Source of the DNA: an uncultured Desulfarculaceae bacterium
GTDB taxonomy: Bacteria; Desulfobacterota; Desulfocorpusculales; Desulfocorpusculum
DNA length: 64,000 nt
Direction: 5' to 3'
Assembly: GCA_964414345.1 (NCBI GenBank)
Contig: CAYPWF010000005.1
Span: 6,974 to 70,973, forward strand
Below are positions 1 through 64,000 of the stretch, piece by piece (position 1 is the first letter of the stretch; each line of letters opens with the position of its first letter). The notes under the pieces were generated by a model. It made no database searches and was not told the DNA's origin. It worked only from the letters and a program-made list of their open reading frames with translations. The position numbers were made by a program, and so were the translations under genes.

Positions 1-129
1 GTCTGTGGGATCCGGGAAGCTCTCCTCCTCATCGGTCATGTTGGTCATGGTTCGGGCCGCATCATTGAGCAAAGCCTCAAGCCTCTCGTTTAGCAACTTG
101 CGGAAAAATTCTAGCTTCTGGGCATCCAT
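1..129 (-). CDS. DksA/TraR-family RNA polymerase-binding protein, N-terminal part only (gene runs off the window edge)
   Basis: Reverse-strand translation from the ATG at 129..127 reads MDAQKLEFFRKLLNERLEALLNDAARTMTNMTDEEESFPDPTD, which matches the typical DksA N-terminus and coiled-coil start. Not in the ORF track because it is truncated. Confidence 0.45.
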   Translation of the reverse strand, partial: MDAQKLEFFRKLLNERLEALLNDAARTMTNMTDEEESFPDPTD

Positions 130-224
130 GGCAGTCTCCGAAGCACTGGGATCGGCTGTCCGAAGTATTGTATGATAACGCAGAGCTAACAGGCATGTAA
201 ACCCCTTATGGAGGTTCAATTGCC

Positions 225-425
225 TAGCCCGGGTTATGCGGGATGAGAGGATAATGTTGGCTATCTTAATGACATATTTTGAGAAACCGGTGCATACTCA
301 AAAACAGGGTGAGCTTTGGTCTTAGGTTTTGGGTGCGGTTGAGTCAAAATGTGTGGAAGTGTACCCGGGGCTTGGGGGCTTGAGCCCCCAAAGTCAGAGG
401 CTTTGGAGAATAATCCGGGCTGGAG
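225..425 (-). repeat. Copy D of a ~200-bp intergenic repeat family (inverted orientation). It includes a GGGGGCTTGAGCCCCC hairpin at 375-392.
   Basis: The reverse complement starts CCAGCCCGGATTATTCTCCAAAG and contains GACTCAACC, TTTTTGAGTATGCACCGGTTTCTCAAAATATGTCATTAAGATAGCC and a terminal CGCATAACCCGGGCTAGG. All of these align with copy B at 28335-28545. Confidence 0.6.
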
Positions 426-486
426 AAGTTGCTTTGGAAACCACAAATTAGTCTCCCCCCCACAATCAACAAGACCGCAGACACGC

Positions 487-1569
487 TCAGGAAGCCACCT
501 GTGAGACGTACCAGGCGTAAGTGGAAGCCAGGCCTTCCCTGAGCCGGATCTTGGGCCGCCAACCCAGGCTTTCCAAGCGTGACACATCCAAGAGCTTCCT
601 GGGGGTTCCTTCTGGTTTGGAAGGATCGAACCGGATCTGCACATGGCAACCAACCACCTCAGCCACCATTGCGGCCAACTGCTCTATGGTGCAGTCCATG
701 CCGGTGCCTATGTTCAGGAAGCAAGGGTTGGGGGGCTGAAAAAGATCAGAGAGCACCTGATCCGGAAGCTGCATCAAGAAAACGCAGGCGTCCGCCATGT
801 CATCCACATGCATGAACTCCCGGCGGGCCTTGCCTGTGCCCCATATCAGAACAGAAGGCCGGCTTAACTGGTGCTTCTTTTTGAAATTAAAACCATCTTG
901 AACAAGGGGAAGCCCCAGGGAGGAGCGCACATCCCGAGGGATGGGGCCAAAGCGGGACTCGTCCCGGGCTATACCCTCCAGATCTCCCATGGAGGCCAGT
1001 CTGGCCAGATGAAACTTGCGCATCAGGGCCGGGAGCACGTGGGAGCTTTGCAAGTCAAAGTTGTCGTTGGGACCGTAAAGATTGGTAGGCATGACCGAGA
1101 TGAACCTGGTGCCGTACTGCAAGTTATAGGAACGGCACATGAGGATCCCTGCGATCTTGGCCAGGGCATAAGGTTCATTGGTGGGCTCCAGAGGGCCGGC
1201 CAGAAGATACTCTTCTCTTATGGGCTGAGCACACTGCCTCGGATAAATGCATGAAGAGCCTAGAAACAGCAGCCTGTGCACCCCTGTTTTCCAGGCTGCG
1301 TGGATCACATTGGTCTGGATGGCCAGGTTCTCGTAAATAAACTCAGCCGGATACGTGCTGTTGGCCCAAATTCCACCCACCCTGGCTGCAGCCAGATAGA
1401 CTTGTCTTGGCTTCTCAGAAGAAAAGAACTCTTCCACCTGTTCTTGACGAGTCAGGTCCAGCTCCTGGTGCGTGCGCAAGATCAGATCTTCCTGACCCAA
1501 AGACTTGAGTTTTCTAACCAGCGCCGAGCCCACCAGACCTCTGTGACCCGCCACAAAGATCCCCGACAT
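487..1569 (-). CDS. fcl: GDP-L-fucose synthase (GDP-4-keto-6-deoxy-D-mannose 3,5-epimerase/4-reductase)
   Basis: N-terminal [21 protein letters not shown] Rossmann fold; motifs [24 protein letters not shown] and YALAKIAG are typical of Fcl; directly downstream of gmd. At 360 aa it is longer than the ~320-aa norm because of an internal insertion. Confidence 0.85.
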
Positions 1570-1692
1570 CTTTTCCGTCCCGCCCTGGGGGCAAAACCCT
1601 CTTACCCCGGATCATTTGCCAAAAGCCCTCGCCTTGGGGAACCACACCCCAAAACCTCTCAATCATTGTTCTCAACCAGAAGAAAACGGGGG

Positions 1693-2892
1693 CTATAAAC
1701 TCCCTTTCTGATGGGATGAGTGTACGGTATTGGTTCGCAAGGCCAGCTGGCGAACCAGGTCTTGACAATGCCTTAGCTGAAGCAGCTCCTCCATATCAGC
1801 CTTGACCATTATGCTCACCAACTCACGGAATCCCACCTTGGGCTCCCAGCCCAACTTTTTTTGCGCTTTGCTAAAATCCCCGCGCAAGACCTCCACCTCT
1901 GTAGGTCGGAAATACCGCGGGTCTATTCTAACCAGTACCGCGCCGGGCTTCAGCAAGTCATGCTTGAAAGGTATTTCCATGGAGCATGCTTCTGTGGATT
2001 CCAGGCAAGAAAACAATGTAGGCTTATTCTCCACAGAAGCCAAAATCCCCACCTCCTCGGTCCCGGAGCCCTGCCATCTAAGCTCCATGCCAGCCTCAAG
2101 GAAGGCCCTCTCACAGAATTCCCTCACACTGTGGCATTCTCCTGTGGCCACCACAAAGTCCTCAGGCTCATCCAGCTGGAGGATCCGCCACATGACTTCC
2201 ACGTAATCTGGAGCATATCCCCAATCCCTCTTTGCCTCCAGATTCCCCAGATACACGCACCTTTCCAAACCCAGGCGAATGCGTGCCACGGCCCTTGTTA
2301 TTTTTCTGGTCACAAAGGTCTCACCACGACGGGGAGATTCGTGATTGAAGAGAATCCCGTTGGAGGCAAAAAGCCCGTATGCTTCTCTGTAATTGCGAAC
2401 CATGTGGAAAGCGTATACTTTGGCCGCCGCGTAGGGACTCCTGGGCTGGAAAGGTGTCTCCTCGCTCTGGGGGGGAGGAGCCGCCCCAAACATCTCTGAA
2501 GAGGAAGCCTGATAGAAACGGGCCTTGAGCCCGCTTCTCCTCAAGGCTTCCAGCAACCTGGTGGTGCCAAGCCCCACCACGTCCCCTGTGTAGTCAGGCA
2601 TGTCAAAACTGACCCTCACATGACTCTGGGCAGCCAAATGGTAGACCTCATCGGGCATCACATTGTATACCAGGTGGGCAAGCTGACCCGAGTCCGACAA
2701 GTCTCCGTAATGCAGAAAAAGCCTGGCCCCGGGTTCATGAGGATCTGTATAGATGTGCTCTATGCGATCTGTGTTGAAGGTACTTGAGCGCCTGATCAGG
2801 CCGTGCACCCGGTAGCCCTTGGAAAGGAGCAACTCTGCCAGATAAGAGCCATCCTGCCCGGTGATCCCGGTAATAAGAGCCGTCTTGCTCAT
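1693..2892 (-). CDS. gmd: GDP-mannose 4,6-dehydratase
   Basis: [48 protein letters not shown] is a near-canonical Gmd N-terminus; the gene is SDR-extended length (399 aa). Confidence 0.9.
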
Positions 2893-3112
2893 TTGCCCTG
2901 AATCCCAGTTTGAATGAAAAATGTTTGAGCCTTTGCAACCGTATGCTAGCCAAGGAAAGCGGCGGCGTCAATTGAGGAGAAAAGGCAGAATCCAGGGCAA
3001 GCCAGAAGGGGGCAGGCGAACTCATAAAGAGCCCCCTTCGGCCAGGCAAGGTCCCAGGGGAAGGGCTTCAGGGGGAACGGACCTGCCATGGCCGAGAAGG
3101 GATTCTCTTGGA

Positions 3113-4213
3113 TCAAAAATCAGGCTCCAGCACTATCCTGCGGGTAATGTTACCAGAGTGAGCTTCCTCGAAAGCCTCCTTTATCTGGCTCATGGGCCTT
3201 GTCTGGAGGAAAGGCTCTATCTGGATCTTTCCTTTCTGAACCATCTCCAGCACCACCGGATAATACTTGGGCAGGCATCCCCATGTGCCTATTATCTCGG
3301 CGTCAAAGGCCATGAGTCTTGAGATGCTGTACTCGTTTTTGGCCATTCCGAAGCCTACCACCACCAGTTTCCCCACAAAGGACAGAAGGGTCAGGGCTAT
3401 GTCCTGGCCTGCCTTGGTGCCCGTTACCTCGAAGATCTTCCATCCCCAGTTGTGAGGGAGCTTGTTGGCTTTGCATGTTTCACGGAACTCGTTCTGAATC
3501 GTCTTTACGTCTTTGTCCTTGGAGTTGATTATGGCATCAGCCCCAAACTTCAAAGACCTCTCCAACTTCTCCTGGTTGCGCGCTATGGCCACCACATAGC
3601 GGGCACCCAAGGCCTTGACCATTTGAGTCATGTAAACCCCCACCCCGCCGGTTGCTCCTATCACAACAGCCAAATCTCCTTCTTTGAAACCGGCCCTCAT
3701 GGCCGCCTGGTAGGGGGTGGTTACAGCGTCGGCCACAACCGCGTAGTGGGAGAGGGGAATCCCTTTGGTATCCTCTATCACGCACAGATCCTGAGACGGC
3801 ACCGGGATATGACTGGAAAAACCCCCGTAAGGCCCCAGGCTGTTGCCTGGCATTTTCTGGGCCAGACACCTGTTACCCCGGCCGGCCGCGCAAATGGGGC
3901 AGTTATTGCAAGGCATGACGGCTGGGACTATCACCTTCTTTCCCAGAAGATCTCCAGCCACAACAGTGCCGCTGATCTCGTGGCCTAGGGTCAGGGGAGG
4001 CTTCTCCACTGTGGGCACCCCATCATAGAAATAACCCAAATCCGTGTGACAGACCCCGCATCCCGCCACCTCCACCAGGGACTCCCCCGGCTTCAGCTCG
4101 GGCACGTCCAGTTCAGCCCTTTCCAGTACCCCTTGCGTCACTTCGCCGGTCTCCCTGTTCTTGCTCCAGGGAGTCTTCATCTGCCATGTCTGGATCTTCT
4201 GGGGCGCTGCCAT
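3113..4213 (-). CDS. Zn-dependent medium-chain dehydrogenase. Candidate 6-hydroxycyclohex-1-ene-1-carbonyl-CoA dehydrogenase (Had/BamQ-like), judged from context.
   Basis: GVCHTDLGYFYDG with GHEISG zinc/catalytic motifs and a GATGGVG NAD-binding loop. It lies immediately downstream of bamI and is preceded by the same AGACCA leader motif as bamI. Confidence 0.55.
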   Translation of the reverse strand: MAAPQKIQTWQMKTPWSKNRETGEVTQGVLERAELDVPELKPGESLVEVAGCGVCHTDLGYFYDGVPTVEKPPLTLGHEISGTVVAGDLLGKKVIVPAVMPCNNCPICAAGRGNRCLAQKMPGNSLGPYGGFSSHIPVPSQDLCVIEDTKGIPLSHYAVVADAVTTPYQAAMRAGFKEGDLAVVIGATGGVGVYMTQMVKALGARYVVAIARNQEKLERSLKFGADAIINSKDKDVKTIQNEFRETCKANKLPHNWGWKIFEVTGTKAGQDIALTLLSFVGKLVVVGFGMAKNEYSISRLMAFDAEIIGTWGCLPKYYPVVLEMVQKGKIQIEPFLQTRPMSQIKEAFEEAHSGNITRRIVLEPDF

Positions 4214-4232
4214 GGGAACCTCCTTTCTCCTT

Positions 4233-4284
4233 CCTCTGGTCGGTCTCGCCTATCTGGTCTGTTCTGTCTGTCTGGTCTATTTCG
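4233..4284 (-). promoter_or_regulatory. AGACCA-repeat leader element immediately 5' of the RBS of the had candidate
   Basis: The mRNA strand reads CGAAATAGACCAGACAGACAGAACAGACCAGATAGGCGAGACCGACCAGAGG-AAGGAGAAAGGAGG-N5-ATG. It shares CGAAATAGAC, AACAGACCAGATAG and ACCAGAGG with the element at 5252-5285. Confidence 0.5.
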
Positions 4285-4350
4285 TGGGTTAGCAGCCTTG
4301 GGTTGGCTGAGTCAGGGAGACAGGGGGTCAAAGGCCCCCATCTTTGCGAC

Positions 4351-4575
4351 TCACCCCTCCCTTGCCGGCCTGGTATAGATGACCTTGAACCGCTCAAGGT
4401 TCGCTTCAAGACATGAGCGGCACTCCCCTTCCTCTGCAGGGGGGAGGGGCTCCAAACGCACCTCCAAACCTAGGGAGCGGTAGAGCTCCACAGCCTCGCT
4501 CAGCCTGGGCTCTGCTGCTACAAACTGCTTGGTCCAACCATCTTCCATGCTGATTTTCCCTATCGGAGCTGCCAA
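4351..4575 (-). CDS. Hypothetical small protein (74 aa) between bamI and the had candidate
   Basis: Intact ORF in the operon orientation that fills the bamI-had gap; no recognisable motif; coding status uncertain. Confidence 0.25.
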   Translation of the reverse strand: MAAPIGKISMEDGWTKQFVAAEPRLSEAVELYRSLGLEVRLEPLPPAEEGECRSCLEANLERFKVIYTRPAREG

Positions 4576-4627
4576 GTCCTACCCGGCCTGTTGCTCAAGG
4601 CTAAAAGCCTACAACTTCCCCCCATAT

Positions 4628-5242
4628 CTATTTCACCCTTTCCCCTCCCCCTCCGAGAGAGGGAGATGCCATGGCCTCGATCAAGACAAAGGCCGCCTGC
4701 AAGGCCGAAGTGGGGCAAAGCGGGAAACACTCCCTGCACTCCCAGCAGACCTTGGAAGCTATCTCAGGTATGAAACTGATCTCCCGCCTGGTCCCCCGGT
4801 CTATGAACCCCACGGCGTTCAACTTCTTTATCTCCGCACAGTACCTAACACAAAGCCCGCAAAGGATACAGAAAGAAGCCTCTTTTTCGAACCGATCGGG
4901 GTCGGCTCCATATTCCCGACCCAACTCCACCAGAACCGGTGAATGAGGTGCGTGGGCCAAAAGCAGCTCCAGGATACTTTTTCGAATCATGTCGATTTTG
5001 GGCGACCTTGTCTTAACCACCAAATCCTCTTCCACCTGATATAGACATGCCGCCACCAACCTTGACCTGCCTCGACTCTCCACCTCCACCGTGCAGATCC
5101 TACAGGCCCCGTAAGGCTCCAGTTTTTCATGATGGCAAAGGGTGGGGATACTTATCCCTTGCTTCTCAGATGCCTGAAGAATGGTCATCCCTTCTTTTGC
5201 CGCAACCTCCTTGCCGTCTATCTCCAGCCTTATGTCACTCAT
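4628..5242 (-). CDS. bamI: BamI-like: NuoG N-terminal-type 2Fe-2S plus 4Fe-4S ferredoxin subunit
   Basis: Start chosen at MSDIRLEIDGKEV, which has an RBS, rather than the ORF-track start. 2Fe-2S motif CHHEKLEPYGACRICTVEV plus cysteine clusters CILCGLCVRYC and CWECRECFPLCP. Last gene of the NuoE/F/G-like module. Confidence 0.75.
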   Translation of the reverse strand: MSDIRLEIDGKEVAAKEGMTILQASEKQGISIPTLCHHEKLEPYGACRICTVEVESRGRSRLVAACLYQVEEDLVVKTRSPKIDMIRKSILELLLAHAPHSPVLVELGREYGADPDRFEKEASFCILCGLCVRYCAEIKKLNAVGFIDRGTRREISFIPEIASKVCWECRECFPLCPTSALQAAFVLIEAMASPSLGGGGERVK

Positions 5243-5251
5243 CTCGGGGTT

Positions 5252-5285
5252 CCTCTGGTCTATCTGGTCTGTTCCGTCTATTTCG
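5252..5285 (-). promoter_or_regulatory. AGACCA-repeat leader element immediately 5' of the bamI RBS
   Basis: The mRNA strand reads CGAAATAGACGGAACAGACCAGATAGACCAGAGG-AACCCCGAG-ATG. It is a shorter version of the element at 4233-4284. Confidence 0.5.
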
Positions 5286-5345
5286 ACTGTTTGGCCCATG
5301 GGGCGCAACGGCCCTTGGAATCGTCTTCTTTCCGTGTCCGCGCCT

Positions 5346-7262
5346 TTATCCCTTAACCTCGGGTGCGGCCCCCTGCTGCACTCCGACGGGCACGGGCTGC
5401 CCGGAGATCTTCTTCACAGCATTGAAGCGGGACGGACACACCTCGAAACAGGTCCCACACTTGGTACATTTTTCCTGGTCGATGACGTGCACCACTTTTT
5501 TCCCACCGGTTACAGCCCCGGCTGGACATTTCCTAAGGCAATTCATGCAGGCCTTGCATTTCTCAGGGTCTATATAGTAGGAGATCAAATTCTTGCAGGA
5601 AAGGGCCGGGCATCTTTTCTCGCGCACATGGGCCTCGTACTCTTCCCTGAAGTATTGCAAAGTGCTGAGGAAAGGATTGGGGGCGGTCCTGCCCAGGGCG
5701 CAAAGGGAGGCCTCCTTGGCAACTACAGCCAATTCCTCCAGGAGCTGTATATCCCCTTCTTTGCCCTCCCCTCGGGTTATGCGGGTGAGCAGTTTCAACA
5801 TCTGTCTGACCCCCTCCCGACAGGGCACGCATTTCCCGCAGGACTCGTCTGTGAGGAATTCCAGGAAATACCTGGCCACATCAACCATGCAGGTATCCTC
5901 GTCCATGACGATCATCCCGCCTGAGCCCATCATGGATCCGGCCTGGGAAAGCTCGTCGAAACCCACTTGCATATCCAGCAGGCTCTCAGGAAGGCAGCCC
6001 CCTGAAGGGCCTCCGGTCTGCACTGCCTTGAAGGCCTTCCCGCCTGGGATACCGCCGCCGATGTTGTAAATGATCTGCCTCAGGGTGGTTCCCATGGGCA
6101 CTTCCACAAGGCCTGTGTTGGTTATCTTCCCCACCAGGGAAAAGATCTTAGTTCCTTTGCTGGTGTCCGTTCCAAATTCACAGAACCAATCAGCCCCTTT
6201 GTTTATGATGAGGGGCACATTGGCCCAGGTCTCCACATTGTTAAGGACGCTGGGCCGGTCCCATACCCCTTTTATGGCCGTATGAATATACTTGGGCCTG
6301 GGCTCCCCAACCTTCCCCTCCAGGGCGGTCATGAGGGCGCTGGATTCCCCGGACACAAAAGCCCCTGCCCCTCTGTGCACCTTTACCTCAAAATCAAAAC
6401 CCGAGCCCAATATGTTCTTGCCCAAAAGGCCTTTTTCCATAGCCGTTTCTATGGCATGGCCGACATTTTCCACAGCAAGAGGATACTCCTGCCTCACATA
6501 GATAAATCCCTGGTGGGCCCCCACTGCGTAGCCCCCTATGACCAGACCCTCCAGAACCGAGTGCGGATTCCCCTCGAGCAGGCTCCTGTCCATGTAGGCC
6601 CCGGGGTCTCCCTCGTCGGCATTCACAATCACATATTTGGTATCGCCTGGAGCCTTTCTGGATTCCTCCCATTTTCGGCCTGTAGGGAATCCCCCGCCCC
6701 CTCTTCCCCTTAAATTGGATCTCTTGACCTCTTCCACCACCTGTTCGGGGCTCATCTGAAAAAGCACCTTGGCAAGAGCAGAGTATCCCCCCAGGGCCAA
6801 ATAATCCTCCAGGCTCTTGGGATCAATGCTGCCGTTTGAGCCAAGCACAACTCGCTGTTGGTTCTTGTAAAAGGGGATATCTGATTCATGCACTATCTTC
6901 TGTCCGGTTCCGGGCTCCTCGTACAGAAGCCTCTCCAGGAGCTTGTTTTGCTTTACGGTCTCCGAGACTATTTCAGGCACATCTTCGGGCTGCACCTTCA
7001 GGTAGCATATGCCTTCAGGATGGATGACTATGATGGGACCTCTTTCGCAGAAGCCGTGACAGCCCGTCCTCCTAAGCTCAACATCCCCTTCCAGGCCTTG
7101 TTTCTTGAGCTCCTCCTGGATGGCCACAGCCACTTCCCTGCTTCTGGCAGCATGACAAGCCGATCCAGAACACAAGGAAATACAGCGTCTGTGAGGGTCT
7201 CTTCTGGAAAGAATCTCCTTCCTTAGCTCTTCCAGTTCAGCGGGTGAATTTATCCTGGGCAT
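5346..7262 (-). CDS. bamH: BamH-like: NuoF/HydB-type NAD(P)H-binding flavoprotein with N-terminal thioredoxin-like 2Fe-2S and C-terminal 2x[4Fe-4S] domains
   Basis: GGGFPTGRKWE (NuoF FMN/NADH motif), SCGKCVPCREG, and C-terminal CKACMNCLRKCP...CTKCGTCFEVCP; 638 aa (~69 kDa). Confidence 0.85.
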   Translation of the reverse strand: MPRINSPAELEELRKEILSRRDPHRRCISLCSGSACHAARSREVAVAIQEELKKQGLEGDVELRRTGCHGFCERGPIIVIHPEGICYLKVQPEDVPEIVSETVKQNKLLERLLYEEPGTGQKIVHESDIPFYKNQQRVVLGSNGSIDPKSLEDYLALGGYSALAKVLFQMSPEQVVEEVKRSNLRGRGGGGFPTGRKWEESRKAPGDTKYVIVNADEGDPGAYMDRSLLEGNPHSVLEGLVIGGYAVGAHQGFIYVRQEYPLAVENVGHAIETAMEKGLLGKNILGSGFDFEVKVHRGAGAFVSGESSALMTALEGKVGEPRPKYIHTAIKGVWDRPSVLNNVETWANVPLIINKGADWFCEFGTDTSKGTKIFSLVGKITNTGLVEVPMGTTLRQIIYNIGGGIPGGKAFKAVQTGGPSGGCLPESLLDMQVGFDELSQAGSMMGSGGMIVMDEDTCMVDVARYFLEFLTDESCGKCVPCREGVRQMLKLLTRITRGEGKEGDIQLLEELAVVAKEASLCALGRTAPNPFLSTLQYFREEYEAHVREKRCPALSCKNLISYYIDPEKCKACMNCLRKCPAGAVTGGKKVVHVIDQEKCTKCGTCFEVCPSRFNAVKKISGQPVPVGVQQGAAPEVKG

Positions 7263-7271
7263 TGTCCCGTC

Positions 7272-7739
7272 CTACTCGTATTGATTGAGCACTTCTGATG
7301 TTTTGGAGGGCGCCATGGCCCCGTAAGTTTTCCCGTCTATTTCCATGACCGGCCCCAGAGCGCAGCATCCCAGACAATTCACTGTTTCCAGGCTGAACTT
7401 AAGATTTGCATCGGTCTCTCCGGCCCTTATCCCGGTCAAACCCTCCACGGACTCCAGGACCCTCTGGGCCCCCCGCACATGACAAGCGGTACCCATGCAG
7501 ATATGGATCTCGTGACGGCCTTTGGGCACCAAACTGAAGGCCTTGTAAAAAGTGGCTATGTGCTGAATGCGGCTAAGGGGCACATCCAGCCTTTGGCTGA
7601 CCCTCTCCAAGGCCTCTTTGGGGAGCCAGTGGATTTCCCTTTGAATCTCCAGCAGCACCTGGATAAGAGAGCTGGCATCTCCGTCATACTTGTCTAGGAT
7701 TTCATCCAGTTTGCCCCTGTCCATGGCCTCCTCGTCCAT
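7272..7739 (-). CDS. bamG: BamG-like: NuoE/HoxE-type 2Fe-2S thioredoxin-like subunit
   Basis: CMGTACHVRGAQ...CLGCCALGPV, the canonical NuoE cysteine pattern; 155 aa. Confidence 0.85.
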   Translation of the reverse strand: MDEEAMDRGKLDEILDKYDGDASSLIQVLLEIQREIHWLPKEALERVSQRLDVPLSRIQHIATFYKAFSLVPKGRHEIHICMGTACHVRGAQRVLESVEGLTGIRAGETDANLKFSLETVNCLGCCALGPVMEIDGKTYGAMAPSKTSEVLNQYE

Positions 7740-7841
7740 ACGGTTTCTCTTTTAGTGATTTTTTTATCATCCAATCCGCATTGAATTTATGCCTGTCAGA
7801 CGGACCAAGCAATTTACCTCCCCGGTCCCCCAGGACTGCCT

Positions 7842-8606
7842 TCAAGCCAAGGCAAAGCTCTTGGCCTCTCCGTCATACCTTATAAGACCTTTTCTGGAAA
7901 GGCCTATGAGCTGCTTGGATACTTGAGAGCCGCTAAGCCCCAGTCGCTCGGCTATCTGCCCTGTGGAAAGAGGGGTTCTTGCAAGCAGAAGAGCTATCTC
8001 CTGTTTTTCCAATTCCTCCAGGATGGTCTGGCGAATCAGAGCCTTGCCCTCCTGGCTCCCGAAAAACCTCACATATTCTTGCTCAGACCTTGAAAGCTTG
8101 AGCCTTTCCGCCATGGCAAGCCTTATGTAGGGAACCAGCCTTGCAGCAGCCTCCAGGCCGATTCCAACTCTAGCCTGGTCGGCCCCCTCTCCTGTACCCA
8201 GGGGCCCGAGCTTGGTCAGCTTCTTGGCAAAGTCATTCATTACCTCGGCGAACCTAATCCCTTCGGAAGCGCTCACCCACTCCAATCTGAGCCTCTCAGG
8301 ACTCAGGCCTATGTGTTCCAGGATTGCTTTCCCCACATATACCATGCCCAAGGCGTCATAATTCCCCTCTGTAATGTAATGGCACTCTCCGGGCCAACAT
8401 CCGCCTATGAAGACCCCGTCCGCCCCACCTGTGAAGGCCTTCAGTACGAAAGAGATATCTACCCTGCCGGAGCACATTAAACGCACCAGCCTCACGTAAG
8501 GAGGGTACTGATAACGGGAAACCCCTGCCAAATCCGCCCCTGCGTAACAACACCAGTTGCAGGAAAACCCTATTATCCTGGGCTTGAATTGAAAACCAGC
8601 GCTCAT
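7842..8606 (-). CDS. bamF: BamF-like: MvhD (methyl-viologen-reducing hydrogenase delta)-type domain with a C-terminal winged-helix-like extension
   Basis: Start at MSAGFQFKP with a GGAGG RBS, 4 nt after the bamE stop. MvhD motifs FSCNWCCYAGADLAG, RLMCSGRVD and FIGGCWPGECHY. The C-terminal ~110 aa contains TGQIAERLGLSGSQVSKQLIGLSRKGLIRYDGE, which is wHTH-like. Confidence 0.8.
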   Translation of the reverse strand: MSAGFQFKPRIIGFSCNWCCYAGADLAGVSRYQYPPYVRLVRLMCSGRVDISFVLKAFTGGADGVFIGGCWPGECHYITEGNYDALGMVYVGKAILEHIGLSPERLRLEWVSASEGIRFAEVMNDFAKKLTKLGPLGTGEGADQARVGIGLEAAARLVPYIRLAMAERLKLSRSEQEYVRFFGSQEGKALIRQTILEELEKQEIALLLARTPLSTGQIAERLGLSGSQVSKQLIGLSRKGLIRYDGEAKSFALA

Positions 8607-8610
8607 GATC

Positions 8611-11600
8611 TTAACGTCCTCCGGTTCCCGTGGCCTTTTTTTCCTCTTCCAGGTTTTGCTCCAGATCAAAAAGCAGTCCTTCTATCTGTGCGTACACTTG
8701 CTCGTCCTTGTAATGCTTGAGGAAAATGGCCCCTGTGGGACACTTGGTGTTGCAAAGCCCGTCCCCTTTGCAAAGCACAGGATTCACGCTGGCCTTTCGG
8801 CCCTGGGGGGTGTCGCGGAACTCTATGGCCCCATAAGTACAGCAGGAGATACAGGCCCCACAGCCCACACACCTCTGCTCCTCCACATCACAGACGGATC
8901 CAGAGGCCACTATTCTGTCCTGGGAAAGCAGGGTTAGGACTCGGCCGGCAGCGCCATAGGCCTGGGAGACAGCCTCTGGAATATGCTTTGGATAGTGGGC
9001 AATGCCGCAAAGATAAACCCCGTCAGCTCCGAAATCCACAGGCCTGAGCTTTACATGAGCCTCCTGGAAAAATCCGTCCGGGTTTAGGTTCACCTTGAAC
9101 AACTGGGCCAACTCCCTGGTTTTGGCCGAGGGGATAACTGCCGCCGCCAAGGCCACTAGATCAACACTTAGTTCCAGTTTCTTGCCCAGCACATAGTCCG
9201 GACAGCTCACTTTAAGGACACTTCTGCCTTCCTCTGTGGCCGCCTCAACCTCGGGCATACTCTGGGGTTCATACCTTATGAATCTAACACCTTTTTCGGC
9301 CGCTTCTCTGTAAGAGTCCTCCCTGAAGCCATAGGTCCTCATGTCCCTGAAAAGAACGTAGACGTCCAAAGCGGGGTTCAGCTCCTTGAGCAGAAGGGCG
9401 TTTTTCACCGAATGGCTACAGCATATTCTGGAGCAGTAATTCCTCTCCTGATTCCTGCAGCCCACACACTGGATCATGGCAATGCTTTGGGCTCCCAGAA
9501 TCCTTTCATCCTTCTTGGCTATGAGCTCTTCCAGCTCTATGTTGGTAAGCACCCTGGGATCTTGCCCGTAGAGATATTCGGTGGGCTTGTACTCCTCTGC
9601 TCCTGTGGCTATCACAGCCGCCCCATGCCGGATCTCCTGCATTCTCCCCTGCGACCTGACACTCGTTGTGAAATTGCCCACATAGCCCTTGCAGCCCAGG
9701 ATGGAGGCCCCAAGGAGCACGTGTATCAGGGGATGCCGGTTGACCTTTTCAATGAGATGTCCCAAATAGTTCTGGACGTCTATTCCCTCCAGGGTGTAAT
9801 GGAGCCTTCGCGCTATCCCTCCCAGCTCATCCTCCTTCTCCAGCAGGTACACTTCATGGCCCTGCTCCGCTATGCTGAGGGCGCAGGTCATACCCGCAAT
9901 CCCACCTCCCACAACCAGGGCCCTCTTGTCCACAGGAAGGTAGAATTCTTCCAGAGGCTCCAGCATCGTGCTTCTGGCCACAGACATTCTGACTATGTCC
10001 TTGGCCTTCTCTGTGGCCTCCTCTTTCTCCCTGGAGTGGACCCAGGAACAATGCTCCCTGATGTTAGCCATGTCAAAGAAATACTGGTTGATGCCGGCCA
10101 TGCGCAGGGTGTCCCTAAACAAGGGCTCGTGTGTCCTTGGAGTGCATGCAGCCACTATCACTCTGTTGAGGCCCTTCTCCTGTATGGTGTCCGCTATGGC
10201 CTTGGCAGAATCGCTGGAGCAGGAGAAAAGCTGCTCCTGGGCATGGGCCACATGGGGTAGGCTTAGGGCGTAATCCACCACAGAGGGGACATCCACCACA
10301 CGTCCTATATTGGCCCCACAGTGGCAAACAAAAACTCCCACTCTGGGTTCCTCTTGGGATACATCTCTCTCAGCAGGGTAAACCCGCTCAGTGGCCAGCT
10401 TTCCTCGCCTTCGCCTCAAGAGCTCCCCGCATTTTGAGCCGGCTCCGCTTGCACTCACAACGCTCTCTGGTATGTCCACTGGCCCCTGGAAGGCGCCGCT
10501 TACATAGATGCCGGGACGGGTTGTCTCTATGGGATTGCCTGGGTTTGTTTTGCAGAAACCGTGCTCATTCAGCTCTATGCCGAATATCTTAGCCAGATCC
10601 TCTGCCCCCGCGGGCGGCCTCAGGCCCACGGACAAGACCACCATGTCAAACTCCTCTTCCTTGACCCCCTCCTCGAAGGTGGAATACCTTATTCTTACCC
10701 CTTTGGTCTCAGGGTTCTCCCCAACCACCGAGACGTAGCTTCTCACAAACCTGATACCCGGCAAGCGCTCTGTTCTTTGGTAAAACCTCTCGAAATCCTT
10801 CCCGTAGGATCGGATGTCGTTGTGGAATATGGTGCATTGGGCCTCGGCGTCATGATCCTTGGTAAGGATCACCTGTTTTTGGGTGTATGTGCAGCAGACC
10901 GCCGAACAGTAGCTGTTCCCCCCCGGCAAAACGGTCCTGGAGCCCACGCAATGGATCCAAGCCAGCTTCCTGGGATGTTTTAGATCCGAAGCCCTTCTTA
11001 TCTCCCCCTCATAGGGACCAGTGGAGCAAAGTATCCTCTCGTACTCCAGGCTGGTGACCACATTGTGGAAACGGCCGTAACCGTACCGCTCCAACATCTG
11101 CCGGTCCACTATTTTGTAGCCTGGAGACAGTATGACAGCCCCCACCTTCACTTCCACCCTCTCTGGTTTCTGGGTGAAATCTATGGCCTTGTTCTTACAT
11201 ACGGTCTGGCAGATCCTACATTTCTTTTCCTTGAGATAAAGGCAGTTCTCGTCGATGTATGTGACCAGGGGGATGGCCTGTGAAAAGTATATGTGGATGG
11301 CCTTGTTCTTGGATATGTCCTGGTTGAAGGGATCGGGGACTTTCACAGGGCAATATTCCACGCAGGTTGTACAGCCGGTGCACACATCCTCCAACACATA
11401 CCTGGGCTTTTTCACCAGGGTCACTCTAAAGTCCCCGGGTTCTCCCTCAAGCCTCTCCACCTCCGTATAGGTCATGATCTCTATGTTCTGGTGCCTGCTG
11501 CATTCGATGAACTTGGGAGACTCTATGCACATGGAGCAATCATTGGTGGGAAAGGTCTTGTCCAGAAGAGCCATGTGTCCGCCTATGGCCGGAGACTCCT

Positions 11601-11745
11601 CTACAAGAAAGACCTTGAAGCCTGCTGTGCCCAAATCCAGGCAAGCTTGGATGCCGCTTATCCCGGCCCCCACCACCATCACATCTGCACAATTGGCGGT
11701 GGAAAGTTTCTCCAGCAACTTCATCATCTCAGAACGGATTTCCAT
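8611..11745 (-). CDS. bamE: BamE-like: tandem double-FAD HdrA-like flavoprotein with multiple 4Fe-4S clusters (1044 aa)
   Basis: Two dinucleotide-binding motifs (VVGAGISGIQACLDLGTAGFKVFLVEE and VVGGGIAGMTCALSIAEQGHEVYLLEKE), the HdrA-type CSMCIESPKF, and a C-terminal ferredoxin CVGCGACISCC...CKGDGLCNTKCP. The size matches the ~110-kDa BamE. Confidence 0.85.
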   Translation of the reverse strand: MEIRSEMMKLLEKLSTANCADVMVVGAGISGIQACLDLGTAGFKVFLVEESPAIGGHMALLDKTFPTNDCSMCIESPKFIECSRHQNIEIMTYTEVERLEGEPGDFRVTLVKKPRYVLEDVCTGCTTCVEYCPVKVPDPFNQDISKNKAIHIYFSQAIPLVTYIDENCLYLKEKKCRICQTVCKNKAIDFTQKPERVEVKVGAVILSPGYKIVDRQMLERYGYGRFHNVVTSLEYERILCSTGPYEGEIRRASDLKHPRKLAWIHCVGSRTVLPGGNSYCSAVCCTYTQKQVILTKDHDAEAQCTIFHNDIRSYGKDFERFYQRTERLPGIRFVRSYVSVVGENPETKGVRIRYSTFEEGVKEEEFDMVVLSVGLRPPAGAEDLAKIFGIELNEHGFCKTNPGNPIETTRPGIYVSGAFQGPVDIPESVVSASGAGSKCGELLRRRRGKLATERVYPAERDVSQEEPRVGVFVCHCGANIGRVVDVPSVVDYALSLPHVAHAQEQLFSCSSDSAKAIADTIQEKGLNRVIVAACTPRTHEPLFRDTLRMAGINQYFFDMANIREHCSWVHSREKEEATEKAKDIVRMSVARSTMLEPLEEFYLPVDKRALVVGGGIAGMTCALSIAEQGHEVYLLEKEDELGGIARRLHYTLEGIDVQNYLGHLIEKVNRHPLIHVLLGASILGCKGYVGNFTTSVRSQGRMQEIRHGAAVIATGAEEYKPTEYLYGQDPRVLTNIELEELIAKKDERILGAQSIAMIQCVGCRNQERNYCSRICCSHSVKNALLLKELNPALDVYVLFRDMRTYGFREDSYREAAEKGVRFIRYEPQSMPEVEAATEEGRSVLKVSCPDYVLGKKLELSVDLVALAAAVIPSAKTRELAQLFKVNLNPDGFFQEAHVKLRPVDFGADGVYLCGIAHYPKHIPEAVSQAYGAAGRVLTLLSQDRIVASGSVCDVEEQRCVGCGACISCCTYGAIEFRDTPQGRKASVNPVLCKGDGLCNTKCPTGAIFLKHYKDEQVYAQIEGLLFDLEQNLEEEKKATGTGGR

Positions 11746-11968
11746 ATCTCATCCCCTCATGGTTGAAAACCTAGGCCAGAACCATCCAAACCATACCATA
11801 CGCCAAAGTCCCTCATCGGGGGTTAAACCCCAGGCCCTTGTAAGAGCTTCACATTTTCCGACTCAAGCCCAAGCAGAACCGGAAATAAAGCTACCTATGA
11901 GCATGGACCATTTTTCATCTTGCCGTGACCCCCAAGAAGGCCCAAATCAGGCTCCTGAGCAACACAAT

Positions 11969-13129
11969 CTAAACCACCTCAGCCAAAACTTCGCTGATCT
12001 CCTTGATCTCTATCACTTCGCTGTCAGGCCTGTTGAGCCTGCTGTCTTCGAAATTGGTTATGCAGTAAGGGCAGGAGGTGACCAAGACCCTGGCCCCTGT
12101 CTCCACAGCCTGCTGGAGCCTGAGGTCAGAGAACCTCTCGTTCCTGGGGGTTTCCATCCAGATGCGCCCGCCTCCTCCCCCGCAACACAGGCTGCTTTCC
12201 CGCTGGTCGGGCATTTCCAGGAGCTCCAGCCCTGGTATGCTCTTGAGGATCTGACGGGGCTCCTCGAATACGTTGTTGTGCCTGCCCAGGTAGCATGGGT
12301 CATGGTAGGTCACGGATTTAGGGAACTCCCCTTTTACCTCCAGCCTGCCCTCCTTTATAAGCTCCCAGAGGTACTGGGAAATGTGCACCACCTCCAGGTT
12401 CATGCCCAGAGCTGGGTATTCGTTCTTGAAGGTGTGGTAACAATGTGGGGAGGAAACCAGTATTTTTCTTACTCCATGGTCTACGAAACTCTTGATGTTT
12501 TCCCTGGCCAGCCGTTTGAAAAGCTGCTCGTCGCCTGTTTTTCGGATGCTCTCCCCGCAGCAGTTCTCCTTGGGGCCCAAAATCCCGAAGTCCACCCCGG
12601 CCTTGCTGAGGATAGTGGCGGTTGCCTTGGCCACCTTTTTCAGCCTGGCATCGTAGCTTGGGTAGCAGCAAGCAAAATAGAGGATTTCGGTGCCTTCCTC
12701 GTAGCTCTTGACCGGGAGCCCATCTGCCCAGCGGGCCCTGTTGGCCCTTTCCTCGTTTAGGGGATTGCCCTGTCCAACCAGGCTTGCGCTAACCGTACGA
12801 ATGGGTTTCACCGGATTAGGGAATATGCCGTAATCCGTGGCTATCTTGCGAAGCGCCACTCCTGCCTCTATCTGATTAACACCCCTGGGACAGCGCTGGG
12901 GACAGGTCCCACAGGTGGTACAGCGCCAGATCTCCTCCCCCTCTATTTCCGTGAGACCGAAGACCCCTTCGCGGATTATCCTTCGCATGCTGAAACTGGT
13001 GACCCGGTTCCAAGGGCATACGGCATCACAAAGACCGCATTGATAGCAAAGCCTGAAGGATTCCCCCCCGGATTGCTCTACCAGCTCTATGATCTCCTTG
13101 TAAGGCGCCACGGTCTCCACTTCACTCAT
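11969..13129 (-). CDS. bamD: BamD-like: HdrD/GlcF-type Fe-S protein with 2x[4Fe-4S] and two CCG cysteine-rich domains
   Basis: CYQCGLCDAVCP and CTTCGTCPQRCP ferredoxin motifs, followed by CCG-type motifs (CCYPSYDA..., CCGESIRK, CCGGGGG). Confidence 0.8.
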   Translation of the reverse strand: MSEVETVAPYKEIIELVEQSGGESFRLCYQCGLCDAVCPWNRVTSFSMRRIIREGVFGLTEIEGEEIWRCTTCGTCPQRCPRGVNQIEAGVALRKIATDYGIFPNPVKPIRTVSASLVGQGNPLNEERANRARWADGLPVKSYEEGTEILYFACCYPSYDARLKKVAKATATILSKAGVDFGILGPKENCCGESIRKTGDEQLFKRLARENIKSFVDHGVRKILVSSPHCYHTFKNEYPALGMNLEVVHISQYLWELIKEGRLEVKGEFPKSVTYHDPCYLGRHNNVFEEPRQILKSIPGLELLEMPDQRESSLCCGGGGGRIWMETPRNERFSDLRLQQAVETGARVLVTSCPYCITNFEDSRLNRPDSEVIEIKEISEVLAEVV

Positions 13130-13240
13130 CTCCTTCCAAGGCAGGCTTCTCGATCAAGAAGCACAGGGGCTCCAGGCCCAAAGAAGCCTTGGCCCTTGTT
13201 GCGTGCCCCTCCAGGGTTCAAGGTCACTTCCCAGCCACCC

Positions 13241-13789
13241 TCATTCTTTCTTGGAAACTTTCTCACCCGAAACTCTAGCTATGGTCTCTATGACCTTCTC
13301 CATACCATATTTTTCCAAGAGGGCTTCAACACCCATCTCCAGATCCTCGGGCTTGGCATCTTCTTGCCCTTCCTCTTCCCTCTCCTCGTAGGTCAAGGCA
13401 TCCACCAAACACCACTTCACGCACATGGGCTCTTTGAGCTCCGGGTCGTCCTCGCACATGTCGCACTTGAGGGGCAGTCCTGAGTCGGGCTCCTTGAAAA
13501 GATCCCTGGAAGAGCAGGAGGCGTTACAGAAGTTGCATTCCCCGTAGTCCCTTCCGTCTATCACATAAGAATGTCTTCCGGCGCACTCGGCCTCGGCATG
13601 ATACCCGGCCCTGATAGGCAGAAAAACATTGTCCAGTTCGTCCCTAATCACCCTTATCCTGGATCTGGAAGGGTTGTTGCTGGCGTACTTTGGCGAGGAA
13701 TGAAAGGCTGAGCAGGCAACCTCGCAAGCCCTGCAGCCGTTACACTTGTCCACATCAACCTTTATGGATTTTATCTTCTTTTTTTGCAC
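13241..13789 (-). CDS. bamC: BamC-like: small poly-ferredoxin (4Fe-4S) electron-transfer subunit
   Basis: CNGCRACEVAC, CNFCNASC and CDMCEDDP...CVKWC cluster-binding motifs; 182 aa (~20 kDa); directly downstream of the AOR-family gene. Confidence 0.75.
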   Translation of the reverse strand: MQKKKIKSIKVDVDKCNGCRACEVACSAFHSSPKYASNNPSRSRIRVIRDELDNVFLPIRAGYHAEAECAGRHSYVIDGRDYGECNFCNASCSSRDLFKEPDSGLPLKCDMCEDDPELKEPMCVKWCLVDALTYEEREEEGQEDAKPEDLEMGVEALLEKYGMEKVIETIARVSGEKVSKKE

Positions 13790-13925
13790 CGTCGACTCCT
13801 TTCCCGCGGCCCGAGTCTTCCTACAAGGCCCAAAACTAATCTAAGAGTCTTCCCAGACTTCAGAACCAAGACCCCCTCACGCTGCTTCCAAACTCCTTAG
13901 ACCCAGCTTCCAAGTCTCACCCCGC

Positions 13926-15890
13926 CTACCCCTCCAGAATGCCCCTTTCCACAAAGTCCTGGTAAACATAATCCAAGCCCAGGTTCTGCAAGGTCTCCTT
14001 GGTGGGTATACCCTGGCTGTTCCAGCCCTTGTATCTGTAATATTCCTCCAAGAGCTGGTTCTCATATTCCGGGAATCTCTTTTTCCAGTGATCATCCGGG
14101 GGGCGCTCGTCCTGCCTTCTCATGCCTTTCCTTATGTTTATGGATCTGACCATGTTCCTGACCCTGCTGGCTGCGCTCCAGAGGGAATCCTCGTCCATGT
14201 CCAGACCTGTGGCATAAGAGATTAAGGGCGCCAGGTTGTGGATGTGGTATGGAGGCTTTAGAGGGAAGGAAGAAAGCCCCGCGCAAATCCCTGTGGAATC
14301 ATCTATATAGTGCATTATCTCCTGCCAGTCCACCAGGTCGCAGATCACATCCACTGAGGGATAGAAGGGAAACACCTTGCCCTCCTCACCCCACTCCAGG
14401 ATAAACTCCTTGAATTTCTCCTCTTTCCCGCTGGGCACATGCACCCAATCCCTCACGAACTCCTCCCTCACGTCCTTGGGCAGAGGGGTCTGGGGTATCT
14501 GGCCTTCGATCTGGGTGATATTTATCTTTTCCCCCGTGGACCACATGAGGAAGTAAATGGGATTCAACATGCCCAGTTTGATGGGGATCTGTTCATGCTT
14601 TTTTATGGTGTTGTGGTCAAAGGCTTCGGCCCCTTTTCCTATGCGGCGGGCCGCCCAATAAACCCCGTCGGCCAGCACATCCCCTATACCCTCTCTTCTC
14701 ACGATCCTGTCCAGGAGCCAGTTGAACTTGCCTTCGGTGTCGGAGGGCATGCCTTCTAGGTCCTTGTCGGTCAAAATCCCCGCCTCGTGAAGCTCCAGGG
14801 CAAAGGCCATGACCTGCGGGGTGGAGAACCCGTCGACCCCGTACTCCTGGGCACGGCCCGCTATTCTGAGGCCGAAGTCCAGATCGTCAGCCATGGCTGC
14901 CATCACGTAGGTCAGCTTGGAGAAGCACTTCATGGTGTAAGTGGGATAGCCTGGTATGGAGATGATGCCAGCGCAGCGCACCGGACAGTTGTAACAGCTT
15001 ATGAGCCTCTTTCTGGCCGACTCCAGAGTCTCGGTCCATTTTTTCTCCACGTCCTTGTTCCAGAAGTCCTTCCTCCTGTGCCTGGCATTCCCCCAAGCAA
15101 AGGCTATGGTGTGCCACTCCTCGTCGTGCACGGCCATTTCCTGGGGAGAGCCTATCCTGGCCAGAATCGGAGGTACACCCTTCAAGGGATTGTTAGCCCG
15201 GTGCTGTATGTATTCCAGTATCTGGTTGCATATCTCCATAAACTCGGCGGACTTGGCGATGTTAAGATCCTTGGTGCCCCGCACAGCTATGGCCTTTAGG
15301 TTCTTGTCCCCCATGATGGCCCCAAGGCCCAACCTGCTGGCGCTTCCCCTATGACTCTCTATGGAGGAGAAGAAAACCCTGTTCTCCCCAGCCAGGCCTA
15401 TGGCCATGACCTGGGCTTTGGGCTCCTTGAGCTCCTCCCTGAGCAGCTCTGCGGTCTCGTAGGTGCTCTTCCCCCTGAGGTGACTAGCATCCCTTATCTC
15501 CACCTTGTCGTTGTTTATCCAGATGTACACCAGCTCAGGCGACTTGCCCCTGATGACAACCTTGTCATACCCGGCGTACTTCAGCTCTGGAGCCCAAAAT
15601 CCACCCATCATGGAGTAACCCATGAGCTGGGTCTGGGGTGAAATGGAGGAAATTATGGTCCGGTTGGCTCCAGGGGCCGGGGTGCCACAGAGGAGCCCTG
15701 AGCTGAATATGAGGAGGTTTTCGGGGGAGAAAGGCTCTACCTCCGGAGGTACCCTGTCCCACAACATCTTGGAATTGGTTCCAAGCCCACCCAGGTAAAG
15801 CGGAGTAAGCCTCGGGTCGGTCTCCACCCTCTCTATGCTTCCTCTGGACAGATCAATTTCCAGGTTGAACCCTGTCTCGGCATACCTCAT
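13926..15890 (-). CDS. bamB: BamB-like: aldehyde:ferredoxin oxidoreductase (AOR)-family tungsten/molybdenum-pterin enzyme. Candidate active-site subunit of class II benzoyl-CoA reductase.
   Basis: 654 aa; AOR-family N-terminal domain (MRYAETGFNLEIDLSRGSIERVETDP...LGGLG...) and an AOR-type C-terminal domain; sits at the head of the bamBCDEFGHI-ordered operon. Confidence 0.8.
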   Translation of the reverse strand: MRYAETGFNLEIDLSRGSIERVETDPRLTPLYLGGLGTNSKMLWDRVPPEVEPFSPENLLIFSSGLLCGTPAPGANRTIISSISPQTQLMGYSMMGGFWAPELKYAGYDKVVIRGKSPELVYIWINNDKVEIRDASHLRGKSTYETAELLREELKEPKAQVMAIGLAGENRVFFSSIESHRGSASRLGLGAIMGDKNLKAIAVRGTKDLNIAKSAEFMEICNQILEYIQHRANNPLKGVPPILARIGSPQEMAVHDEEWHTIAFAWGNARHRRKDFWNKDVEKKWTETLESARKRLISCYNCPVRCAGIISIPGYPTYTMKCFSKLTYVMAAMADDLDFGLRIAGRAQEYGVDGFSTPQVMAFALELHEAGILTDKDLEGMPSDTEGKFNWLLDRIVRREGIGDVLADGVYWAARRIGKGAEAFDHNTIKKHEQIPIKLGMLNPIYFLMWSTGEKINITQIEGQIPQTPLPKDVREEFVRDWVHVPSGKEEKFKEFILEWGEEGKVFPFYPSVDVICDLVDWQEIMHYIDDSTGICAGLSSFPLKPPYHIHNLAPLISYATGLDMDEDSLWSAASRVRNMVRSINIRKGMRRQDERPPDDHWKKRFPEYENQLLEEYYRYKGWNSQGIPTKETLQNLGLDYVYQDFVERGILEG

Positions 15891-16031
15891 TTCGTCCCCC
15901 CACTGTCGAGCTTAGCGCTTTTGCTTCTTGGAACCTAGGAGCCCCCCGAAAGCAGCTGTTTCAAGCTGTCTTGCGAACCCCTAGGCAGGGCCTCGAACCG
16001 GAAAGGCCTGAGACCTCATCACTAAATTCAT

Positions 16032-16052
16032 ACTAGTCTCTTTGCGACTAGT
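16032..16052. promoter_or_regulatory. Operator-like site ACTAGTCTCTTTGCGACTAGT (two ACTAGT palindromes, 15-bp centre spacing) upstream of bamB, with an adjacent ACCAGATAG motif at 16058-16068
   Basis: Near-identical to the site upstream of padR at 21506-21528. Located in the 220-bp gap between the activase-gene stop (16110) and the bamB start (15890). Confidence 0.55.
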
Positions 16053-16109
16053 ATCAATCTATCTGGTCCCTGAAAGCTTGTCAACACTTTTTTTGATTCC
16101 GGAGATGGT

Positions 16110-17006
16110 TCAGGAAGAAAGCTGGACCCCATGGGTCTTTTCAAACCTTGGGTTTTTTTCTAAGAGGGACTTGGCAAACACAGCAGCTCCAATGGCCCCG
16201 GCCAGCTGCGTGTCGTATCTGGGTTGAAGGCTCTTGAGTCCCAACTCCCTCTCCACCCGCGCCACAACCCCTGAGTTCTTGGCTATGCCCCCTGTGATGG
16301 CGAACTCCCTCTCTACCCCGATCCGTTCCAGCAGCAGAACCACCCTGCGAGCCATGGCCAAGCAGTAAGCTGCAGCGACCTTTTCCCTGGACCAACCAGA
16401 TCTAAGGAGCCTTGAGGCCTCGCTCTTGGCGAACACCACACAAGTGCTGCTCACAGCAGGAGGCTCCTGTTCCACCTTCAGGGAAAGCTCTCCCATCTCC
16501 TCAAGGGGAAGGCCCATTAATTCAGCCAGGACCTCGATCCCCCGGCCAGTGCCGGCGGCACACTTGTCGTTCATGATAAAAGACAGGACCTTTCCTTCCT
16601 GGTCACAACGGATTGCTTTACAGTCCTGCCCTCCCATGTCCAGAATCGTGCGCACCGAAGAGCCGTAAATGAAATTAGCTCCTTTGGCGTGACAGGCTAT
16701 TTCGGTTACCGTGCGATTCGCAAAGGGTATGTTGACCCTTCCGTATCCGGTCCCAACGATGTAATGAATCTCTCCTAGGGTTAGGCCTGTGTTCTCCAAG
16801 GCCCACTCCATGGCCCTTGTGGCGCTCTTGGCGCTTTGGGAGCCTGTATGGATGTTGGAGTAACAGTAGAGTTGCCCGTCAAGCATTACTACGGCTTGGG
16901 TGCTCACAGAGCCTACATCCACTCCGGCGGTTATTAGCTTGGCTTTTCTCCAGTCCAGATCAGGGGAGTTCCATCTGACCTCAGCCCATGTTGAAAACCC
17001 TGACAT
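16110..17006 (-). CDS. BadF/BadG/BcrA/BcrD-family ATPase (HgdC-type CoA-substrate-specific enzyme activase), copy 2
   Basis: ITAGVDVGSVSTQAVVML ASKHA-fold phosphate-1 motif; NDKCAAGTG cluster-bridging motif; 298 aa. Confidence 0.75.
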   Translation of the reverse strand: MSGFSTWAEVRWNSPDLDWRKAKLITAGVDVGSVSTQAVVMLDGQLYCYSNIHTGSQSAKSATRAMEWALENTGLTLGEIHYIVGTGYGRVNIPFANRTVTEIACHAKGANFIYGSSVRTILDMGGQDCKAIRCDQEGKVLSFIMNDKCAAGTGRGIEVLAELMGLPLEEMGELSLKVEQEPPAVSSTCVVFAKSEASRLLRSGWSREKVAAAYCLAMARRVVLLLERIGVEREFAITGGIAKNSGVVARVERELGLKSLQPRYDTQLAGAIGAAVFAKSLLEKNPRFEKTHGVQLSS

Positions 17007-17094
17007 GCCTCGCTCCTGCCTTATGCCTTGCAGCCTGTCTGAGAACCGGCCTTTCTCCCAAGCCGTAATTGGTCACCTGTGGGGATGGCTTACC

Positions 17095-17865
17095 TCAAAC
17101 CTTCTCAGCCCCGAGGAGCGCTGCCCCCAAGGCACCTACCAGCTCGGGCTGCTCGGGAACCTTCACCTCAACTCCCAAAAGCCTGCTTAGGGCCTGCACC
17201 ACCCCAATATTTCTTCCCACACCCCCCACCAGCAGCACCTCGGGTTCCACCCCGACCCGCCTCACCATGGAGGCTATCCGCTCGGCAATGGCGTCATGCA
17301 CGGCCCGAGCCATGTCGGGTTTGGGGGTGTTGGCGTGCACCAGAGAAATAACCTCGCTTTCTGCGAAAACAGTACACTGGGCATTGATGCAAACCTGCTT
17401 TGTGGCCTCCAAGGCCAAAGGGCCCATCTCTTCCAGCTTCACCTCCAGGGCCCTGGCCATGGTTTCCAAAAAAACTCCGGCTCCAGCAGCACATCTGTCG
17501 TTTATGACAAAATCAACCAGCCTCCCACGGCTGTCGGTCCTAAGAGCCCTGGCCTCCTCTGCCCCCACATCTATGACCGTTCTGGCATTGGGGGAAAAAT
17601 ACACGGCTCCTCTGGCATCCGCGCTCACCTCGGTTACGGTGTCGTGGTGAAAGCCCACCTGTTGCTTGCCGCATCCAGTGGCCACAACCCTTTGCACCTT
17701 TTCCTTTGGGACTCCGGCTACATCCAGGGCTTCCCCATAAGCCTTTTCCACTGCAGCAGCTGTATCCCCTCCGGCCACAACCAGACTCCAGCCAAGTATC
17801 CCAGACTCTCCCAGAATCACAACCTTCACAGTTTTGGCTCCGCAGTCCACCCCTGCTGTTATCAT
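17095..17865 (-). CDS. BadF/BadG/BcrA/BcrD-family ATPase (HgdC-type activase), copy 1
   Basis: Start at MITAGVDCGAKTVKVVILGESG; NDRCAAGAG motif; 257 aa. Confidence 0.75.
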   Translation of the reverse strand: MITAGVDCGAKTVKVVILGESGILGWSLVVAGGDTAAAVEKAYGEALDVAGVPKEKVQRVVATGCGKQQVGFHHDTVTEVSADARGAVYFSPNARTVIDVGAEEARALRTDSRGRLVDFVINDRCAAGAGVFLETMARALEVKLEEMGPLALEATKQVCINAQCTVFAESEVISLVHANTPKPDMARAVHDAIAERIASMVRRVGVEPEVLLVGGVGRNIGVVQALSRLLGVEVKVPEQPELVGALGAALLGAEKV

Positions 17866-18130
17866 CCCAGCGCTCCTGAATCCAAGCCTAACCCCCCCAA
17901 GCCCCATCCGCAAAGAAAGAGAAAAACCCGGTCATCCCAAAAAGAAATTATCACCGGCCCAGGTTCCTGCACAAGCTAAGAGGTCACATTTTTTCACCTA
18001 CAGATAATCAGGCTCCATTCTCCTGGGGAGGCACGGCCCCCATTTCAGGGGGCTTGAGCGACCTGTATCTTTTTTTCCGAAAAGAAAACCTGTCAAGGGA
18101 ATCGGCCGGGCCTAAGAACACAGGTACCCA

Positions 18131-18622
18131 CTAGTCCAGATCCACCTGAGTCTTGCACTTGTTGCACCTCATGGCCCCACGGAAAAGCTTCTGGCCGCAT
18201 TGGGGGCAAAGGTACCTGGCTTCCTCATCCTGGACCCACTTCTCGGTTCCTACTTCCCGCCAATAAGGAATGGCCCTCAAGATCACCCTCTTGCCCACGC
18301 TCATGGGGAAATTCTCTATGTGCGTGCAGGGGAACTCATCACATTGGTGGCAGCCCTGGTAACCTTTCTTCTGGGTGCAGGACCTGATCTCACACTTTTT
18401 GCAGTATATGAACTGATCCTGGGAAAGGCACCCCTGGCATCTGATCTCATCTGGGGTTAGCCTCTCGCTGTTGGGGAGGGTGCCCTTTCCAGGGGAGTTA
18501 CCCTTGTAAAGCTCAACCAGTTTCTCTTTGAGCTTCTGGTTATTGTCCCTATGTGCAATGTAGATGGCACAGACCCCACAGTAGAGCCCGCACGGAGCCA
18601 GAAAATTCGGGTTCACTTCCAT
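18131..18622 (-). CDS. DUF3795-like cysteine-rich protein (putative metal/Fe-S-binding)
   Basis: Start at MEVNPNFLAPCGLYCGVCAIY. CxxC pairs: CGLYCGVC, CQGC, CKKCEIRSC, CHQCDEFPC, CPQC and CNKC. Confidence 0.55.
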   Translation of the reverse strand: MEVNPNFLAPCGLYCGVCAIYIAHRDNNQKLKEKLVELYKGNSPGKGTLPNSERLTPDEIRCQGCLSQDQFIYCKKCEIRSCTQKKGYQGCHQCDEFPCTHIENFPMSVGKRVILRAIPYWREVGTEKWVQDEEARYLCPQCGQKLFRGAMRCNKCKTQVDLD

Positions 18623-18743
18623 GGCATGCCCCCCTTGCTGTTCCTTTTTCTGGAACTGACTGGGTCCTTTTGGCACTGGGCTGCGAGCCGAAGGCCTGAG
18701 GCCCGAGGGCTGAATCAGATGCTCCCCATTGCCTCGGCCTATC

Positions 18744-19514
18744 TCAGCTCTCTTTCCAGACAGGCTCCCGCTTATCCAAAAAAGCCTGGAGCCCTTCGCG
18801 GGCATCCTGGGTACTCATGAGCTCCTTGAGATAGATCTCCTCGATACGGCCGAGTCCCTTTTCCCCCTGGGTGTCCCAGCCCTCTACCATTGCCTTTCGG
18901 GCCAGTCTGAGCACGACCCCGCTTAGCTTCCCGAAGCGGGAAACCCAAGCCTGGGCCTCTGCCTGGAGTTGATCCTGTGGGACTACCTTGTTCACAAGCC
19001 CTATCTGAAGGGCCTCCTGGGCTGTGACCGTCTCCCCTGATAAAACAAGCTCCATGGCCTTTTTCCTGCCGATGATCCTGGGGAAGGCCAGCGCAGCTAT
19101 GGGGGGGAAGACACCGACTTGGATCTCTGGCTGGCCGAAACGCGCCTTGTCGCTGGCCAGCACCATGTCGCAATAAGTGGCCAGCTCGCATCCTCCACCC
19201 AGGGCCGCCCCTTGCACCACGGCCAGGCTGGGCACCCCCAGGGAGTCCAGACGGCGAAAGATCCCGTGGAAGACACGAATCATGTGCTCGGCCTTGTCCC
19301 CCAGATGGTCCGCCACTTCCACACCCACAGAGAAGGCCTTCCCCTCGGCTTGGAAAACCAGCAGATTGGGGGGAGAACTCACGAGGCTATCCAAGGCTCG
19401 GATTATCTCCTCCATCATCTGGATGTTCATCCAGTTAAGAGGGGGCCTCTTCAAGGTAATCCAGGCCGCCTTTTCCTTAAGCTCCACTCCGATGAACTCG
19501 AACCCCTCCTTCAC
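18744..19514 (-). CDS. Enoyl-CoA hydratase/isomerase (crotonase) family. Candidate cyclohexa-1,5-diene-1-carbonyl-CoA hydratase (Dch/BamR-like).
   Basis: 256 aa crotonase fold with an AALGGGCELA oxyanion-hole motif; located between the oah candidate and bamB. Confidence 0.6.
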   Translation of the reverse strand: MKEGFEFIGVELKEKAAWITLKRPPLNWMNIQMMEEIIRALDSLVSSPPNLLVFQAEGKAFSVGVEVADHLGDKAEHMIRVFHGIFRRLDSLGVPSLAVVQGAALGGGCELATYCDMVLASDKARFGQPEIQVGVFPPIAALAFPRIIGRKKAMELVLSGETVTAQEALQIGLVNKVVPQDQLQAEAQAWVSRFGKLSGVVLRLARKAMVEGWDTQGEKGLGRIEEIYLKELMSTQDAREGLQAFLDKREPVWKES

Positions 19515-19597
19515 CCTTGCACCTCCTGTCCCTGAAGAGAAACCAGCACCGGAAAACCAAGGCGGGACCCAAGAGGCCCCGCCCGATTTGAATTCTC

Positions 19598-20728
19598 CTA
19601 GGCCTGCGGCTTGCCCAGAACCGCCTCTTTTAGTTCCTCGTCAAAGGGATGGGCTTGGGCCAGAAGCTGCCTGTACTTGATGAAGTCTATCAGGTCCTTG
19701 CCTGTGATCTTCTTGGTGTTGAAGGCGTGAAAGCCTAGGAAAGCCTCTGTCATCATGTTCACAGAGAGCCAGTGGCGGTTGGCCAGCTTGGTCATGTCCC
19801 AGAAGAACTTTTTCTTCATGCGGATACCGTCTATGGACTTGATAAGACAGCCTGGGAAAAGATTGGTGAAGGTCCATAGAATCTCTCCCACACACTGGTC
19901 CAGGAGGGCTAGATCCTTCTTGGCCTCCTTGACGTAAGCCCTGGCCTTGGCCAGCTCCTCCCCTTTCTTGAACTCCCCGTAGACGATCTCCCCATCCTCC
20001 ACGTACTTGTCTGTTATGACCTGGGGGTTGCGTACCCACTTGTCCCCGTCCTTGATGACCGGAACCACCTTTGAGATGAGCCCCAGTCGCTTCATCTTAT
20101 AAGCACTCCACATCTCGCAGGAGACGCAGTTCCACATGGCATCCTCCATGCTGAGGAACCATGGGAGGAAATCCGTGGAGCCCCCATCCGGCGCAGAGCC
20201 GTGGCGGGGACCGGCCTGCCCGAAAATTGCTAGGTCAGAGGCCACAGTCAGATCACAGGCCATTCCTATCTCCTGTCCGCCTGCCACCCGCATGCCGTTT
20301 ACCCTGCAAATGACGGGTTTCTTGCAATTCAAAATGGCATCCACCATGCCGTTGAACAAATCCATGTACAGGCCGTATTCCTGGGGATTGCCCCCGTAGT
20401 ACTCTGCATACTCCTTGGTGTTGCCCCCGGTGCAGAAGGCATCTGTTCCCACAGCAGTAAAAACAACGGCCACCACGCTTCTGTCCATGGAAGCCTTGTG
20501 AAACCCGGAGATGACCCCCTTTACCATCTCAGTGGTGTAGGAGTTGTATTGCCTCGGGTTGTTCAATATGACCCAGGCCGAATAAAGCCCCTCCACGGGC
20601 CGGCCTTTGGGGTCCAAAATGGGCCTTTTCTCGTAAATGGTGCAGGGGGCTTCTTTCCCAAAATGCTCATCCCCCCAAAGGTCGTGGTCTTTCATGCCTT
20701 TCTCTTTGGGCAGCCAATCCAGGGACAT
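19598..20728 (-). CDS. bamA: Crotonase-family ring-cleaving hydrolase. Candidate 6-oxocyclohex-1-ene-1-carbonyl-CoA hydrolase (Oah/BamA-like).
   Basis: 376 aa, unusually long for a crotonase (the Oah size class), with FCTGGNTKEY and MRVAGGQEIGMACD motifs; sits next to dch and the bam operon. Confidence 0.65.
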   Translation of the reverse strand: MSLDWLPKEKGMKDHDLWGDEHFGKEAPCTIYEKRPILDPKGRPVEGLYSAWVILNNPRQYNSYTTEMVKGVISGFHKASMDRSVVAVVFTAVGTDAFCTGGNTKEYAEYYGGNPQEYGLYMDLFNGMVDAILNCKKPVICRVNGMRVAGGQEIGMACDLTVASDLAIFGQAGPRHGSAPDGGSTDFLPWFLSMEDAMWNCVSCEMWSAYKMKRLGLISKVVPVIKDGDKWVRNPQVITDKYVEDGEIVYGEFKKGEELAKARAYVKEAKKDLALLDQCVGEILWTFTNLFPGCLIKSIDGIRMKKKFFWDMTKLANRHWLSVNMMTEAFLGFHAFNTKKITGKDLIDFIKYRQLLAQAHPFDEELKEAVLGKPQA

Positions 20729-20838
20729 CGCAACCTCCTTATTCTCTTGTTTCGTTATTTGCTGACTTGGATTTCTGATATCAACCAGCCGGCACCTGCT
20801 CGCAGCTTCTTATCTAAGCCCTTTCCTGTCCCCCTCCA

Positions 20839-21444
20839 TCACCCCCTCTCGGCTATCTTTCTTTGTCCCCCGAAGGCCTTCTCCCCGCCTTCCAAAAAAG
20901 CCACCTGGGACCACTCCTGACAACGCTCCACCCTATCCAACATGACGTTGAGATGGTGCAGCTCGCTTCTGAATCTATCATGATCCTTTTCCAGCACCAG
21001 GAAGCGGTTAACAGGGGTCTTCCCCCTGTACTCCTCCATCCTCTTCCTTAGGCTTCGAATGGTCTTTTCCAGCAGCACCTTTTTCTGCTTGAGGCAATCC
21101 AGAGCTTTTTCTTTATCCAAGGCGAAAATAAAAAAATATCCCAGATTGGAAAGGTCATAGGTGATGTTCTTGTCCAGGAGGGACTTCTCAACAAGCCTGG
21201 CCAGACGTTCCCGGCCCTTGGAGGTAAGGCTGTAAACACGCCTCTCTGGCATGAGCCCTTCCCTCTCCCTGCGGGAACTCACCATCCCTTGATCTTCAAG
21301 GGACCCCAGGGTCTTGTAAATCATGGGAGGGCTTATCTTGGCCCAGGAGTCCATGCGGTGGACCTTGACCAGCTGGTTGATCTGGTAGCCGTGCATGGGC
21401 TCATCCAGGAGAAAACCCATTACCACCAGCTCATACTTGGACAT
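20839..21444 (-). CDS. PadR-family transcriptional regulator with a C-terminal coiled-coil extension
   Basis: MSKYELVVMGFLLDEPMHGYQINQLVKV...YKTLGSLEDQGMV...RRVYSLTSKGRERL is a canonical PadR wHTH. Confidence 0.8.
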   Translation of the reverse strand: MSKYELVVMGFLLDEPMHGYQINQLVKVHRMDSWAKISPPMIYKTLGSLEDQGMVSSRREREGLMPERRVYSLTSKGRERLARLVEKSLLDKNITYDLSNLGYFFIFALDKEKALDCLKQKKVLLEKTIRSLRKRMEEYRGKTPVNRFLVLEKDHDRFRSELHHLNVMLDRVERCQEWSQVAFLEGGEKAFGGQRKIAERG

Positions 21445-21505
21445 CCCGGGCCTCCTCTAACGGGGCCTCCGAAATCTGCCGGAAGCCGTAAGCTAATCTA
21501 CTTCT

Positions 21506-21528
21506 GACTAGTCTCTTTGAAACTAGTC
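21506..21528. promoter_or_regulatory. Operator-like site GACTAGTCTCTTTGAAACTAGTC about 60 bp upstream of the padR start
   Basis: Same ACTAGT-N9-ACTAGT architecture and TCTCTTTG spacer as 16032-16052. Confidence 0.55.
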
Positions 21529-21694
21529 TTAGTTACCCTACATGGAATGGGATGTCAAGAGAATTTTTAGGTCTGTTTGGCACCAATGGGGGCAGGCAGC
21601 CGGGCGAATGGTATTTGATCCCAAACATCGGACTCCTCAAACCAAGCTCTCCGGCCTGGAGGCTTGACTTTGAACCCTGAACTCTCCCGGCCTC

Positions 21695-22477
21695 TTACTC
21701 CTTGCCCGGAGCAGACCAAAGAAGCCCTCCTGCCTCGTCCAGAAGCAGGATGGAGGAAACAGGGGTGAAGAGCTTCTCCCCAGGGGCTTCTCCCTTAAGC
21801 CTTATTGAGCCAAGTGTGAGCCTGAGATTCCCTCGGGCGTCTCCCATCTGCAGGGTTGGCTCCCCCTGCTCCAGCACTCCGAGACCTGCCCTGGGCTCTC
21901 CTGTTTGGTCATAGAAATTGAGGAGCACATCCTCCTCCTCGCTGAAGCCCATATGTGCCCTGACTGTCTGCCGCCCATCCATAAGAAGAAGGGACGGGTC
22001 CCCCTGCAAACCTACCTTGGCAGCCAGTCTTGTGTGCCCTGTCTTGTCTCGAAGCTCTAGGCCAGGATCATTCCCTTGCCCCAGGCGCAGGCTGGCCCTG
22101 CCCTCTGCCGAGTCGTCCAAGAGGGTTACCTGCGGTGTACCTTCCATCCAGGTTCCCAGGATCACCCTGAATTCTCCCTGGCTGTCATGCAGGGAAAGAA
22201 AAGACTCCCCTAAGGGATCCAACCCGGCCATGAGTCTCACCCGGCCTGCCCGATCGTACAGCACGAGTCTGGCACCGCCTTCTCGATGCGCCCCAATCCT
22301 CCCCATGACTCTGCCCGAAGCGTCTATCACCCTGAACTCCTCTGCGGCTACAACCTTTTCCTTTAACACGGCCCTCTGAGCCGATACCCCCTGGACCTCC
22401 AGAAGGGTCCCACCTATCATGCCACCCAGCACACCCCCACCCAGGATACCCAGCAACTGAATCCACGATGCCTTCAC
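21695..22477 (-). CDS. Membrane-anchored hypothetical protein with ~35-aa internal repeats
   Basis: N-terminal hydrophobic segment WIQLLGILGGGVLGGMIGG. Repeated G-x-R/L-R-L...D...G units, for example GRVRLMAGLDPLGESFLSLHDSQGEFRVIL, GHTRLAAKVGLQGDPSLLLMDGRQTVRAHM and GNLRLTLGSIRLKGE. Confidence 0.4.
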   Translation of the reverse strand: MKASWIQLLGILGGGVLGGMIGGTLLEVQGVSAQRAVLKEKVVAAEEFRVIDASGRVMGRIGAHREGGARLVLYDRAGRVRLMAGLDPLGESFLSLHDSQGEFRVILGTWMEGTPQVTLLDDSAEGRASLRLGQGNDPGLELRDKTGHTRLAAKVGLQGDPSLLLMDGRQTVRAHMGFSEEEDVLLNFYDQTGEPRAGLGVLEQGEPTLQMGDARGNLRLTLGSIRLKGEAPGEKLFTPVSSILLLDEAGGLLWSAPGKE

Positions 22478-22562
22478 TTACATGACCTCCTGTCAAGTTA
22501 AGTTTTCTCCATTCCCGGGGGACGGGATCGGGAAAAGGGTCTGCACCCTTAGTACTTGAAAA

Positions 22563-22856
22563 TCAAACCTCATGGTATTGCGGATTCCCCCAATCGGAAA
22601 AACTAAAGTTCTGTAGCACGCTGTGCCCGTTGAAGTCCAGCACGCGGCAGTCGTCGGTCTGCTTCAGATCCTCCAAGACCAGTCGGTAATGCTCCCCATA
22701 CCGTTGCATCACCTTTTCCAGGGGAAGCTCGTAGGCTACGAACTTTCGTATCCCTTTGGAGGCAAGTTTCTCCACCAATTTTGGATCAGTGAGGGACTCA
22801 AAGTTTGTAAGTATCACTATGGGCCCTGTTCCTGTGAGGAAGATCCCGGCTTTCAT
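22563..22856 (-). CDS. Hypothetical protein (97 aa)
   Basis: Intact ORF with plausible codon usage; no recognised motif. Confidence 0.3.
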   Translation of the reverse strand: MKAGIFLTGTGPIVILTNFESLTDPKLVEKLASKGIRKFVAYELPLEKVMQRYGEHYRLVLEDLKQTDDCRVLDFNGHSVLQNFSFSDWGNPQYHEV

Positions 22857-23183
22857 GCGGCACCTCCTCCATCGGGTCTCCGATCCGCCATCCCCCTTAA
22901 GAAAGATTCTAACACAAAAGTTTGATACAGGCCTCCAAGGATGGACCTAAACCCACGCCAAACAGATATCTTCTTTAAGCGTTTTCTAAAAAGATTTTCA
23001 TGGGGTTGTAAACCTCCAGGCATGCAAAGTTCGTCAAATTTAGCGAAACCTGAGCTGGAAACGAGGGGGGCAATGGATACAATCTTGGCTCTGGCAGATC
23101 CCTCTGTTGTGGGTGCGCAACTCCTGTGCTATAAGGATCAAGAAGCTTCATGGATCAAGACACAGGAGCAACCTGCGCTTCAT

Positions 23184-23771
23184 ATGGACCTCAGTGATGA
23201 AGAGCTCGTGGAGTTGGCCAAAGGTGGAGATCGAAGGGCCTTCGAGGAGCTGGTGGTGCGCCACCAGGAGCGAGCTTATTCCCTGGCTTTGCACATGTGC
23301 CTGGGGGATACCCTGGAAGCCCAGGATCTCACTCAGGAAGCCTTTCTGCGGGCATTTCGAAATATCGGAAATTTCAGAGGGGACTCAGCGTTCTATACCT
23401 GGCTTTTCAGGATCGTGGTAAATACCTGCCTGGATGGAAGACGAAGAAAACTGCGCTGGGAAAACCTGTTTTCTTTTTGGAGATCCAGGTCCGAGGAGCA
23501 GGAGGAAAGCGACGAGCTGGAGGCGCAAGCAGATCCCAAGCCCGGTTCCGACCCTTTGGCCATGTTAAGCAACAAGGAGCTTTCCAGACAGGTGCGAAAA
23601 GCCCTTGAGGGACTTCCTCCAAGGCAAAGGATGGCCCTTCAGCTGAAAGTCATCCACGGTATGAGCCTCAAGGAGATCTCCGAACTAATGGGAGCTGCCG
23701 AGGGGACTGTGAAGAGCCATCTTTTCAGGGCCACCCACAGGCTTCAGCAGGAGCTGAAGGACTGGCTGTGA
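23184..23771 (+). CDS. ECF-subfamily RNA polymerase sigma-70 factor
   Basis: Start placed at MDLSDEELVELAKGGDRRAFEELV. Region 2 (FLRAFRNIGNFRGDSAFYTWLFRIVVNTCLDGRRRK) and region 4 (LPPRQRMALQLKVIHGMSLKEISELMG...VKSHLFRATHRLQ). Confidence 0.85.
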   Translation: MDLSDEELVELAKGGDRRAFEELVVRHQERAYSLALHMCLGDTLEAQDLTQEAFLRAFRNIGNFRGDSAFYTWLFRIVVNTCLDGRRRKLRWENLFSFWRSRSEEQEESDELEAQADPKPGSDPLAMLSNKELSRQVRKALEGLPPRQRMALQLKVIHGMSLKEISELMGAAEGTVKSHLFRATHRLQQELKDWL

Positions 23772-23790
23772 AGTTAGGGAGGAAAGAACC

Positions 23791-24282
23791 ATGAAAGAAT
23801 GCTCCCGTTTCAAAGAACATCTCCTACTGGATGTGCACCAAGAGCAGCTTCCCGAGCATGATAAGTGGCTGGAACATCTGGCAACATGCTCTGAGTGCCG
23901 GCAGGAGAGGGAGAAACTAGAGGCCATGCTCCTCAAAGTGGAGCAGGCTTGGCGTGTTCCCCAGCCAACTTCCTTTGAGTCGGCCAGGCTTAAGAAATCA
24001 ATTCTCCAAGAATTGGAAAAAAGGCCGAGCAGTATGAGAAACTGGGCCTGGCCGGTTAGGTTGCCGGTTCCTGCTTTAGCCGGGGCAGTGATGATAATGG
24101 TGGCGGGATGGTTGGGCTGGCAGCATTTTGCACCCCACAGGATGGAGAGCAACAATCCTGAGAGCGAAGAGAGGCTTTTGGTTCAGGAAAAGGATCTCTT
24201 GGAGGACATGGAGCTTTTGGAAGACATGGACGTAATCCAGAGACTGGTTCAAATCCTGGACAAGAAGGAGGCCGTGCTCTGA
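23791..24282 (+). CDS. Anti-sigma factor (zf-HC2 type) with a single transmembrane helix
   Basis: HLATCSECRQE zinc-finger-like motif; TM segment LPVPALAGAVMIMVAGWLGW; immediately downstream of the ECF sigma gene. Confidence 0.7.
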   Translation: MKECSRFKEHLLLDVHQEQLPEHDKWLEHLATCSECRQEREKLEAMLLKVEQAWRVPQPTSFESARLKKSILQELEKRPSSMRNWAWPVRLPVPALAGAVMIMVAGWLGWQHFAPHRMESNNPESEERLLVQEKDLLEDMELLEDMDVIQRLVQILDKKEAVL

Positions 24283-24314
24283 GCAAAAGCGCGGTTTGAG
24301 GCAAGCCTGGGGAA

Positions 24315-24839
24315 GTGATGAAAAAGACTAGCCTATTGGACATCTCCTGGATTAGGTCTTTGAGCTTGGGGTGGGGTATCATATTTCGGCTGGGGCTAGG
24401 TTCCTTATTTTGGGCTGCTGTTGGGCTGGCTGGGCCAGGCATATCAGTTGCTTTAGATACCGCCTACGATCAGGACCCGATTCAGAGACTCAAACCACCC
24501 CCTTCAGTGGAACGGAGGCTTCCACCTCCCCCCACTGAGAAGCGAAGAGCTCCTTCTGAAGCCCCAAGCAGACTTACACCAGAGGAAAGGGGGAGACTGC
24601 ACCAAAGACTCCAGCAGTTCCGTTCCCTCCCCCCTGAGAAGCGTGAGAACCTGCGGGAGAGATGGCAGAGGTGGAAGAGCCTCCCCCCTCAGGATCAAGA
24701 CCTGTATCGCAAAAGGTTCGAGCAGTGGAGAAGCCTTCCTCCGGATGAACAGTTGCGCTACCGCCAGAAACTCAGAAATCCGGAAAAGCTGAGCCCTCAA
24801 GAACGAGACGAAATCCGCCAAAGGTTCTTGGGACGCTGA
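24315..24839 (+). CDS. DUF3106-like repeat protein (signal/TM anchor plus RxxxxxWxxLPPxx repeats)
   Basis: Repeats RERWQRWKSLPPQDQ, RKRFEQWRSLPPDEQ and RLQQFRSLPPEKREN; third gene of the sigma/anti-sigma module. Confidence 0.55.
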   Translation: MMKKTSLLDISWIRSLSLGWGIIFRLGLGSLFWAAVGLAGPGISVALDTAYDQDPIQRLKPPPSVERRLPPPPTEKRRAPSEAPSRLTPEERGRLHQRLQQFRSLPPEKRENLRERWQRWKSLPPQDQDLYRKRFEQWRSLPPDEQLRYRQKLRNPEKLSPQERDEIRQRFLGR

Positions 24840-24889
24840 GCATCAGGGCCCAGACTCTGGCACAAGCCGAGCAGCATCTTTCACCAACA

Positions 24890-25095
24890 GCACTAACCCG
24901 GATTATACTGCAAGGCCTGTGACTTTGGGGGCCACGCCCCCCCAAGCCCCAGGCACTCTCTAGCATATCCCGACTCTGACCAGGGCCGAATCTGAAACCG
25001 AGGATCAGGGTGTCTTTGAGCATGGCCCGGTTTGTCCGAACAATCCATTGAGATAACCCGCATTATTTACTTATGGTGAATGATGTGGGCCGCGT
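24890..25095 (+). repeat. Copy A of the ~200-bp intergenic repeat family
   Basis: Starts CTAACCCGGATTATACTGC; contains CCAGGGCCGAATCTGAAACCGAGGATCAGG and TTTGAGCATGGCCCGGTTTGTCCGAAC. Its terminal TAACCCGCATTATTTAC is in direct rather than inverted orientation. Confidence 0.6.
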
Positions 25096-25263
25096 GCGGG
25101 TTGGCTTTTCCATGTGATAGGCCGAGTTGAACCATACTCGAGAACATGCTGATTTCAGGTTCTGGGGGGTATGTGAGAAAATGTGGAAATTTGGCTGGGG
25201 CTTGAGGGTTTCCCTTAGGTCCAAATCCTGCAAAATCAAAGCCCATCCGCCCTGCAATGCGGG

Positions 25264-25923
25264 CTAGTTTGTCTCTAGAATCCCGAACAAGAGCTTTCTG
25301 AACCGACGGATATCCAGCTCTGAGACCCTTGAGCCTATTCGGGCTAAGAACACATTTTCCTCTCTTATGGCTACGTTGGGCTCGTTGGTTGGGTACTCCT
25401 TGAAACCATATGGTTTCATCAAGTTGATCATCATCTGGCGATACTGGGCCAGGGTAAAGCCGGTCCCCTCCAAATCCCAATGCCAGGAAAATCCGTTCAT
25501 ATAAGCTATCTTCTCCTCATAGAAGTCCCTGTCCATGGCCATGTGTACCAGTTTTTGGGCGATCCCCAGGTTTCTCCAGTTCCGGCTTACCTCGATGGCT
25601 CCCATTTCATACATGAGTTTTCCCAAGGCAGCCCACCTTTCCCCTGGGGAGGGGTAATAGCAGCAGGCATATCCCACCACCATATTTCCATCTGCCAGTG
25701 CCAAGATCACATTCCCATCCTCCCCGGAAGCTATTCGTTGGAACAGCTCCAGCTTCTGTATCATGGAGGAGTAATGAGCGAATCTTCCCAACCCCGGGTC
25801 CAATTTAAGTCCGAGAAAGGACTCTGGTGGGCAAAGTGCCCTGAAAAGCAGCTCCCCCCTGGGGGTCTCAACCCTTTGCTCATTGATCTGACCGGGCTTG
25901 GGGCACATCAGAAGTCGCTCCAA
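25264..25923 (-). CDS. GNAT-fold acetyltransferase-like protein (AcuA-like)
   Basis: 219 aa with a GNAT-like core (RNLGIAQKLVHMAM); tandem with a second GNAT gene. Confidence 0.45.
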   Translation of the reverse strand: MERLLMCPKPGQINEQRVETPRGELLFRALCPPESFLGLKLDPGLGRFAHYSSMIQKLELFQRIASGEDGNVILALADGNMVVGYACCYYPSPGERWAALGKLMYEMGAIEVSRNWRNLGIAQKLVHMAMDRDFYEEKIAYMNGFSWHWDLEGTGFTLAQYRQMMINLMKPYGFKEYPTNEPNVAIREENVFLARIGSRVSELDIRRFRKLLFGILETN

Positions 25924-26495
25924 TCCCGATGAAGATTCTTCACCATAATTACCAGGTCGTGGTAACCTCCCTGGGGATCCTTCACATAGTCTTCAAGAAC
26001 AGCCGCCTTGAAGAAGTCCAGCTTCTGGACCCCTCTCATGGCCGCATCCTCCACCCCTGCTACGAACTCCGCCACAAGCTTCTCTACCCCCATTCCCATG
26101 GCCAATTTAACCAAATCCAGAAGCATCCAGGTGCCAAGTCTTTGGCCCCTGTAAACCGGATCAACCATTATACGGATATGTCCCACATGGCTAAGGCAGC
26201 CCCAAGATCTCCTGTGGAGGCTCAAGTTAGCCACTATCAAACCATCGGACTCCCTGACAGCAACCATGGGGAGGACCCTTTGGTAATCCATCTGCTGGAA
26301 CCAACTTCTTATAACCTGAGGATCTGAAACGTTTTCTCGTCTGAACCATCTTTCCCTCTCAGGAATACGAGAAAAGAAATGGTTCAGCCCCTCCTCGTCT
26401 TCCAACACCATGGGGCGAAGTAACACGGGAGTCCCATCCTTGAGCACCACCAGCTTGGGGTAAGCATCGAACATGCCGCATCTCTCCTTTCCCAT
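25908..26495 (-). CDS. GNAT-family N-acetyltransferase
   Basis: Motif A IRIMVDPVYRGQRLGTWML (R/Q-x-x-G-x-G/A). Confidence 0.7.
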   Translation of the reverse strand: MGKERCGMFDAYPKLVVLKDGTPVLLRPMVLEDEEGLNHFFSRIPERERWFRRENVSDPQVIRSWFQQMDYQRVLPMVAVRESDGLIVANLSLHRRSWGCLSHVGHIRIMVDPVYRGQRLGTWMLLDLVKLAMGMGVEKLVAEFVAGVEDAAMRGVQKLDFFKAAVLEDYVKDPQGGYHDLVIMVKNLHRDWSDF

Positions 26496-26541
26496 AGCCT
26501 CAATGACTCCTACCGCCTCAACTGCAGCTGCCTCCCAATTT

Positions 26542-27246
26542 TCATCGAGGCCCCCTGATTTTTCGAATGTGTTCCATTATCCTGGAAGCCACCTTTGAGG
26601 AGTCCAACCCGAGCACCTTTGCTATTTGGGTTAAGAAACCTTTCACGTAAACATCCGGAGGCAAGAAGTCATACGAATCCTCTTCAATAGACCGAAGATG
26701 GCCTCGTCCTATCTTGGTTCTTTGGGCTATTTCCTCCAGGCTTACAGAGCGGATCTCTCGCACCTGACGAAGCAATGCCCCGGTCCATTCTCCCCTTTGC
26801 TCTGCTGCTGCGAGGAGTTCCCTAACACGCTGTTCCATTTCTTCTCGCAGCTTTGGATCTTGCACAGAATGCGTTTCCAAACCTCTTGGCTTGGGCGGTA
26901 TGGGAAGCACTGGGTCAGCAGCCGCAAGCCTCAAGTGCTGCTCTGCCTCAAGGGGATAAAATCCCTTTTGCCTCAGAATCTCATCCCAATGGCCCCTCCG
27001 CTCCGGATCCATCAGGACGTTATAAGCCTCATGCACCTTGTTTAGGATTTCCTCACGTTGCTCCTCTGTGAAAAGTCCTGCTGTAGCCATGTGGCCGGGC
27101 CCGTAAGTCTTGAGAGCTATCTGAAAAGCCCTCTTGATCTCTGCCACCGTAGCCCTTGGATCCACATCTAGGACCTCGTAAGGATTCAGGGTTCCTAGCT
27201 CTATCATGGAATCTCCCAGCCTCTTATCAGAAGAAGTCAAAGGCAA
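26542..27246 (-). CDS. J-domain protein fused to a RodZ/XRE-type HTH domain
   Basis: N-terminal J-domain-like YEVLDVDPRATVAEIKRAFQIALKTYGP. The HPD tripeptide is not obvious (GPGH is present). C-terminal HTH_25-like LRQVREIRSVSLEEIAQRTKIGRGHLRSIEEDSYDFLPPDVYVKGFLTQIAKVLGLD. Confidence 0.5.
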   Translation of the reverse strand: MPLTSSDKRLGDSMIELGTLNPYEVLDVDPRATVAEIKRAFQIALKTYGPGHMATAGLFTEEQREEILNKVHEAYNVLMDPERRGHWDEILRQKGFYPLEAEQHLRLAAADPVLPIPPKPRGLETHSVQDPKLREEMEQRVRELLAAAEQRGEWTGALLRQVREIRSVSLEEIAQRTKIGRGHLRSIEEDSYDFLPPDVYVKGFLTQIAKVLGLDSSKVASRIMEHIRKIRGPR

Positions 27247-28162
27247 GCTGCCCTTGGCTCAGTAGCCTTTGGGTCAGGTTCTCTATACACTTGGCAGCAT
27301 TTGATTCAGGATAGCTCTGCAAGAGGGACTGACGGGAACGAACACATTGGATCACCCTCTCGTCAAAGTTTATATACCCGCTGTAATCAACCTTTAGTCC
27401 GAAATACTTGTGCACAGCGCTCCTGACTGAGAAGCCCACCTCCACATCCTCGTAGCGCCGCACCTGGTTCAGGACCAGCCTCACCTGAAAACTCTCCAGA
27501 TTTGACCTAAGAATCCGGCTCACCAATGGCTCTGTGCGCCCCAGATGTTTCAACAGCTCAGGCACGGGCTGAAAATCCTCTATTTTCCCAACATGAAATG
27601 CCCTATTCAGCGCGCTCTTCACGGAGCGTTTCCTGGTGCTTTTCACCAAGGTCCAGTAAATGGCCTCTTTGAGAAATCTGTATGTGTTCTCTATGGAGGT
27701 GGGCTCAGGCACTATCACATAGACCCCAAGAGTGGCCATCAAGAAAAGCTCCATAGTGGTCTGAGCACTTCCTGAGCCTATATCCAGTATTACGTAATCC
27801 ACCTGGGCGCGCCTCAAGGCATTGCGCAGCCTGTTCATGTCCCTGACTTTGGGGCCCCTCACAGGGTAATCCAGGGTGCCGCTCACAAGGAGCAGATTCG
27901 CCACCCCGGTTTCCTCCATATAATCGTTTAGATCGCCGTGATTTCCCTGAAAAAAAGCCCCTAAAGTATACTTGGGCCTTTCTATACCTAAGCAAGTGTG
28001 CAGATTTGCCCCTCCCACATCCGCATCCACCAAAAGAACTTTGTGACCCCTTTTGGCGAGACATATGGCCATGTTGCTGGCAATGAGGGTCTTGCCGGTG
28101 CCCCCCTTACCACCTCCCACTGCCCACACGGCCCTCGGACCCCTTCGAGACTCGCCCATCAC
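27227..28162 (-). CDS. MinD/ParA-family P-loop ATPase
   Basis: Deviant Walker A VGGGKGGTGKT; Walker B VILDIGSG; 311 aa. Confidence 0.8.
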   Translation of the reverse strand: MMGESRRGPRAVWAVGGGKGGTGKTLIASNMAICLAKRGHKVLLVDADVGGANLHTCLGIERPKYTLGAFFQGNHGDLNDYMEETGVANLLLVSGTLDYPVRGPKVRDMNRLRNALRRAQVDYVILDIGSGSAQTTMELFLMATLGVYVIVPEPTSIENTYRFLKEAIYWTLVKSTRKRSVKSALNRAFHVGKIEDFQPVPELLKHLGRTEPLVSRILRSNLESFQVRLVLNQVRRYEDVEVGFSVRSAVHKYFGLKVDYSGYINFDERVIQCVRSRQSLLQSYPESNAAKCIENLTQRLLSQGQLAFDFF

Positions 28163-28334
28163 ACCTCCAAATGCTGTTCCAATCCAGATACCTTTTCATT
28201 CAGCTCAAATTCCAAAGCAAAATAGCATGTTAGAGGCTGTAGCGCAACCCGCGCCCCCAAAAGGGAGAAGGTGGCTTCTTAAGCAATGTTTAAGCGCAGG
28301 ATTTCCTTTTCAGAAGGGGGCAAAGCTGCTTGCG

Positions 28335-28545
28335 AGTTAGCCCGGATTATTCTCAAAAGACCTTGGGCTTTAGGGCTATGCCCCCAAACCCCCAACTAAG
28401 CCTAAGCCTGGTTCGACTCAAACCAGGGCCAAACCTGAAACCGGGAATCAAGCTTTTTTTGAGCATGGACAAGTTTATCCAAATATGTCAATAAGATAGC
28501 CTGTATTGTTCACTCATCGTGAATAATGCGGGTTAGGTCTCCTTA
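28335..28545 (+). repeat. Copy B of the ~200-bp intergenic repeat family, with imperfect terminal inverted repeats
   Basis: 5' TTAGCCCGGATTATTCTC ... 3' GTGAATAATGCGGGTTAGG, whose reverse complement is CCTAACCCGCATTATTCAC (13/15 match to the 5' end). Interior shares CCAGGGCCAAACCTGAAACCGGGAATCAAG, TTTTTGAGCATGGACAAGTTTATCCAAATATGTCAATAAGATAGCC with copies A and D. Confidence 0.65.
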
Positions 28546-28555
28546 GCTTTTCCCC

Positions 28556-29326
28556 TCAGAGCACCCTGGCAAAAGTGATCACGTGCACCTGCTTTGCGCC
28601 TTTTCTGAGCAACTCCCGGGAGGCTTCCTTAAGGGTGGCCCCTGTTGTGTAAACATCATCCACGAGCAAGATGGTTCTTCTTTTCAAGAGGCTCGGCTCC
28701 CTCACGCAGAAGGCTCCCTTTACATTGTCTCGCCGCTGAGGCTTGCTGAGGCCTACTTGCGGAGGAGTTGCCTTGGGTCGCTCCAAGAGCCCAAGCTGGA
28801 GGGGAACACCTAGACCCTTTGCCACTGCCTTTCCCATTATTGCCGCCTGGTTGAACCCTCTGTGTCTTAGTCTTGAGACATGCAGTGGAATCGGTACCAC
28901 AAGATCCAAACCCAAGGCTTCAAGTTCTTTCCCAAGCTTAGAGAGAAGAAGCTCGCCCATAAAACGGGCCAGGGAAGCATTAGGTCCGTACTTCATCTTG
29001 TGTAAAAGCGGAAAGACCTCTTGATCGTAAACCACCAGGGCCCGGGCCGAGCGAAAAGGAGGCGGATTTTCCATACACTCCCCGCAAATATGGGAGGACA
29101 CCACAGCGGAGTGGATAGGCAAGGCGCAGGAGGGACAAAAAGGGGGTACCAACCATGATATCTCCTTGGCACACCGGCTGCAGATACCATGACCCCGCCA
29201 AACCAATAGAGCTTGGGGATCCTCAGGGCAGGTTTTCAACTCCCCTTCACAAAGCGCGCACACCCTTGGGAAGACCAGATCAACTATGGAGTTGAGTAAA
29301 TCAACCGAACGCTGGATCAGGGCCAT
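28556..29326 (-). CDS. comF: ComF-family protein (phosphoribosyltransferase domain with N-terminal zinc ribbons)
   Basis: PRTase motif LLVDDVYTTGATLKEA; N-terminal CxxC pairs (CALCEG...CSRC, CPSC...CGEC). Confidence 0.75.
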   Translation of the reverse strand: MALIQRSVDLLNSIVDLVFPRVCALCEGELKTCPEDPQALLVWRGHGICSRCAKEISWLVPPFCPSCALPIHSAVVSSHICGECMENPPPFRSARALVVYDQEVFPLLHKMKYGPNASLARFMGELLLSKLGKELEALGLDLVVPIPLHVSRLRHRGFNQAAIMGKAVAKGLGVPLQLGLLERPKATPPQVGLSKPQRRDNVKGAFCVREPSLLKRRTILLVDDVYTTGATLKEASRELLRKGAKQVHVITFARVL

Positions 29327-29408
29327 GTCCTGGTGTCGTTGGAATGGGAATTTCCCCCCAGGCTATGAACTAGACTCATGCCCCATCCTGCGGGGAGCTG
29401 ATGAGGCG

Positions 29409-29831
29409 CTATGATTCCTGTTCTGTTTCGGCCTGCGCGGGTTGCTCTGCTTGAGACAGCTCCAGCCTGGGTGCATCCGACCATAGCCCTTCCAAGTCGT
29501 AGAATTCCCTGATTTGCTTTTGAAATATGTGTGCGACCACATCACCGAAATCCATGAGAACCCAGCGGGCAGCAGCCATTCCCTCCACCGAGGTGGGTCT
29601 CCACTTCAAAGCCTTTAACTCCCTTTCAAGGTGTTCTGCTATGGCTTGCACCTGCCTGTCAGACCTGCCCGTACATATGACGAAATAGTCCGTGAAAGAG
29701 GCCACCTTCCTCAAGTCCAAGATCAAGACATCCTGGGCTTTTTTGTCCTGCATGAGATGGGCAATCAACAAGGATTTCTCCTGGGAAACCCTCTTGCTTT
29801 GCACAACATCTCGGCTTTCATCAAGAGCCAT
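29409..29831 (-). CDS. rsfS: Ribosomal silencing factor RsfS (Iojap)
   Basis: DVLILDLRKVASFTDYFVICTGRSDRQVQAIAEHL; 140 aa. Confidence 0.85.
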   Translation of the reverse strand: MALDESRDVVQSKRVSQEKSLLIAHLMQDKKAQDVLILDLRKVASFTDYFVICTGRSDRQVQAIAEHLERELKALKWRPTSVEGMAAARWVLMDFGDVVAHIFQKQIREFYDLEGLWSDAPRLELSQAEQPAQAETEQES

Positions 29832-30504
29832 GTGCTCTCTCCACCGGCCTGGACTCGCCTTTTGCCCCGTAAAGGCCGTGCAGGTTTATGTAATCTGCCA
29901 CTTCCTCGGGTAGGAGGTACTTTACTGATCGGCCGTTTTCCAGGAGATTTCTTATCTCTGTGCCGGAAATCTCCAGTGAGCGGAAACCCCTGAAAAAGAC
30001 CCTGTGCCCGCTTGGGTGAACCCAGGCCCGTTCATTGGGATCATAGTGGAAAACATTGCTCATTTTGGCGGGCAAAGCTCTTTTTCCAGAAGGTCTGAAT
30101 CCGGCTCTTCCCAACACGATCCAGTTGCTGATGGCAAAGAGCTCCCGGTAAGCCTTCCAGGTGTGGATAAAAAGAAAGGCATCCAAGCCCACCAAAAAGA
30201 AAAGCTCCGCCTCCGGAGCCTGCCTCTCCCGTAAAAGGCACAAGCTCTCCAAAGAGTAAGAAGGCCCCGGACGGCTGCATTCCAGGTCAGACACCTGGAA
30301 TGCCGGGTTTCCTGCCACAGCCCTTTTTACCATCTCCAACCTGTGCGCTGCAGGGGCTACCCGCTTTTTTCTCTTGTGAGGGGGCACACAAGCCGGCAGG
30401 AAAATCACCAGCTCCAAGCCAAAACTTTCCCTGGCCTCCTCTGCCAGCCTAAGATGGCCGTAGTGAATGGGATCAAAGGTCCCGCCGAAAACCCCAATGC
30501 GCAC
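29821..30504 (-). CDS. nadD: Nicotinate-nucleotide adenylyltransferase
   Basis: MRIGVFGGTFDPIHYGHL (HxGH nucleotidyltransferase motif). Confidence 0.85.
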   Translation of the reverse strand: MRIGVFGGTFDPIHYGHLRLAEEARESFGLELVIFLPACVPPHKRKKRVAPAAHRLEMVKRAVAGNPAFQVSDLECSRPGPSYSLESLCLLRERQAPEAELFFLVGLDAFLFIHTWKAYRELFAISNWIVLGRAGFRPSGKRALPAKMSNVFHYDPNERAWVHPSGHRVFFRGFRSLEISGTEIRNLLENGRSVKYLLPEEVADYINLHGLYGAKGESRPVERAHGS

Positions 30505-30505
30505 C

Positions 30506-31750
30506 TTATTCCCTTACCTGTCCGTCACCGTAGACCACAAACTTGGTGGTGGTCAACTCTTCCACACCCATGGGCCCGTATGCATGGAGCTTGGTGGTAC
30601 TGATTCCTATCTCAGCCCCCAAACCCAGCTGGTAACCGTCGCTGAAGCGGGTGGAGGCATTGACCAGCACCACCGAGGATTGCACCTCCTGGAGAAAGCG
30701 TTGGGCATTCTTGTAATCCCGTGTCACAATGGATTCCGTGTGGTCAGAGCCGTACCTGGCGATGTGGTCCATGGCCTCCTGGAGCCCTTCCACAACACGC
30801 ACAGCCAGGATAAGGTCATTGTACTCTGCGTACCAGTCCTGCTCTGTAGCTTCCTTGAGATCCGGCAGAATCTCCCTTGTGAGAGTGCAACCGCGAAGCT
30901 CCACTCCCCGCTCCTTGAGCTTGGAGCCTATCCTAGGCAAAAAGGCGGGGGCTATGTTTCGATGCACCAGAAGCGTTTCCATGGCATTACATACTGCCGG
31001 CCTTTGCAGCTTGGCATTCATACAGATCCTCTCGGCCATATCCAAATCCGCCGACTCATCCACAAACACGTGACAGACCCCTTTGTAGTGCTTTATCACC
31101 GGGATCTTGGATTCTGCCACAACCGCCCTGATCAGCTCTTCTCCACCCCTGGGGATGATGACATCAATTATGCCCTCCAACTGAAGCATCTCCCTGACCG
31201 CCTCCCGGTCAGTGGTTGGAATCATGCTCACAGCCCCTTGGGGCAAGCCTTCTGTCTTAAGAGCCTCCCGCAGGATCTCCACTATGGCCTGATTGGAGCG
31301 GAAAGCCTCCGAGCCCCCCCTAAGAACAACTCCGTTCCCTGACTTAATGCAAAGGGCAGCGGCATCGGCTGTCACATTTGGCCTTGCCTCATAAATGATG
31401 CCCACCACACCCAAAGGGATTCTCATACGCCCCACCATAAGCCCGTTGGGGCGCTTCCACATGCGCACAACCTGCCCCACAGGATCCGGCAATGCCGCCA
31501 CCTCCCTGATACCTCGAGCCATCTCCGAGATGATCCGCTCCGTGAGGGTAAGTCTATCCAGCATGGGCCGAGAAAGCCCGGCCTTTTGGGCCAAATCCAG
31601 GTCAAGCCTGTTCTCCTGTAGAAGCTTGGGGGCCTCCTTCTCCAGCGCCGAGGCCATGGCGTGAAGGGCCCTTTCCTTGCGATCCGAAGAGATCCTGGCC
31701 AACTCCCTGGCCGCCTGTTTGGCCTCCAAAGCCACCTCCCGCACACTCAT
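30506..31750 (-). CDS. proA: Gamma-glutamyl phosphate reductase
   Basis: 414 aa aldehyde-dehydrogenase fold with a typical ProA N-terminus; follows proB. Confidence 0.85.
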
Positions 31751-31808
31751 AATTCTTCCTCCTCCCCCAGCTATCCTACAGTCTGTTCTCTCCCTTTATT
31801 CCCTTATC

Positions 31809-32948
31809 TCAAAGGATCACCACCAAATCGTCCCTGTGGATCACCTCGTCGAAGTACCTGTAGCCCAGTATGGACTCTATCTCAGAAGTCCTGCGCCCCT
31901 GGATCCTACGCAGCTCTTCAGAGCTATAGTTCACAAGACCCCGGGCAAATTCAACCCCGTTCTCCCCCACACAGCTCACTGAGTCGCCTGCGCCGAAATT
32001 CCCTCTTACCTCCTTGAGTCCAGAGGGAAGCAGGCTCTTGCCCCTCTCCACCACAGCCTTGCGCGCCCCCTGATCCACCACCAGGGCCCCGCAAACGGTC
32101 CTGGAATAAGCTATCCAGTGTTTCCAGCTATTTATGCGGTTTTCCTTGGGAAGCACCAGGGTCCCCAATTCCTCACCCCCCAGGACTCTCTCTAGAACCC
32201 TCTCCCTGCCGCCGCTGGTAATCACTGTGGGAACTCCGTACACAGAAGCTGTGCGGGAAGCTTGCAGCTTGGAGATCATTCCGCCGGTTCCTACTTGGCT
32301 GGTTGTGAGTTCCACCATGGAGAATATTCTCTCGTCCACATCCTGCACCACTGCTATGCGCCGGGCCTCGGGATGAGCCTTGGGATCCTTGTCGAAAAGT
32401 CCGTCAGTATCCGTGAGGATAAGTAGCAGCTCAGCCTGGACCAGGTTTGTCACCAAGGCGGAGAGGCAGTCATTGTCCCCGAACTGGATCTCCTCTGTGA
32501 CCACCGTGTCATTCTCGTTGATGATGGGTAGGATCCCCCAACGTATCAATGTGAAAAGGGTGTTGCGGGCATTGAGGAATCTTCTGCGCTCGGCTAGGTC
32601 CTCCCTGGTAAGCAGGATCTGGGCCACCTTACGGCCTGTCCTACCGAAGCACCTCTCGTACATCCACATGAGCCTGGCCTGGCCCACTGCAGCAGCAGCC
32701 TGTTTCTCCGGAATACTCTTGGGCTTCCTTCGAAGTCCAATCTTGCGCGTGCCCGCGGCGATGGCCCCCGAGCTGACAAGAACCACCTCGTAGCCTTTCC
32801 CCATAGCTCTTGATATGTCGTCACACATGCTCTGGATGCGTTGTTCATCCAACCCCCCATGGCCGGAGGTAAGCACTGCGCTGCCCACCTTCACAACCAC
32901 CCGCCTGACCTGGCCCAACATATCGGCCCGGTTCACCTGGCCGCTCAC
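31809..32948 (-). CDS. proB: Glutamate 5-kinase (with PUA domain)
   Basis: VVVKVGSAVLTSGHGGLDEQRIQSM...VVLVSSGAIAAG. Confidence 0.85.
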   Translation of the reverse strand: MSGQVNRADMLGQVRRVVVKVGSAVLTSGHGGLDEQRIQSMCDDISRAMGKGYEVVLVSSGAIAAGTRKIGLRRKPKSIPEKQAAAAVGQARLMWMYERCFGRTGRKVAQILLTREDLAERRRFLNARNTLFTLIRWGILPIINENDTVVTEEIQFGDNDCLSALVTNLVQAELLLILTDTDGLFDKDPKAHPEARRIAVVQDVDERIFSMVELTTSQVGTGGMISKLQASRTASVYGVPTVITSGGRERVLERVLGGEELGTLVLPKENRINSWKHWIAYSRTVCGALVVDQGARKAVVERGKSLLPSGLKEVRGNFGAGDSVSCVGENGVEFARGLVNYSSEELRRIQGRRTSEIESILGYRYFDEVIHRDDLVVIL

Positions 32949-33988
32949 CCCCCTAAACCTCCTTCTCTTTCCTCTCCCTTTTCCACAGGCATATTTTTGA
33001 GTCTCATAAAGATCTCCCCAAGGAGTTCCTCGACTCCTTGGCCTGTAAGGGCGCTTATCTGGTAGCAGCTTATGGATTCTTTGCTCAGTAACTTGTGGAT
33101 CTCCCGCTCACGAAGACTGGCCCCCGGTAGATCTACCTTGTTTAGAGCCACCAGGCAAGGCCTCTGTAAAAGGCTGGGTTGGTACATTTGCACTTCGTGA
33201 CGAAGGATCTGAAATTCCTCCACCGGCCCCCTTTCCCGATTGGGATCCAGGTCAAGGACATAAAGAAGAAGCCTTGTACGTTCAACATGCCTGAGGAATC
33301 GAAGACCCAGCCCCACTCCCTTATGCGCCCCCTCCACCAGGCCTGGCAGATCGGCCATCACCATACGCTCTTCATCGCTTAACTCCACAACCCCCAAATG
33401 AGGGTTTAGGGTGGTGAAAGGATAGGAGGCTATCTTGGGGCGGGCAGAAGAGACCCTGGCCAAAAGCGAGGACTTTCCAACATTGGGCAGTCCCACCAGG
33501 CCCACATCGGCCATGAGCTTTAGCTCCAGGAGTACCCACCGCTCCTCACCGGTTCCAGGAGGTGTGGAAAACCTGGGGGCCTGACGCGTGGGGGTGGCAA
33601 ACCTGGCATTACCCTTTCCCCCATGCCCTCCCTTTGCAACCACCACCCGCTGCCCGGCATGGGTTAGGTCTGCCAAGACCTCACCGCTTTGAGCATCCCG
33701 CACAAGGGTACCCACCGGCACCCTCAGCACCAAATCCTCCCCGTCCGCTCCGTGACGGTCGTTTCCCTCCCCGTGCTTACCGGAACCGGCCTGGAAATGC
33801 TTTTTGTAAGAGTAATCCAGCAGACTTTGGACCTGGGAAGAGGCCTCTATCACCACATCTCCGCCGCGGCCGCCGTCTCCGCCGTCAGGTCCGCCCTTGG
33901 GACGGAACTTCTCTCTCCGGAAACTGATACAGCCCCGCCCGCCCGCTCCCGAGCGGACGTGAATCTTGGCCTCATCCAGAAAAGGCAT
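32945..33988 (-). CDS. obg: GTPase Obg/CgtA
   Basis: Start at MPFLDEAKIHVRSGAGGRGCISFRREKF; G-motifs GLPNVGKSS and DLPGL. Confidence 0.85.
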   Translation of the reverse strand: MPFLDEAKIHVRSGAGGRGCISFRREKFRPKGGPDGGDGGRGGDVVIEASSQVQSLLDYSYKKHFQAGSGKHGEGNDRHGADGEDLVLRVPVGTLVRDAQSGEVLADLTHAGQRVVVAKGGHGGKGNARFATPTRQAPRFSTPPGTGEERWVLLELKLMADVGLVGLPNVGKSSLLARVSSARPKIASYPFTTLNPHLGVVELSDEERMVMADLPGLVEGAHKGVGLGLRFLRHVERTRLLLYVLDLDPNRERGPVEEFQILRHEVQMYQPSLLQRPCLVALNKVDLPGASLREREIHKLLSKESISCYQISALTGQGVEELLGEIFMRLKNMPVEKGEEREGGLGG

Positions 33989-34077
33989 GCATCCTGGCTT
34001 TGCCCCCCGGGCCACGGCCCTGGAAGGCCGTTGGTTGGAACCTCCCCGAAAAAGGTTTGGACACCGCCTGGCACACC

Positions 34078-34332
34078 TCAAACTGAGTAAACACTCACCA
34101 CCCTGCGGCGTTGACCCTTTGTTTCAAAGCGCACCACACCGTCTATCTTGGCAAAGAGCGTGAAGTCCCTTCCCATGCCCACATTCAGGCCGGGGTGAAA
34201 TTTGCTCCCCACCTGCCTCACCAAGATATTACCGGCTTTAACGCGCTCCCCGCCGAAGCGCTTCACGCCCCGGCGCTGGCCCTGACTGTCCCTACCGTTT
34301 CTCGAACTCCCCACGGCTTTCTTATGAGCCAC
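34078..34332 (-). CDS. rpmA: 50S ribosomal protein L27
   Basis: [29 protein letters not shown]. Confidence 0.9.
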
Positions 34333-34345
34333 GGCAAAACCTCCC

Positions 34346-34660
34346 TTACTGCAAATGGATCTCTTCTATGCGAAGGCCTGTGAAATCCTGCCTGTGCCCT
34401 TGGGTCTTGCGAAAACGCTTGCGCCTTCTCATCCTGAAGACCCTGATCTTGGGGGATCTGCCCTGCTGCTCTATTTTAGCCACAACGCTGGCCTCCACAA
34501 CATAAGGCTGCCCGACTCTTATTTTTTCCCCCTCCTGCACCAAGAGCACCTGCTCCAGCTTAAGCCTATCACCTACTTCTCCCTCGATGCGCTCCACCCT
34601 CACCAGATCCCCTTGCTTGACCCGGTATTGCTTACCGCCTGACTCGATGATAGCGTACAT
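34346..34660 (-). CDS. rplU: 50S ribosomal protein L21
   Basis: [23 protein letters not shown]. Confidence 0.9.
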
Positions 34661-34885
34661 TTTTCCCTCCTGCCGGCACCCCCCTGGGTTGGAGCCTCTT
34701 GCCCTCGGGGCACTCAGACCCTCTATAATATCCGGCTCGTGGCTTTTCAGTCAAGCTGCTTTGCAGCTAAGCACTGGCGAACTCAGCAGAGGTTTCTTGG
34801 GGTATGCTTTCAGGACAAGCCCTTGTGCCTGCACTCAGGGCATGGTACAAAAAAACTCATTTTCCGGTATGAAAGGAGCAAGGCA

Positions 34886-36955
34886 GTGGCGGATCTGCTT
34901 TTGGAGGTGGGCACAGAGGAGATTCCGGCCTCATATATTCATCCGGCCTTGGAATCCCTGGCCCAATCAGCCCAAACAAGCTTGAAGAACTTGAGGCTTT
35001 CTCACAAGAGAGTTCACACATGGGGAACCCCCAGGAGGCTTGCCCTCATGGTGGAGGAAGTCTCCGATTCACAGCCTGATTTGGATCAGGAGGTGCTAGG
35101 CCCCCCGGAAAGAGTGGCTTTGGACTCTCATGGTAAACCCACCAAGGCTGCTTTAGGCTTTGCCCGAAGCCAGGGAGTCTCAGTGGAGGAGTTGAAGGTT
35201 GTAGAAACCCCCAGGGGCAGGTATGTGGCTGTCAGGAAAAGACAAAGAGGCGGGCTAGCCAAAGATCTCCTGACCCAGGAACTCCCCCGCTGGATAACTC
35301 AGATTCCCTTTCCCAAGTCCATGCGATGGGGAGAGTCCTCCTTGCGCTTTGCCAGACCAATTCATTGGATACTAGCCCTTCTGGACCGGGAAGTTATCCC
35401 ATTTAGGCTGGAATCCTTACAAAGCGGCTGTACCACCCGTGGGCACAGGTTTATGAGCCCGGGGCAGGCAACAGTAAATCACCCTCGGGAATATCTGGAT
35501 GTTTGTCGAAGTCTCCATGTGATTGCGGATCCCAGGGAACGAGCCGAGATGATCCAACAGGAAGCCTCCCAGGCGGCTTCTTCTTTGGGAGGAAGGCTTC
35601 TGGAAGATCAGCAGCTGCTCAAAACCGTGGCCAACCTGGTGGAATATCCGGTGGTGGTGGCAGGAGCTTTCCAGGAGGAATTCCTGCAGCTTCCCCGAGA
35701 AGTCCTCATAACAGCAATGCGTGAGCACCAGAAGTTCTTTTCAGTTCAAGATGGTAGTGGGAACCTGCTTCCCTTTTTTTTGAATATTGCCAACCTGCGT
35801 CCTTCCTCCTTGGAGACGATCCGAAAGGGGAACGAAAGGGTCTTGAGGGCTAGGCTTTCGGATGCAAGATTCTTTTTCCAGGAAGACGCAAAGCGCTCTC
35901 TCCAAGAACGGATTGAGAAGCTCTCGGGGATCATTTTTCACGCAAAGCTCGGAACAGTGATGGAAAAGGTGGAAAGGATAAGGACCCTGGCAGTTGGGTT
36001 AGCTTTGGAACTGGAGCCCGGCTGTGTGCCTCAAGTGGAAAGGGCCGCCTTGCTCTGCAAGGCTGATCTTACCACCGAGATGGTGGGGGAGTTCCCGGCC
36101 CTACAGGGCATAATGGGCATGTACTACGCGCTTCTGCAGGGAGAGGCCAAGGAGGTTGCCGAGGCCATCAGAGAGCACTATCTTCCAGCCTTTGCAGGAG
36201 ACCGAATACCTTCGGGCCCCGTGGGAGCCATGGTGGCCCTGGCAGACAAGCTGGACACGGTGGTGGGCTGCTTTGCGGCAGGCGAGCCCCCCAGCGGGGC
36301 TGGAGATCCTTTAGGGGTCAGAAGGGCCGCCTTGGGGGTGCTGCGAATCCTTCTGGAGCGCAGCTATGCACTGGACCTAGGCTCTGTGGTGGATCGAGCC
36401 TTGGGACTGCTCAGAGCCCAGATGGGGAAAATAAGAGAGGGAACTTCAGAAGAGATCTTGGATTTTTTTAAAGTCAGGCTTGAGAACCTTTGGGTCTCCC
36501 AGGGGCACGACATGGCAGCCATACAGGCTGTGCTTGGAGCCGGGCTCAAAAATCTCCCTGCCACCCTCAAGCGGCTGGAGGCCCTTGAGGAATTCATGGG
36601 GGAGGACGGCTTCTCTGACCTGGCTCTCAGCTTCAAGAGGGTGCTAAACATAGTGGGTGACCACTCACCGGGTGAGGTGGACCCATCCTTGTTCCGCCAA
36701 GACGAAGAGAAGGATCTTCTGGAGCTGGTGAGCTGGCTGGAGACGCGAATTCCCCAACAGACAACCGAGGCTAAGCACTTGGAAGCGCTCCACGAGCTGG
36801 CAGCTCAAAGAAGGAGGCTGGATCTGTTCTTCGATGCCGTCTTGGTAAATGACCCGGACCCGGCCGTGAGGGCGAACCGCTTGAGCATGCTGGCGCGGCT
36901 GGCGCGAGTCTTTCTCAAGCTTGCGGACTTCTCCAAATTGAGCGGGAAGGCCTGA
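34886..36955 (+). CDS. glyS: Glycine--tRNA ligase beta subunit
   Basis: Start assigned to the GTG at 34886, which sits 7 nt after an AAGGAG RBS, giving MADLLLEVGTEEIPASYIHPAL (canonical GlyS N-terminus). The ORF-track N-terminal extension is rejected. Confidence 0.8.
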   Translation: MADLLLEVGTEEIPASYIHPALESLAQSAQTSLKNLRLSHKRVHTWGTPRRLALMVEEVSDSQPDLDQEVLGPPERVALDSHGKPTKAALGFARSQGVSVEELKVVETPRGRYVAVRKRQRGGLAKDLLTQELPRWITQIPFPKSMRWGESSLRFARPIHWILALLDREVIPFRLESLQSGCTTRGHRFMSPGQATVNHPREYLDVCRSLHVIADPRERAEMIQQEASQAASSLGGRLLEDQQLLKTVANLVEYPVVVAGAFQEEFLQLPREVLITAMREHQKFFSVQDGSGNLLPFFLNIANLRPSSLETIRKGNERVLRARLSDARFFFQEDAKRSLQERIEKLSGIIFHAKLGTVMEKVERIRTLAVGLALELEPGCVPQVERAALLCKADLTTEMVGEFPALQGIMGMYYALLQGEAKEVAEAIREHYLPAFAGDRIPSGPVGAMVALADKLDTVVGCFAAGEPPSGAGDPLGVRRAALGVLRILLERSYALDLGSVVDRALGLLRAQMGKIREGTSEEILDFFKVRLENLWVSQGHDMAAIQAVLGAGLKNLPATLKRLEALEEFMGEDGFSDLALSFKRVLNIVGDHSPGEVDPSLFRQDEEKDLLELVSWLETRIPQQTTEAKHLEALHELAAQRRRLDLFFDAVLVNDPDPAVRANRLSMLARLARVFLKLADFSKLSGKA

Positions 36956-37060
36956 GGGGATTGGGGATGCCGCAATAGGAGGCGGATCCACACCGGCTGT
37001 GCGGTCCCACAGAGCCAGCCCTCAGGGGAGGATCCGGCCTGGGTCAAGCCCCAGGGATGC

Positions 37061-37678
37061 TCATGTGGGGGAGTCTTTTATGGCCTTGCTCTGCAAGCGC
37101 ATCTGCTTGATCAAGTAATCGAAGGACTGGGATAATATCACCTGCCTGAACTTGGTCTGGTAGTTCCTTACAATGCTCACCCCGTCTATGATCACGTCCA
37201 CCATGAACCACCCGTTATCCTTCCTCAACAGGGTGTAGTCCACAGGGATGTGCTCGTTGGTGCGAAGGATCTTGGTACGCACCCTCATCCTACCATTTTC
37301 CAGAGCCTCACCCAGATAGTCCACGGTCTCCCTTCTCAGGAAGTTGAGGACCATGCGCGTGTAGGAGTCCTGGAAGAGGTCCGCAAAAAGCTCGCGGAAC
37401 TCCTCTTTCTGCTCTGATTTCAGGCTTTCCCACCGATCCCCCAGGGACTCCTGGGCCATCTCCCTGCTCAGGAAGTTCTCCGAGATGAGCTGGCGGATCA
37501 GCTTGGCCCTCTGTGGCCTGCCGGCCTCCCCCTGCAAATCGGGCCTGCTTTGAATATCCATGGCCTGCTCCAGCACAGAGCGAACCCTCTCGGTAGGGAC
37601 TTCCTGTGGACCTCCCCAGGCCCTACCCAAGAGAAACATCACAAGGAAAACCAAGGCTACAACCCGGCCCTCTCCCAT
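37061..37678 (-). CDS. MlaC/Ttg2D-family periplasmic lipid-binding protein (HpnM-like)
   Basis: Start at MGEGRVVALVFLVMFLLG (signal peptide); 205 aa with toluene-tolerance Ttg2D-like features; stop is 6 nt upstream of the MMPL gene. Confidence 0.55.
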   Translation of the reverse strand: MGEGRVVALVFLVMFLLGRAWGGPQEVPTERVRSVLEQAMDIQSRPDLQGEAGRPQRAKLIRQLISENFLSREMAQESLGDRWESLKSEQKEEFRELFADLFQDSYTRMVLNFLRRETVDYLGEALENGRMRVRTKILRTNEHIPVDYTLLRKDNGWFMVDVIIDGVSIVRNYQTKFRQVILSQSFDYLIKQMRLQSKAIKDSPT

Positions 37679-37683
37679 CTCCT

Positions 37684-40398
37684 TTAATCCTCCCCATGTG
37701 TAATTGGCGGCCGCCTCATGAAGGCCATCACTGCGGGGGGTGTGACCACCGCAGCCAGGAGCACCAGCATGCTCCCCACGAAGGACAGCACCCCGAGGCT
37801 GAAGATCCCCTGGTGACGGCAGATCATGAGGGTACCGAAACCTAGATTTGTGGTCAAGGAGGCGCAGATCACCCCCTTGCCCGTGCTCATGGGTAAATGG
37901 CCCGGGGCCATGCGACCCTCTTTCCAGCGGTGCACTATTATGATGCCGTATTCCACCCCGGCCCCCACGATAAGGGGCAAGAACACGCTGTTGGCAAGAT
38001 TGAACTGGACCCCCAGAGGACCCATTAGCCCCACTGTCCAGAGGGTCCCTGCCAAAAGCGGTAGAAAGGCCACGATGAAAATGGGCCGCCCCCTGAACTC
38101 CAGAATCAGAAGCAGGCATATTCCCAAAAGTGCGTATATGGAAGCCTCAACACAAGCCCTCTGATAAGCCTTGCTGTACACGTGCAAGGTGACCGCATCA
38201 CCCACTGCCTCTGGATCCACGGATCGGATATCGGCCACAAACCTCTCCCTTGGCCCTGGCTCCCATATGCTCTCCAGGGGAAATATCCTGATCAAGTAGT
38301 GGCCCCGTCCTGCAAACCTGTCCCAGAGCACACTTGGGATATCCTCCAGTTCCATGGGCCTGAGGCCCTTTCCTGACTCGAGCATCCGAAAAGCATCCAC
38401 CAGGTCCTCCTGGAATCTGCCCTGATATGCCGCAAGGGGGCGCCAGGAGTCCCCAGAGGACTTGAGCCGCTCCAGGATCTCGCCGCTTAGAAAACGCACA
38501 GCCCCGATCTGCTCCACAACCGGTCTCCTGGCGCCCCAACTCTCGGCCTGGGAGTCGTCCATCTTGAAACGGATCCGCTCCAGTAGATCCACAAGGGCCG
38601 AGACTTCAGGGGGCTTCCCATCCATTGCCTGGGAGTTCAACGGGGGGACGCTTCCCGAGATGCTCCTGACCACCGGGATCTTCTCCGGCTGGTTCTCTGG
38701 GAGCAGGCTCAGCACGCTTTGCACTTTCCATACAGTGGGGAGGGCCTCCAGGCGGCTTGTCTTTTCCCGTAACTCCTCCAAAGAGGCCGCAGTGGATGTG
38801 GCAAAGAGCACCGATCGTTTGCTGTTCTCACGAAGTCTCTCCTCCCAGACCACGGACTCGGTGCCCTTGGCTTGCAGCCTCAAGGGATTGAGATCAAAGC
38901 CCACCTGACTGGCCCCTAGAAGACTCATGGCAGACACAGCACACACACCCACCAGGACCCAACCGGCCTTTCTCCGATTGAGGGCTATGAGATCCCTTCC
39001 CCCTTGAACTTCCTGGGTCTTGATCCTGGGGATCTTTCCGTAAAGGCTGAGCACCGGGAGCACCGCAAAGTCCACCAATACTTGGAGCAGGATCCCCATC
39101 CCGGAGATGAGCCCCAGCTCCACCAGTCCCTTGAAACCTGTGAGCACCAGGGGAAGAAATGAGAGGGCACCGCTCATGCCCGCTGTTAGGATGGCCGGCC
39201 CAGAGCGCTCTGTCACCCTCAGGATGGCCTCCTTCCTGGATACGCCCGCCACCCGCTCCTCCTCCTCCTCCATCCTGGCGAACCAGTGTACGGCATAGTC
39301 ATCCCCCAGGCCCACCAGCATGGGGGCGAAGACCATGGAGATAATGTTCAAATGCCCCACAAAGAGAGTAAGGCAGCCAAAGGTCCAGCACATGCCCATG
39401 GACAAGACCGCCATGCGCATGAAGGTGCGGCCGTGGCTGCGGAAGAAGAGCACATTCAGGATCCACACCCCCGCAAGGGAGATCCAGGTGGCCCAGGACA
39501 TGTCCTTGAGGGCAACGCTCATCTCGTCTGTCTTGAGAGCCTCCTGGCCAGTGACGCCCACCTCTACATCCGGGAATCCAGTCTTCACCTCCTCCACAAG
39601 AGCTCGAAGATACTCCAGAGAGACCCTGGCCTTGTTGAAGGTCTCCTTCTCCCTTCTGGGGGTCACGAAGAAAAGCAGGAAGCGCTTATCAGCCACCCAG
39701 AAGTAGCCCTCCAGTTCTTTGTCCCAGGAATCCTCCTTGAAGAATGACGACCAGGGGGATAGATACTCGTTTCCCCCTTGCAGGTAACTCAAGATGCCCC
39801 TCAAGGTATGGATCAGGAACCCTAGGTCCATGGGCTCCTGTTTCCCGCCTCCCTCTGTCTCGGGGGTCTTGAGAAAGTCAGTGAAGAGGGCCTGTACCAT
39901 TCTGGAGGCCATCTCGGAGTTGACCACCTCCAGAAAATTCGTCAGATCAGGCTTCTGCGCCAAGCCCTGGATAAGGACAGGGTATTGGGCCATGCGATCC
40001 TTTATGCGATCCAGATCCTTCTCCCCCAGATACAACAGAGCCCAGGGTCTGAGCAGTTCCGGATCAACCCTGAAAAACGCATCCTTGAAGTGGGAGGGAT
40101 CCTTCTCTATGCGTTCAGCCAGGGCCTGGAGGAACTGTACGGCCCTCCTGGGGGTAGGGGCCTGGATGACTCCGGTGAATGTGTCCTTGTTCTGGAAGGG
40201 CTTGACCTGCTCGGTGAGGCGGATCAAGGGGTCGTTGGGGGAGATGAGATCCAGCTGCCCGGTCTGAAAATCCAGCTCGCTCACTGTGTACAGGACACTG
40301 ACCACGCACAAGGCCAGGGCGGTCCCCAAAACGAGATATGGCCTGGGCAGTGCCCAGGCCACCCATGCGACCAGAAAACGAGCTCTAAGTCCATTCAA
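37684..40398 (-). CDS. MMPL/RND-superfamily exporter (HpnN-like) with two 6-TM bundles and large periplasmic loops
   Basis: 904 aa with two hydrophobic blocks (for example FMRMAVLSMGMCWTFGCLTLFVGHLNIISMVFAPMLVGLGDDYAVHWF; C-terminal LGICLLLILEF...LIVGAGVEYGIIIV). Confidence 0.65.
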   Translation of the reverse strand: MNGLRARFLVAWVAWALPRPYLVLGTALALCVVSVLYTVSELDFQTGQLDLISPNDPLIRLTEQVKPFQNKDTFTGVIQAPTPRRAVQFLQALAERIEKDPSHFKDAFFRVDPELLRPWALLYLGEKDLDRIKDRMAQYPVLIQGLAQKPDLTNFLEVVNSEMASRMVQALFTDFLKTPETEGGGKQEPMDLGFLIHTLRGILSYLQGGNEYLSPWSSFFKEDSWDKELEGYFWVADKRFLLFFVTPRREKETFNKARVSLEYLRALVEEVKTGFPDVEVGVTGQEALKTDEMSVALKDMSWATWISLAGVWILNVLFFRSHGRTFMRMAVLSMGMCWTFGCLTLFVGHLNIISMVFAPMLVGLGDDYAVHWFARMEEEEERVAGVSRKEAILRVTERSGPAILTAGMSGALSFLPLVLTGFKGLVELGLISGMGILLQVLVDFAVLPVLSLYGKIPRIKTQEVQGGRDLIALNRRKAGWVLVGVCAVSAMSLLGASQVGFDLNPLRLQAKGTESVVWEERLRENSKRSVLFATSTAASLEELREKTSRLEALPTVWKVQSVLSLLPENQPEKIPVVRSISGSVPPLNSQAMDGKPPEVSALVDLLERIRFKMDDSQAESWGARRPVVEQIGAVRFLSGEILERLKSSGDSWRPLAAYQGRFQEDLVDAFRMLESGKGLRPMELEDIPSVLWDRFAGRGHYLIRIFPLESIWEPGPRERFVADIRSVDPEAVGDAVTLHVYSKAYQRACVEASIYALLGICLLLILEFRGRPIFIVAFLPLLAGTLWTVGLMGPLGVQFNLANSVFLPLIVGAGVEYGIIIVHRWKEGRMAPGHLPMSTGKGVICASLTTNLGFGTLMICRHQGIFSLGVLSFVGSMLVLLAAVVTPPAVMAFMRRPPITHGED

Positions 40399-40449
40399 AA
40401 CACAGATCCCGGTTCTTCGTTCGCTTTTTCCAGGAGCTCCACTCCCAGG

Positions 40450-41871
40450 CTAGCGGACCCCTCCCCTATACTCGGCCACCGCGTTGCTCAGCCTTGCCAA
40501 GGCCAAGTGGTAGTTCAGCAGGGAAAGCAGAAAATCCCCCTGGTTTTTCCCGTAGCGCTCAACCGCGAAGAAGATATCCCGGGCCTGGCCCACCCCCATG
40601 TCGAAATTGGCGAAGGCCACCACCACCCACTTGCGGGAGGCAGAAGCGGCCTGCTCGGAGGCCTGGAAAGCGTGGAGGTGTTCCAGCGCATCTTGGTAAT
40701 GCTTGGCCACCTCCAGGGGGATGTTTCTCATGGCGTATTCCCGGGTGTGGAGCAGCTTCTCGTACTCGGCCCTCGCCTTGCTCACCTTGGCCTGCTGGAT
40801 CCCGAGGTCGAAGTGCCACTTGGCCCCCAAGACCACTCCGCCGTTGGCATGATTGAAATCGTCCCCAATGTATGAGACATCCATGTGCTCCCGATTGGGT
40901 GCTCCGGCCAGGGAGGCCACTCCGGCAAGGAAAATGGAGGGGTACATGTCTGCCTTGGCGGCCTCAACCAGGCTCTTTCGGGCTTCCAGGCCATTGTCTA
41001 TCTGTTCCAGCTCCGGCCTCTGCCTGAGGGCTTGCTGGATGTAATCCCTCTGATCTCCCAGGGCCCTTGTGTCCTTGGGAAGCTCCTTCACGTCCAGGTC
41101 GAAGTCCTTCTCGGCCGGGAATCCTATGGCCTGTTTTAAGGCCAAATAGGCCAACTTGGAGCCTGAATCGGCCTTGGCCTTAAATCGCTTGGCCTCAGCG
41201 GCATAGGCCTCCAGGCGGTAAAGGTCGCTCTCATCCACGGATGTGGATCCCAGAGATATGAGTTTCTGGATCCGCTTCCTGGCATCATCCACAAAGGACT
41301 CAACGTCGGCGGCAGCCTCCTTGCCCTGCTGTGCCAGAAGCATCGCAAAGTAAAGCTCCTTCACCCTCAGGATTACATCACCCCTGTTTTTCTCCATTGC
41401 GGCCTTCTGCACGTTGACTCCCCGCAAGGCAGCATCGATCCTGTGGGAGATCTTCCCGAAGGTGTAAAGGGGCTGCACCACTGTGATCTCCAATTTGCCG
41501 AATGGGCCAGGGTCCCCAGGGTCCCAATCAGGATTCTCGATCCTACCCCTCAGGTACCTGTCCCCCGGACCTGGTCTGGGAGAAACCACCACTATGGGCC
41601 TGTCCGCTGCATCCACCACACCCCCGATGGCCAGGGCATCCAGCTGAGGCCAACGGGCCGCCTTGGCCTGTTCAAGATCGCTTTCAGCCATGACCAGGTC
41701 TTGTTGCGCTTGGCCCAGTTCAGGGCTCTTCTCCAAGGCCATCTGGATGAGCTGATCCAAGTTGAGGGTGACCCTTTCCTGGGAACCGGCTCTGTCCAAC
41801 GGTATAAGAAGGAGACCAAAGGCAGCCAGGAGTGTCAAAATACCTTGGAGCCATCCATTTTCTCTCGTCAT
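40450..41871 (-). CDS. TolC-family outer-membrane efflux protein
   Basis: Start at MTRENGWLQ; signal peptide; ~470 aa with two repeat halves rich in coiled-coil character; upstream of the MMPL gene. Confidence 0.6.
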   Translation of the reverse strand: MTRENGWLQGILTLLAAFGLLLIPLDRAGSQERVTLNLDQLIQMALEKSPELGQAQQDLVMAESDLEQAKAARWPQLDALAIGGVVDAADRPIVVVSPRPGPGDRYLRGRIENPDWDPGDPGPFGKLEITVVQPLYTFGKISHRIDAALRGVNVQKAAMEKNRGDVILRVKELYFAMLLAQQGKEAAADVESFVDDARKRIQKLISLGSTSVDESDLYRLEAYAAEAKRFKAKADSGSKLAYLALKQAIGFPAEKDFDLDVKELPKDTRALGDQRDYIQQALRQRPELEQIDNGLEARKSLVEAAKADMYPSIFLAGVASLAGAPNREHMDVSYIGDDFNHANGGVVLGAKWHFDLGIQQAKVSKARAEYEKLLHTREYAMRNIPLEVAKHYQDALEHLHAFQASEQAASASRKWVVVAFANFDMGVGQARDIFFAVERYGKNQGDFLLSLLNYHLALARLSNAVAEYRGGVR

Positions 41872-42004
41872 CCCCTCACCTCCCTCACGAGGATAGAACC
41901 CATAAGTTCCAGCAAGCATAGCGTACTTGTAACAGTATGCAAAGACGGAAATCCTTCTCCCAAAGAATTGGAAGGCAAAACCTCGGCCTTTCAGCCCGCA
42001 TCAC

Positions 42005-42046
42005 TGACGATGATTGAATAATCGGGTTAGATCCCAGCATGCCCGC
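42005..42046 (-). repeat. Partial copy (terminal motif only) of the intergenic repeat family
   Basis: The reverse complement, TCTAACCCGATTATTCAATCATCG, matches the TAACCCGCATTATTCACGATGAGTG end of copy B. Confidence 0.4.
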
Positions 42047-43021
42047 TCAAGAGCTCTTTTGCCCTCTTAGGAGCAGGAAATAACAACCCAATCCCACCAA
42101 GGCCCAGAACCCTTTTGTGCCCCTGAGCACAAGCCCCAACGCCAGTCCTGAGACTCCGCTCATGCCCAGCAGGTCGAATATTAGAGCCCTGGAACCCTCC
42201 TGAACCCCCAGGCCGGCCGGAACCAGGAAACCCACCAGATCCATCCACGCCCCAAGGAACCAAATCACCGCCCCGGTCCCCAAAACCCCCTCTTGAGAGG
42301 CCGAAGCCAGGAATATCCAAACCTGAAGGATCCCGCAGGAAAAACCGGCCACATGCCAAAGCATGGCTTTGAGAAGATCCCCGGGCCTCTCCCGGTGAAA
42401 GCTCTCCAGGTGCCCATCCACCACGCTAAGCCATCGGGCTGCCTTCCTAACCGGAGTTCCTCCCAGGCCCCTTCTTTCCAGAACCCTGGCCACCCCTCCC
42501 AGCTTTCCCCTTTTCTGGAGCCAGAAGAAGACACCTATACCAAGAAAAAACATTGCTGTGCTGAGAGCCCACGCCAGCATCACGGCCGGAGGGATGGGAA
42601 CACTCCAAAGGGCTAAAACTGAGCCTGTGGAGACAAAAAGAAGCTGGGACAGAACCAAGGCCAGCTTACCCACTATGACGCTGGCAGCTGCACTAACGCC
42701 ATCTCCCAGACTCCCCAATAGCATTCCTTTTATCACCTCTCCCCCCATGTGGGCGGTGGGGGTCAGGTAATTGAAAGCCATCCCAGCCTGCCTTACCATG
42801 CCCACGTGTATCCAGCTCAAACCCTTGTGCCCACGGGCCAGGCACTTGCTCCAAGCAGTTGTGTGCAGGGCCTCGCCGATCCCTTCCAAAAGAATGAGGG
42901 GCCCCCAAAGCCATCCCAAGAGCCTCAGCTGTTCCAAGACCGCCCCTGGCCCCAGCCTAAAAATCAAGGCCAGAAGCAGCGCAGCCCCTGCCCCCAACAT
43001 CAACCTGTTCAGCCATCTCAT
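42047..43021 (-). CDS. Flippase-like domain membrane protein (UPF0104, lysyl-PG-synthase TM-region family)
   Basis: 324 aa, polytopic; MRWLNRLMLGAGAALLLALIFRLGPGAVLEQL is a typical start for this family. Confidence 0.55.
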   Translation of the reverse strand: MRWLNRLMLGAGAALLLALIFRLGPGAVLEQLRLLGWLWGPLILLEGIGEALHTTAWSKCLARGHKGLSWIHVGMVRQAGMAFNYLTPTAHMGGEVIKGMLLGSLGDGVSAAASVIVGKLALVLSQLLFVSTGSVLALWSVPIPPAVMLAWALSTAMFFLGIGVFFWLQKRGKLGGVARVLERRGLGGTPVRKAARWLSVVDGHLESFHRERPGDLLKAMLWHVAGFSCGILQVWIFLASASQEGVLGTGAVIWFLGAWMDLVGFLVPAGLGVQEGSRALIFDLLGMSGVSGLALGLVLRGTKGFWALVGLGCYFLLLRGQKSS

Positions 43022-43125
43022 GGGAAGAGCCCCTCAGAAAAGCTGCAAGGCATTTTAGGCAGGCCGGCCTGACCCTGTAAAGAAGCCCCTCCCTGTGTCA
43101 AATCCCTCAAGGCCTTAGCCTTGAG

Positions 43126-44241
43126 ATGGCAACTTGCCAGGGCGTCTATCGGATAGTAGACTTCAGGGGTTGCAGGCCACTGAGCCAGGATCGGGCCGCA
43201 ATAAAAACTCAAGCACAAAAGTACGGGAGGCTTATCTTAGTGGGAGACCTGATAGAAGATCTCTTGAACCCTGAGGCCCTTCCTCACCCCACAGCCAATG
43301 TGCAGCTTGTACAGACCCACATTTCCCTTGTGTTTGTGGGTGATGAATTCGTATACAAGATAAAAAAACCTGTGGATTTCGGCTTTCTTAATTTCACCAC
43401 CCCGGAGCTTCGACTCCACTTTTGTCAGGAGGAGGTAAGGCTTAACCGACGGCTCTCTCCTGACATGTACCTGGGTGTGCTGAGCGTTGTTTTTGATGGA
43501 AAGAGCCACACTCTGAGGGAGACTCCAGGGGGCAAGGTGGTGGATTATGCCGTTTGGATGAAAAGAATCCCACAGGACAGGCTCATGAAGTCCTTGCTGG
43601 CCAGGGGGGAGCTTGGGGAAGCACATCTTAGGGAGCTGGCCTTCTTGCTGGCCCGTTTTGCTGCAGAAGCGGAGACTTCTCCAGAAATAGCCAAATTCGG
43701 CGAACCGGACCGATTCAGGGTTAACACTGAGGAGAATTTCGCACAGACAGAACCTTACATAGGCCGCACCATAGAGCCAGGAGAACATCTGGCCCTCAAG
43801 AGATGGACCCATGAGTTCTATGAGCAGAGAGAGGGACTCTTCATGGAGCGTATCCGCCAGGGACGCATAAGGGACTGCCATGGAGACCTCCACATGGAGC
43901 ACATTTGCTTTGCCGAGCAGCTCTGCATTTTCGACTGCATAGAATTCAACGACAGGTTTCGTTATTCAGACACTCTATCAGACATAGCCTTCCTGCTCAT
44001 GGACTTGGAGTTCCACGGAGCCTGGGATATGGCTGCCCGGTTGTGGGATCTTTATGGGGAAATGGCAGGAGAAAGAAATGTGCAGGAGCTGCTGAAGTTC
44101 TACAAGGTATATCGGGCTTTTGTGAGGGGCAAGGTCAACGGCTTCAGGCTGGAGGATCCCCATATCCCAGAGCAACAGAAGGCTGAAGCAGCCCAGGAGG
44201 CCAGAAGATATTTCAAGCTGGCCATGTCCTACATAGGGTAG
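43126..44241 (+). CDS. Aminoglycoside/choline-kinase-like phosphotransferase (APH fold)
   Basis: Catalytic-loop-like DCHGDLHMEHICF (the HGDLHxxN motif of APH/ChoK) and a downstream DxIEF. Confidence 0.55.
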   Translation: MATCQGVYRIVDFRGCRPLSQDRAAIKTQAQKYGRLILVGDLIEDLLNPEALPHPTANVQLVQTHISLVFVGDEFVYKIKKPVDFGFLNFTTPELRLHFCQEEVRLNRRLSPDMYLGVLSVVFDGKSHTLRETPGGKVVDYAVWMKRIPQDRLMKSLLARGELGEAHLRELAFLLARFAAEAETSPEIAKFGEPDRFRVNTEENFAQTEPYIGRTIEPGEHLALKRWTHEFYEQREGLFMERIRQGRIRDCHGDLHMEHICFAEQLCIFDCIEFNDRFRYSDTLSDIAFLLMDLEFHGAWDMAARLWDLYGEMAGERNVQELLKFYKVYRAFVRGKVNGFRLEDPHIPEQQKAEAAQEARRYFKLAMSYIG

Positions 44242-44360
44242 TAACCGGCTGTGGGAAACGATGTTAAGGGCCTTTTTGACACATCCAAGCTGCTTCTAGT
44301 ATGCTGAGTGCTGAGGGTCGAATTCTATAAGGATTTTCTGAAAAGGCGGGAGGTCAACAG

Positions 44361-44963
44361 ATGCGTGAGCCTTTTGTTGAGTTTGTGAAAAGAGAACTGG
44401 GGCCCCGTACTCTTCTAATAGCCTGCGGCTTGCCGGCCTCCTGGAAGTCAGAAACCACGGAGGTCATAGAACAGCTAAAGGGCTACAAGAGACTTCGCAC
44501 GGACATGATCCGCCTAGAGGTACTCAAGGGTGAAGATGTATTTGACGAAAAAGTGGCCTCCAATATGGACAAAAGAAAGATGGTCTACGACACCATGTTT
44601 CGCATGGCTGAGGAGCTGGCCTCCAAAGGGGAAAGTGTGATATTGGATGCCACCTTTGTGACCCAGGCATTGCGCAAGAGGGCGGCCCAGGTGGCAGACC
44701 GGCACAACATGAGCTTTGTGATCCAGCAGACTCAGTGCCCCCAGGAAGTCTCCTTACGGAGAATCGCCAGGCGCACAAAAGAGAACTATGAATCGAACGC
44801 TATAACCGAGCAGGCCTACTTCAACAACGTGAAGAAATTCGAACCAGTGGATCTAGAGGACATCAAGGCAAGTTACCCGAATTTACGCGTAGTCCACCTG
44901 CTGGTGGACACTACTGAAGATCCGCCAGAGGCCTGGTACGTCATCGGAAAGACAGTTAGGTAA
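44361..44963 (+). CDS. P-loop kinase-like ATP-binding protein (AAA_33/zeta-toxin-like)
   Basis: 200 aa with a deviant P-loop ACGLPASWKSE; commonly paired or fused with APH-like phosphotransferases. Confidence 0.45.
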   Translation: MREPFVEFVKRELGPRTLLIACGLPASWKSETTEVIEQLKGYKRLRTDMIRLEVLKGEDVFDEKVASNMDKRKMVYDTMFRMAEELASKGESVILDATFVTQALRKRAAQVADRHNMSFVIQQTQCPQEVSLRRIARRTKENYESNAITEQAYFNNVKKFEPVDLEDIKASYPNLRVVHLLVDTTEDPPEAWYVIGKTVR

Positions 44964-44977
44964 GGGTTTTGCTGCTC

Positions 44978-45310
44978 CTAGCCCTGGGCCGTTATCCCGA
45001 GCCGATCCTCACAGACTCTCATGCGGGCCTTGAGGTCCCCCATCTCATTGGCCAAGACCAGGTAATCCCGGTCGAACCTGGCCACAATGGCCCTGATGTT
45101 CTCCTTGATTTCGGTAAGTTCCGTCTCCATTCGCCCCAGACGCTCCTCCATGCGAGCAAATCTTTGGTCCATCTGGGCAAATCTTTGGTCCATCTGGGCA
45201 AATCTTTGGTCCATCTGGGCGAACCTCTGGTCCATCTCCCTTCTGAGGCCTTTGATCTCTTCCCGAATGTCTATGAGCACTTGCAAGGTGATGTCTTTGA
45301 TCTCATCCAT
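44978..45310 (-). CDS. Small coiled-coil protein containing a perfect tandem heptad repeat (MDQRFAQ)x4
   Basis: Translation ...REMDQRFAQMDQRFAQMDQRFAQMDQRFARMEERL...; encoded by 21-bp tandem repeats. Confidence 0.5.
   Translation of the reverse strand: MDEIKDITLQVLIDIREEIKGLRREMDQRFAQMDQRFAQMDQRFAQMDQRFARMEERLGRMETELTEIKENIRAIVARFDRDYLVLANEMGDLKARMRVCEDRLGITAQG
45155..45238. repeat. 21-bp tandem repeat (GCAAATCTTTGGTCCATCTGG) in four copies (three perfect, one diverged) inside a CDS
   Basis: Directly visible at 45155-45175, 45176-45196, 45197-45217 and 45218-45238. Confidence 0.9.
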
Positions 45311-45623
45311 TGAAACCCGCCTCCTTGCCTTTTGGGCACAGAGCGCAGCTGGGCCAAGGGCTTCTTGAGGACCATTCTAACATGGAAACTGCTAGACCGC
45401 ATTATTCAAGATGAGTTGACAACACAGCCCATCTTCATGATAGATCAGGACACACCCCTCCATGCTCAAAAACACCCTGATCTTCTTTTTCATATTTGGA
45501 ACAGGTTCCAGTCGGCATATCTCAAAGCGCACCGGGGCTTCTTTGCGCAGCCCCAAAAGTCAAAGGTCTTGGAGTATGATCTGGGCCAGCTTTTCTCTTT
45601 GCGCTCCAGCCAAGGCAGACCCT

Positions 45624-46655
45624 TCATTGCCCTGCCACTTTCCAGCAGCGCACCAGGTGCCCTTTCATAGGGTAGAATCTGATCTCACCCTGCCTGCAAC
45701 GCTCCTCCACCAGCCAGCAGCGGGCTTGGAACCTGCAGCCAGGCGGAGGATCCAAAGCGGTTCCCACCTCTCCTTTTAGCAAAGGTGGTTCTTTGCGCAT
45801 CTCAGGATCGGGCGCCGGCAGTGCTGCCCAAAGCCCCTTTGAGTAGGGATGAAAGACGCGGCTTTCCAGTGCCTCTGCAGGGGCGTACTCCATTATTTGC
45901 CCCCCATACATTATGGCAACTCGGTGGCTCACATACCTTACCAGATGCAGGTCATGGCTGATGAAGAGATAACTGAGGCCCATGTCTCTTTGCAGTTCCA
46001 GGAGCAAATTGATGATCTGAGCCTGCACTGAGACATCCAGAGCAGAAACCGGCTCATCGCACACCAACAAAGAGGGCTCCACTGTGAGAGCCCTTGCAAT
46101 ACATATTCTCTGACGCTGGCCCCCTGAGAACTCATGAGGGTATTTTGCCGCTGCCCCCCTGGGAAGCCCAACCCTCTCCAGGAGCTCTCCCACCCTCTTC
46201 CTCCTTTCCCATCGGCTTTTGAGTCCCCTTTGCATGAATCCCTCTTCCAGCATCTGGCCCACGGTCATCCTAGGATTCAAAGAGCCGTAAGGATCCTGGA
46301 AAACTATCTGCACTTTGCTTCTAAAAACCTTGAGAGCTTGGCCTTCAAGTGAGGCCACATCCTGCCCCTCGAACCTGATGACACCTTTGTCCAGCTCCAA
46401 GAGCCGCAAGACCAGCCTTCCCAATGTTGACTTTCCGCAGCCCGACTCTCCCACAAGCCCTAAAATCCCGCTCCTTGGCACATCCAGATCTATCCCGTCC
46501 ACAGCATGAACCCAGGCAACGGGTCTCTGGAAAAAACCCCGTCGTATTGGGAACCACTTGTAAAGATCACGCACCTGAAGGATGGAGCCTCCCTGCTGGG
46601 AAAAGTCCTCTTTTGCCTGATCCAGAAGTTCCATTGCCCAAGCCCTGCCTACCAT
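45624..46655 (-). CDS. Peptide/nickel ABC transporter ATP-binding protein (DppF/OppF-like)
   Basis: Walker A GESGCGKST; signature LSGGQRQRICIARAL; C-terminal oligopeptide-transporter extension. Confidence 0.8.
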   Translation of the reverse strand: MVGRAWAMELLDQAKEDFSQQGGSILQVRDLYKWFPIRRGFFQRPVAWVHAVDGIDLDVPRSGILGLVGESGCGKSTLGRLVLRLLELDKGVIRFEGQDVASLEGQALKVFRSKVQIVFQDPYGSLNPRMTVGQMLEEGFMQRGLKSRWERRKRVGELLERVGLPRGAAAKYPHEFSGGQRQRICIARALTVEPSLLVCDEPVSALDVSVQAQIINLLLELQRDMGLSYLFISHDLHLVRYVSHRVAIMYGGQIMEYAPAEALESRVFHPYSKGLWAALPAPDPEMRKEPPLLKGEVGTALDPPPGCRFQARCWLVEERCRQGEIRFYPMKGHLVRCWKVAGQ

Positions 46656-46661
46656 GTTGCC

Positions 46662-47720
46662 TTACCAGCTTCCATGAACCACAGGACATCTGGCTTTATG
46701 GTTTTGCGCGAAGTGGCACATCTCTGGAAGCTCCTCCCTGCAACGTTTGATGGCCAAGGCACACCTGGGGTGGAAAGGGCATCCTCGGGGCCTCTTTGCC
46801 GGATCCGGCACACTGCCGGGGATTGCCGGCAGAAGCTCACCCTTCTTGGCCCTGGCTGGGAGCGATGCCATGAGGCCCCGTGTATAGGGATGGGCCGGCG
46901 CCTTGAAGATCTCACCTACGCTTGATTCCTCCAGCACCATTCCCGAATACATCACCACGGCCCTGTGAGCTATCTGGGCCACCACGGCCAAATCGTGGGT
47001 GATGTATAACAAGGCCATGGAGCGCGTCTCCAGAAGCTCCTTGAAAAGCCTCAGGATCTGAGCCTGGATGGTCACATCCAGGGCTGTTGTAGGCTCATCG
47101 GCTATGAGCAGCTTTGGCTGACAAGCCAGAGCCATGGCTATCACGACCCTTTGCCTCTGGCCTCCGCTCAATTGATGGGGATAGTCCTGAGCCCTCCTGT
47201 CCGGATCCGGCATTCCCACGGCCCTCAGAAGCTCCATAACTCTCTGGGCCGCTTTCTGGCCCGAAATCCCCTCGTGCACAGCCAGCACCTCTTGGATCTG
47301 GTGACCCACCGTAAAGACCGGGTTGAGGGAAGTCATGGGTTCCTGAAATATCATGGATATTTCTTTGCCCCTTATGCGCTGGAGCTCCCGCTCCCCCAGT
47401 TCCAAGAGCTCCTGACCCATGAATCGTATGCTGCCGCCCTCCACCTTGGCCGGCGGCGAGGGCAAAAGCCCCATCACACTCAAAGCGGTGAGGGTCTTGC
47501 CGCAACCTGACTCCCCTACCAGGGAGACAACCTCCCCGTTTCCGAGCCGGAGGTCCACCCCGGCTAGAGCCAGCACAGGCTCCTCACCATCTTCCCCCTG
47601 GAAAGAGACCTTGAGATCTCTGATTTCCAGAAGAGGCTGCTTTGAATCTGAGAATTCCCCCGGTTCACCCATGGAGTCTCCCGCCCAAGCCGAGCCAGCC
47701 TTTGGGGACCGATCAGCCAT
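46662..47720 (-). CDS. Peptide/nickel ABC transporter ATP-binding protein (DppD/OppD-like)
   Basis: Walker A GESGCGKT; signature LSGGQRQRVVIAMAL. Confidence 0.8.
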   Translation of the reverse strand: MADRSPKAGSAWAGDSMGEPGEFSDSKQPLLEIRDLKVSFQGEDGEEPVLALAGVDLRLGNGEVVSLVGESGCGKTLTALSVMGLLPSPPAKVEGGSIRFMGQELLELGERELQRIRGKEISMIFQEPMTSLNPVFTVGHQIQEVLAVHEGISGQKAAQRVMELLRAVGMPDPDRRAQDYPHQLSGGQRQRVVIAMALACQPKLLIADEPTTALDVTIQAQILRLFKELLETRSMALLYITHDLAVVAQIAHRAVVMYSGMVLEESSVGEIFKAPAHPYTRGLMASLPARAKKGELLPAIPGSVPDPAKRPRGCPFHPRCALAIKRCREELPEMCHFAQNHKARCPVVHGSW

Positions 47721-47723
47721 TTG

Positions 47724-48854
47724 TTAGGCCTTTCTCTGCCTCAACCTGGGATTCAAGGCTTCTCTCAGTCCCTCTCCGAAGAGGTTGAAGGCCAGCACCA
47801 CCAGGAGCACTGCACATCCAGGAATAAGGGTCAGCCACGGGGCGTCGAACAGGAACCTTTTCCCGTCCGAAAGGATGTTCCCCCAGGTGGCATGGGGGGG
47901 CGGCACCCCAAAGCCCAAAAAACTCAAACCCGCCTCGGTTAAGATCGCCCCTGCTATGCCCAGGGTTGCCGAAACCAGCACAGGAGCTATTCCATTGGGC
48001 ACCAGATGGCGGAAGATGATCCTTGCGTCCGATAGGCCTAAGGCCTTTGCTGCGGCCACAAAGTCCTGCTCCCTCAAAGCCAGGAATTCAGCCCTCACGA
48101 ACCTGGCCGTGCCCATCCAGCTTGTAAGACCTATTACCGCCATGATGTTGTAGATGCTGGCCGGCAACAGGGCCACCACGGTCAGGATCAAAAAAAAGCT
48201 GGGAAAGCAAAGCATCACGTCCACAAGCCTCATTATGAGTGTGTCTACGGAAATGCAAGGCAGTGTCAGAGCACGGGCCAAGACTCCCTTTTTCCCTCCC
48301 GCCAGCCTGGCCCCCCAAAACAGCAAAACTGATGTAAGACCAAACGCCAGGCCCAGTCCATAGGCCCCTTTCCAGAGGGCCCCAAAAGCCCCAGCAAACC
48401 CCAGGCATCCCCCTAGAGAGCTCAAACCCAAGGCCTTTGGTCCGTAGTAACCGGCCAGACCTCCCAAGAAAATTCCGATTCCCACGGCTATTCCCACGGC
48501 CACAAATCCCACTGTCAGTGAAACCCATGCCCCCTGCATCATTCGCGAGAACACATCCCTGCCCAGGTCATCCGTGCCTAGAATATAGATTCCCAAAGGG
48601 GGAAGCTCGTGAGGTTTGAGAAGCTCCACCCTGGCCTTGGAAAGAGGAGGACGCAGCTTCTCGGGCAGCCGCACCAGGGAGGGGTCAAGCACGGGTCGCT
48701 CCCCAGTGGTGAGGCCTACCCCCAAGACAGCCACGCCTAAAAAAAGCAGGAATACCAAAAGACCGGCAACGGCCATCTTACGCCTTCGAAACTGCTTCCA
48801 GAAATCACTCCACAGGGATTCTGCCTGCTCCTTCTCCTGTTCCCCTACGTCCAC
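47724..48854 (-). CDS. ABC transporter permease (DppC/OppC-like) with a long N-terminal extension
   Basis: Polytopic, with a BPD-transporter EAA-like region (AAKALGLSDARIIFRHLVPN). Confidence 0.75.
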   Translation of the reverse strand: MDVGEQEKEQAESLWSDFWKQFRRRKMAVAGLLVFLLFLGVAVLGVGLTTGERPVLDPSLVRLPEKLRPPLSKARVELLKPHELPPLGIYILGTDDLGRDVFSRMMQGAWVSLTVGFVAVGIAVGIGIFLGGLAGYYGPKALGLSSLGGCLGFAGAFGALWKGAYGLGLAFGLTSVLLFWGARLAGGKKGVLARALTLPCISVDTLIMRLVDVMLCFPSFFLILTVVALLPASIYNIMAVIGLTSWMGTARFVRAEFLALREQDFVAAAKALGLSDARIIFRHLVPNGIAPVLVSATLGIAGAILTEAGLSFLGFGVPPPHATWGNILSDGKRFLFDAPWLTLIPGCAVLLVVLAFNLFGEGLREALNPRLRQRKA

Positions 48855-48882
48855 AGCCAGTCCCTCATGATTTTGTAGTCTT

Positions 48883-49842
48883 TCACAGCCTTATCCTAGG
48901 ATCCACCAACATGTACAGGACGTCCGAAACCAAGGTACCCAACAAAACAAGCACTGCCGAGATAAAGTTGAGAGTAAGTATCACGGGGTAATCCCTGGCC
49001 AAAATGGCCTCGTAGGCCATTCTACCCATGCCGGGCCAGGAGAAAATGGACTCTATGATGACCGAACCCCCTATAAGGCCTGGGATCATAAGCCCGAACA
49101 TGGTCACAAAGGGCAAAAGTGCGTTTCTTAAAGCATGCTTGTAATGCACCATGTCTGAGGGAAGTCCCTTGGCTTTGGCTGTGCGCACATAATCTTGGGA
49201 CTCCACCTCCAGCATCTGGCCTCTCACATACCTGGAAAGCTCTGCAATCCCCACAGTGGCCCCCAGCACCGAGGGTATGACCAGGTGCCAAAGCCGGTCC
49301 ATCCATCTGGCCAGGCCCTTTGTCTCTCCCAATCCGAAGGTTTCCATACCTATGACAGGAACCTGCAAAAGACTCACCACCCCGATGATAAGCAGGTAAG
49401 CGAAGAAAAAACCCGGGATGGAAATCAGGAAATAGGCCACGAAAGTCATCGTCCTGTCGAACCGCCCTCCCCTTCTCACAGCAGCAGTTATTCCCAAGGG
49501 AAAGGAGATGGTCCAGGTCAAAAGAGAGCCCACCAGAAAAAGAGGCAGGCTGTTGAGGAATCTCTCCCAGATCTTTCCCAGCACAGGTTGGTGATCTTTC
49601 CAAGATACCGTGTTTCCTCCCAGGAGATCCTGATAAAAAAGAAGGTATTGCACATGGAGGGGCTGGTCCAGGTGGAAGGCTTTGCGGAACCTCTCTACCA
49701 TCTCGGGTGTAAACTTGGGGTTTAGGGGATCCACCTGACTTGGCTCACCAGGAGCCATGTGCACCACTGCAAAGGAAATCACCGAGACGAAAAAGAGAGT
49801 CACTATCTTCTGTAGAAAGCTCCTAGCAAGAAACGAGATCAT
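48883..49842 (-). CDS. ABC transporter permease (DppB/OppB-like)
   Basis: 319 aa, polytopic; typical DppB N-terminus MISFLARSFLQKIVTLFFVSVISF; EAA-like YVRTAKAKGL. Confidence 0.8.
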   Translation of the reverse strand: MISFLARSFLQKIVTLFFVSVISFAVVHMAPGEPSQVDPLNPKFTPEMVERFRKAFHLDQPLHVQYLLFYQDLLGGNTVSWKDHQPVLGKIWERFLNSLPLFLVGSLLTWTISFPLGITAAVRRGGRFDRTMTFVAYFLISIPGFFFAYLLIIGVVSLLQVPVIGMETFGLGETKGLARWMDRLWHLVIPSVLGATVGIAELSRYVRGQMLEVESQDYVRTAKAKGLPSDMVHYKHALRNALLPFVTMFGLMIPGLIGGSVIIESIFSWPGMGRMAYEAILARDYPVILTLNFISAVLVLLGTLVSDVLYMLVDPRIRL

Positions 49843-49860
49843 GGGCCTATCCTGCCTCCC

Positions 49861-50062
49861 TCATCCTTCCTCCCCTTCTCCCTGCCCTTTCACCCTTCAC
49901 CCTTCACTCTTCATTCTTCACTCTTAATTCTTCATTCTTCACTCTTAATTCTTCATTCTTCACTCTCACTCTTCACTCTTCATTCTTCATTCTTCATTTC
50001 TCCCCCTCTCCCCTTCCCCGCGTCTCCGCCTCTCCGAGTCTCCCCCTCCCCCTCCTTCTCAT
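49861..50062. repeat. Pyrimidine-rich (plus strand) / purine-rich (mRNA strand) microsatellite made of CTTCA(C/T)T- and TTCATTC-type units, followed by a (CTCCC)n-like tract
   Basis: ...cacccttcacccttcactcttcattcttcactcttaattcttcattcttcactcttaattc...ctccccctctccccttccccgcgtctccgcctctccgag... Lies in the intergenic space between the SBP stop and the permease start. Confidence 0.85.
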
Positions 50063-52143
50063 TCCTTATCAAACACCGGGGCCTGCGGGAGTTTCACCCA
50101 TTTGTTGAAGTGAAAAGCGTAATTGCCTGTCCGGGTGGGCGTAATCCTCTTGTAAACAGGATTCCCTTCAGGGTCCTTATCCATTATGACTATTCTCCTG
50201 TCCAGAACCGCCGTCCAACGGGTAACGTACAGGAAGGTGTAGGGCTGCTGTGCTGCTATGATCTCGTGAAGGCGTCTGCAGAGCCTTACCTGTTCTTCAT
50301 GCCTGTATTCCTGTCTTATCCTCACTATGAGCTCATCCGCCTCTGGGTCCTGAAAGCCCACAAAGTTCAGCTGGTGGGGACCAGTCTGGCTGGAATGCCA
50401 TATCTGGTAAAGGTCCGGATCAATTCCCATGGACCAGCCCAACACAACCGCATCAAAATCCCTCTTGTTTATGCGCTCGTTGATGAAAACAGCCCACTCC
50501 ACCATGTCGGTGCGCACCTCTATACCCAACTGCCGCCAGGAGTCTTGGGCTATGGCCAGGATGGCTTTGCGAAGCTCATTCCCGCTATTGGTGATGAGGG
50601 TAAAGCGCATGGGCTGACCGTTTTTGGAAAGCCGGCCTGAGCCGTCCTTGCGCCAGCCCGCTTCTTCCAAGAGCCGCAGTGCCCCCTCTGGGTCATAAGC
50701 AAGAGCTGGAATCCCGGGGTCGTAGTAATCGGTTTGTTTTGGAAAGGGGCCAGTGATCCTCTCTGCCTGGCCGTGAAGCACGTAATCCAGGATCTTTTCC
50801 ACGTCTATTGCCATGCCCAGGGCTTTCCTGACCCGCACATCGTTGAAGGGCTCTCTTCTTAGGTTGTAGCCGATGTAGGTGTACCCGAAGGAGATGCCCG
50901 AGAAGGCCTGGAACCTGGGGTCATGCTGTAGCCTCTCCACCTGGTGAGGCTGCACCGCATAGGAGTCCAAGGTGCCTGCATAGAACTCCATTTCCTGGGT
51001 GACAAGGTCAGGCACAACCCTGAATATGTATTCCTGGTAATTGGGGGGACCCTCCCAGTAATGCTCGAAGCGGGCAAGGCTTACAAACTGGTCGGTCTTC
51101 CATTCTTTGAACTTGAACGGCCCGCAGCCTACCGGATTTCTGTTGAAATTGCTTTGTCTTATTCCGAAGTTGGATGGATCCATGGATCTTTTTTGAGCCT
51201 CTTTTCTCAAAGCCTCCTTGTTAAGAAGGTGCTGGGGCAGGATCCCCATGCTCCATGTACCTAAGGCCGGGGAGTAAAGCCTTTTATACACGACCCTCAC
51301 GGTTCTCTCGTCCGGGGTCTCCACTCTCAGGACCGGTTCGAAGTCAGAGATCCTAGGTGAGAGGTTGGCTGGATCCATTATGGCCTGATAAGTAAATTGC
51401 ACATCCTTGGAAGTTACAGGCACTCCATCATGAAAGAGCACCCCTTCTCTCATGTGGAAAACTATCACTGGGTTGTGCTCCACAGCTGGAAGAATCTCCC
51501 TGGCTATGTGAACCTGCGCCCCCGGATCCACCTCTTGCGGGAAAAGGCAATAATTCTCTGGCTTGAAGGAGTCGAAGTAGCCTTCCCCCAGAAGGGGCTC
51601 CAGCTTTAGAAAAAAATCCTGGTCCACCTCCTTGAGAGTGATCTTCACGAGGGGAGGCGCCTGGACCTGCACCTGTGCGGCCCGCGATTCCGGCTGGCCC
51701 GGCACCTTCACAGAGAGAAAGCGGGGTGGCTCTGCAATTAGCTCCACCCCGCTCACCTGAGGCCATCGGCCGAGCTCCTGCCTCAGCCAAGCCAGGATTT
51801 CTTCCTCTGAACCGCCTTGCATCCCAAGGGGAGGCTTGTAAAGCCTGAAGTAGGCTTCTTCGCTGATTTCCCAGTGGCTTGCCACACGTCCCCTGAATCT
51901 CAAATCCTCGTCCCTGTCCAAAAGCCCCTCAAAGATCAGGCCGGCCAGTTCCACGCTGGAGCTGTCTGCTGCCAGAATCGGATTCAGGAGGCTTGCATCC
52001 CCTATGGAGCCCGTGATGTACTGGGTAAGTCTTCTGGGATTCCCCCTTGTCTGCTCCTCGTAAGTGGGCACCCATAGCAGGGACTGAAGCAGCATCCCCA
52101 CAACCAGCAAAGGTGTCACCATCAGGATTTTTTTTACAAGCAT
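50059..52143 (-). CDS. ABC transporter substrate-binding protein, family 5 (DppA/OppA-like), unusually long at 694 aa
   Basis: Signal peptide MLVKKILMVTPLLVVGMLL; SBP_bac_5-like core; first gene of the Dpp/Opp operon. Confidence 0.7.
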   Translation of the reverse strand: MLVKKILMVTPLLVVGMLLQSLLWVPTYEEQTRGNPRRLTQYITGSIGDASLLNPILAADSSSVELAGLIFEGLLDRDEDLRFRGRVASHWEISEEAYFRLYKPPLGMQGGSEEEILAWLRQELGRWPQVSGVELIAEPPRFLSVKVPGQPESRAAQVQVQAPPLVKITLKEVDQDFFLKLEPLLGEGYFDSFKPENYCLFPQEVDPGAQVHIAREILPAVEHNPVIVFHMREGVLFHDGVPVTSKDVQFTYQAIMDPANLSPRISDFEPVLRVETPDERTVRVVYKRLYSPALGTWSMGILPQHLLNKEALRKEAQKRSMDPSNFGIRQSNFNRNPVGCGPFKFKEWKTDQFVSLARFEHYWEGPPNYQEYIFRVVPDLVTQEMEFYAGTLDSYAVQPHQVERLQHDPRFQAFSGISFGYTYIGYNLRREPFNDVRVRKALGMAIDVEKILDYVLHGQAERITGPFPKQTDYYDPGIPALAYDPEGALRLLEEAGWRKDGSGRLSKNGQPMRFTLITNSGNELRKAILAIAQDSWRQLGIEVRTDMVEWAVFINERINKRDFDAVVLGWSMGIDPDLYQIWHSSQTGPHQLNFVGFQDPEADELIVRIRQEYRHEEQVRLCRRLHEIIAAQQPYTFLYVTRWTAVLDRRIVIMDKDPEGNPVYKRITPTRTGNYAFHFNKWVKLPQAPVFDKE

Positions 52144-52145
52144 CG

Positions 52146-52350
52146 CTTAGCCCGGATTATTCTCGAGGACCGGGGGTATTTGGGGCTGAGCCCAAATCCC
52201 ACGTTGCTGTTTGCTCTGTTCAGGTTTCAATCAGGGCCGGACCCGCAACAAAGAAATGCGGTGTTCTTGACCGTGATTCAGTTCACATCTAGACATAATG
52301 GTGTCAGCCAGCATTATCCACCCCTGGGTGAAAAACGCGAGGCAAGTGAT
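52146..52350 (+). repeat. Copy C (diverged) of the ~200-bp intergenic repeat family
   Basis: Starts TTAGCCCGGATTATTCTCGAGGACC; contains the TTTGGGGCTGAGCCCAAAT hairpin and a CAGGGCCGGACCCGCAAC segment. Confidence 0.5.
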
Positions 52351-52355
52351 GAGTT

Positions 52356-53645
52356 TCACATAAGGCTCCTGGCCACCCCTACCGTGAGTTCTCCCAACAT
52401 GTGAGTATAAGAACCCAGTTCATTGTCATACCAGCCGTACACCACCACCTGGGTGATGGGGACCTCAAGAATCCCCTCTCGAATCCCTTTGAGAGAGTCT
52501 TGAGCCACAGCACAAAGCCTTGCCAGATTCACCCGGAGATTGGCCGTGCGGGTGTGAGTTTCCTTTCCCTCTATGATGGCCGCCGCAGCCGTGCCTATGA
52601 CATCCGCCGAGACGTTCTGTTTCTCCGTGTATGAAAGGTAGGGGCTCAGGTAGCCTTCCGCAGCCTTTTTGTAAATGGAGTTGATCAAGTCCCTCCTGAT
52701 GGGGGTTGAGGGATCCTCCTCTTGGATGTTTAAGACCAAAATCACCAAGGAGCCTGTGCTGGTGGGGATGCGCACCGACTCTGCCATGAAGCCCACTTCC
52801 CTCATCTCCGGGATAACCAATCTCAAAGCCTCTGCCGCCCCTGTTGTAGTAAGTATGATGTTGTTGAAGGTGCTCCTGTTTTTGCGCAGATCCTTGGCTT
52901 TGGGGTCAGGCAGCCTGTCCAGCACTTCCTGGCTGCCGGTTGCTGCATGCACCGTCACCATGGAGGCGGTCAAAAGAGGTCCTTGTCCAAAATGATCCAA
53001 GATGGGCCTCATCATGAAAGCCAGGCAGGTGGTAGTGCACGAGGCTGCAGAGATGATCCGGTGGCGGCCGGGTAGGTAATCATGCTCATTTATACCCTGT
53101 ATGGCGGTCACTGCATCCTCGGGCATAGAAGCGGACTTGTCCTTGATTTTGAAAGGTGCGGAAAGAATAACCTTCTGTGCTCCTGCCTCCAGATGTGCCC
53201 TCAAGCTTCCTTTGGGGGCATCCCCAGGGGCCGTTGGGTCGGTGAAGGCCCCTGTACAGTCCACCACCAACGAAACGTTCTGTTCCCTCCAAGGGATCTC
53301 CCTGGGATTGCGGCTCTGGCGAAGCACCTTCACCTTGACACCATTCACCTTCATGCTGGATCGGTCCTCATCCAGTTCCTCTATGACGCGCCCCCCCTTG
53401 TATCCAAACAAGAACCTATCCAGGCTTCCATACGTGCTGTCTCTGAGCACATAATCGGCTATGTCCTCCAGCCCCTTCCCCACATCCCTACCTACGTTCA
53501 CCACCAGCTCCTGGAAGGAGCGCCTGGCAACATGATGCCATAAGGTGAGCTTCCCTATCCTGCCCAGCCCGTTTATGCCTAGAGGCATGGGCAGCGTCGA
53601 CTCCTCCGAGCACAGAAAAGGATGATCCTTTGCTGTGAGACTCAT
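52356..53645 (-). CDS. Divergent glyceraldehyde-3-phosphate-dehydrogenase-family paralog (429 aa)
   Basis: N-terminal LGINGLGRIGK (compare INGFGRIGR) and active-site-like SAASCTTTCLAF (compare [12 protein letters not shown]); about 95 aa longer than canonical GAPDH; immediately downstream of the 1422-aa gene. Confidence 0.6.
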   Translation of the reverse strand: MSLTAKDHPFLCSEESTLPMPLGINGLGRIGKLTLWHHVARRSFQELVVNVGRDVGKGLEDIADYVLRDSTYGSLDRFLFGYKGGRVIEELDEDRSSMKVNGVKVKVLRQSRNPREIPWREQNVSLVVDCTGAFTDPTAPGDAPKGSLRAHLEAGAQKVILSAPFKIKDKSASMPEDAVTAIQGINEHDYLPGRHRIISAASCTTTCLAFMMRPILDHFGQGPLLTASMVTVHAATGSQEVLDRLPDPKAKDLRKNRSTFNNIILTTTGAAEALRLVIPEMREVGFMAESVRIPTSTGSLVILVLNIQEEDPSTPIRRDLINSIYKKAAEGYLSPYLSYTEKQNVSADVIGTAAAAIIEGKETHTRTANLRVNLARLCAVAQDSLKGIREGILEVPITQVVVYGWYDNELGSYTHMLGELTVGVARSLM

Positions 53646-53649
53646 GTTC

Positions 53650-56600
53650 TCACCTCCCCATGTGCATTACTTCCCCTGCCGCCCTCAGGGTCTTGTGCTC
53701 CACAGGATGGCGTCCCAAGTAGATGGAGCCGCCCCTGCCGTCCATGCTCAGAAAGTCCCCCTCTCGAATCACCACATCATGGATCCGACAAGGACCTCTT
53801 TCGCTCAGCAAGCGCAGCCCTCCGGTGCCCACAACACAGGTCTTCCCAAGCCTCAGAGCCACTATGGCAGCATGGGAGGTCTGGCCCCCCTTGGCGGTGA
53901 GAAGCCCGTCGCTGAGCGATATCTCCTTGATGTCGTCCGGCACAGTATCCGAACGTATAAGAATCAAAGGTGTCTCAGGCTCCTTCTCCCTCCATCTCTG
54001 GATCTCCTCCAGGGTGAAGACCGCCCTTCCCGACAAAGCGCCGCCGCTCACCCCAGTCCCTTTTCCCAGGTAATGCTCATGAAGATCGCTAGAGGCCACG
54101 AAGACCGGCATTGTCTCCGTGCGCCTCATGGTGACCATGTCCCTTGTCTGCAAAACATAAAGACTGTCCGGATCAGGTCCTTCGAAAGTAAACTCTATTT
54201 CCTGGGGGTTCCATCCCTTGTCGTAAACCAGCATCTTGCAGACCCCCTCCAGAGCCCTGTAAACCCCTGGGAACTCCTCTTCCAGGGTAGGCTCCCCATG
54301 ACGGCCAGACTCCTCCCTCTGCTCCCTGGAGATGGGGTAGGTTGTCACTAGGCCGGCCACTATGTCCTCGCCCTGGTTCATGGCCGTGTAGTCCCCCCAA
54401 AGCACCACACGACGCATGCGCTTGGCTGGATTTGCAGTAAATAGGACTCCGCTTCCAGAGTTGGGACCAATATTTCCAAAGACCATTGCCTGCACGATCA
54501 CGGCAGTGCCCCAGTCATCGGAGATCCCCATTATTTCCCTGTAATCCCTTGCCTTGCTTGAGTCCCAGGAGTAGATGACTCTATGAATCGCTGTCTCCAA
54601 CTGTTCCCAAGGATCCTCCTCGATCCTGATGTGGCGTTCCTCCAGGGCTCTCTTATAGGCCAGGGCCATTTCCCGCATCTGCTCTCCGGTGAACTGGCGC
54701 TTCTTTTCAACAGCGTGTCTGGCCTTCCATTCCCTCATGATCTCGTTGAAGGCCTCTCTCTCCATTCCGAAAGACATTCCCCAAGATTGCAGGAAGCGCC
54801 GGTAGTTGTCCCATGCAAACCAGGGGTTCCCAGAGGAGGCGGCCAAGCCCTGGGCCACCTCTTCATTGATGCCCACATTGAGCAGGGTGTCCATCATTCC
54901 GGGCATGGATATGGTGGCCCCGCTTCGCACGGACACCAGAAGAGGCCTATGGGGATCCCCGAAACGGTTCCCTGTGGCCTCCTCCATTTCCCTAATCTCC
55001 GAGCTTATCTGATCCAGAAAGTCCTCGTGGGCCTGCGGAAACCTCAGCACTATGTGGTGGCAGCGGGAAACTTCCGTGGTAATTATGAAGCCTGGTGGGA
55101 CCTTCACACCCGCCTCTGCCAAGACCACCAGATTGTATCCTTTGGAACCCAGGTGGATGGAGTCCCGGGTGAGCTCTTTGGCCTGGTGGATGGGGGAGAC
55201 CACCTTGTCCGGATCGTAGGTCATGAGCAGATCCAGATCCTCCTCCGATAGGGTCTCTTTCTGAAGGGCTAGGGTCTGATGTATCTTGGTCAGAAAATTG
55301 TCCAGATATTGGAGTCCAAAGGTGCTGGAGACCAGGTCCCTCAGGAAGCGCTCCGAGATGCGGTGCACGAAGGCCTCATCGTCCTGGTCCGCGGCGTATC
55401 CCACGTAAGTGGGAAGGATGTGTTTTCGGCCCAAAGAGCTTATGACCATTGTCAGGTTGTCTTTGTGCACGTCCGCATAGTAAACATTGAGGATGTCTTT
55501 TACGCCTTCAGAAAGGCCCCTCAGGATGTCCAAGTACTGGGTGTAAGTGAATCTTCTGATCTCCAGCGACTTCTCCAAGAGTTTGAACTGGGCGTCCAGG
55601 CGCTGGGAGGATATGCCGTCTATCTGCATGGCCCGGATAAAAAGCCTGATGCAACGCACGATTCTGAAGAAAACGGCACGGGTTATGAGGGAGAGGTTTA
55701 CGGAGCCTATGAGCCGTTCAAAATAGAGATTTGCCAGGTTCTCCAGCCTGAAAGAAAGCCCCAAGGCATCGAACTTTCTCTCGTGGTAGCGCCCGTACAT
55801 GGAAGGAATGTCTGCAGCTATGTGCCTCTTATGGTAAATGTCTTCGGTGACCTCATAGGTCTCAGGGGAGAGAATGACCTCTTTTAGCTTCTCCAGATAA
55901 CTTAGAAGCACATCCAGACATTCTTCGGGATCATCACGATCCAGGACTGCCTGTAGCTTCTCCAGACCCGTAAATCCGTGTGCAGCCGCCTGGGAGAGGT
56001 GATACCTGATTTCCTGGAAACCAAGGTAGTATTTTTGGTAAACCAGCCTGTACATTCTGACCAGGAGACGCACTCTTTCCCGCTCAATATCGCTGACCCC
56101 CTGAACTTTGGAAACCGCCCGGCTGAGTTCTTCCTCGGGGAGATCCAGCAGATCCTTCACTCCTTTGAGGTTGTAATCCCGAAAAACTTGGCTCATCACC
56201 TTGTGGGGTTCCAAAACCAGTGGGCTTTCAGGATCCAACTGTTGGAAGACTTCCTCGGGGAGAAAATGGGAAAGCCCTGACTTGTCCAAGCTGATCCAAA
56301 ATCGGAAAATCTCCTCCACGAATTCCACGATTAGGTTGCTGCTCTCCACATGACTTTGCTTTCTGAGAAAGTGGATCAGGGGATCGCGCCTTCTGTGGAT
56401 TTCGTCCATGTCAGTGGAGACGTCCCTTAACAGGCCCTCTGCACCTATCTCGTTGAAGAAAGCCGGGATCAACTTGGTGAGCTGTTTGACCAAGTTGTAA
56501 AGGGGAGCTATGTCGCTATTCAGCAGCTTGCTTATGTCCTTCTGGAAGAGGTCCGTGTCTCTTATGCAGGTGCCTGCCAGTTTCAGATTTATGATAAGGG

Positions 56601-57918
56601 CCGAGAGCAAAGTGGTGCACCACTTAGGCTGAATACAAATCAGGTCCAGCCAGATGCGGATGTTCAGTAGGTGGTTGGGGTTGCAAAGCCATTGCCATTC
56701 TGTGTCAACCCCTGTCACCTCCGGAGGCTGGAACCCGAAGCGCACCACCTGCTCCAAAAATACCTCCACCAGCCTGGACTGCCCCTTCTTAAAGACCTCC
56801 TGACCTATGGCGTTAATGCACTGAAGGGCAGTACGGGGATAGTGCACCACATTTTCTTTTAGCAAAGAAAAGGTCCTGAGCAGGAAGGACTCCAGCCTCT
56901 GGGGTAGCTCGCTCCTGATCATCTCTGTTAGAGAGCGCTGGATGTCCCTCAAGGTCTCCTCGTAGATCTCAGAGAGCCTAGAGGTGTTCATTATCTTAAA
57001 GAGGAGCAGAATCTTTCCGTCCCTGAGCAGATCCTCACCTGCCCCTTTGGAGGTAAGATTCAGGGCTGACATGCGCTCTGGGAGTTCACGGTACATCCGA
57101 ACCAGTTCCAGATGGCCGGGCATCTGCAAGAGCTTTTTTGCTGTCTCCACCGGGGTGAAGCCTCCATCCAAGCCCTCCAGGAACTTGAGGTGGCCCTTCA
57201 ACCTGTGGTGGGAAAGTTCCGCAAGCAGATCGCTCAACGGGCCGGAAGGGGGCTCCTGTGCGAACTCCTTTCTAAACCAGGCCACAGGATCTTCCTCTTG
57301 CAGCCATTCCAGATAAGTTATGTGCAACAGCTCCTTTAGGAGCTCATTGAGAGGGACCAAGCCTGCTCCGTCGGACTCCATGGAGAGAAGATTCAAACCC
57401 ATTCTCTTAAGGGGATGGTAGCTCCTGGCCAATAGCTCTTTTTGAGGCTGGGGAAGCCCTTTTAGCCGCTCCAGAGCCTCCCCCAGGACTTCAATATAGG
57501 GCTTTGGATCCTCTGAGAGGCATGTTTGAACCACCTTCTCCATGTAACTCAGGGCACACTCCAAGGCCTGGGACTGGATCTCCTTGCGCTTGGCAAGGCT
57601 CATGGCCTCCAGGAAGACCTCCAAGATAAGGCCCACCGCCTCATGCCCCTTGGGGTGGCGCCTGTAAGAGTCCAGGTTCTTGAGGGCAAAACCTCTCAAC
57701 TCCGAAAGTATCAGCTTCCAGTTGCGGAATGGGTGATGAAGCTCGAAGAGCAAGGAGTCCACGGTCTTGCGAAGACCTCTGTATTCAGAGACCACCTCCT
57801 GGAGCACCCTGAACCTGGGATGGATGTGCACGCTGGAGACCGCCGTCTCCTCAAGGTTACGGCGAAGCGCCTCTGATTCTTCCAGGAGTGCCCTTGAATC
57901 CATACCATCCGAGCTCAT
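53650..57918 (-). CDS. Large multidomain phosphotransferase-like protein: novel ~880-aa N-terminal region, then a PEP-synthase/PPDK-type nucleotide-binding domain, then a PEP-utilizer phosphohistidine swivel domain
   Basis: PPDK_N-like HLGSKGYNLVVLAEAGVKVPPGFIITTE around aa 900; C-terminal mobile domain KGGQTSHAAIVALRLGKTCVVGTGG. No PEP/pyruvate-binding TIM barrel follows. Confidence 0.6.
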   Translation of the reverse strand: MSSDGMDSRALLEESEALRRNLEETAVSSVHIHPRFRVLQEVVSEYRGLRKTVDSLLFELHHPFRNWKLILSELRGFALKNLDSYRRHPKGHEAVGLILEVFLEAMSLAKRKEIQSQALECALSYMEKVVQTCLSEDPKPYIEVLGEALERLKGLPQPQKELLARSYHPLKRMGLNLLSMESDGAGLVPLNELLKELLHITYLEWLQEEDPVAWFRKEFAQEPPSGPLSDLLAELSHHRLKGHLKFLEGLDGGFTPVETAKKLLQMPGHLELVRMYRELPERMSALNLTSKGAGEDLLRDGKILLLFKIMNTSRLSEIYEETLRDIQRSLTEMIRSELPQRLESFLLRTFSLLKENVVHYPRTALQCINAIGQEVFKKGQSRLVEVFLEQVVRFGFQPPEVTGVDTEWQWLCNPNHLLNIRIWLDLICIQPKWCTTLLSALIINLKLAGTCIRDTDLFQKDISKLLNSDIAPLYNLVKQLTKLIPAFFNEIGAEGLLRDVSTDMDEIHRRRDPLIHFLRKQSHVESSNLIVEFVEEIFRFWISLDKSGLSHFLPEEVFQQLDPESPLVLEPHKVMSQVFRDYNLKGVKDLLDLPEEELSRAVSKVQGVSDIERERVRLLVRMYRLVYQKYYLGFQEIRYHLSQAAAHGFTGLEKLQAVLDRDDPEECLDVLLSYLEKLKEVILSPETYEVTEDIYHKRHIAADIPSMYGRYHERKFDALGLSFRLENLANLYFERLIGSVNLSLITRAVFFRIVRCIRLFIRAMQIDGISSQRLDAQFKLLEKSLEIRRFTYTQYLDILRGLSEGVKDILNVYYADVHKDNLTMVISSLGRKHILPTYVGYAADQDDEAFVHRISERFLRDLVSSTFGLQYLDNFLTKIHQTLALQKETLSEEDLDLLMTYDPDKVVSPIHQAKELTRDSIHLGSKGYNLVVLAEAGVKVPPGFIITTEVSRCHHIVLRFPQAHEDFLDQISSEIREMEEATGNRFGDPHRPLLVSVRSGATISMPGMMDTLLNVGINEEVAQGLAASSGNPWFAWDNYRRFLQSWGMSFGMEREAFNEIMREWKARHAVEKKRQFTGEQMREMALAYKRALEERHIRIEEDPWEQLETAIHRVIYSWDSSKARDYREIMGISDDWGTAVIVQAMVFGNIGPNSGSGVLFTANPAKRMRRVVLWGDYTAMNQGEDIVAGLVTTYPISREQREESGRHGEPTLEEEFPGVYRALEGVCKMLVYDKGWNPQEIEFTFEGPDPDSLYVLQTRDMVTMRRTETMPVFVASSDLHEHYLGKGTGVSGGALSGRAVFTLEEIQRWREKEPETPLILIRSDTVPDDIKEISLSDGLLTAKGGQTSHAAIVALRLGKTCVVGTGGLRLLSERGPCRIHDVVIREGDFLSMDGRGGSIYLGRHPVEHKTLRAAGEVMHMGR

Positions 57919-57972
57919 GACATGCTCATCCCCTTGTTGAGGCCTTCAAAAAATGTCCCGCTGACTCCAGGA

Positions 57973-59019
<1,047 letters not shown>

Positions 59020-59254
59020 TTAAGTGCTCGGGCTCCAGCGGTTCAAGCTCTGATAGCCGAATGGAAATCCGTTTCCCCTAAGTTTGAGCAGCACCATGCT
59101 CTGATATCAACCGATTCAGGCTCAATATAGCATCAGGGTCGGAGGGCTGCAACAAGGCCTCTGTTGATTCAATGAGAATGGCTTGACGGGTTGGGGAACA
59201 ACTCATAGCATCTTGAGGGGTTGACCAATCCTTTGGCGGGAGGAGGTATGAGTC

Positions 59255-60463
59255 ATGAGATTCCGAAGCATCGACCAGATGGAACTTCGGGGAAAACGCG
59301 TGCTTGTCCGGGTGGACTTCAATGTGCCTTTGGACTCAGAGGGTAAAATAACCGATGACACCCGCATCAAGAGCGCCCTTCCCACCCTCCAACATGCCTT
59401 AAGAAAAGGGGCCAGGGTGATTTTGGCCTCTCATCTGGGGAGGCCCAAAGGGAAGCCCGACCCCAAATATTCCATGGCTCCCTGTGCCAAACGCTTGGCC
59501 GAGCTCCTTAATCGAAGGGTGGATCTGGCTCCTAACTGTGTGGGTCCTCAGGTGGAAGAAATGGTGGCAAAAATGGCCGAAGGGGATCTACTGATGTTGG
59601 AAAACCTGCGATTCCACCCCGAAGAGGAGGCCAATGATGAGGGCTTCGCAAAGGCTTTGGCAAGACTGGCCGATGTGTTCATAAACGACGGGTTTGCAGT
59701 AGCGCACAGGGCCAACGCCTCGGTGGAGGCCATCACCCGCTTCTGCCCGGAATGTGGCGCAGGGCTTCTCATGAAAAAGGAGTTGGAGTCCTTCTCGAGG
59801 GCCTTGGAAAACCCGGCCAGACCCTTGGTGGCCATATTGGGGGGCGGGAAGGTGGCCGACAAGCTGGGGGCTGTGCGCAGGCTCCTAACTGTGGCGGACA
59901 AGGTCATCATCGGGGGGGCTCTGGCTTACACTTTTCTGAAGGCCGGCGGCCTGGACACTGGGGCTTCTTTGGTGGAGACAGATCTGCTCTCCCATGCCGG
60001 CCAGCTCATGAGAAGAGCCAGAAAAAAGGGGCTCAAACTCTATCTACCTGTGGACTGCGTAATGGCCCAGGAACGCTCTGCCCAGGCCAAGCTCCTCATT
60101 AGGCCTGTTCAGGAAATGCCGGCAGGTTGGATGGGGCTTGATATAGGACCTGCATCAGTGGCTCTTTTTAAAGAGGTCTTGGAGGATGCCAAGACCATAA
60201 TCTGGAACGGTCCCATGGGGGTTTACGAGTTGGAACCCTTCAGCAAAGGCACCAGAGAGCTGGTCAAGGCAGTGGCAAGAAGCAATGCCTTCAGTATCCT
60301 GGGCGGAGGAGACCTGGACGCGGCTGTGCACCAATCCGGCCAGACCAAGGGTATCTCTTACATATCCACGGGAGGTGGGGCCTTTGTGGAGCTTGTGGAG
60401 GGGAGAAAACTCCCAGGCGTGGAAGCTCTCATCCGCTGCTCCAAAACTAAAAGGAGGCGTTGA
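59255..60463 (+). CDS. pgk: Phosphoglycerate kinase
   Basis: LRGKRVLVRVDFNVPL; GGGAFVELVEGRKLPGVEAL; 402 aa. Confidence 0.9.
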   Translation: MRFRSIDQMELRGKRVLVRVDFNVPLDSEGKITDDTRIKSALPTLQHALRKGARVILASHLGRPKGKPDPKYSMAPCAKRLAELLNRRVDLAPNCVGPQVEEMVAKMAEGDLLMLENLRFHPEEEANDEGFAKALARLADVFINDGFAVAHRANASVEAITRFCPECGAGLLMKKELESFSRALENPARPLVAILGGGKVADKLGAVRRLLTVADKVIIGGALAYTFLKAGGLDTGASLVETDLLSHAGQLMRRARKKGLKLYLPVDCVMAQERSAQAKLLIRPVQEMPAGWMGLDIGPASVALFKEVLEDAKTIIWNGPMGVYELEPFSKGTRELVKAVARSNAFSILGGGDLDAAVHQSGQTKGISYISTGGGAFVELVEGRKLPGVEALIRCSKTKRRR

Positions 60464-60466
60464 TCC

Positions 60467-61228
60467 ATGCGAAAAGCGCTTGTGGCCGGTAACTGGAAGA
60501 TGTACATGACCCGCATCCAGGCAATAGAACTGCTCAAGGGGCTCAGGCAGGAGCTGGGAGGCAAGACTTACCAAACCCAGGTGGTCTTGGCTCCTCCTTT
60601 CACAGCCTTGGAAACGGTGGCAAGGGAGATTCAAGGCTCCGGATGGGGCCTGGCTGCACAAAACGGGTTCTGGGAAAAGGAGGGGGCTTTCACAGGGGAG
60701 ATCTCCTTCCCCATGTTGGCCGAGCTTGGATGTTCCATGGTCATCTTGGGACATTCGGAGAGGAGACATTTCTTCGGGGAGAAAGATGAGTGGGTGCGCA
60801 GGAAGCTGGAGGCAGCCTTGGCCTTCGGTCTAACCCCCATACTCTGTGTAGGGGAGACCCTGGAACAAAGGGATCAGGCACAGACCCTTGAGGTTGTAAG
60901 AAGGCAGCTCCAAGAGGCCTTGGGGGGGCTGCAGGAGGAGGGGGCCAAGGAGTTCGTGGTGGCTTATGAGCCTGTTTGGGCCATAGGCACGGGTAGGACG
61001 GCTACTCCTTCCCAAGCCCAGGAAGTGCATGCCATGATAAGGCAATGGCTAGGGGAACGCTTCTCCTTAGCGCGGGCCGATGCAACCAGGATCCTCTACG
61101 GGGGGAGCGTAAAACCCGAGAACATAGCTGACCTCATGGCATGCCCCGACATAGACGGCGCGCTGGTGGGAGGTGCGAGTCTCAAGGCGGATTCCTTTGC
61201 AGCAATAGTCAGGCTTGGGAAAGACTGA
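60467..61228 (+). CDS. tpiA: Triosephosphate isomerase
   Basis: LVAGNWKM; AYEPVWAIGTGRTAT; IVLGHSERR. Confidence 0.9.
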   Translation: MRKALVAGNWKMYMTRIQAIELLKGLRQELGGKTYQTQVVLAPPFTALETVAREIQGSGWGLAAQNGFWEKEGAFTGEISFPMLAELGCSMVILGHSERRHFFGEKDEWVRRKLEAALAFGLTPILCVGETLEQRDQAQTLEVVRRQLQEALGGLQEEGAKEFVVAYEPVWAIGTGRTATPSQAQEVHAMIRQWLGERFSLARADATRILYGGSVKPENIADLMACPDIDGALVGGASLKADSFAAIVRLGKD

Positions 61229-61483
61229 GTCTTTCCTCTCGGGATAGAACAGGGTTCACTCCCTGGGCAAATTCCCAAGAGACTTGAAGGCAGATCTCAA
61301 AGGCCTCCAATACTATCTGGCGCGGTTGGACGCATGGGTGTAAAATTCATAGGAGTGTGCGCTCAAGGCCTTGATATTTGTGTTGCGGGAAGCCGCAATT
61401 AGAAAAGAGGCCGGCCGGAGAGGCCGGATTTCAACCCCTTAAAACCAGTAGGCCTGGAAAAGCCAAAGGGCCGGGGAGGATAG

Positions 61484-61822
61484 ATGTTCACCGCTGTAGC
61501 CATCATCCATGTCCTTGTGTGTGTTTTTCTTATCTTGGTCGTGCTCCTGCAGACCGGTAAGGGATCCGACATCGGGGCTGTCTTTGGGGGCGGGGGGTCC
61601 CAGGCCCTTTTTGGAAGCGCAGGCCCTGGCACCTTTTTGGGAAAGCTCACGGCTGTCATGGCTGGTATCTTCATGCTGACTTCAGTCCTTATAGCAGGGA
61701 ATTTCTTTGCCCGGCCTTCCAAGTCAGTGATAGAAGAGCCGCCTCCTGCGGCCCAGGCGCCTGCCCAGGAAACTCAGGAGAACAGAGCACCGGCCGTACC
61801 TGAGAAAGCTCCAGAAAAATAA
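61484..61822 (+). CDS. secG: Preprotein translocase subunit SecG
   Basis: VLLQTGKGSDIGAVFGGGGSQALFGSAG is the canonical SecG core. Confidence 0.8.
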   Translation: MFTAVAIIHVLVCVFLILVVLLQTGKGSDIGAVFGGGGSQALFGSAGPGTFLGKLTAVMAGIFMLTSVLIAGNFFARPSKSVIEEPPPAAQAPAQETQENRAPAVPEKAPEK

Positions 61823-61923
61823 TGAGGGACTGCTTTGCCTGGGCTGAGGCTCTGAAAAGCCAGCAAGTGGGTCTCGTGAACTTGAAGTTAGGGGCCGTCC
61901 TTTGATATGATTAGGAGCGAGTT

Positions 61924-62010
61924 GCCGAAGTGGTGGAAACTGGTAGACACGCCATCTTGAGGGGGTGGTGGGCTACGCCCGTAGGGGTTCGAGTCCCCTC
62001 TTCGGCACCA
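61924..62010 (+). tRNA. tRNA-Leu (anticodon GAG), long variable arm, CCA encoded
   Basis: GCCGAAG/CTTCGGC acceptor stem; anticodon arm CCATC-TTGAGGG-GGTGG; T-arm GGGGTTCGAGTCCCC; aligns with bacterial tRNA-Leu architecture. Confidence 0.85.
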
Positions 62011-62021
62011 GATGAAGCACA

Positions 62022-62050
62022 CGCCCGGAGCAAGAGACCCGGGCGTTTTT
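62022..62050 (+). terminator. Rho-independent terminator downstream of tRNA-Leu
   Basis: CGCCCGG-agcaagagac-CCGGGCG stem-loop followed by TTTTT. Confidence 0.7.
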
Positions 62051-62080
62051 GATTTGATCCCATACTCAAAGGAAGGCTCA

Positions 62081-62947
62081 ATGGGTTCAGAGCTAAGGGA
62101 GGGGGAGCACGTTCTGTTGATCGACCAGAAGCGCCGAGAGTTTTTGGTGCGCCTGGCCAGAGGGACACGGTTCCACTCTCACCATGGATTTGTGGAACAC
62201 GACCATATAATAGGCCTTGAAGAGGGCTCCAGGGTTCGATCCTCAAGAGGGAGCCCCCTTTTGGTTTTGAGACCCACCCTGGCCCAGATTATCATGAACA
62301 TGCCCAGAAAAGCCCAAGTGATATACCCAAAGGACATAGGACTCATACTCATGTGGGCTGATCTTTTCCCCGGGGCCAGGGTCGTGGAGGTGGGCACGGG
62401 GTACGGGGCCTTGACAATGGCGTTGCTGAGGGCAGTGGGGCCCACAGGGCAGCTAGTCTCTTATGAGATCCGGGAGGATTTTTGTCTGGCCGCTCGCAGA
62501 AGCGTGGAGACGTACCTGGGGCCATGTCCTCAGTGGACCATAAAGTTAGCAGATGCCTTGGAGGGGATCCAGGAAAGGGAAGTGGACAGAATGACCATGG
62601 ACGTACCTGAGCCCTGGTTGTTTCTTTCTTCGGCCAAGGAGGCCCTCAGGCCCGGGGGGATCCTGCTGTGCTTTACGGCCAACGCAATACAAGTAAAGAG
62701 CCTTTACGACGGTTTCCTGGAGGTGGGGGGCTTCGCACACATGGAGACCATGGAGAACCTGCTCAGGCCCTGGTATGTGAAGGGTTTGAGCGTAAGACCC
62801 GTGCATCGCATGACGGCCCACACCGGGTTCATAACAGTGGCCAGGAGAGTACTGGAGGATTGCCAGCAAGAGGCCGGGGGCTCCTCCTGCCTGGAGTCAC
62901 ATCAAGACGCCCCCCCTGAAGCCCCAGATCCCAAAGAGGATCATTGA
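62081..62947 (+). CDS. trmI: tRNA (adenine-N1)-methyltransferase (TrmI/Gcd14-like, SAM-dependent)
   Basis: Start at MGSELREGEHVLLID with an RBS; SAM motif VVEVGTGYGALTMAL. Confidence 0.7.
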   Translation: MGSELREGEHVLLIDQKRREFLVRLARGTRFHSHHGFVEHDHIIGLEEGSRVRSSRGSPLLVLRPTLAQIIMNMPRKAQVIYPKDIGLILMWADLFPGARVVEVGTGYGALTMALLRAVGPTGQLVSYEIREDFCLAARRSVETYLGPCPQWTIKLADALEGIQEREVDRMTMDVPEPWLFLSSAKEALRPGGILLCFTANAIQVKSLYDGFLEVGGFAHMETMENLLRPWYVKGLSVRPVHRMTAHTGFITVARRVLEDCQQEAGGSSCLESHQDAPPEAPDPKEDH

Positions 62948-62951
62948 AGTC

Positions 62952-63932
62952 ATGGAGCCCGCAAGGGAAAGCACGGAGTTGGGTTTTCCACAGGTGCTGG
63001 AGGCTGCAAGTCGCATAGCCCCCTATGTCCATCGCACCCCGGTTCTCACCTGCAAGAGTCTGGACCGCATGTATGGAGCCAGGCTCTTTTTTAAGTGCGA
63101 GAATCTTCAAAAGGTTGGGGCCTTCAAGATACGGGGGGCCACAAACGCTGTCTTCTCTCTGGAGGACAACAAAGCATCACGAGGGGTGGCCACCCATTCC
63201 TCTGGGAACCACGCGGCAGCGCTTGCCCAGGCAGCTGCATGGAGAGGGATTCCCTGTGAGGTGGTCATGCCGCGCAACGCCCCTGAGGTAAAAAAGAGGG
63301 CAGTGGCCGGATACAGAGCCCGTATAACCTTCTGCGAGCCCACACTAGAGGCTCGCGAAAGGGTCCTGGAGGAGTTGGTTAGGGCCAGTGGCGCCACCTT
63401 CATCCACCCGTATAACGATCCCAGGGTCATTGCGGGCCAGGGCACGGCAGCCTTGGAGCTCTTGGAAGAGGTGCCTGAGCTGGAGGCGGTTATGGTCCCG
63501 GTTGGGGGAGGGGGGCTTTTGAGCGGCACAGCCCTGGCGGTGTCAGCCAGGAGCCCGAGAACCATGGTCCTGGCAGGTGAGCCTGAAAGGGCGGATGATG
63601 CCATCCGCTCCTTGAGAGAAGGCCGCATCCTGCCCCCTCAAAACCTCGACACCGTGGCCGACGGGCTTCGCACCTGCTTGGGAACCCTTACCTTCCCCAT
63701 AATCCAGAAGCTGGTGCACGCCATATTCCCGGTGAGCGAAGAGGCCATACTGGAGGCCATGAGGGACATATGGGAAAGGATGAAGCTGGTGGTGGAACCC
63801 TCAGGGGCGGTCCCCCTGGCGGCGGTGAAGGTCTCGGGGAGGCTCTTGGAGGGGAAAAGGGTCGGCATAATCTTATCGGGTGGGAACGTGGATCTGGACA
63901 GGCTCCCCTTCAGGCCGGCCGCCACCTGGTAA
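62952..63932 (+). CDS. PLP-dependent threonine/serine dehydratase family enzyme (threonine ammonia-lyase-like, no regulatory ACT domain)
   Basis: FKCENLQKVGAFKIRGATNAV (PLP lysine motif), SSGNHAAALA and GGGGLLSG. Confidence 0.75.
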   Translation: MEPARESTELGFPQVLEAASRIAPYVHRTPVLTCKSLDRMYGARLFFKCENLQKVGAFKIRGATNAVFSLEDNKASRGVATHSSGNHAAALAQAAAWRGIPCEVVMPRNAPEVKKRAVAGYRARITFCEPTLEARERVLEELVRASGATFIHPYNDPRVIAGQGTAALELLEEVPELEAVMVPVGGGGLLSGTALAVSARSPRTMVLAGEPERADDAIRSLREGRILPPQNLDTVADGLRTCLGTLTFPIIQKLVHAIFPVSEEAILEAMRDIWERMKLVVEPSGAVPLAAVKVSGRLLEGKRVGIILSGGNVDLDRLPFRPAATW

Positions 63933-64000
63933 GGCTCAGAGACGCACGGAAAGGGCCACCAGCATGCCTGTCTCGGTAATCTCCCCCAGGGCGCCTGCCA

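What the first reader, a model, noticed from the sequence alone, without database searches (positions are those of the whole stretch)
53650..57918. 1422-aa protein combining a novel ~880-aa N-terminal region with PEP-synthase-type ATP-grasp and phosphohistidine swivel domains, co-oriented with a divergent GAPDH paralog and canonical gap
The C-terminal third has the nucleotide-binding domain (GSKGYNLVVLAEAGVKVPPGFIITTE) and the mobile His domain (GGQTSHAAIVALRLGKTCVVG) of the water-dikinase or rifampin-phosphotransferase class. It lacks the PEP/pyruvate TIM barrel, and the N-terminal 880 aa have no recognisable motif. The gene is sandwiched between canonical gap (57973-58977) and a 429-aa GAPDH-like paralog (52356-53645, SCTTTCLAF active site, stop-start gap of 5 nt). 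The arrangement suggests an ATP-dependent dikinase-type phosphotransferase acting on an unknown substrate. The substrate is possibly a triose or sugar-phosphate-like metabolite or a macromolecule. It seems coupled to an NAD(P)-dependent dehydrogenase, a potentially undescribed two-enzyme system adjacent to the lower-glycolysis genes.
Basis: partly seen in the sequence, partly recalled or inferred. Interest (0 to 1): 0.75.

Follow-up and report, generated by a model that had tools for sequence, protein, structure and literature searches.

The report
PPDK-derived giant kinase paired with GAPDH
A 1422-residue protein joins the ATP-binding and phosphohistidine-carrier parts of pyruvate phosphate dikinase to a large, undescribed helical domain; across several phyla of anaerobic bacteria its gene sits next to a GAPDH-family gene inside the core gap-pgk-tpi cluster, so it may mark an uncharacterised step or control point in central carbon metabolism.

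Summary
ORF 53650-57918 (-) encodes 1422 aa. Residues ~906-1407 are a complete PPDK-type nucleotide-binding plus phosphohistidine module (catalytic His1349 in GGQTSHAA). There is no PEP/pyruvate TIM barrel. Residues 1-~905 match no Pfam, NCBIfam or PDB entry, and a confident all-alpha model finds only generic helical repeats. The module is PPDK-type, not PEP-synthase or rifampin-phosphotransferase type.

The family is large: at least 587 species genomes and 584 clusters at 50% identity. Named members belong to Thermodesulfobacteriota, Cloacimonetes and Actinomycetota. Full-length members keep one architecture (about 1335-1540 aa). Its only conserved neighbour is a GAPDH-family gene. Of 93 loci with room on both sides, 61 have one adjacent. 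The long paralog (GL) lies directly downstream in 41, including 31 of 44 distant relatives. Several genomes carry gap-big-GL-pgk-tpi-secG as one tight operon. GL keeps all GAPDH catalytic and phosphate-site residues.

Function is untested and I found no literature. My favoured mechanism (about 0.3) is ATP-driven phosphohistidine transfer to 3-phosphoglycerate, giving 1,3-bisphosphoglycerate for GL; that would bypass phosphoglycerate kinase. The main rival is a VadK-like regulatory kinase. I class it as a new variant of a known kind, with high interest.

The parts
53650..57918 (-). Large gene ('big'), 1422 aa: novel all-alpha N-terminal domain followed by a PPDK-type nucleotide-binding domain and a phosphohistidine swivel domain
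   Evidence: ORF. Domains. Homologues with the same architecture.
55204..57918 (-). N-terminal domain, aa 1-~905: all-alpha and solenoid-like, with no known family. Conserved motifs are DTDLFQ (aa 454-459), NEIGAEG (489-495), HFLRKQSHVESSN (516-528) and KRHIAADIPSMYGRY (697-711)
   Evidence: No Pfam or PDB match. AF2 pLDDT 81.7 for aa 1-920 and 90.0 for aa 300-1422. Only generic helical-repeat fold matches. Residues invariant across 65 diverse members: H416 D454 E494 R498 D505 D512 R519 K520 H523 K629 Y630 K697 R698 H699 S706 R860 D873.
54124..55203 (-). PPDK-type ATP-grasp nucleotide-binding domain, aa ~906-1265 (motifs GSKG, SVRSGA, MPGMMDT, QGEDIVAG, EIEFTFE, LQTRD)
   Evidence: Aligns to PPDK residues 18-337, E about 1e-60 for this domain. 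PF01326. The model superposes on 1kbl at 2.9 A.
53698..54072 (-). Phosphohistidine swivel (PEP-utilizers mobile) domain, aa ~1283-1407. The catalytic His1349 lies in GGQTSHAA (window 53866-53889)
   Evidence: PF00391, E 2e-16. Aligns to the PPDK central domain, residues 381-513, including TSH. His is invariant in 65 sequences.
52356..53645 (-). GL: long GAPDH-family paralog, 429 aa. It has Cys203 and His233 (equivalent to Cys149 and His176), about five insertions, and a GL-only HTRT motif at aa 364-367
   Evidence: TIGR01534 scores 328.9 bits, below the 367.2 cut-off. Its start lies 4 nt after big's stop, and its RBS overlaps that stop.
57973..58977 (-). Canonical type I gap (334 aa), 54 nt upstream of big on the same strand
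   Evidence: TIGR01534 scores 448.5 bits, above the cut-off. gap lies directly upstream of big in 26 of 49 close-relative loci.
59255..61822 (+). Divergently transcribed pgk (59255-60463), tpiA (60467-61228) and a secG-like ORF (61484-61822). In other genomes these follow GL in the same operon
   Evidence: The ORFs are. I named them from their translations and from tblastn matches to PF00162, PF00121 and PF03840 genes in L087, L170 and L172.

Best explanation
SHOWN BY SEQUENCE AND STRUCTURE PREDICTION (about 0.85 confidence). The protein is a PPDK-derived phosphohistidine 'swivel' phosphotransferase. Its C-terminal 500 residues keep every motif needed to bind ATP in the ATP-grasp domain and to carry phosphate on His1349. 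The PEP/pyruvate barrel is absent. In its place, at the opposite end of the chain, is a ~900-residue all-alpha domain of a previously undescribed family. That domain carries an invariant, largely basic and acidic residue set (H416, D454, E494, R498, D505, D512, R519, K520, H523, K697-R698-H699, S706, R860, D873). This is the composition expected of a site that binds an anionic or phosphorylated ligand or that docks the phospho-His domain. Its one conserved genomic partner is a GAPDH-family enzyme, usually the long paralog GL encoded immediately downstream and often inside gap-pgk-tpi.

INFERRED MECHANISM (about 0.3 confidence; this is the figure in the confidence field). ATP pyrophosphorylates His1349 on the nucleotide-binding domain. 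The gamma-phosphate is passed to Pi, as in PPDK, or to water, leaving His~P. The His domain then swivels to the N-terminal domain and phosphorylates the carboxylate of 3-phosphoglycerate, giving 1,3-bisphosphoglycerate. The co-translated GL reduces this product to glyceraldehyde-3-phosphate. Together the pair would be an ATP-to-AMP-driven bypass of phosphoglycerate kinase, favouring gluconeogenesis. Run in reverse it would be an AMP + PPi to ATP energy-conserving step. Transfer from phosphohistidine to a carboxylate has a precedent in succinyl-CoA synthetase and ATP-citrate lyase (established biochemistry, my own knowledge).
For: The PPDK-type module is complete. It aligns to PPDK residues 18-512 with GSKG, SVRSGA, MPGMMDT, QGEDIVAG, EIEFT, LQTRD and GGQTSHAA all present. 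In the AF2 model (pLDDT 90, pTM 0.79) this module superposes on C. symbiosum PPDK 1kbl at 2.9 A over 541 columns. The N-terminal domain is as conserved as the kinase part, and its charged residues are invariant down to 28% identity. The architecture is constant across 584 clusters at 50% identity. The GAPDH family is the only conserved neighbour, present in 105 of about 160 loci at a median spacing of 57 nt; every other neighbour cluster reaches at most 23 loci. GL lies directly downstream in 31 of 44 distant loci and 10 of 49 close loci, and gap lies directly upstream in 26 of 49 close loci. The big-to-GL spacing has a median of 53 nt, with 21 of 55 loci at 30 nt or less and 6 overlapping. 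The big-GL pair is inserted between gap and pgk in tight operons (L087, L170) or placed just before gap-pgk-tpi (L172). GL retains Cys149, His176, Thr179, Arg194, Arg197, Thr208, Gly209, Arg231 and Asn313 in 59-61 of 61 sequences, which is the machinery for handling an acyl phosphate and a C3 phosphate.
Against: No experiment or literature bears on the substrate. pgk is present in the same clusters, so a PGK bypass is not obviously needed. About one third of loci have no adjacent GAPDH-family gene, and GL also occurs alone in L088, L169 and L171. A 900-residue helical solenoid resembles a protein-binding scaffold more than a small-molecule pocket. I could not obtain model coordinates, so I have not shown that the invariant residues form a pocket or that His1349 can reach them. 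The AF2 model places the His domain on the nucleotide-binding domain, not on the N-terminal domain. GL's cofactor preference, and hence its preferred direction, is undecided because Asp32 aligns differently in two alignments.
Confidence: 0.3

Rival explanations
1. Regulatory protein (di)kinase, like VadK. The PPDK-derived module autophosphorylates on His1349. The helical N-terminal solenoid binds GAPDH, GL or another glycolytic enzyme. The enzyme then controls flux at the triose-phosphate node by phosphotransfer or by phosphorylation-dependent binding.
For: VadK (Rv1127c) is a barrel-less PPDK derivative that autophosphorylates on the equivalent His and interacts with metabolic enzymes (PMC13400623). 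The C-terminal module scores 320.7 bits against that family's model NF004531. The N-terminal fold matches only alpha-solenoid scaffolds, which typically bind proteins. GL carries family-specific surface insertions and an invariant HTRT motif that could be a docking or acceptor site.
Against: The gene sits between gap and pgk in tight operons and its stop abuts the GL start, which suggests similar expression to GL rather than the low level expected of a regulator (inference). The N-terminal domain is conserved at enzyme-like levels, 48-55% identical between orders, with an invariant charged residue set. The NF004531 score is below that model's cut-off of 456. No protein substrate has yet been shown to be phosphorylated even by VadK.
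Confidence: 0.25
2. A phosphotransferase for another small molecule of the same pathway neighbourhood, such as glycerate, glyceraldehyde, a tetrose or other sugar phosphate, or 2,3-bisphosphoglycerate synthesis. GL would then act on the product or the precursor.
For: The module and the invariant anion-binding-type residues are as in the best explanation. GL falls below the type I GAPDH equivalog cut-off (328.9 against 367.2) and has insertions, so its substrate may differ from glyceraldehyde-3-phosphate. In Candidatus Electrothrix the gene directly upstream is a His_Phos_1 (phosphoglycerate-mutase-type) protein.
Against: GL keeps both phosphate-site residue sets of true GAPDH. Where GL is absent the partner is ordinary gap.
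Confidence: 0.2
3. A true PEP-forming enzyme (PPDK or PEP synthase function) in which a non-homologous helical domain replaces the pyruvate/PEP barrel. It would be clustered with gap, pgk and tpi only because all serve gluconeogenesis.
For: PPDK is the closest family (TIGR01828, 398.8 bits). Public annotations call members 'pyruvate, orthophosphate dikinase'. The operon context is lower glycolysis and gluconeogenesis.
Against: The barrel that holds all pyruvate/PEP and Mg ligands is absent. The score is far below the equivalog cut-off of 843. The specific, often abutting pairing with a dedicated GAPDH paralog, even where no other glycolytic gene is nearby (L084, L086, L173), is not explained by shared pathway alone. 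The annotations are automatic.
Confidence: 0.1
4. A glucan or glycogen dikinase analogous to plant GWD, or a xenobiotic/antibiotic phosphotransferase analogous to RPH.
For: glgA (starch-synthase type) lies upstream of gap-big in 23 loci, 21 of them close relatives that are mostly Desulfobulbia. GWD and RPH share the ATP-grasp plus swivel-His principle (established knowledge; Foldseek finds RPH only weakly).
Against: There is no carbohydrate-binding module and no RIF-binding domain. The domain order is nucleotide-binding domain then His, unlike GWD. The RPH model scores 37.6 bits against a cut-off of 999. glgA linkage is confined to one lineage, whereas GAPDH linkage spans phyla. No defence-system match was found.
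Confidence: 0.05

Closest known systems
Pyruvate, phosphate dikinase (PPDK, EC 2.7.9.1; e.g. Clostridium symbiosum 1KBL/1DIK)
   Same: The ATP-grasp nucleotide-binding domain and the central phosphohistidine domain are about 31-35% identical by structure-based alignment. All nucleotide-site motifs and the TSH catalytic triplet are conserved. The predicted module superposes on 1kbl at 2.9 A.
   Different: There is no C-terminal PEP/pyruvate TIM barrel. The swivel domain is C-terminal and tethered by one linker instead of two. A 900-residue unrelated helical domain precedes the kinase module. The score is below the PPDK equivalog cut-off.
VadK (Rv1127c) and the NF004531 'truncated PPDK' family of Actinomycetes
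   Same: Both are barrel-less PPDK derivatives that retain the nucleotide-binding and His domains. VadK autophosphorylates on the equivalent His and acts on metabolism other than by making PEP (PMC13400623).
   Different: VadK is about 490 aa and stands alone. It has no helical N-terminal domain, it is linked to methylcitrate-cycle enzymes rather than GAPDH, and its taxonomic range differs. The NF004531 score of 320.7 is below the cut-off of 456.
Rifampin phosphotransferase (RPH) and other three-domain dikinases (PEP synthase, GWD, HpeI-type kinases)
   Same: They share the general logic of an ATP-grasp domain, a swivelling His carrier and a separate acceptor-binding domain that sets substrate specificity (PMC4844700 abstract; weak Foldseek matches).
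   Different: Sequence similarity is marginal (RPH 37.6 bits, PEPS 69.6-76.7 bits). The acceptor domain is unrelated, and the domain order differs.
Type I GAPDH and its specialised paralogs (GapB, Epd, ArsJ-associated GAPDH) - comparators for GL
   Same: The fold is the same, the catalytic Cys and His are kept, and both the Ps and Pi phosphate-site residues are conserved.
   Different: GL is about 410-435 aa, with about five insertions including a ~30-residue one opened by an invariant HTRT motif. The region around Asp32 is altered and carries an invariant Arg. R195 is usually Lys. GL scores below the cut-offs of all GAPDH and Epd equivalogs, and it is genomically tied to the large kinase.

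Membership tests
PPDK (TIGR01828 / EC 2.7.9.1) | ATP-grasp nucleotide-binding domain with conserved nucleotide-site motifs | tested here: met
   PF01326, E 4.5e-34. The alignment to PPDK residues 18-337 has all motifs.
PPDK (TIGR01828 / EC 2.7.9.1) | Central swivel domain with the catalytic His in G-G-x-T-S-H-A-A | tested here: met
   GGQTSHAA at aa 1344-1351, His1349. The His is invariant in 65 homologues.
PPDK (TIGR01828 / EC 2.7.9.1) | C-terminal PEP/pyruvate-binding TIM barrel (PF02896) | tested here: not met
   No PF02896 hit. The protein ends at the position equivalent to PPDK residue ~512.
PPDK (TIGR01828 / EC 2.7.9.1) | Whole-protein score at or above the curated equivalog cut-off | tested here: not met
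   398.8 bits against a cut-off of 843.45.
PEP synthase (TIGR01418 / NF005057) | Score at or above the cut-off, and a PEP barrel | tested here: not met
   69.6 and 76.7 bits against cut-offs of 739.75 and 598. No barrel.
Rifampin phosphotransferase (NF041857) | Central rifampin-binding domain, and a score at or above the cut-off | tested here: not met
VadK / NF004531 truncated PPDK | Nucleotide-binding domain plus His domain with no PEP barrel | tested here: met
VadK / NF004531 truncated PPDK | Stand-alone protein of ~490-534 aa, and a score at or above the cut-off | tested here: not met
   The protein is 1422 aa with an added 900-aa domain. It scores 320.7 bits against a cut-off of 456.
VadK / NF004531 truncated PPDK | Mg-ATP-dependent autophosphorylation on the catalytic His | not testable with these tools
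   This needs purified protein. It is shown for VadK in PMC13400623.
Glucan, water dikinase (GWD) | N-terminal carbohydrate-binding modules, with the His domain preceding the nucleotide-binding domain | tested here: not met
   No CBM hit. The order here is nucleotide-binding domain then His domain.
Type I phosphorylating GAPDH (TIGR01534) - for GL, 52356-53645 | Catalytic Cys149 and His176, plus the phosphate-site residues Thr179, Arg231, Thr208 and Gly209 | tested here: met
   Conserved in 59-61 of 61 GL sequences.
Type I phosphorylating GAPDH (TIGR01534) - for GL, 52356-53645 | Score at or above the equivalog cut-off, and the canonical length of ~330-340 aa | tested here: not met
   328.9 bits against a cut-off of 367.2. 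GL is 429 aa with insertions.
Type I phosphorylating GAPDH (TIGR01534) - for GL, 52356-53645 | NAD-specifying Asp32 at the end of strand beta2 | tested here: inconclusive
   HMMER pairs Asp32 with Val. MAFFT pairs it with Glu or Asp in 49 of 61 sequences. An invariant Arg lies adjacent.
Type I phosphorylating GAPDH (TIGR01534) - for gap, 57973-58977 | Score at or above the cut-off, plus the catalytic residues | tested here: met
   448.5 bits against a cut-off of 367.2. SCTTNC and TVHSYT are present.

The most novel reading that the evidence does not exclude
The large protein and GL together form an unrecognised enzyme pair of central carbon metabolism. The large protein would be a 3-phosphoglycerate, phosphate (or water) dikinase that makes 1,3-bisphosphoglycerate on a new type of acceptor domain and hands it to a dedicated GAPDH paralog. 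This gives anaerobes that live near the thermodynamic limit (sulfate reducers, sulfur disproportionators, syntrophs, Cloacimonadota) either an ATP-to-AMP-driven, direction-specific alternative to phosphoglycerate kinase or, in reverse, a way to regain ATP from AMP + PPi.
Probability: 0.3. Interest if true: 0.9.

Novelty: new variant of a known kind. Interest (0 to 1): 0.72.

Why it matters
The lower half of glycolysis and gluconeogenesis is regarded as fully catalogued in bacteria. Yet a 1,400-residue protein with a complete dikinase engine and an unknown 900-residue domain sits between gap and pgk in some genomes, and beside a GAPDH-family gene in most. It occurs in at least 587 species across several phyla, and it is routinely mis-annotated as PPDK or PEP synthase, which distorts metabolic reconstructions of sulfate reducers, cable bacteria, syntrophs and digester organisms. 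If it is an enzyme, it defines a new reaction or bypass at the 3-PG / 1,3-BPG / G3P node. If it is a regulator, it extends the recent VadK finding of PPDK-derived kinases that control metabolism from pathogenic and other Actinomycetes to a much larger and older family. Either way the N-terminal domain is a new protein family with a clearly marked set of invariant residues ready for mutagenesis. Cultured hosts are available for testing: Desulfobulbus elongatus, D. rhabdoformis, Thermodesulfatator atlanticus and Dissulfurirhabdus thermomarina.

Tried and rejected
- **Known domain in residues 1-900.** Pfam at E<=10 gave only Sld7_C at E 0.089, which is noise. NCBIfam gave nothing in the N-terminal region. 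PADLOC gave nothing. PDB searches by phmmer and by a family profile gave nothing.
- **Docking of the His domain onto the N-terminal domain.** I hoped the second AF2 model would show this. Coordinates are not exposed. Foldseek shows the His domain in the conformer that faces the nucleotide-binding domain. Contact between His1349 and the invariant residues is therefore untested.
- **Cofactor preference of GL.** I first read Asp32 as replaced by Gly-Arg, which would point to NADP. The MAFFT family alignment instead places Glu or Asp in that column, so I withdrew the claim as inconclusive.
- **Other conserved neighbours.** glgA, aroC, aroK, nrdD, a P-type ATPase, DUF554 and His_Phos_1 are all confined to single lineages.
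- **Regulatory RNA or signals.** There was no Rfam hit in the window. Promoter and terminator scans were at background.
- **Literature.** Six full-text searches found nothing on this family or on a phosphoglycerate dikinase. Only VadK emerged as a precedent.
- **Mobile-element, defence or resistance origin.** I rejected this reading. The context is chromosomal and core-metabolic, the composition is uniform, and there was no PADLOC hit.

Full report
**1. Observation**

- a 1422-aa ORF at 53650-57918 (-), called 'big' here;
- a 429-aa GAPDH-like ORF at 52356-53645 (-), called GL here;
- a 334-aa canonical gap at 57973-58977 (-).

pgk, tpiA and a secG-like gene run divergently at 59255-61822 (+). 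The start of big has a plausible Shine-Dalgarno sequence. GL starts 4 nt after big's stop codon, and its GGAGGTGA ribosome-binding site overlaps that stop. Base composition is uniform across the window, and the surrounding genes are ordinary anaerobe chromosome content. The closest genome match is a Desulfarculaceae MAG, 88% identical in the N-terminal domain.

**2. The kinase module**

Pfam finds PPDK_N and the PEP-utilizers mobile domain but no PEP-utilizers_C barrel. NCBIfam ranks the families as follows:

| Model | Bits | Cut-off |
|---|---|---|
| PPDK (TIGR01828) | 398.8 | 843.45 |
| Barrel-less 'PRK05878' PPDK family (NF004531) | 320.7 | 456 |
| PEP synthase (NF005057 / TIGR01418) | 76.7 / 69.6 | 598 / 739.75 |
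| Rifampin phosphotransferase (NF041857) | 37.6 | 999 |

- Against solved structures, residues 923-1407 align to PPDK residues 18-512 at E about 1e-82.
- The residue-level alignment keeps GSKG, SVRSGA, MPGMMDT, QGEDIVAG, EIEFT, LQTRD and the catalytic GGQTSHAA with His1349.
- An AF2 model of residues 300-1422 (pLDDT 90.0, pTM 0.79) superposes this module on C. symbiosum PPDK 1kbl/1dik at 2.9-3.1 A over about 540 columns. That is the conformer in which the His domain faces the nucleotide site. The barrel-facing conformers fit at 10-15 A.

The module is therefore a complete, apparently functional PPDK-type ATP-grasp plus swivel-His unit.

**3. The N-terminal 900 residues**

- Pfam, NCBIfam, PADLOC and PDB sequence searches, including a family profile, found no match.
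- AF2 predicts a confident all-alpha solenoid-like fold (pLDDT 81.7, pTM 0.71).
- The region is nevertheless as conserved as the kinase part.
- Residues invariant across 65 diverse members are H416, D454, E494, R498, D505, D512, R519, K520, H523, K629, Y630, K697, R698, H699, S706, R860 and D873. They lie in the motifs DTDLFQ, NEIGAEG, HFLRKQxHxES and KRHIAxxIPSxYGxY.
- The loops holding these motifs were poorly predicted in the isolated domain. They became confident once the kinase module was included; the KRH...YGRY segment became a beta-hairpin.

I read this as a functional site of some kind: an acceptor-binding site, a catalytic site or a docking site. This is inference.

**4. Size and spread of the family**

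- The N-terminal domain alone retrieves more than 1100 proteins from 90%-identity clusters.
- It retrieves 584 clusters at 50% identity, 205 of them at E<=1e-30. Full-length members are about 1335-1540 aa, down to 28% identity.
- Cultured hosts include Desulfobulbus elongatus, D. rhabdoformis, Thermodesulfatator atlanticus and Dissulfurirhabdus thermomarina, as well as Candidatus Electrothrix.
- Distant members are named from Candidatus Cloacimonetes and Miltoncostaeaceae (Actinomycetota).
- Public names are generic or wrong: 'PEP/pyruvate-binding domain-containing protein', 'pyruvate, orthophosphate dikinase' and 'phosphoenolpyruvate synthase'.

**5. Conserved neighbourhood**

I gathered 80 loci around close relatives from genomes and 80 around distant relatives from metagenomes, seeded with a 28%-identity member. 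I added individual look-ups.

Unsupervised clustering of all flanking ORFs gives one dominant neighbour, the GAPDH family: 105 of about 160 loci at a median distance of 57 nt. The next-largest cluster reaches only 23 loci and is confined to one lineage.

Among loci with at least 1.5 kb on both sides:

| Set | n | GL directly downstream | Canonical gap directly upstream, same strand | gap divergent upstream | No adjacent GAPDH-family gene |
|---|---|---|---|---|---|
| Close relatives | 49 | 10 | 26 | 0 | 23 |
| Distant relatives | 44 | 31 | 4 | 4 | 9 |

- Several of the 'none' loci still have gap one gene away.
- The spacing from big's stop to GL's start has a median of 53 nt. It is 30 nt or less in 21 of 55 loci and overlapping in 6.
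- In D. thermomarina (L087) and a second genome (L170) the order is gap-big-GL-pgk-tpi-secG with abutting genes.
- In a 36%-identity member (L172) the order is big-GL-gap-pgk-tpi-secG.
- In L173, whose protein clusters at 90% identity with a named Cloacimonetes sequence, and in two other distant members, the big-GL pair stands alone.
- GL also occurs unlinked, in L088, L169 and L171.

One refinement is needed: the conserved partner is 'a GAPDH-family enzyme'. This is usually GL, but in most of the close-relative loci, which are largely Desulfobulbia, it is canonical gap.

**6. GL**

- GL is about 35% identical to Thermus GAPDH.
- It scores below every GAPDH and Epd equivalog cut-off.
- It carries about five insertions, including one of roughly 30 residues opened by an invariant, GL-only HTRT motif.
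- It keeps Cys149, His176, Thr179, Arg194, Arg197, Thr208, Gly209, Arg231 and Asn313 in 59-61 of 61 sequences. Arg195 is Lys in 51 of 61.

GL therefore looks like an active enzyme that handles an acyl phosphate and a phosphorylated C3-type substrate. Cofactor preference is undecided. Two alignments disagree on what occupies the Asp32 position, so I dropped an initial NADP inference.

**7. Mechanism**

What the sequence shows:
- a complete ATP-to-phospho-His engine;
- loss of the pyruvate/PEP barrel;
- gain of a conserved novel domain with an invariant charged residue set;
- a GAPDH-family partner, with placement inside gap-pgk-tpi.

What I infer as most likely (about 0.3) is that His~P phosphorylates the carboxylate of 3-phosphoglycerate. 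The resulting 1,3-bisphosphoglycerate is reduced by GL, or by gap where GL is absent.
- The chemistry has a precedent in the phospho-His to carboxylate step of succinyl-CoA synthetase and ATP-citrate lyase (established biochemistry, my own knowledge).
- By my own estimate from textbook free energies, coupling to ATP -> AMP + PPi makes 3-PG activation roughly 15 kJ/mol more favourable than the PGK reaction.
- The reverse reaction would regenerate ATP from AMP + PPi, both of which are products of sulfate activation and of acyl-CoA synthetases.

Rival explanations:
- The main rival (about 0.25) is a VadK-like regulatory kinase. VadK, a barrel-less PPDK derivative of M. tuberculosis, autophosphorylates on the equivalent His and binds methylcitrate-cycle enzymes (PMC13400623). 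The solenoid fold also suits protein binding.
- Another small-molecule acceptor: about 0.2.
- PEP synthesis on a non-homologous domain: about 0.1.
- A glucan or xenobiotic dikinase: about 0.05.

Points against the favoured model:
- pgk co-occurs in the same clusters;
- about a third of loci lack an adjacent GAPDH-family gene;
- there is no structural evidence that His1349 reaches the N-terminal site.

**8. Novelty and verdict**

The swivelling-His dikinase principle is known. The acceptor domain, the architecture and the GAPDH partnership appear in none of the libraries searched, and six full-text literature searches found nothing. I class it as a new variant of a known kind. It is an uncharacterised, widespread family embedded in core carbon-metabolism operons, with a concrete and testable hypothesis. 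Interest is 0.72.

Noticed in passing
L057:9290-9895 (+); also L058 and L073 (Candidatus Electrothrix loci): In cable-bacteria genomes the gene directly upstream of big (54-64 nt, same strand) encodes a 202-231 aa His_Phos_1 protein. That superfamily includes phosphoglycerate mutase and the SixA phosphohistidine phosphatase. It fits either a phosphoglycerate substrate or a phospho-His phosphatase acting on big.
   Followed up: partly
L037:7136-8728, L067:6946-8028, L026:5162-5731 (mostly Desulfobulbia loci): In the close-relative loci, which are mostly Desulfobulbia, a conserved string aroK - aroC - glgA (starch-synthase type) - gap - big precedes the large gene (13, 18 and 23 loci respectively). 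The glycogen synthase link hints at a tie to polyglucose storage.
   Followed up: partly
window 52356-53645 (GL aa 364-399): The GL family has an invariant His-Thr-Arg-Thr motif (59-60 of 61 sequences) that opens a ~30-residue insertion absent from canonical GAPDH. It could be a docking or phospho-acceptor element.
   Followed up: partly
L087:1-4368 and L172:214-5917: In two distant genomes the big/GL/gap cluster directly follows rpoN-hpf-ptsN(EIIA-Ntr)-rapZ-EIIA(man) and a GNAT acetyltransferase, that is, the nitrogen-PTS regulatory cluster. I did not test whether this is more than an inherited gene order.
   Followed up: no
L088:10001-11302, L169:7001-8302, L171:7001-8296: Three GL-type genes (431-433 aa, 60-64% identical to the window's GL), all from one sample, stand alone with no large kinase gene within 7-10 kb. 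GL is therefore not obligatorily linked.
   Followed up: partly
window 5346-15890 (-): A run of redox genes lies here: a NuoF-like flavoprotein with 2Fe-2S and 4Fe-4S domains (5346-7262), a 1044-aa HdrA-like FAD/Fe-S protein (8611-11745) and a tungsten-type aldehyde:ferredoxin oxidoreductase (13926-15890). Together they look like an electron-bifurcation-type module.
   Followed up: no
window 47724-52143 (-): Directly downstream of GL, after a 212-nt gap, are three long ORFs. By my reading of the translations they are an Opp/Dpp-type ABC transporter (a 694-aa substrate-binding protein and two permeases); I ran no domain scan on them. They are probably a separate transcription unit.
   Followed up: no
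window 61924-62010 (+): A tRNA-Leu(GAG) gene follows the secG-like ORF. No Rfam family reaches its gathering score anywhere in the window.
   Followed up: yes
L043:8927-9905 and the 882-aa protein P0065: In one long-read MAG the gap gene and the large gene appear split by frameshifts. These are probably assembly errors rather than real split genes.
   Followed up: no
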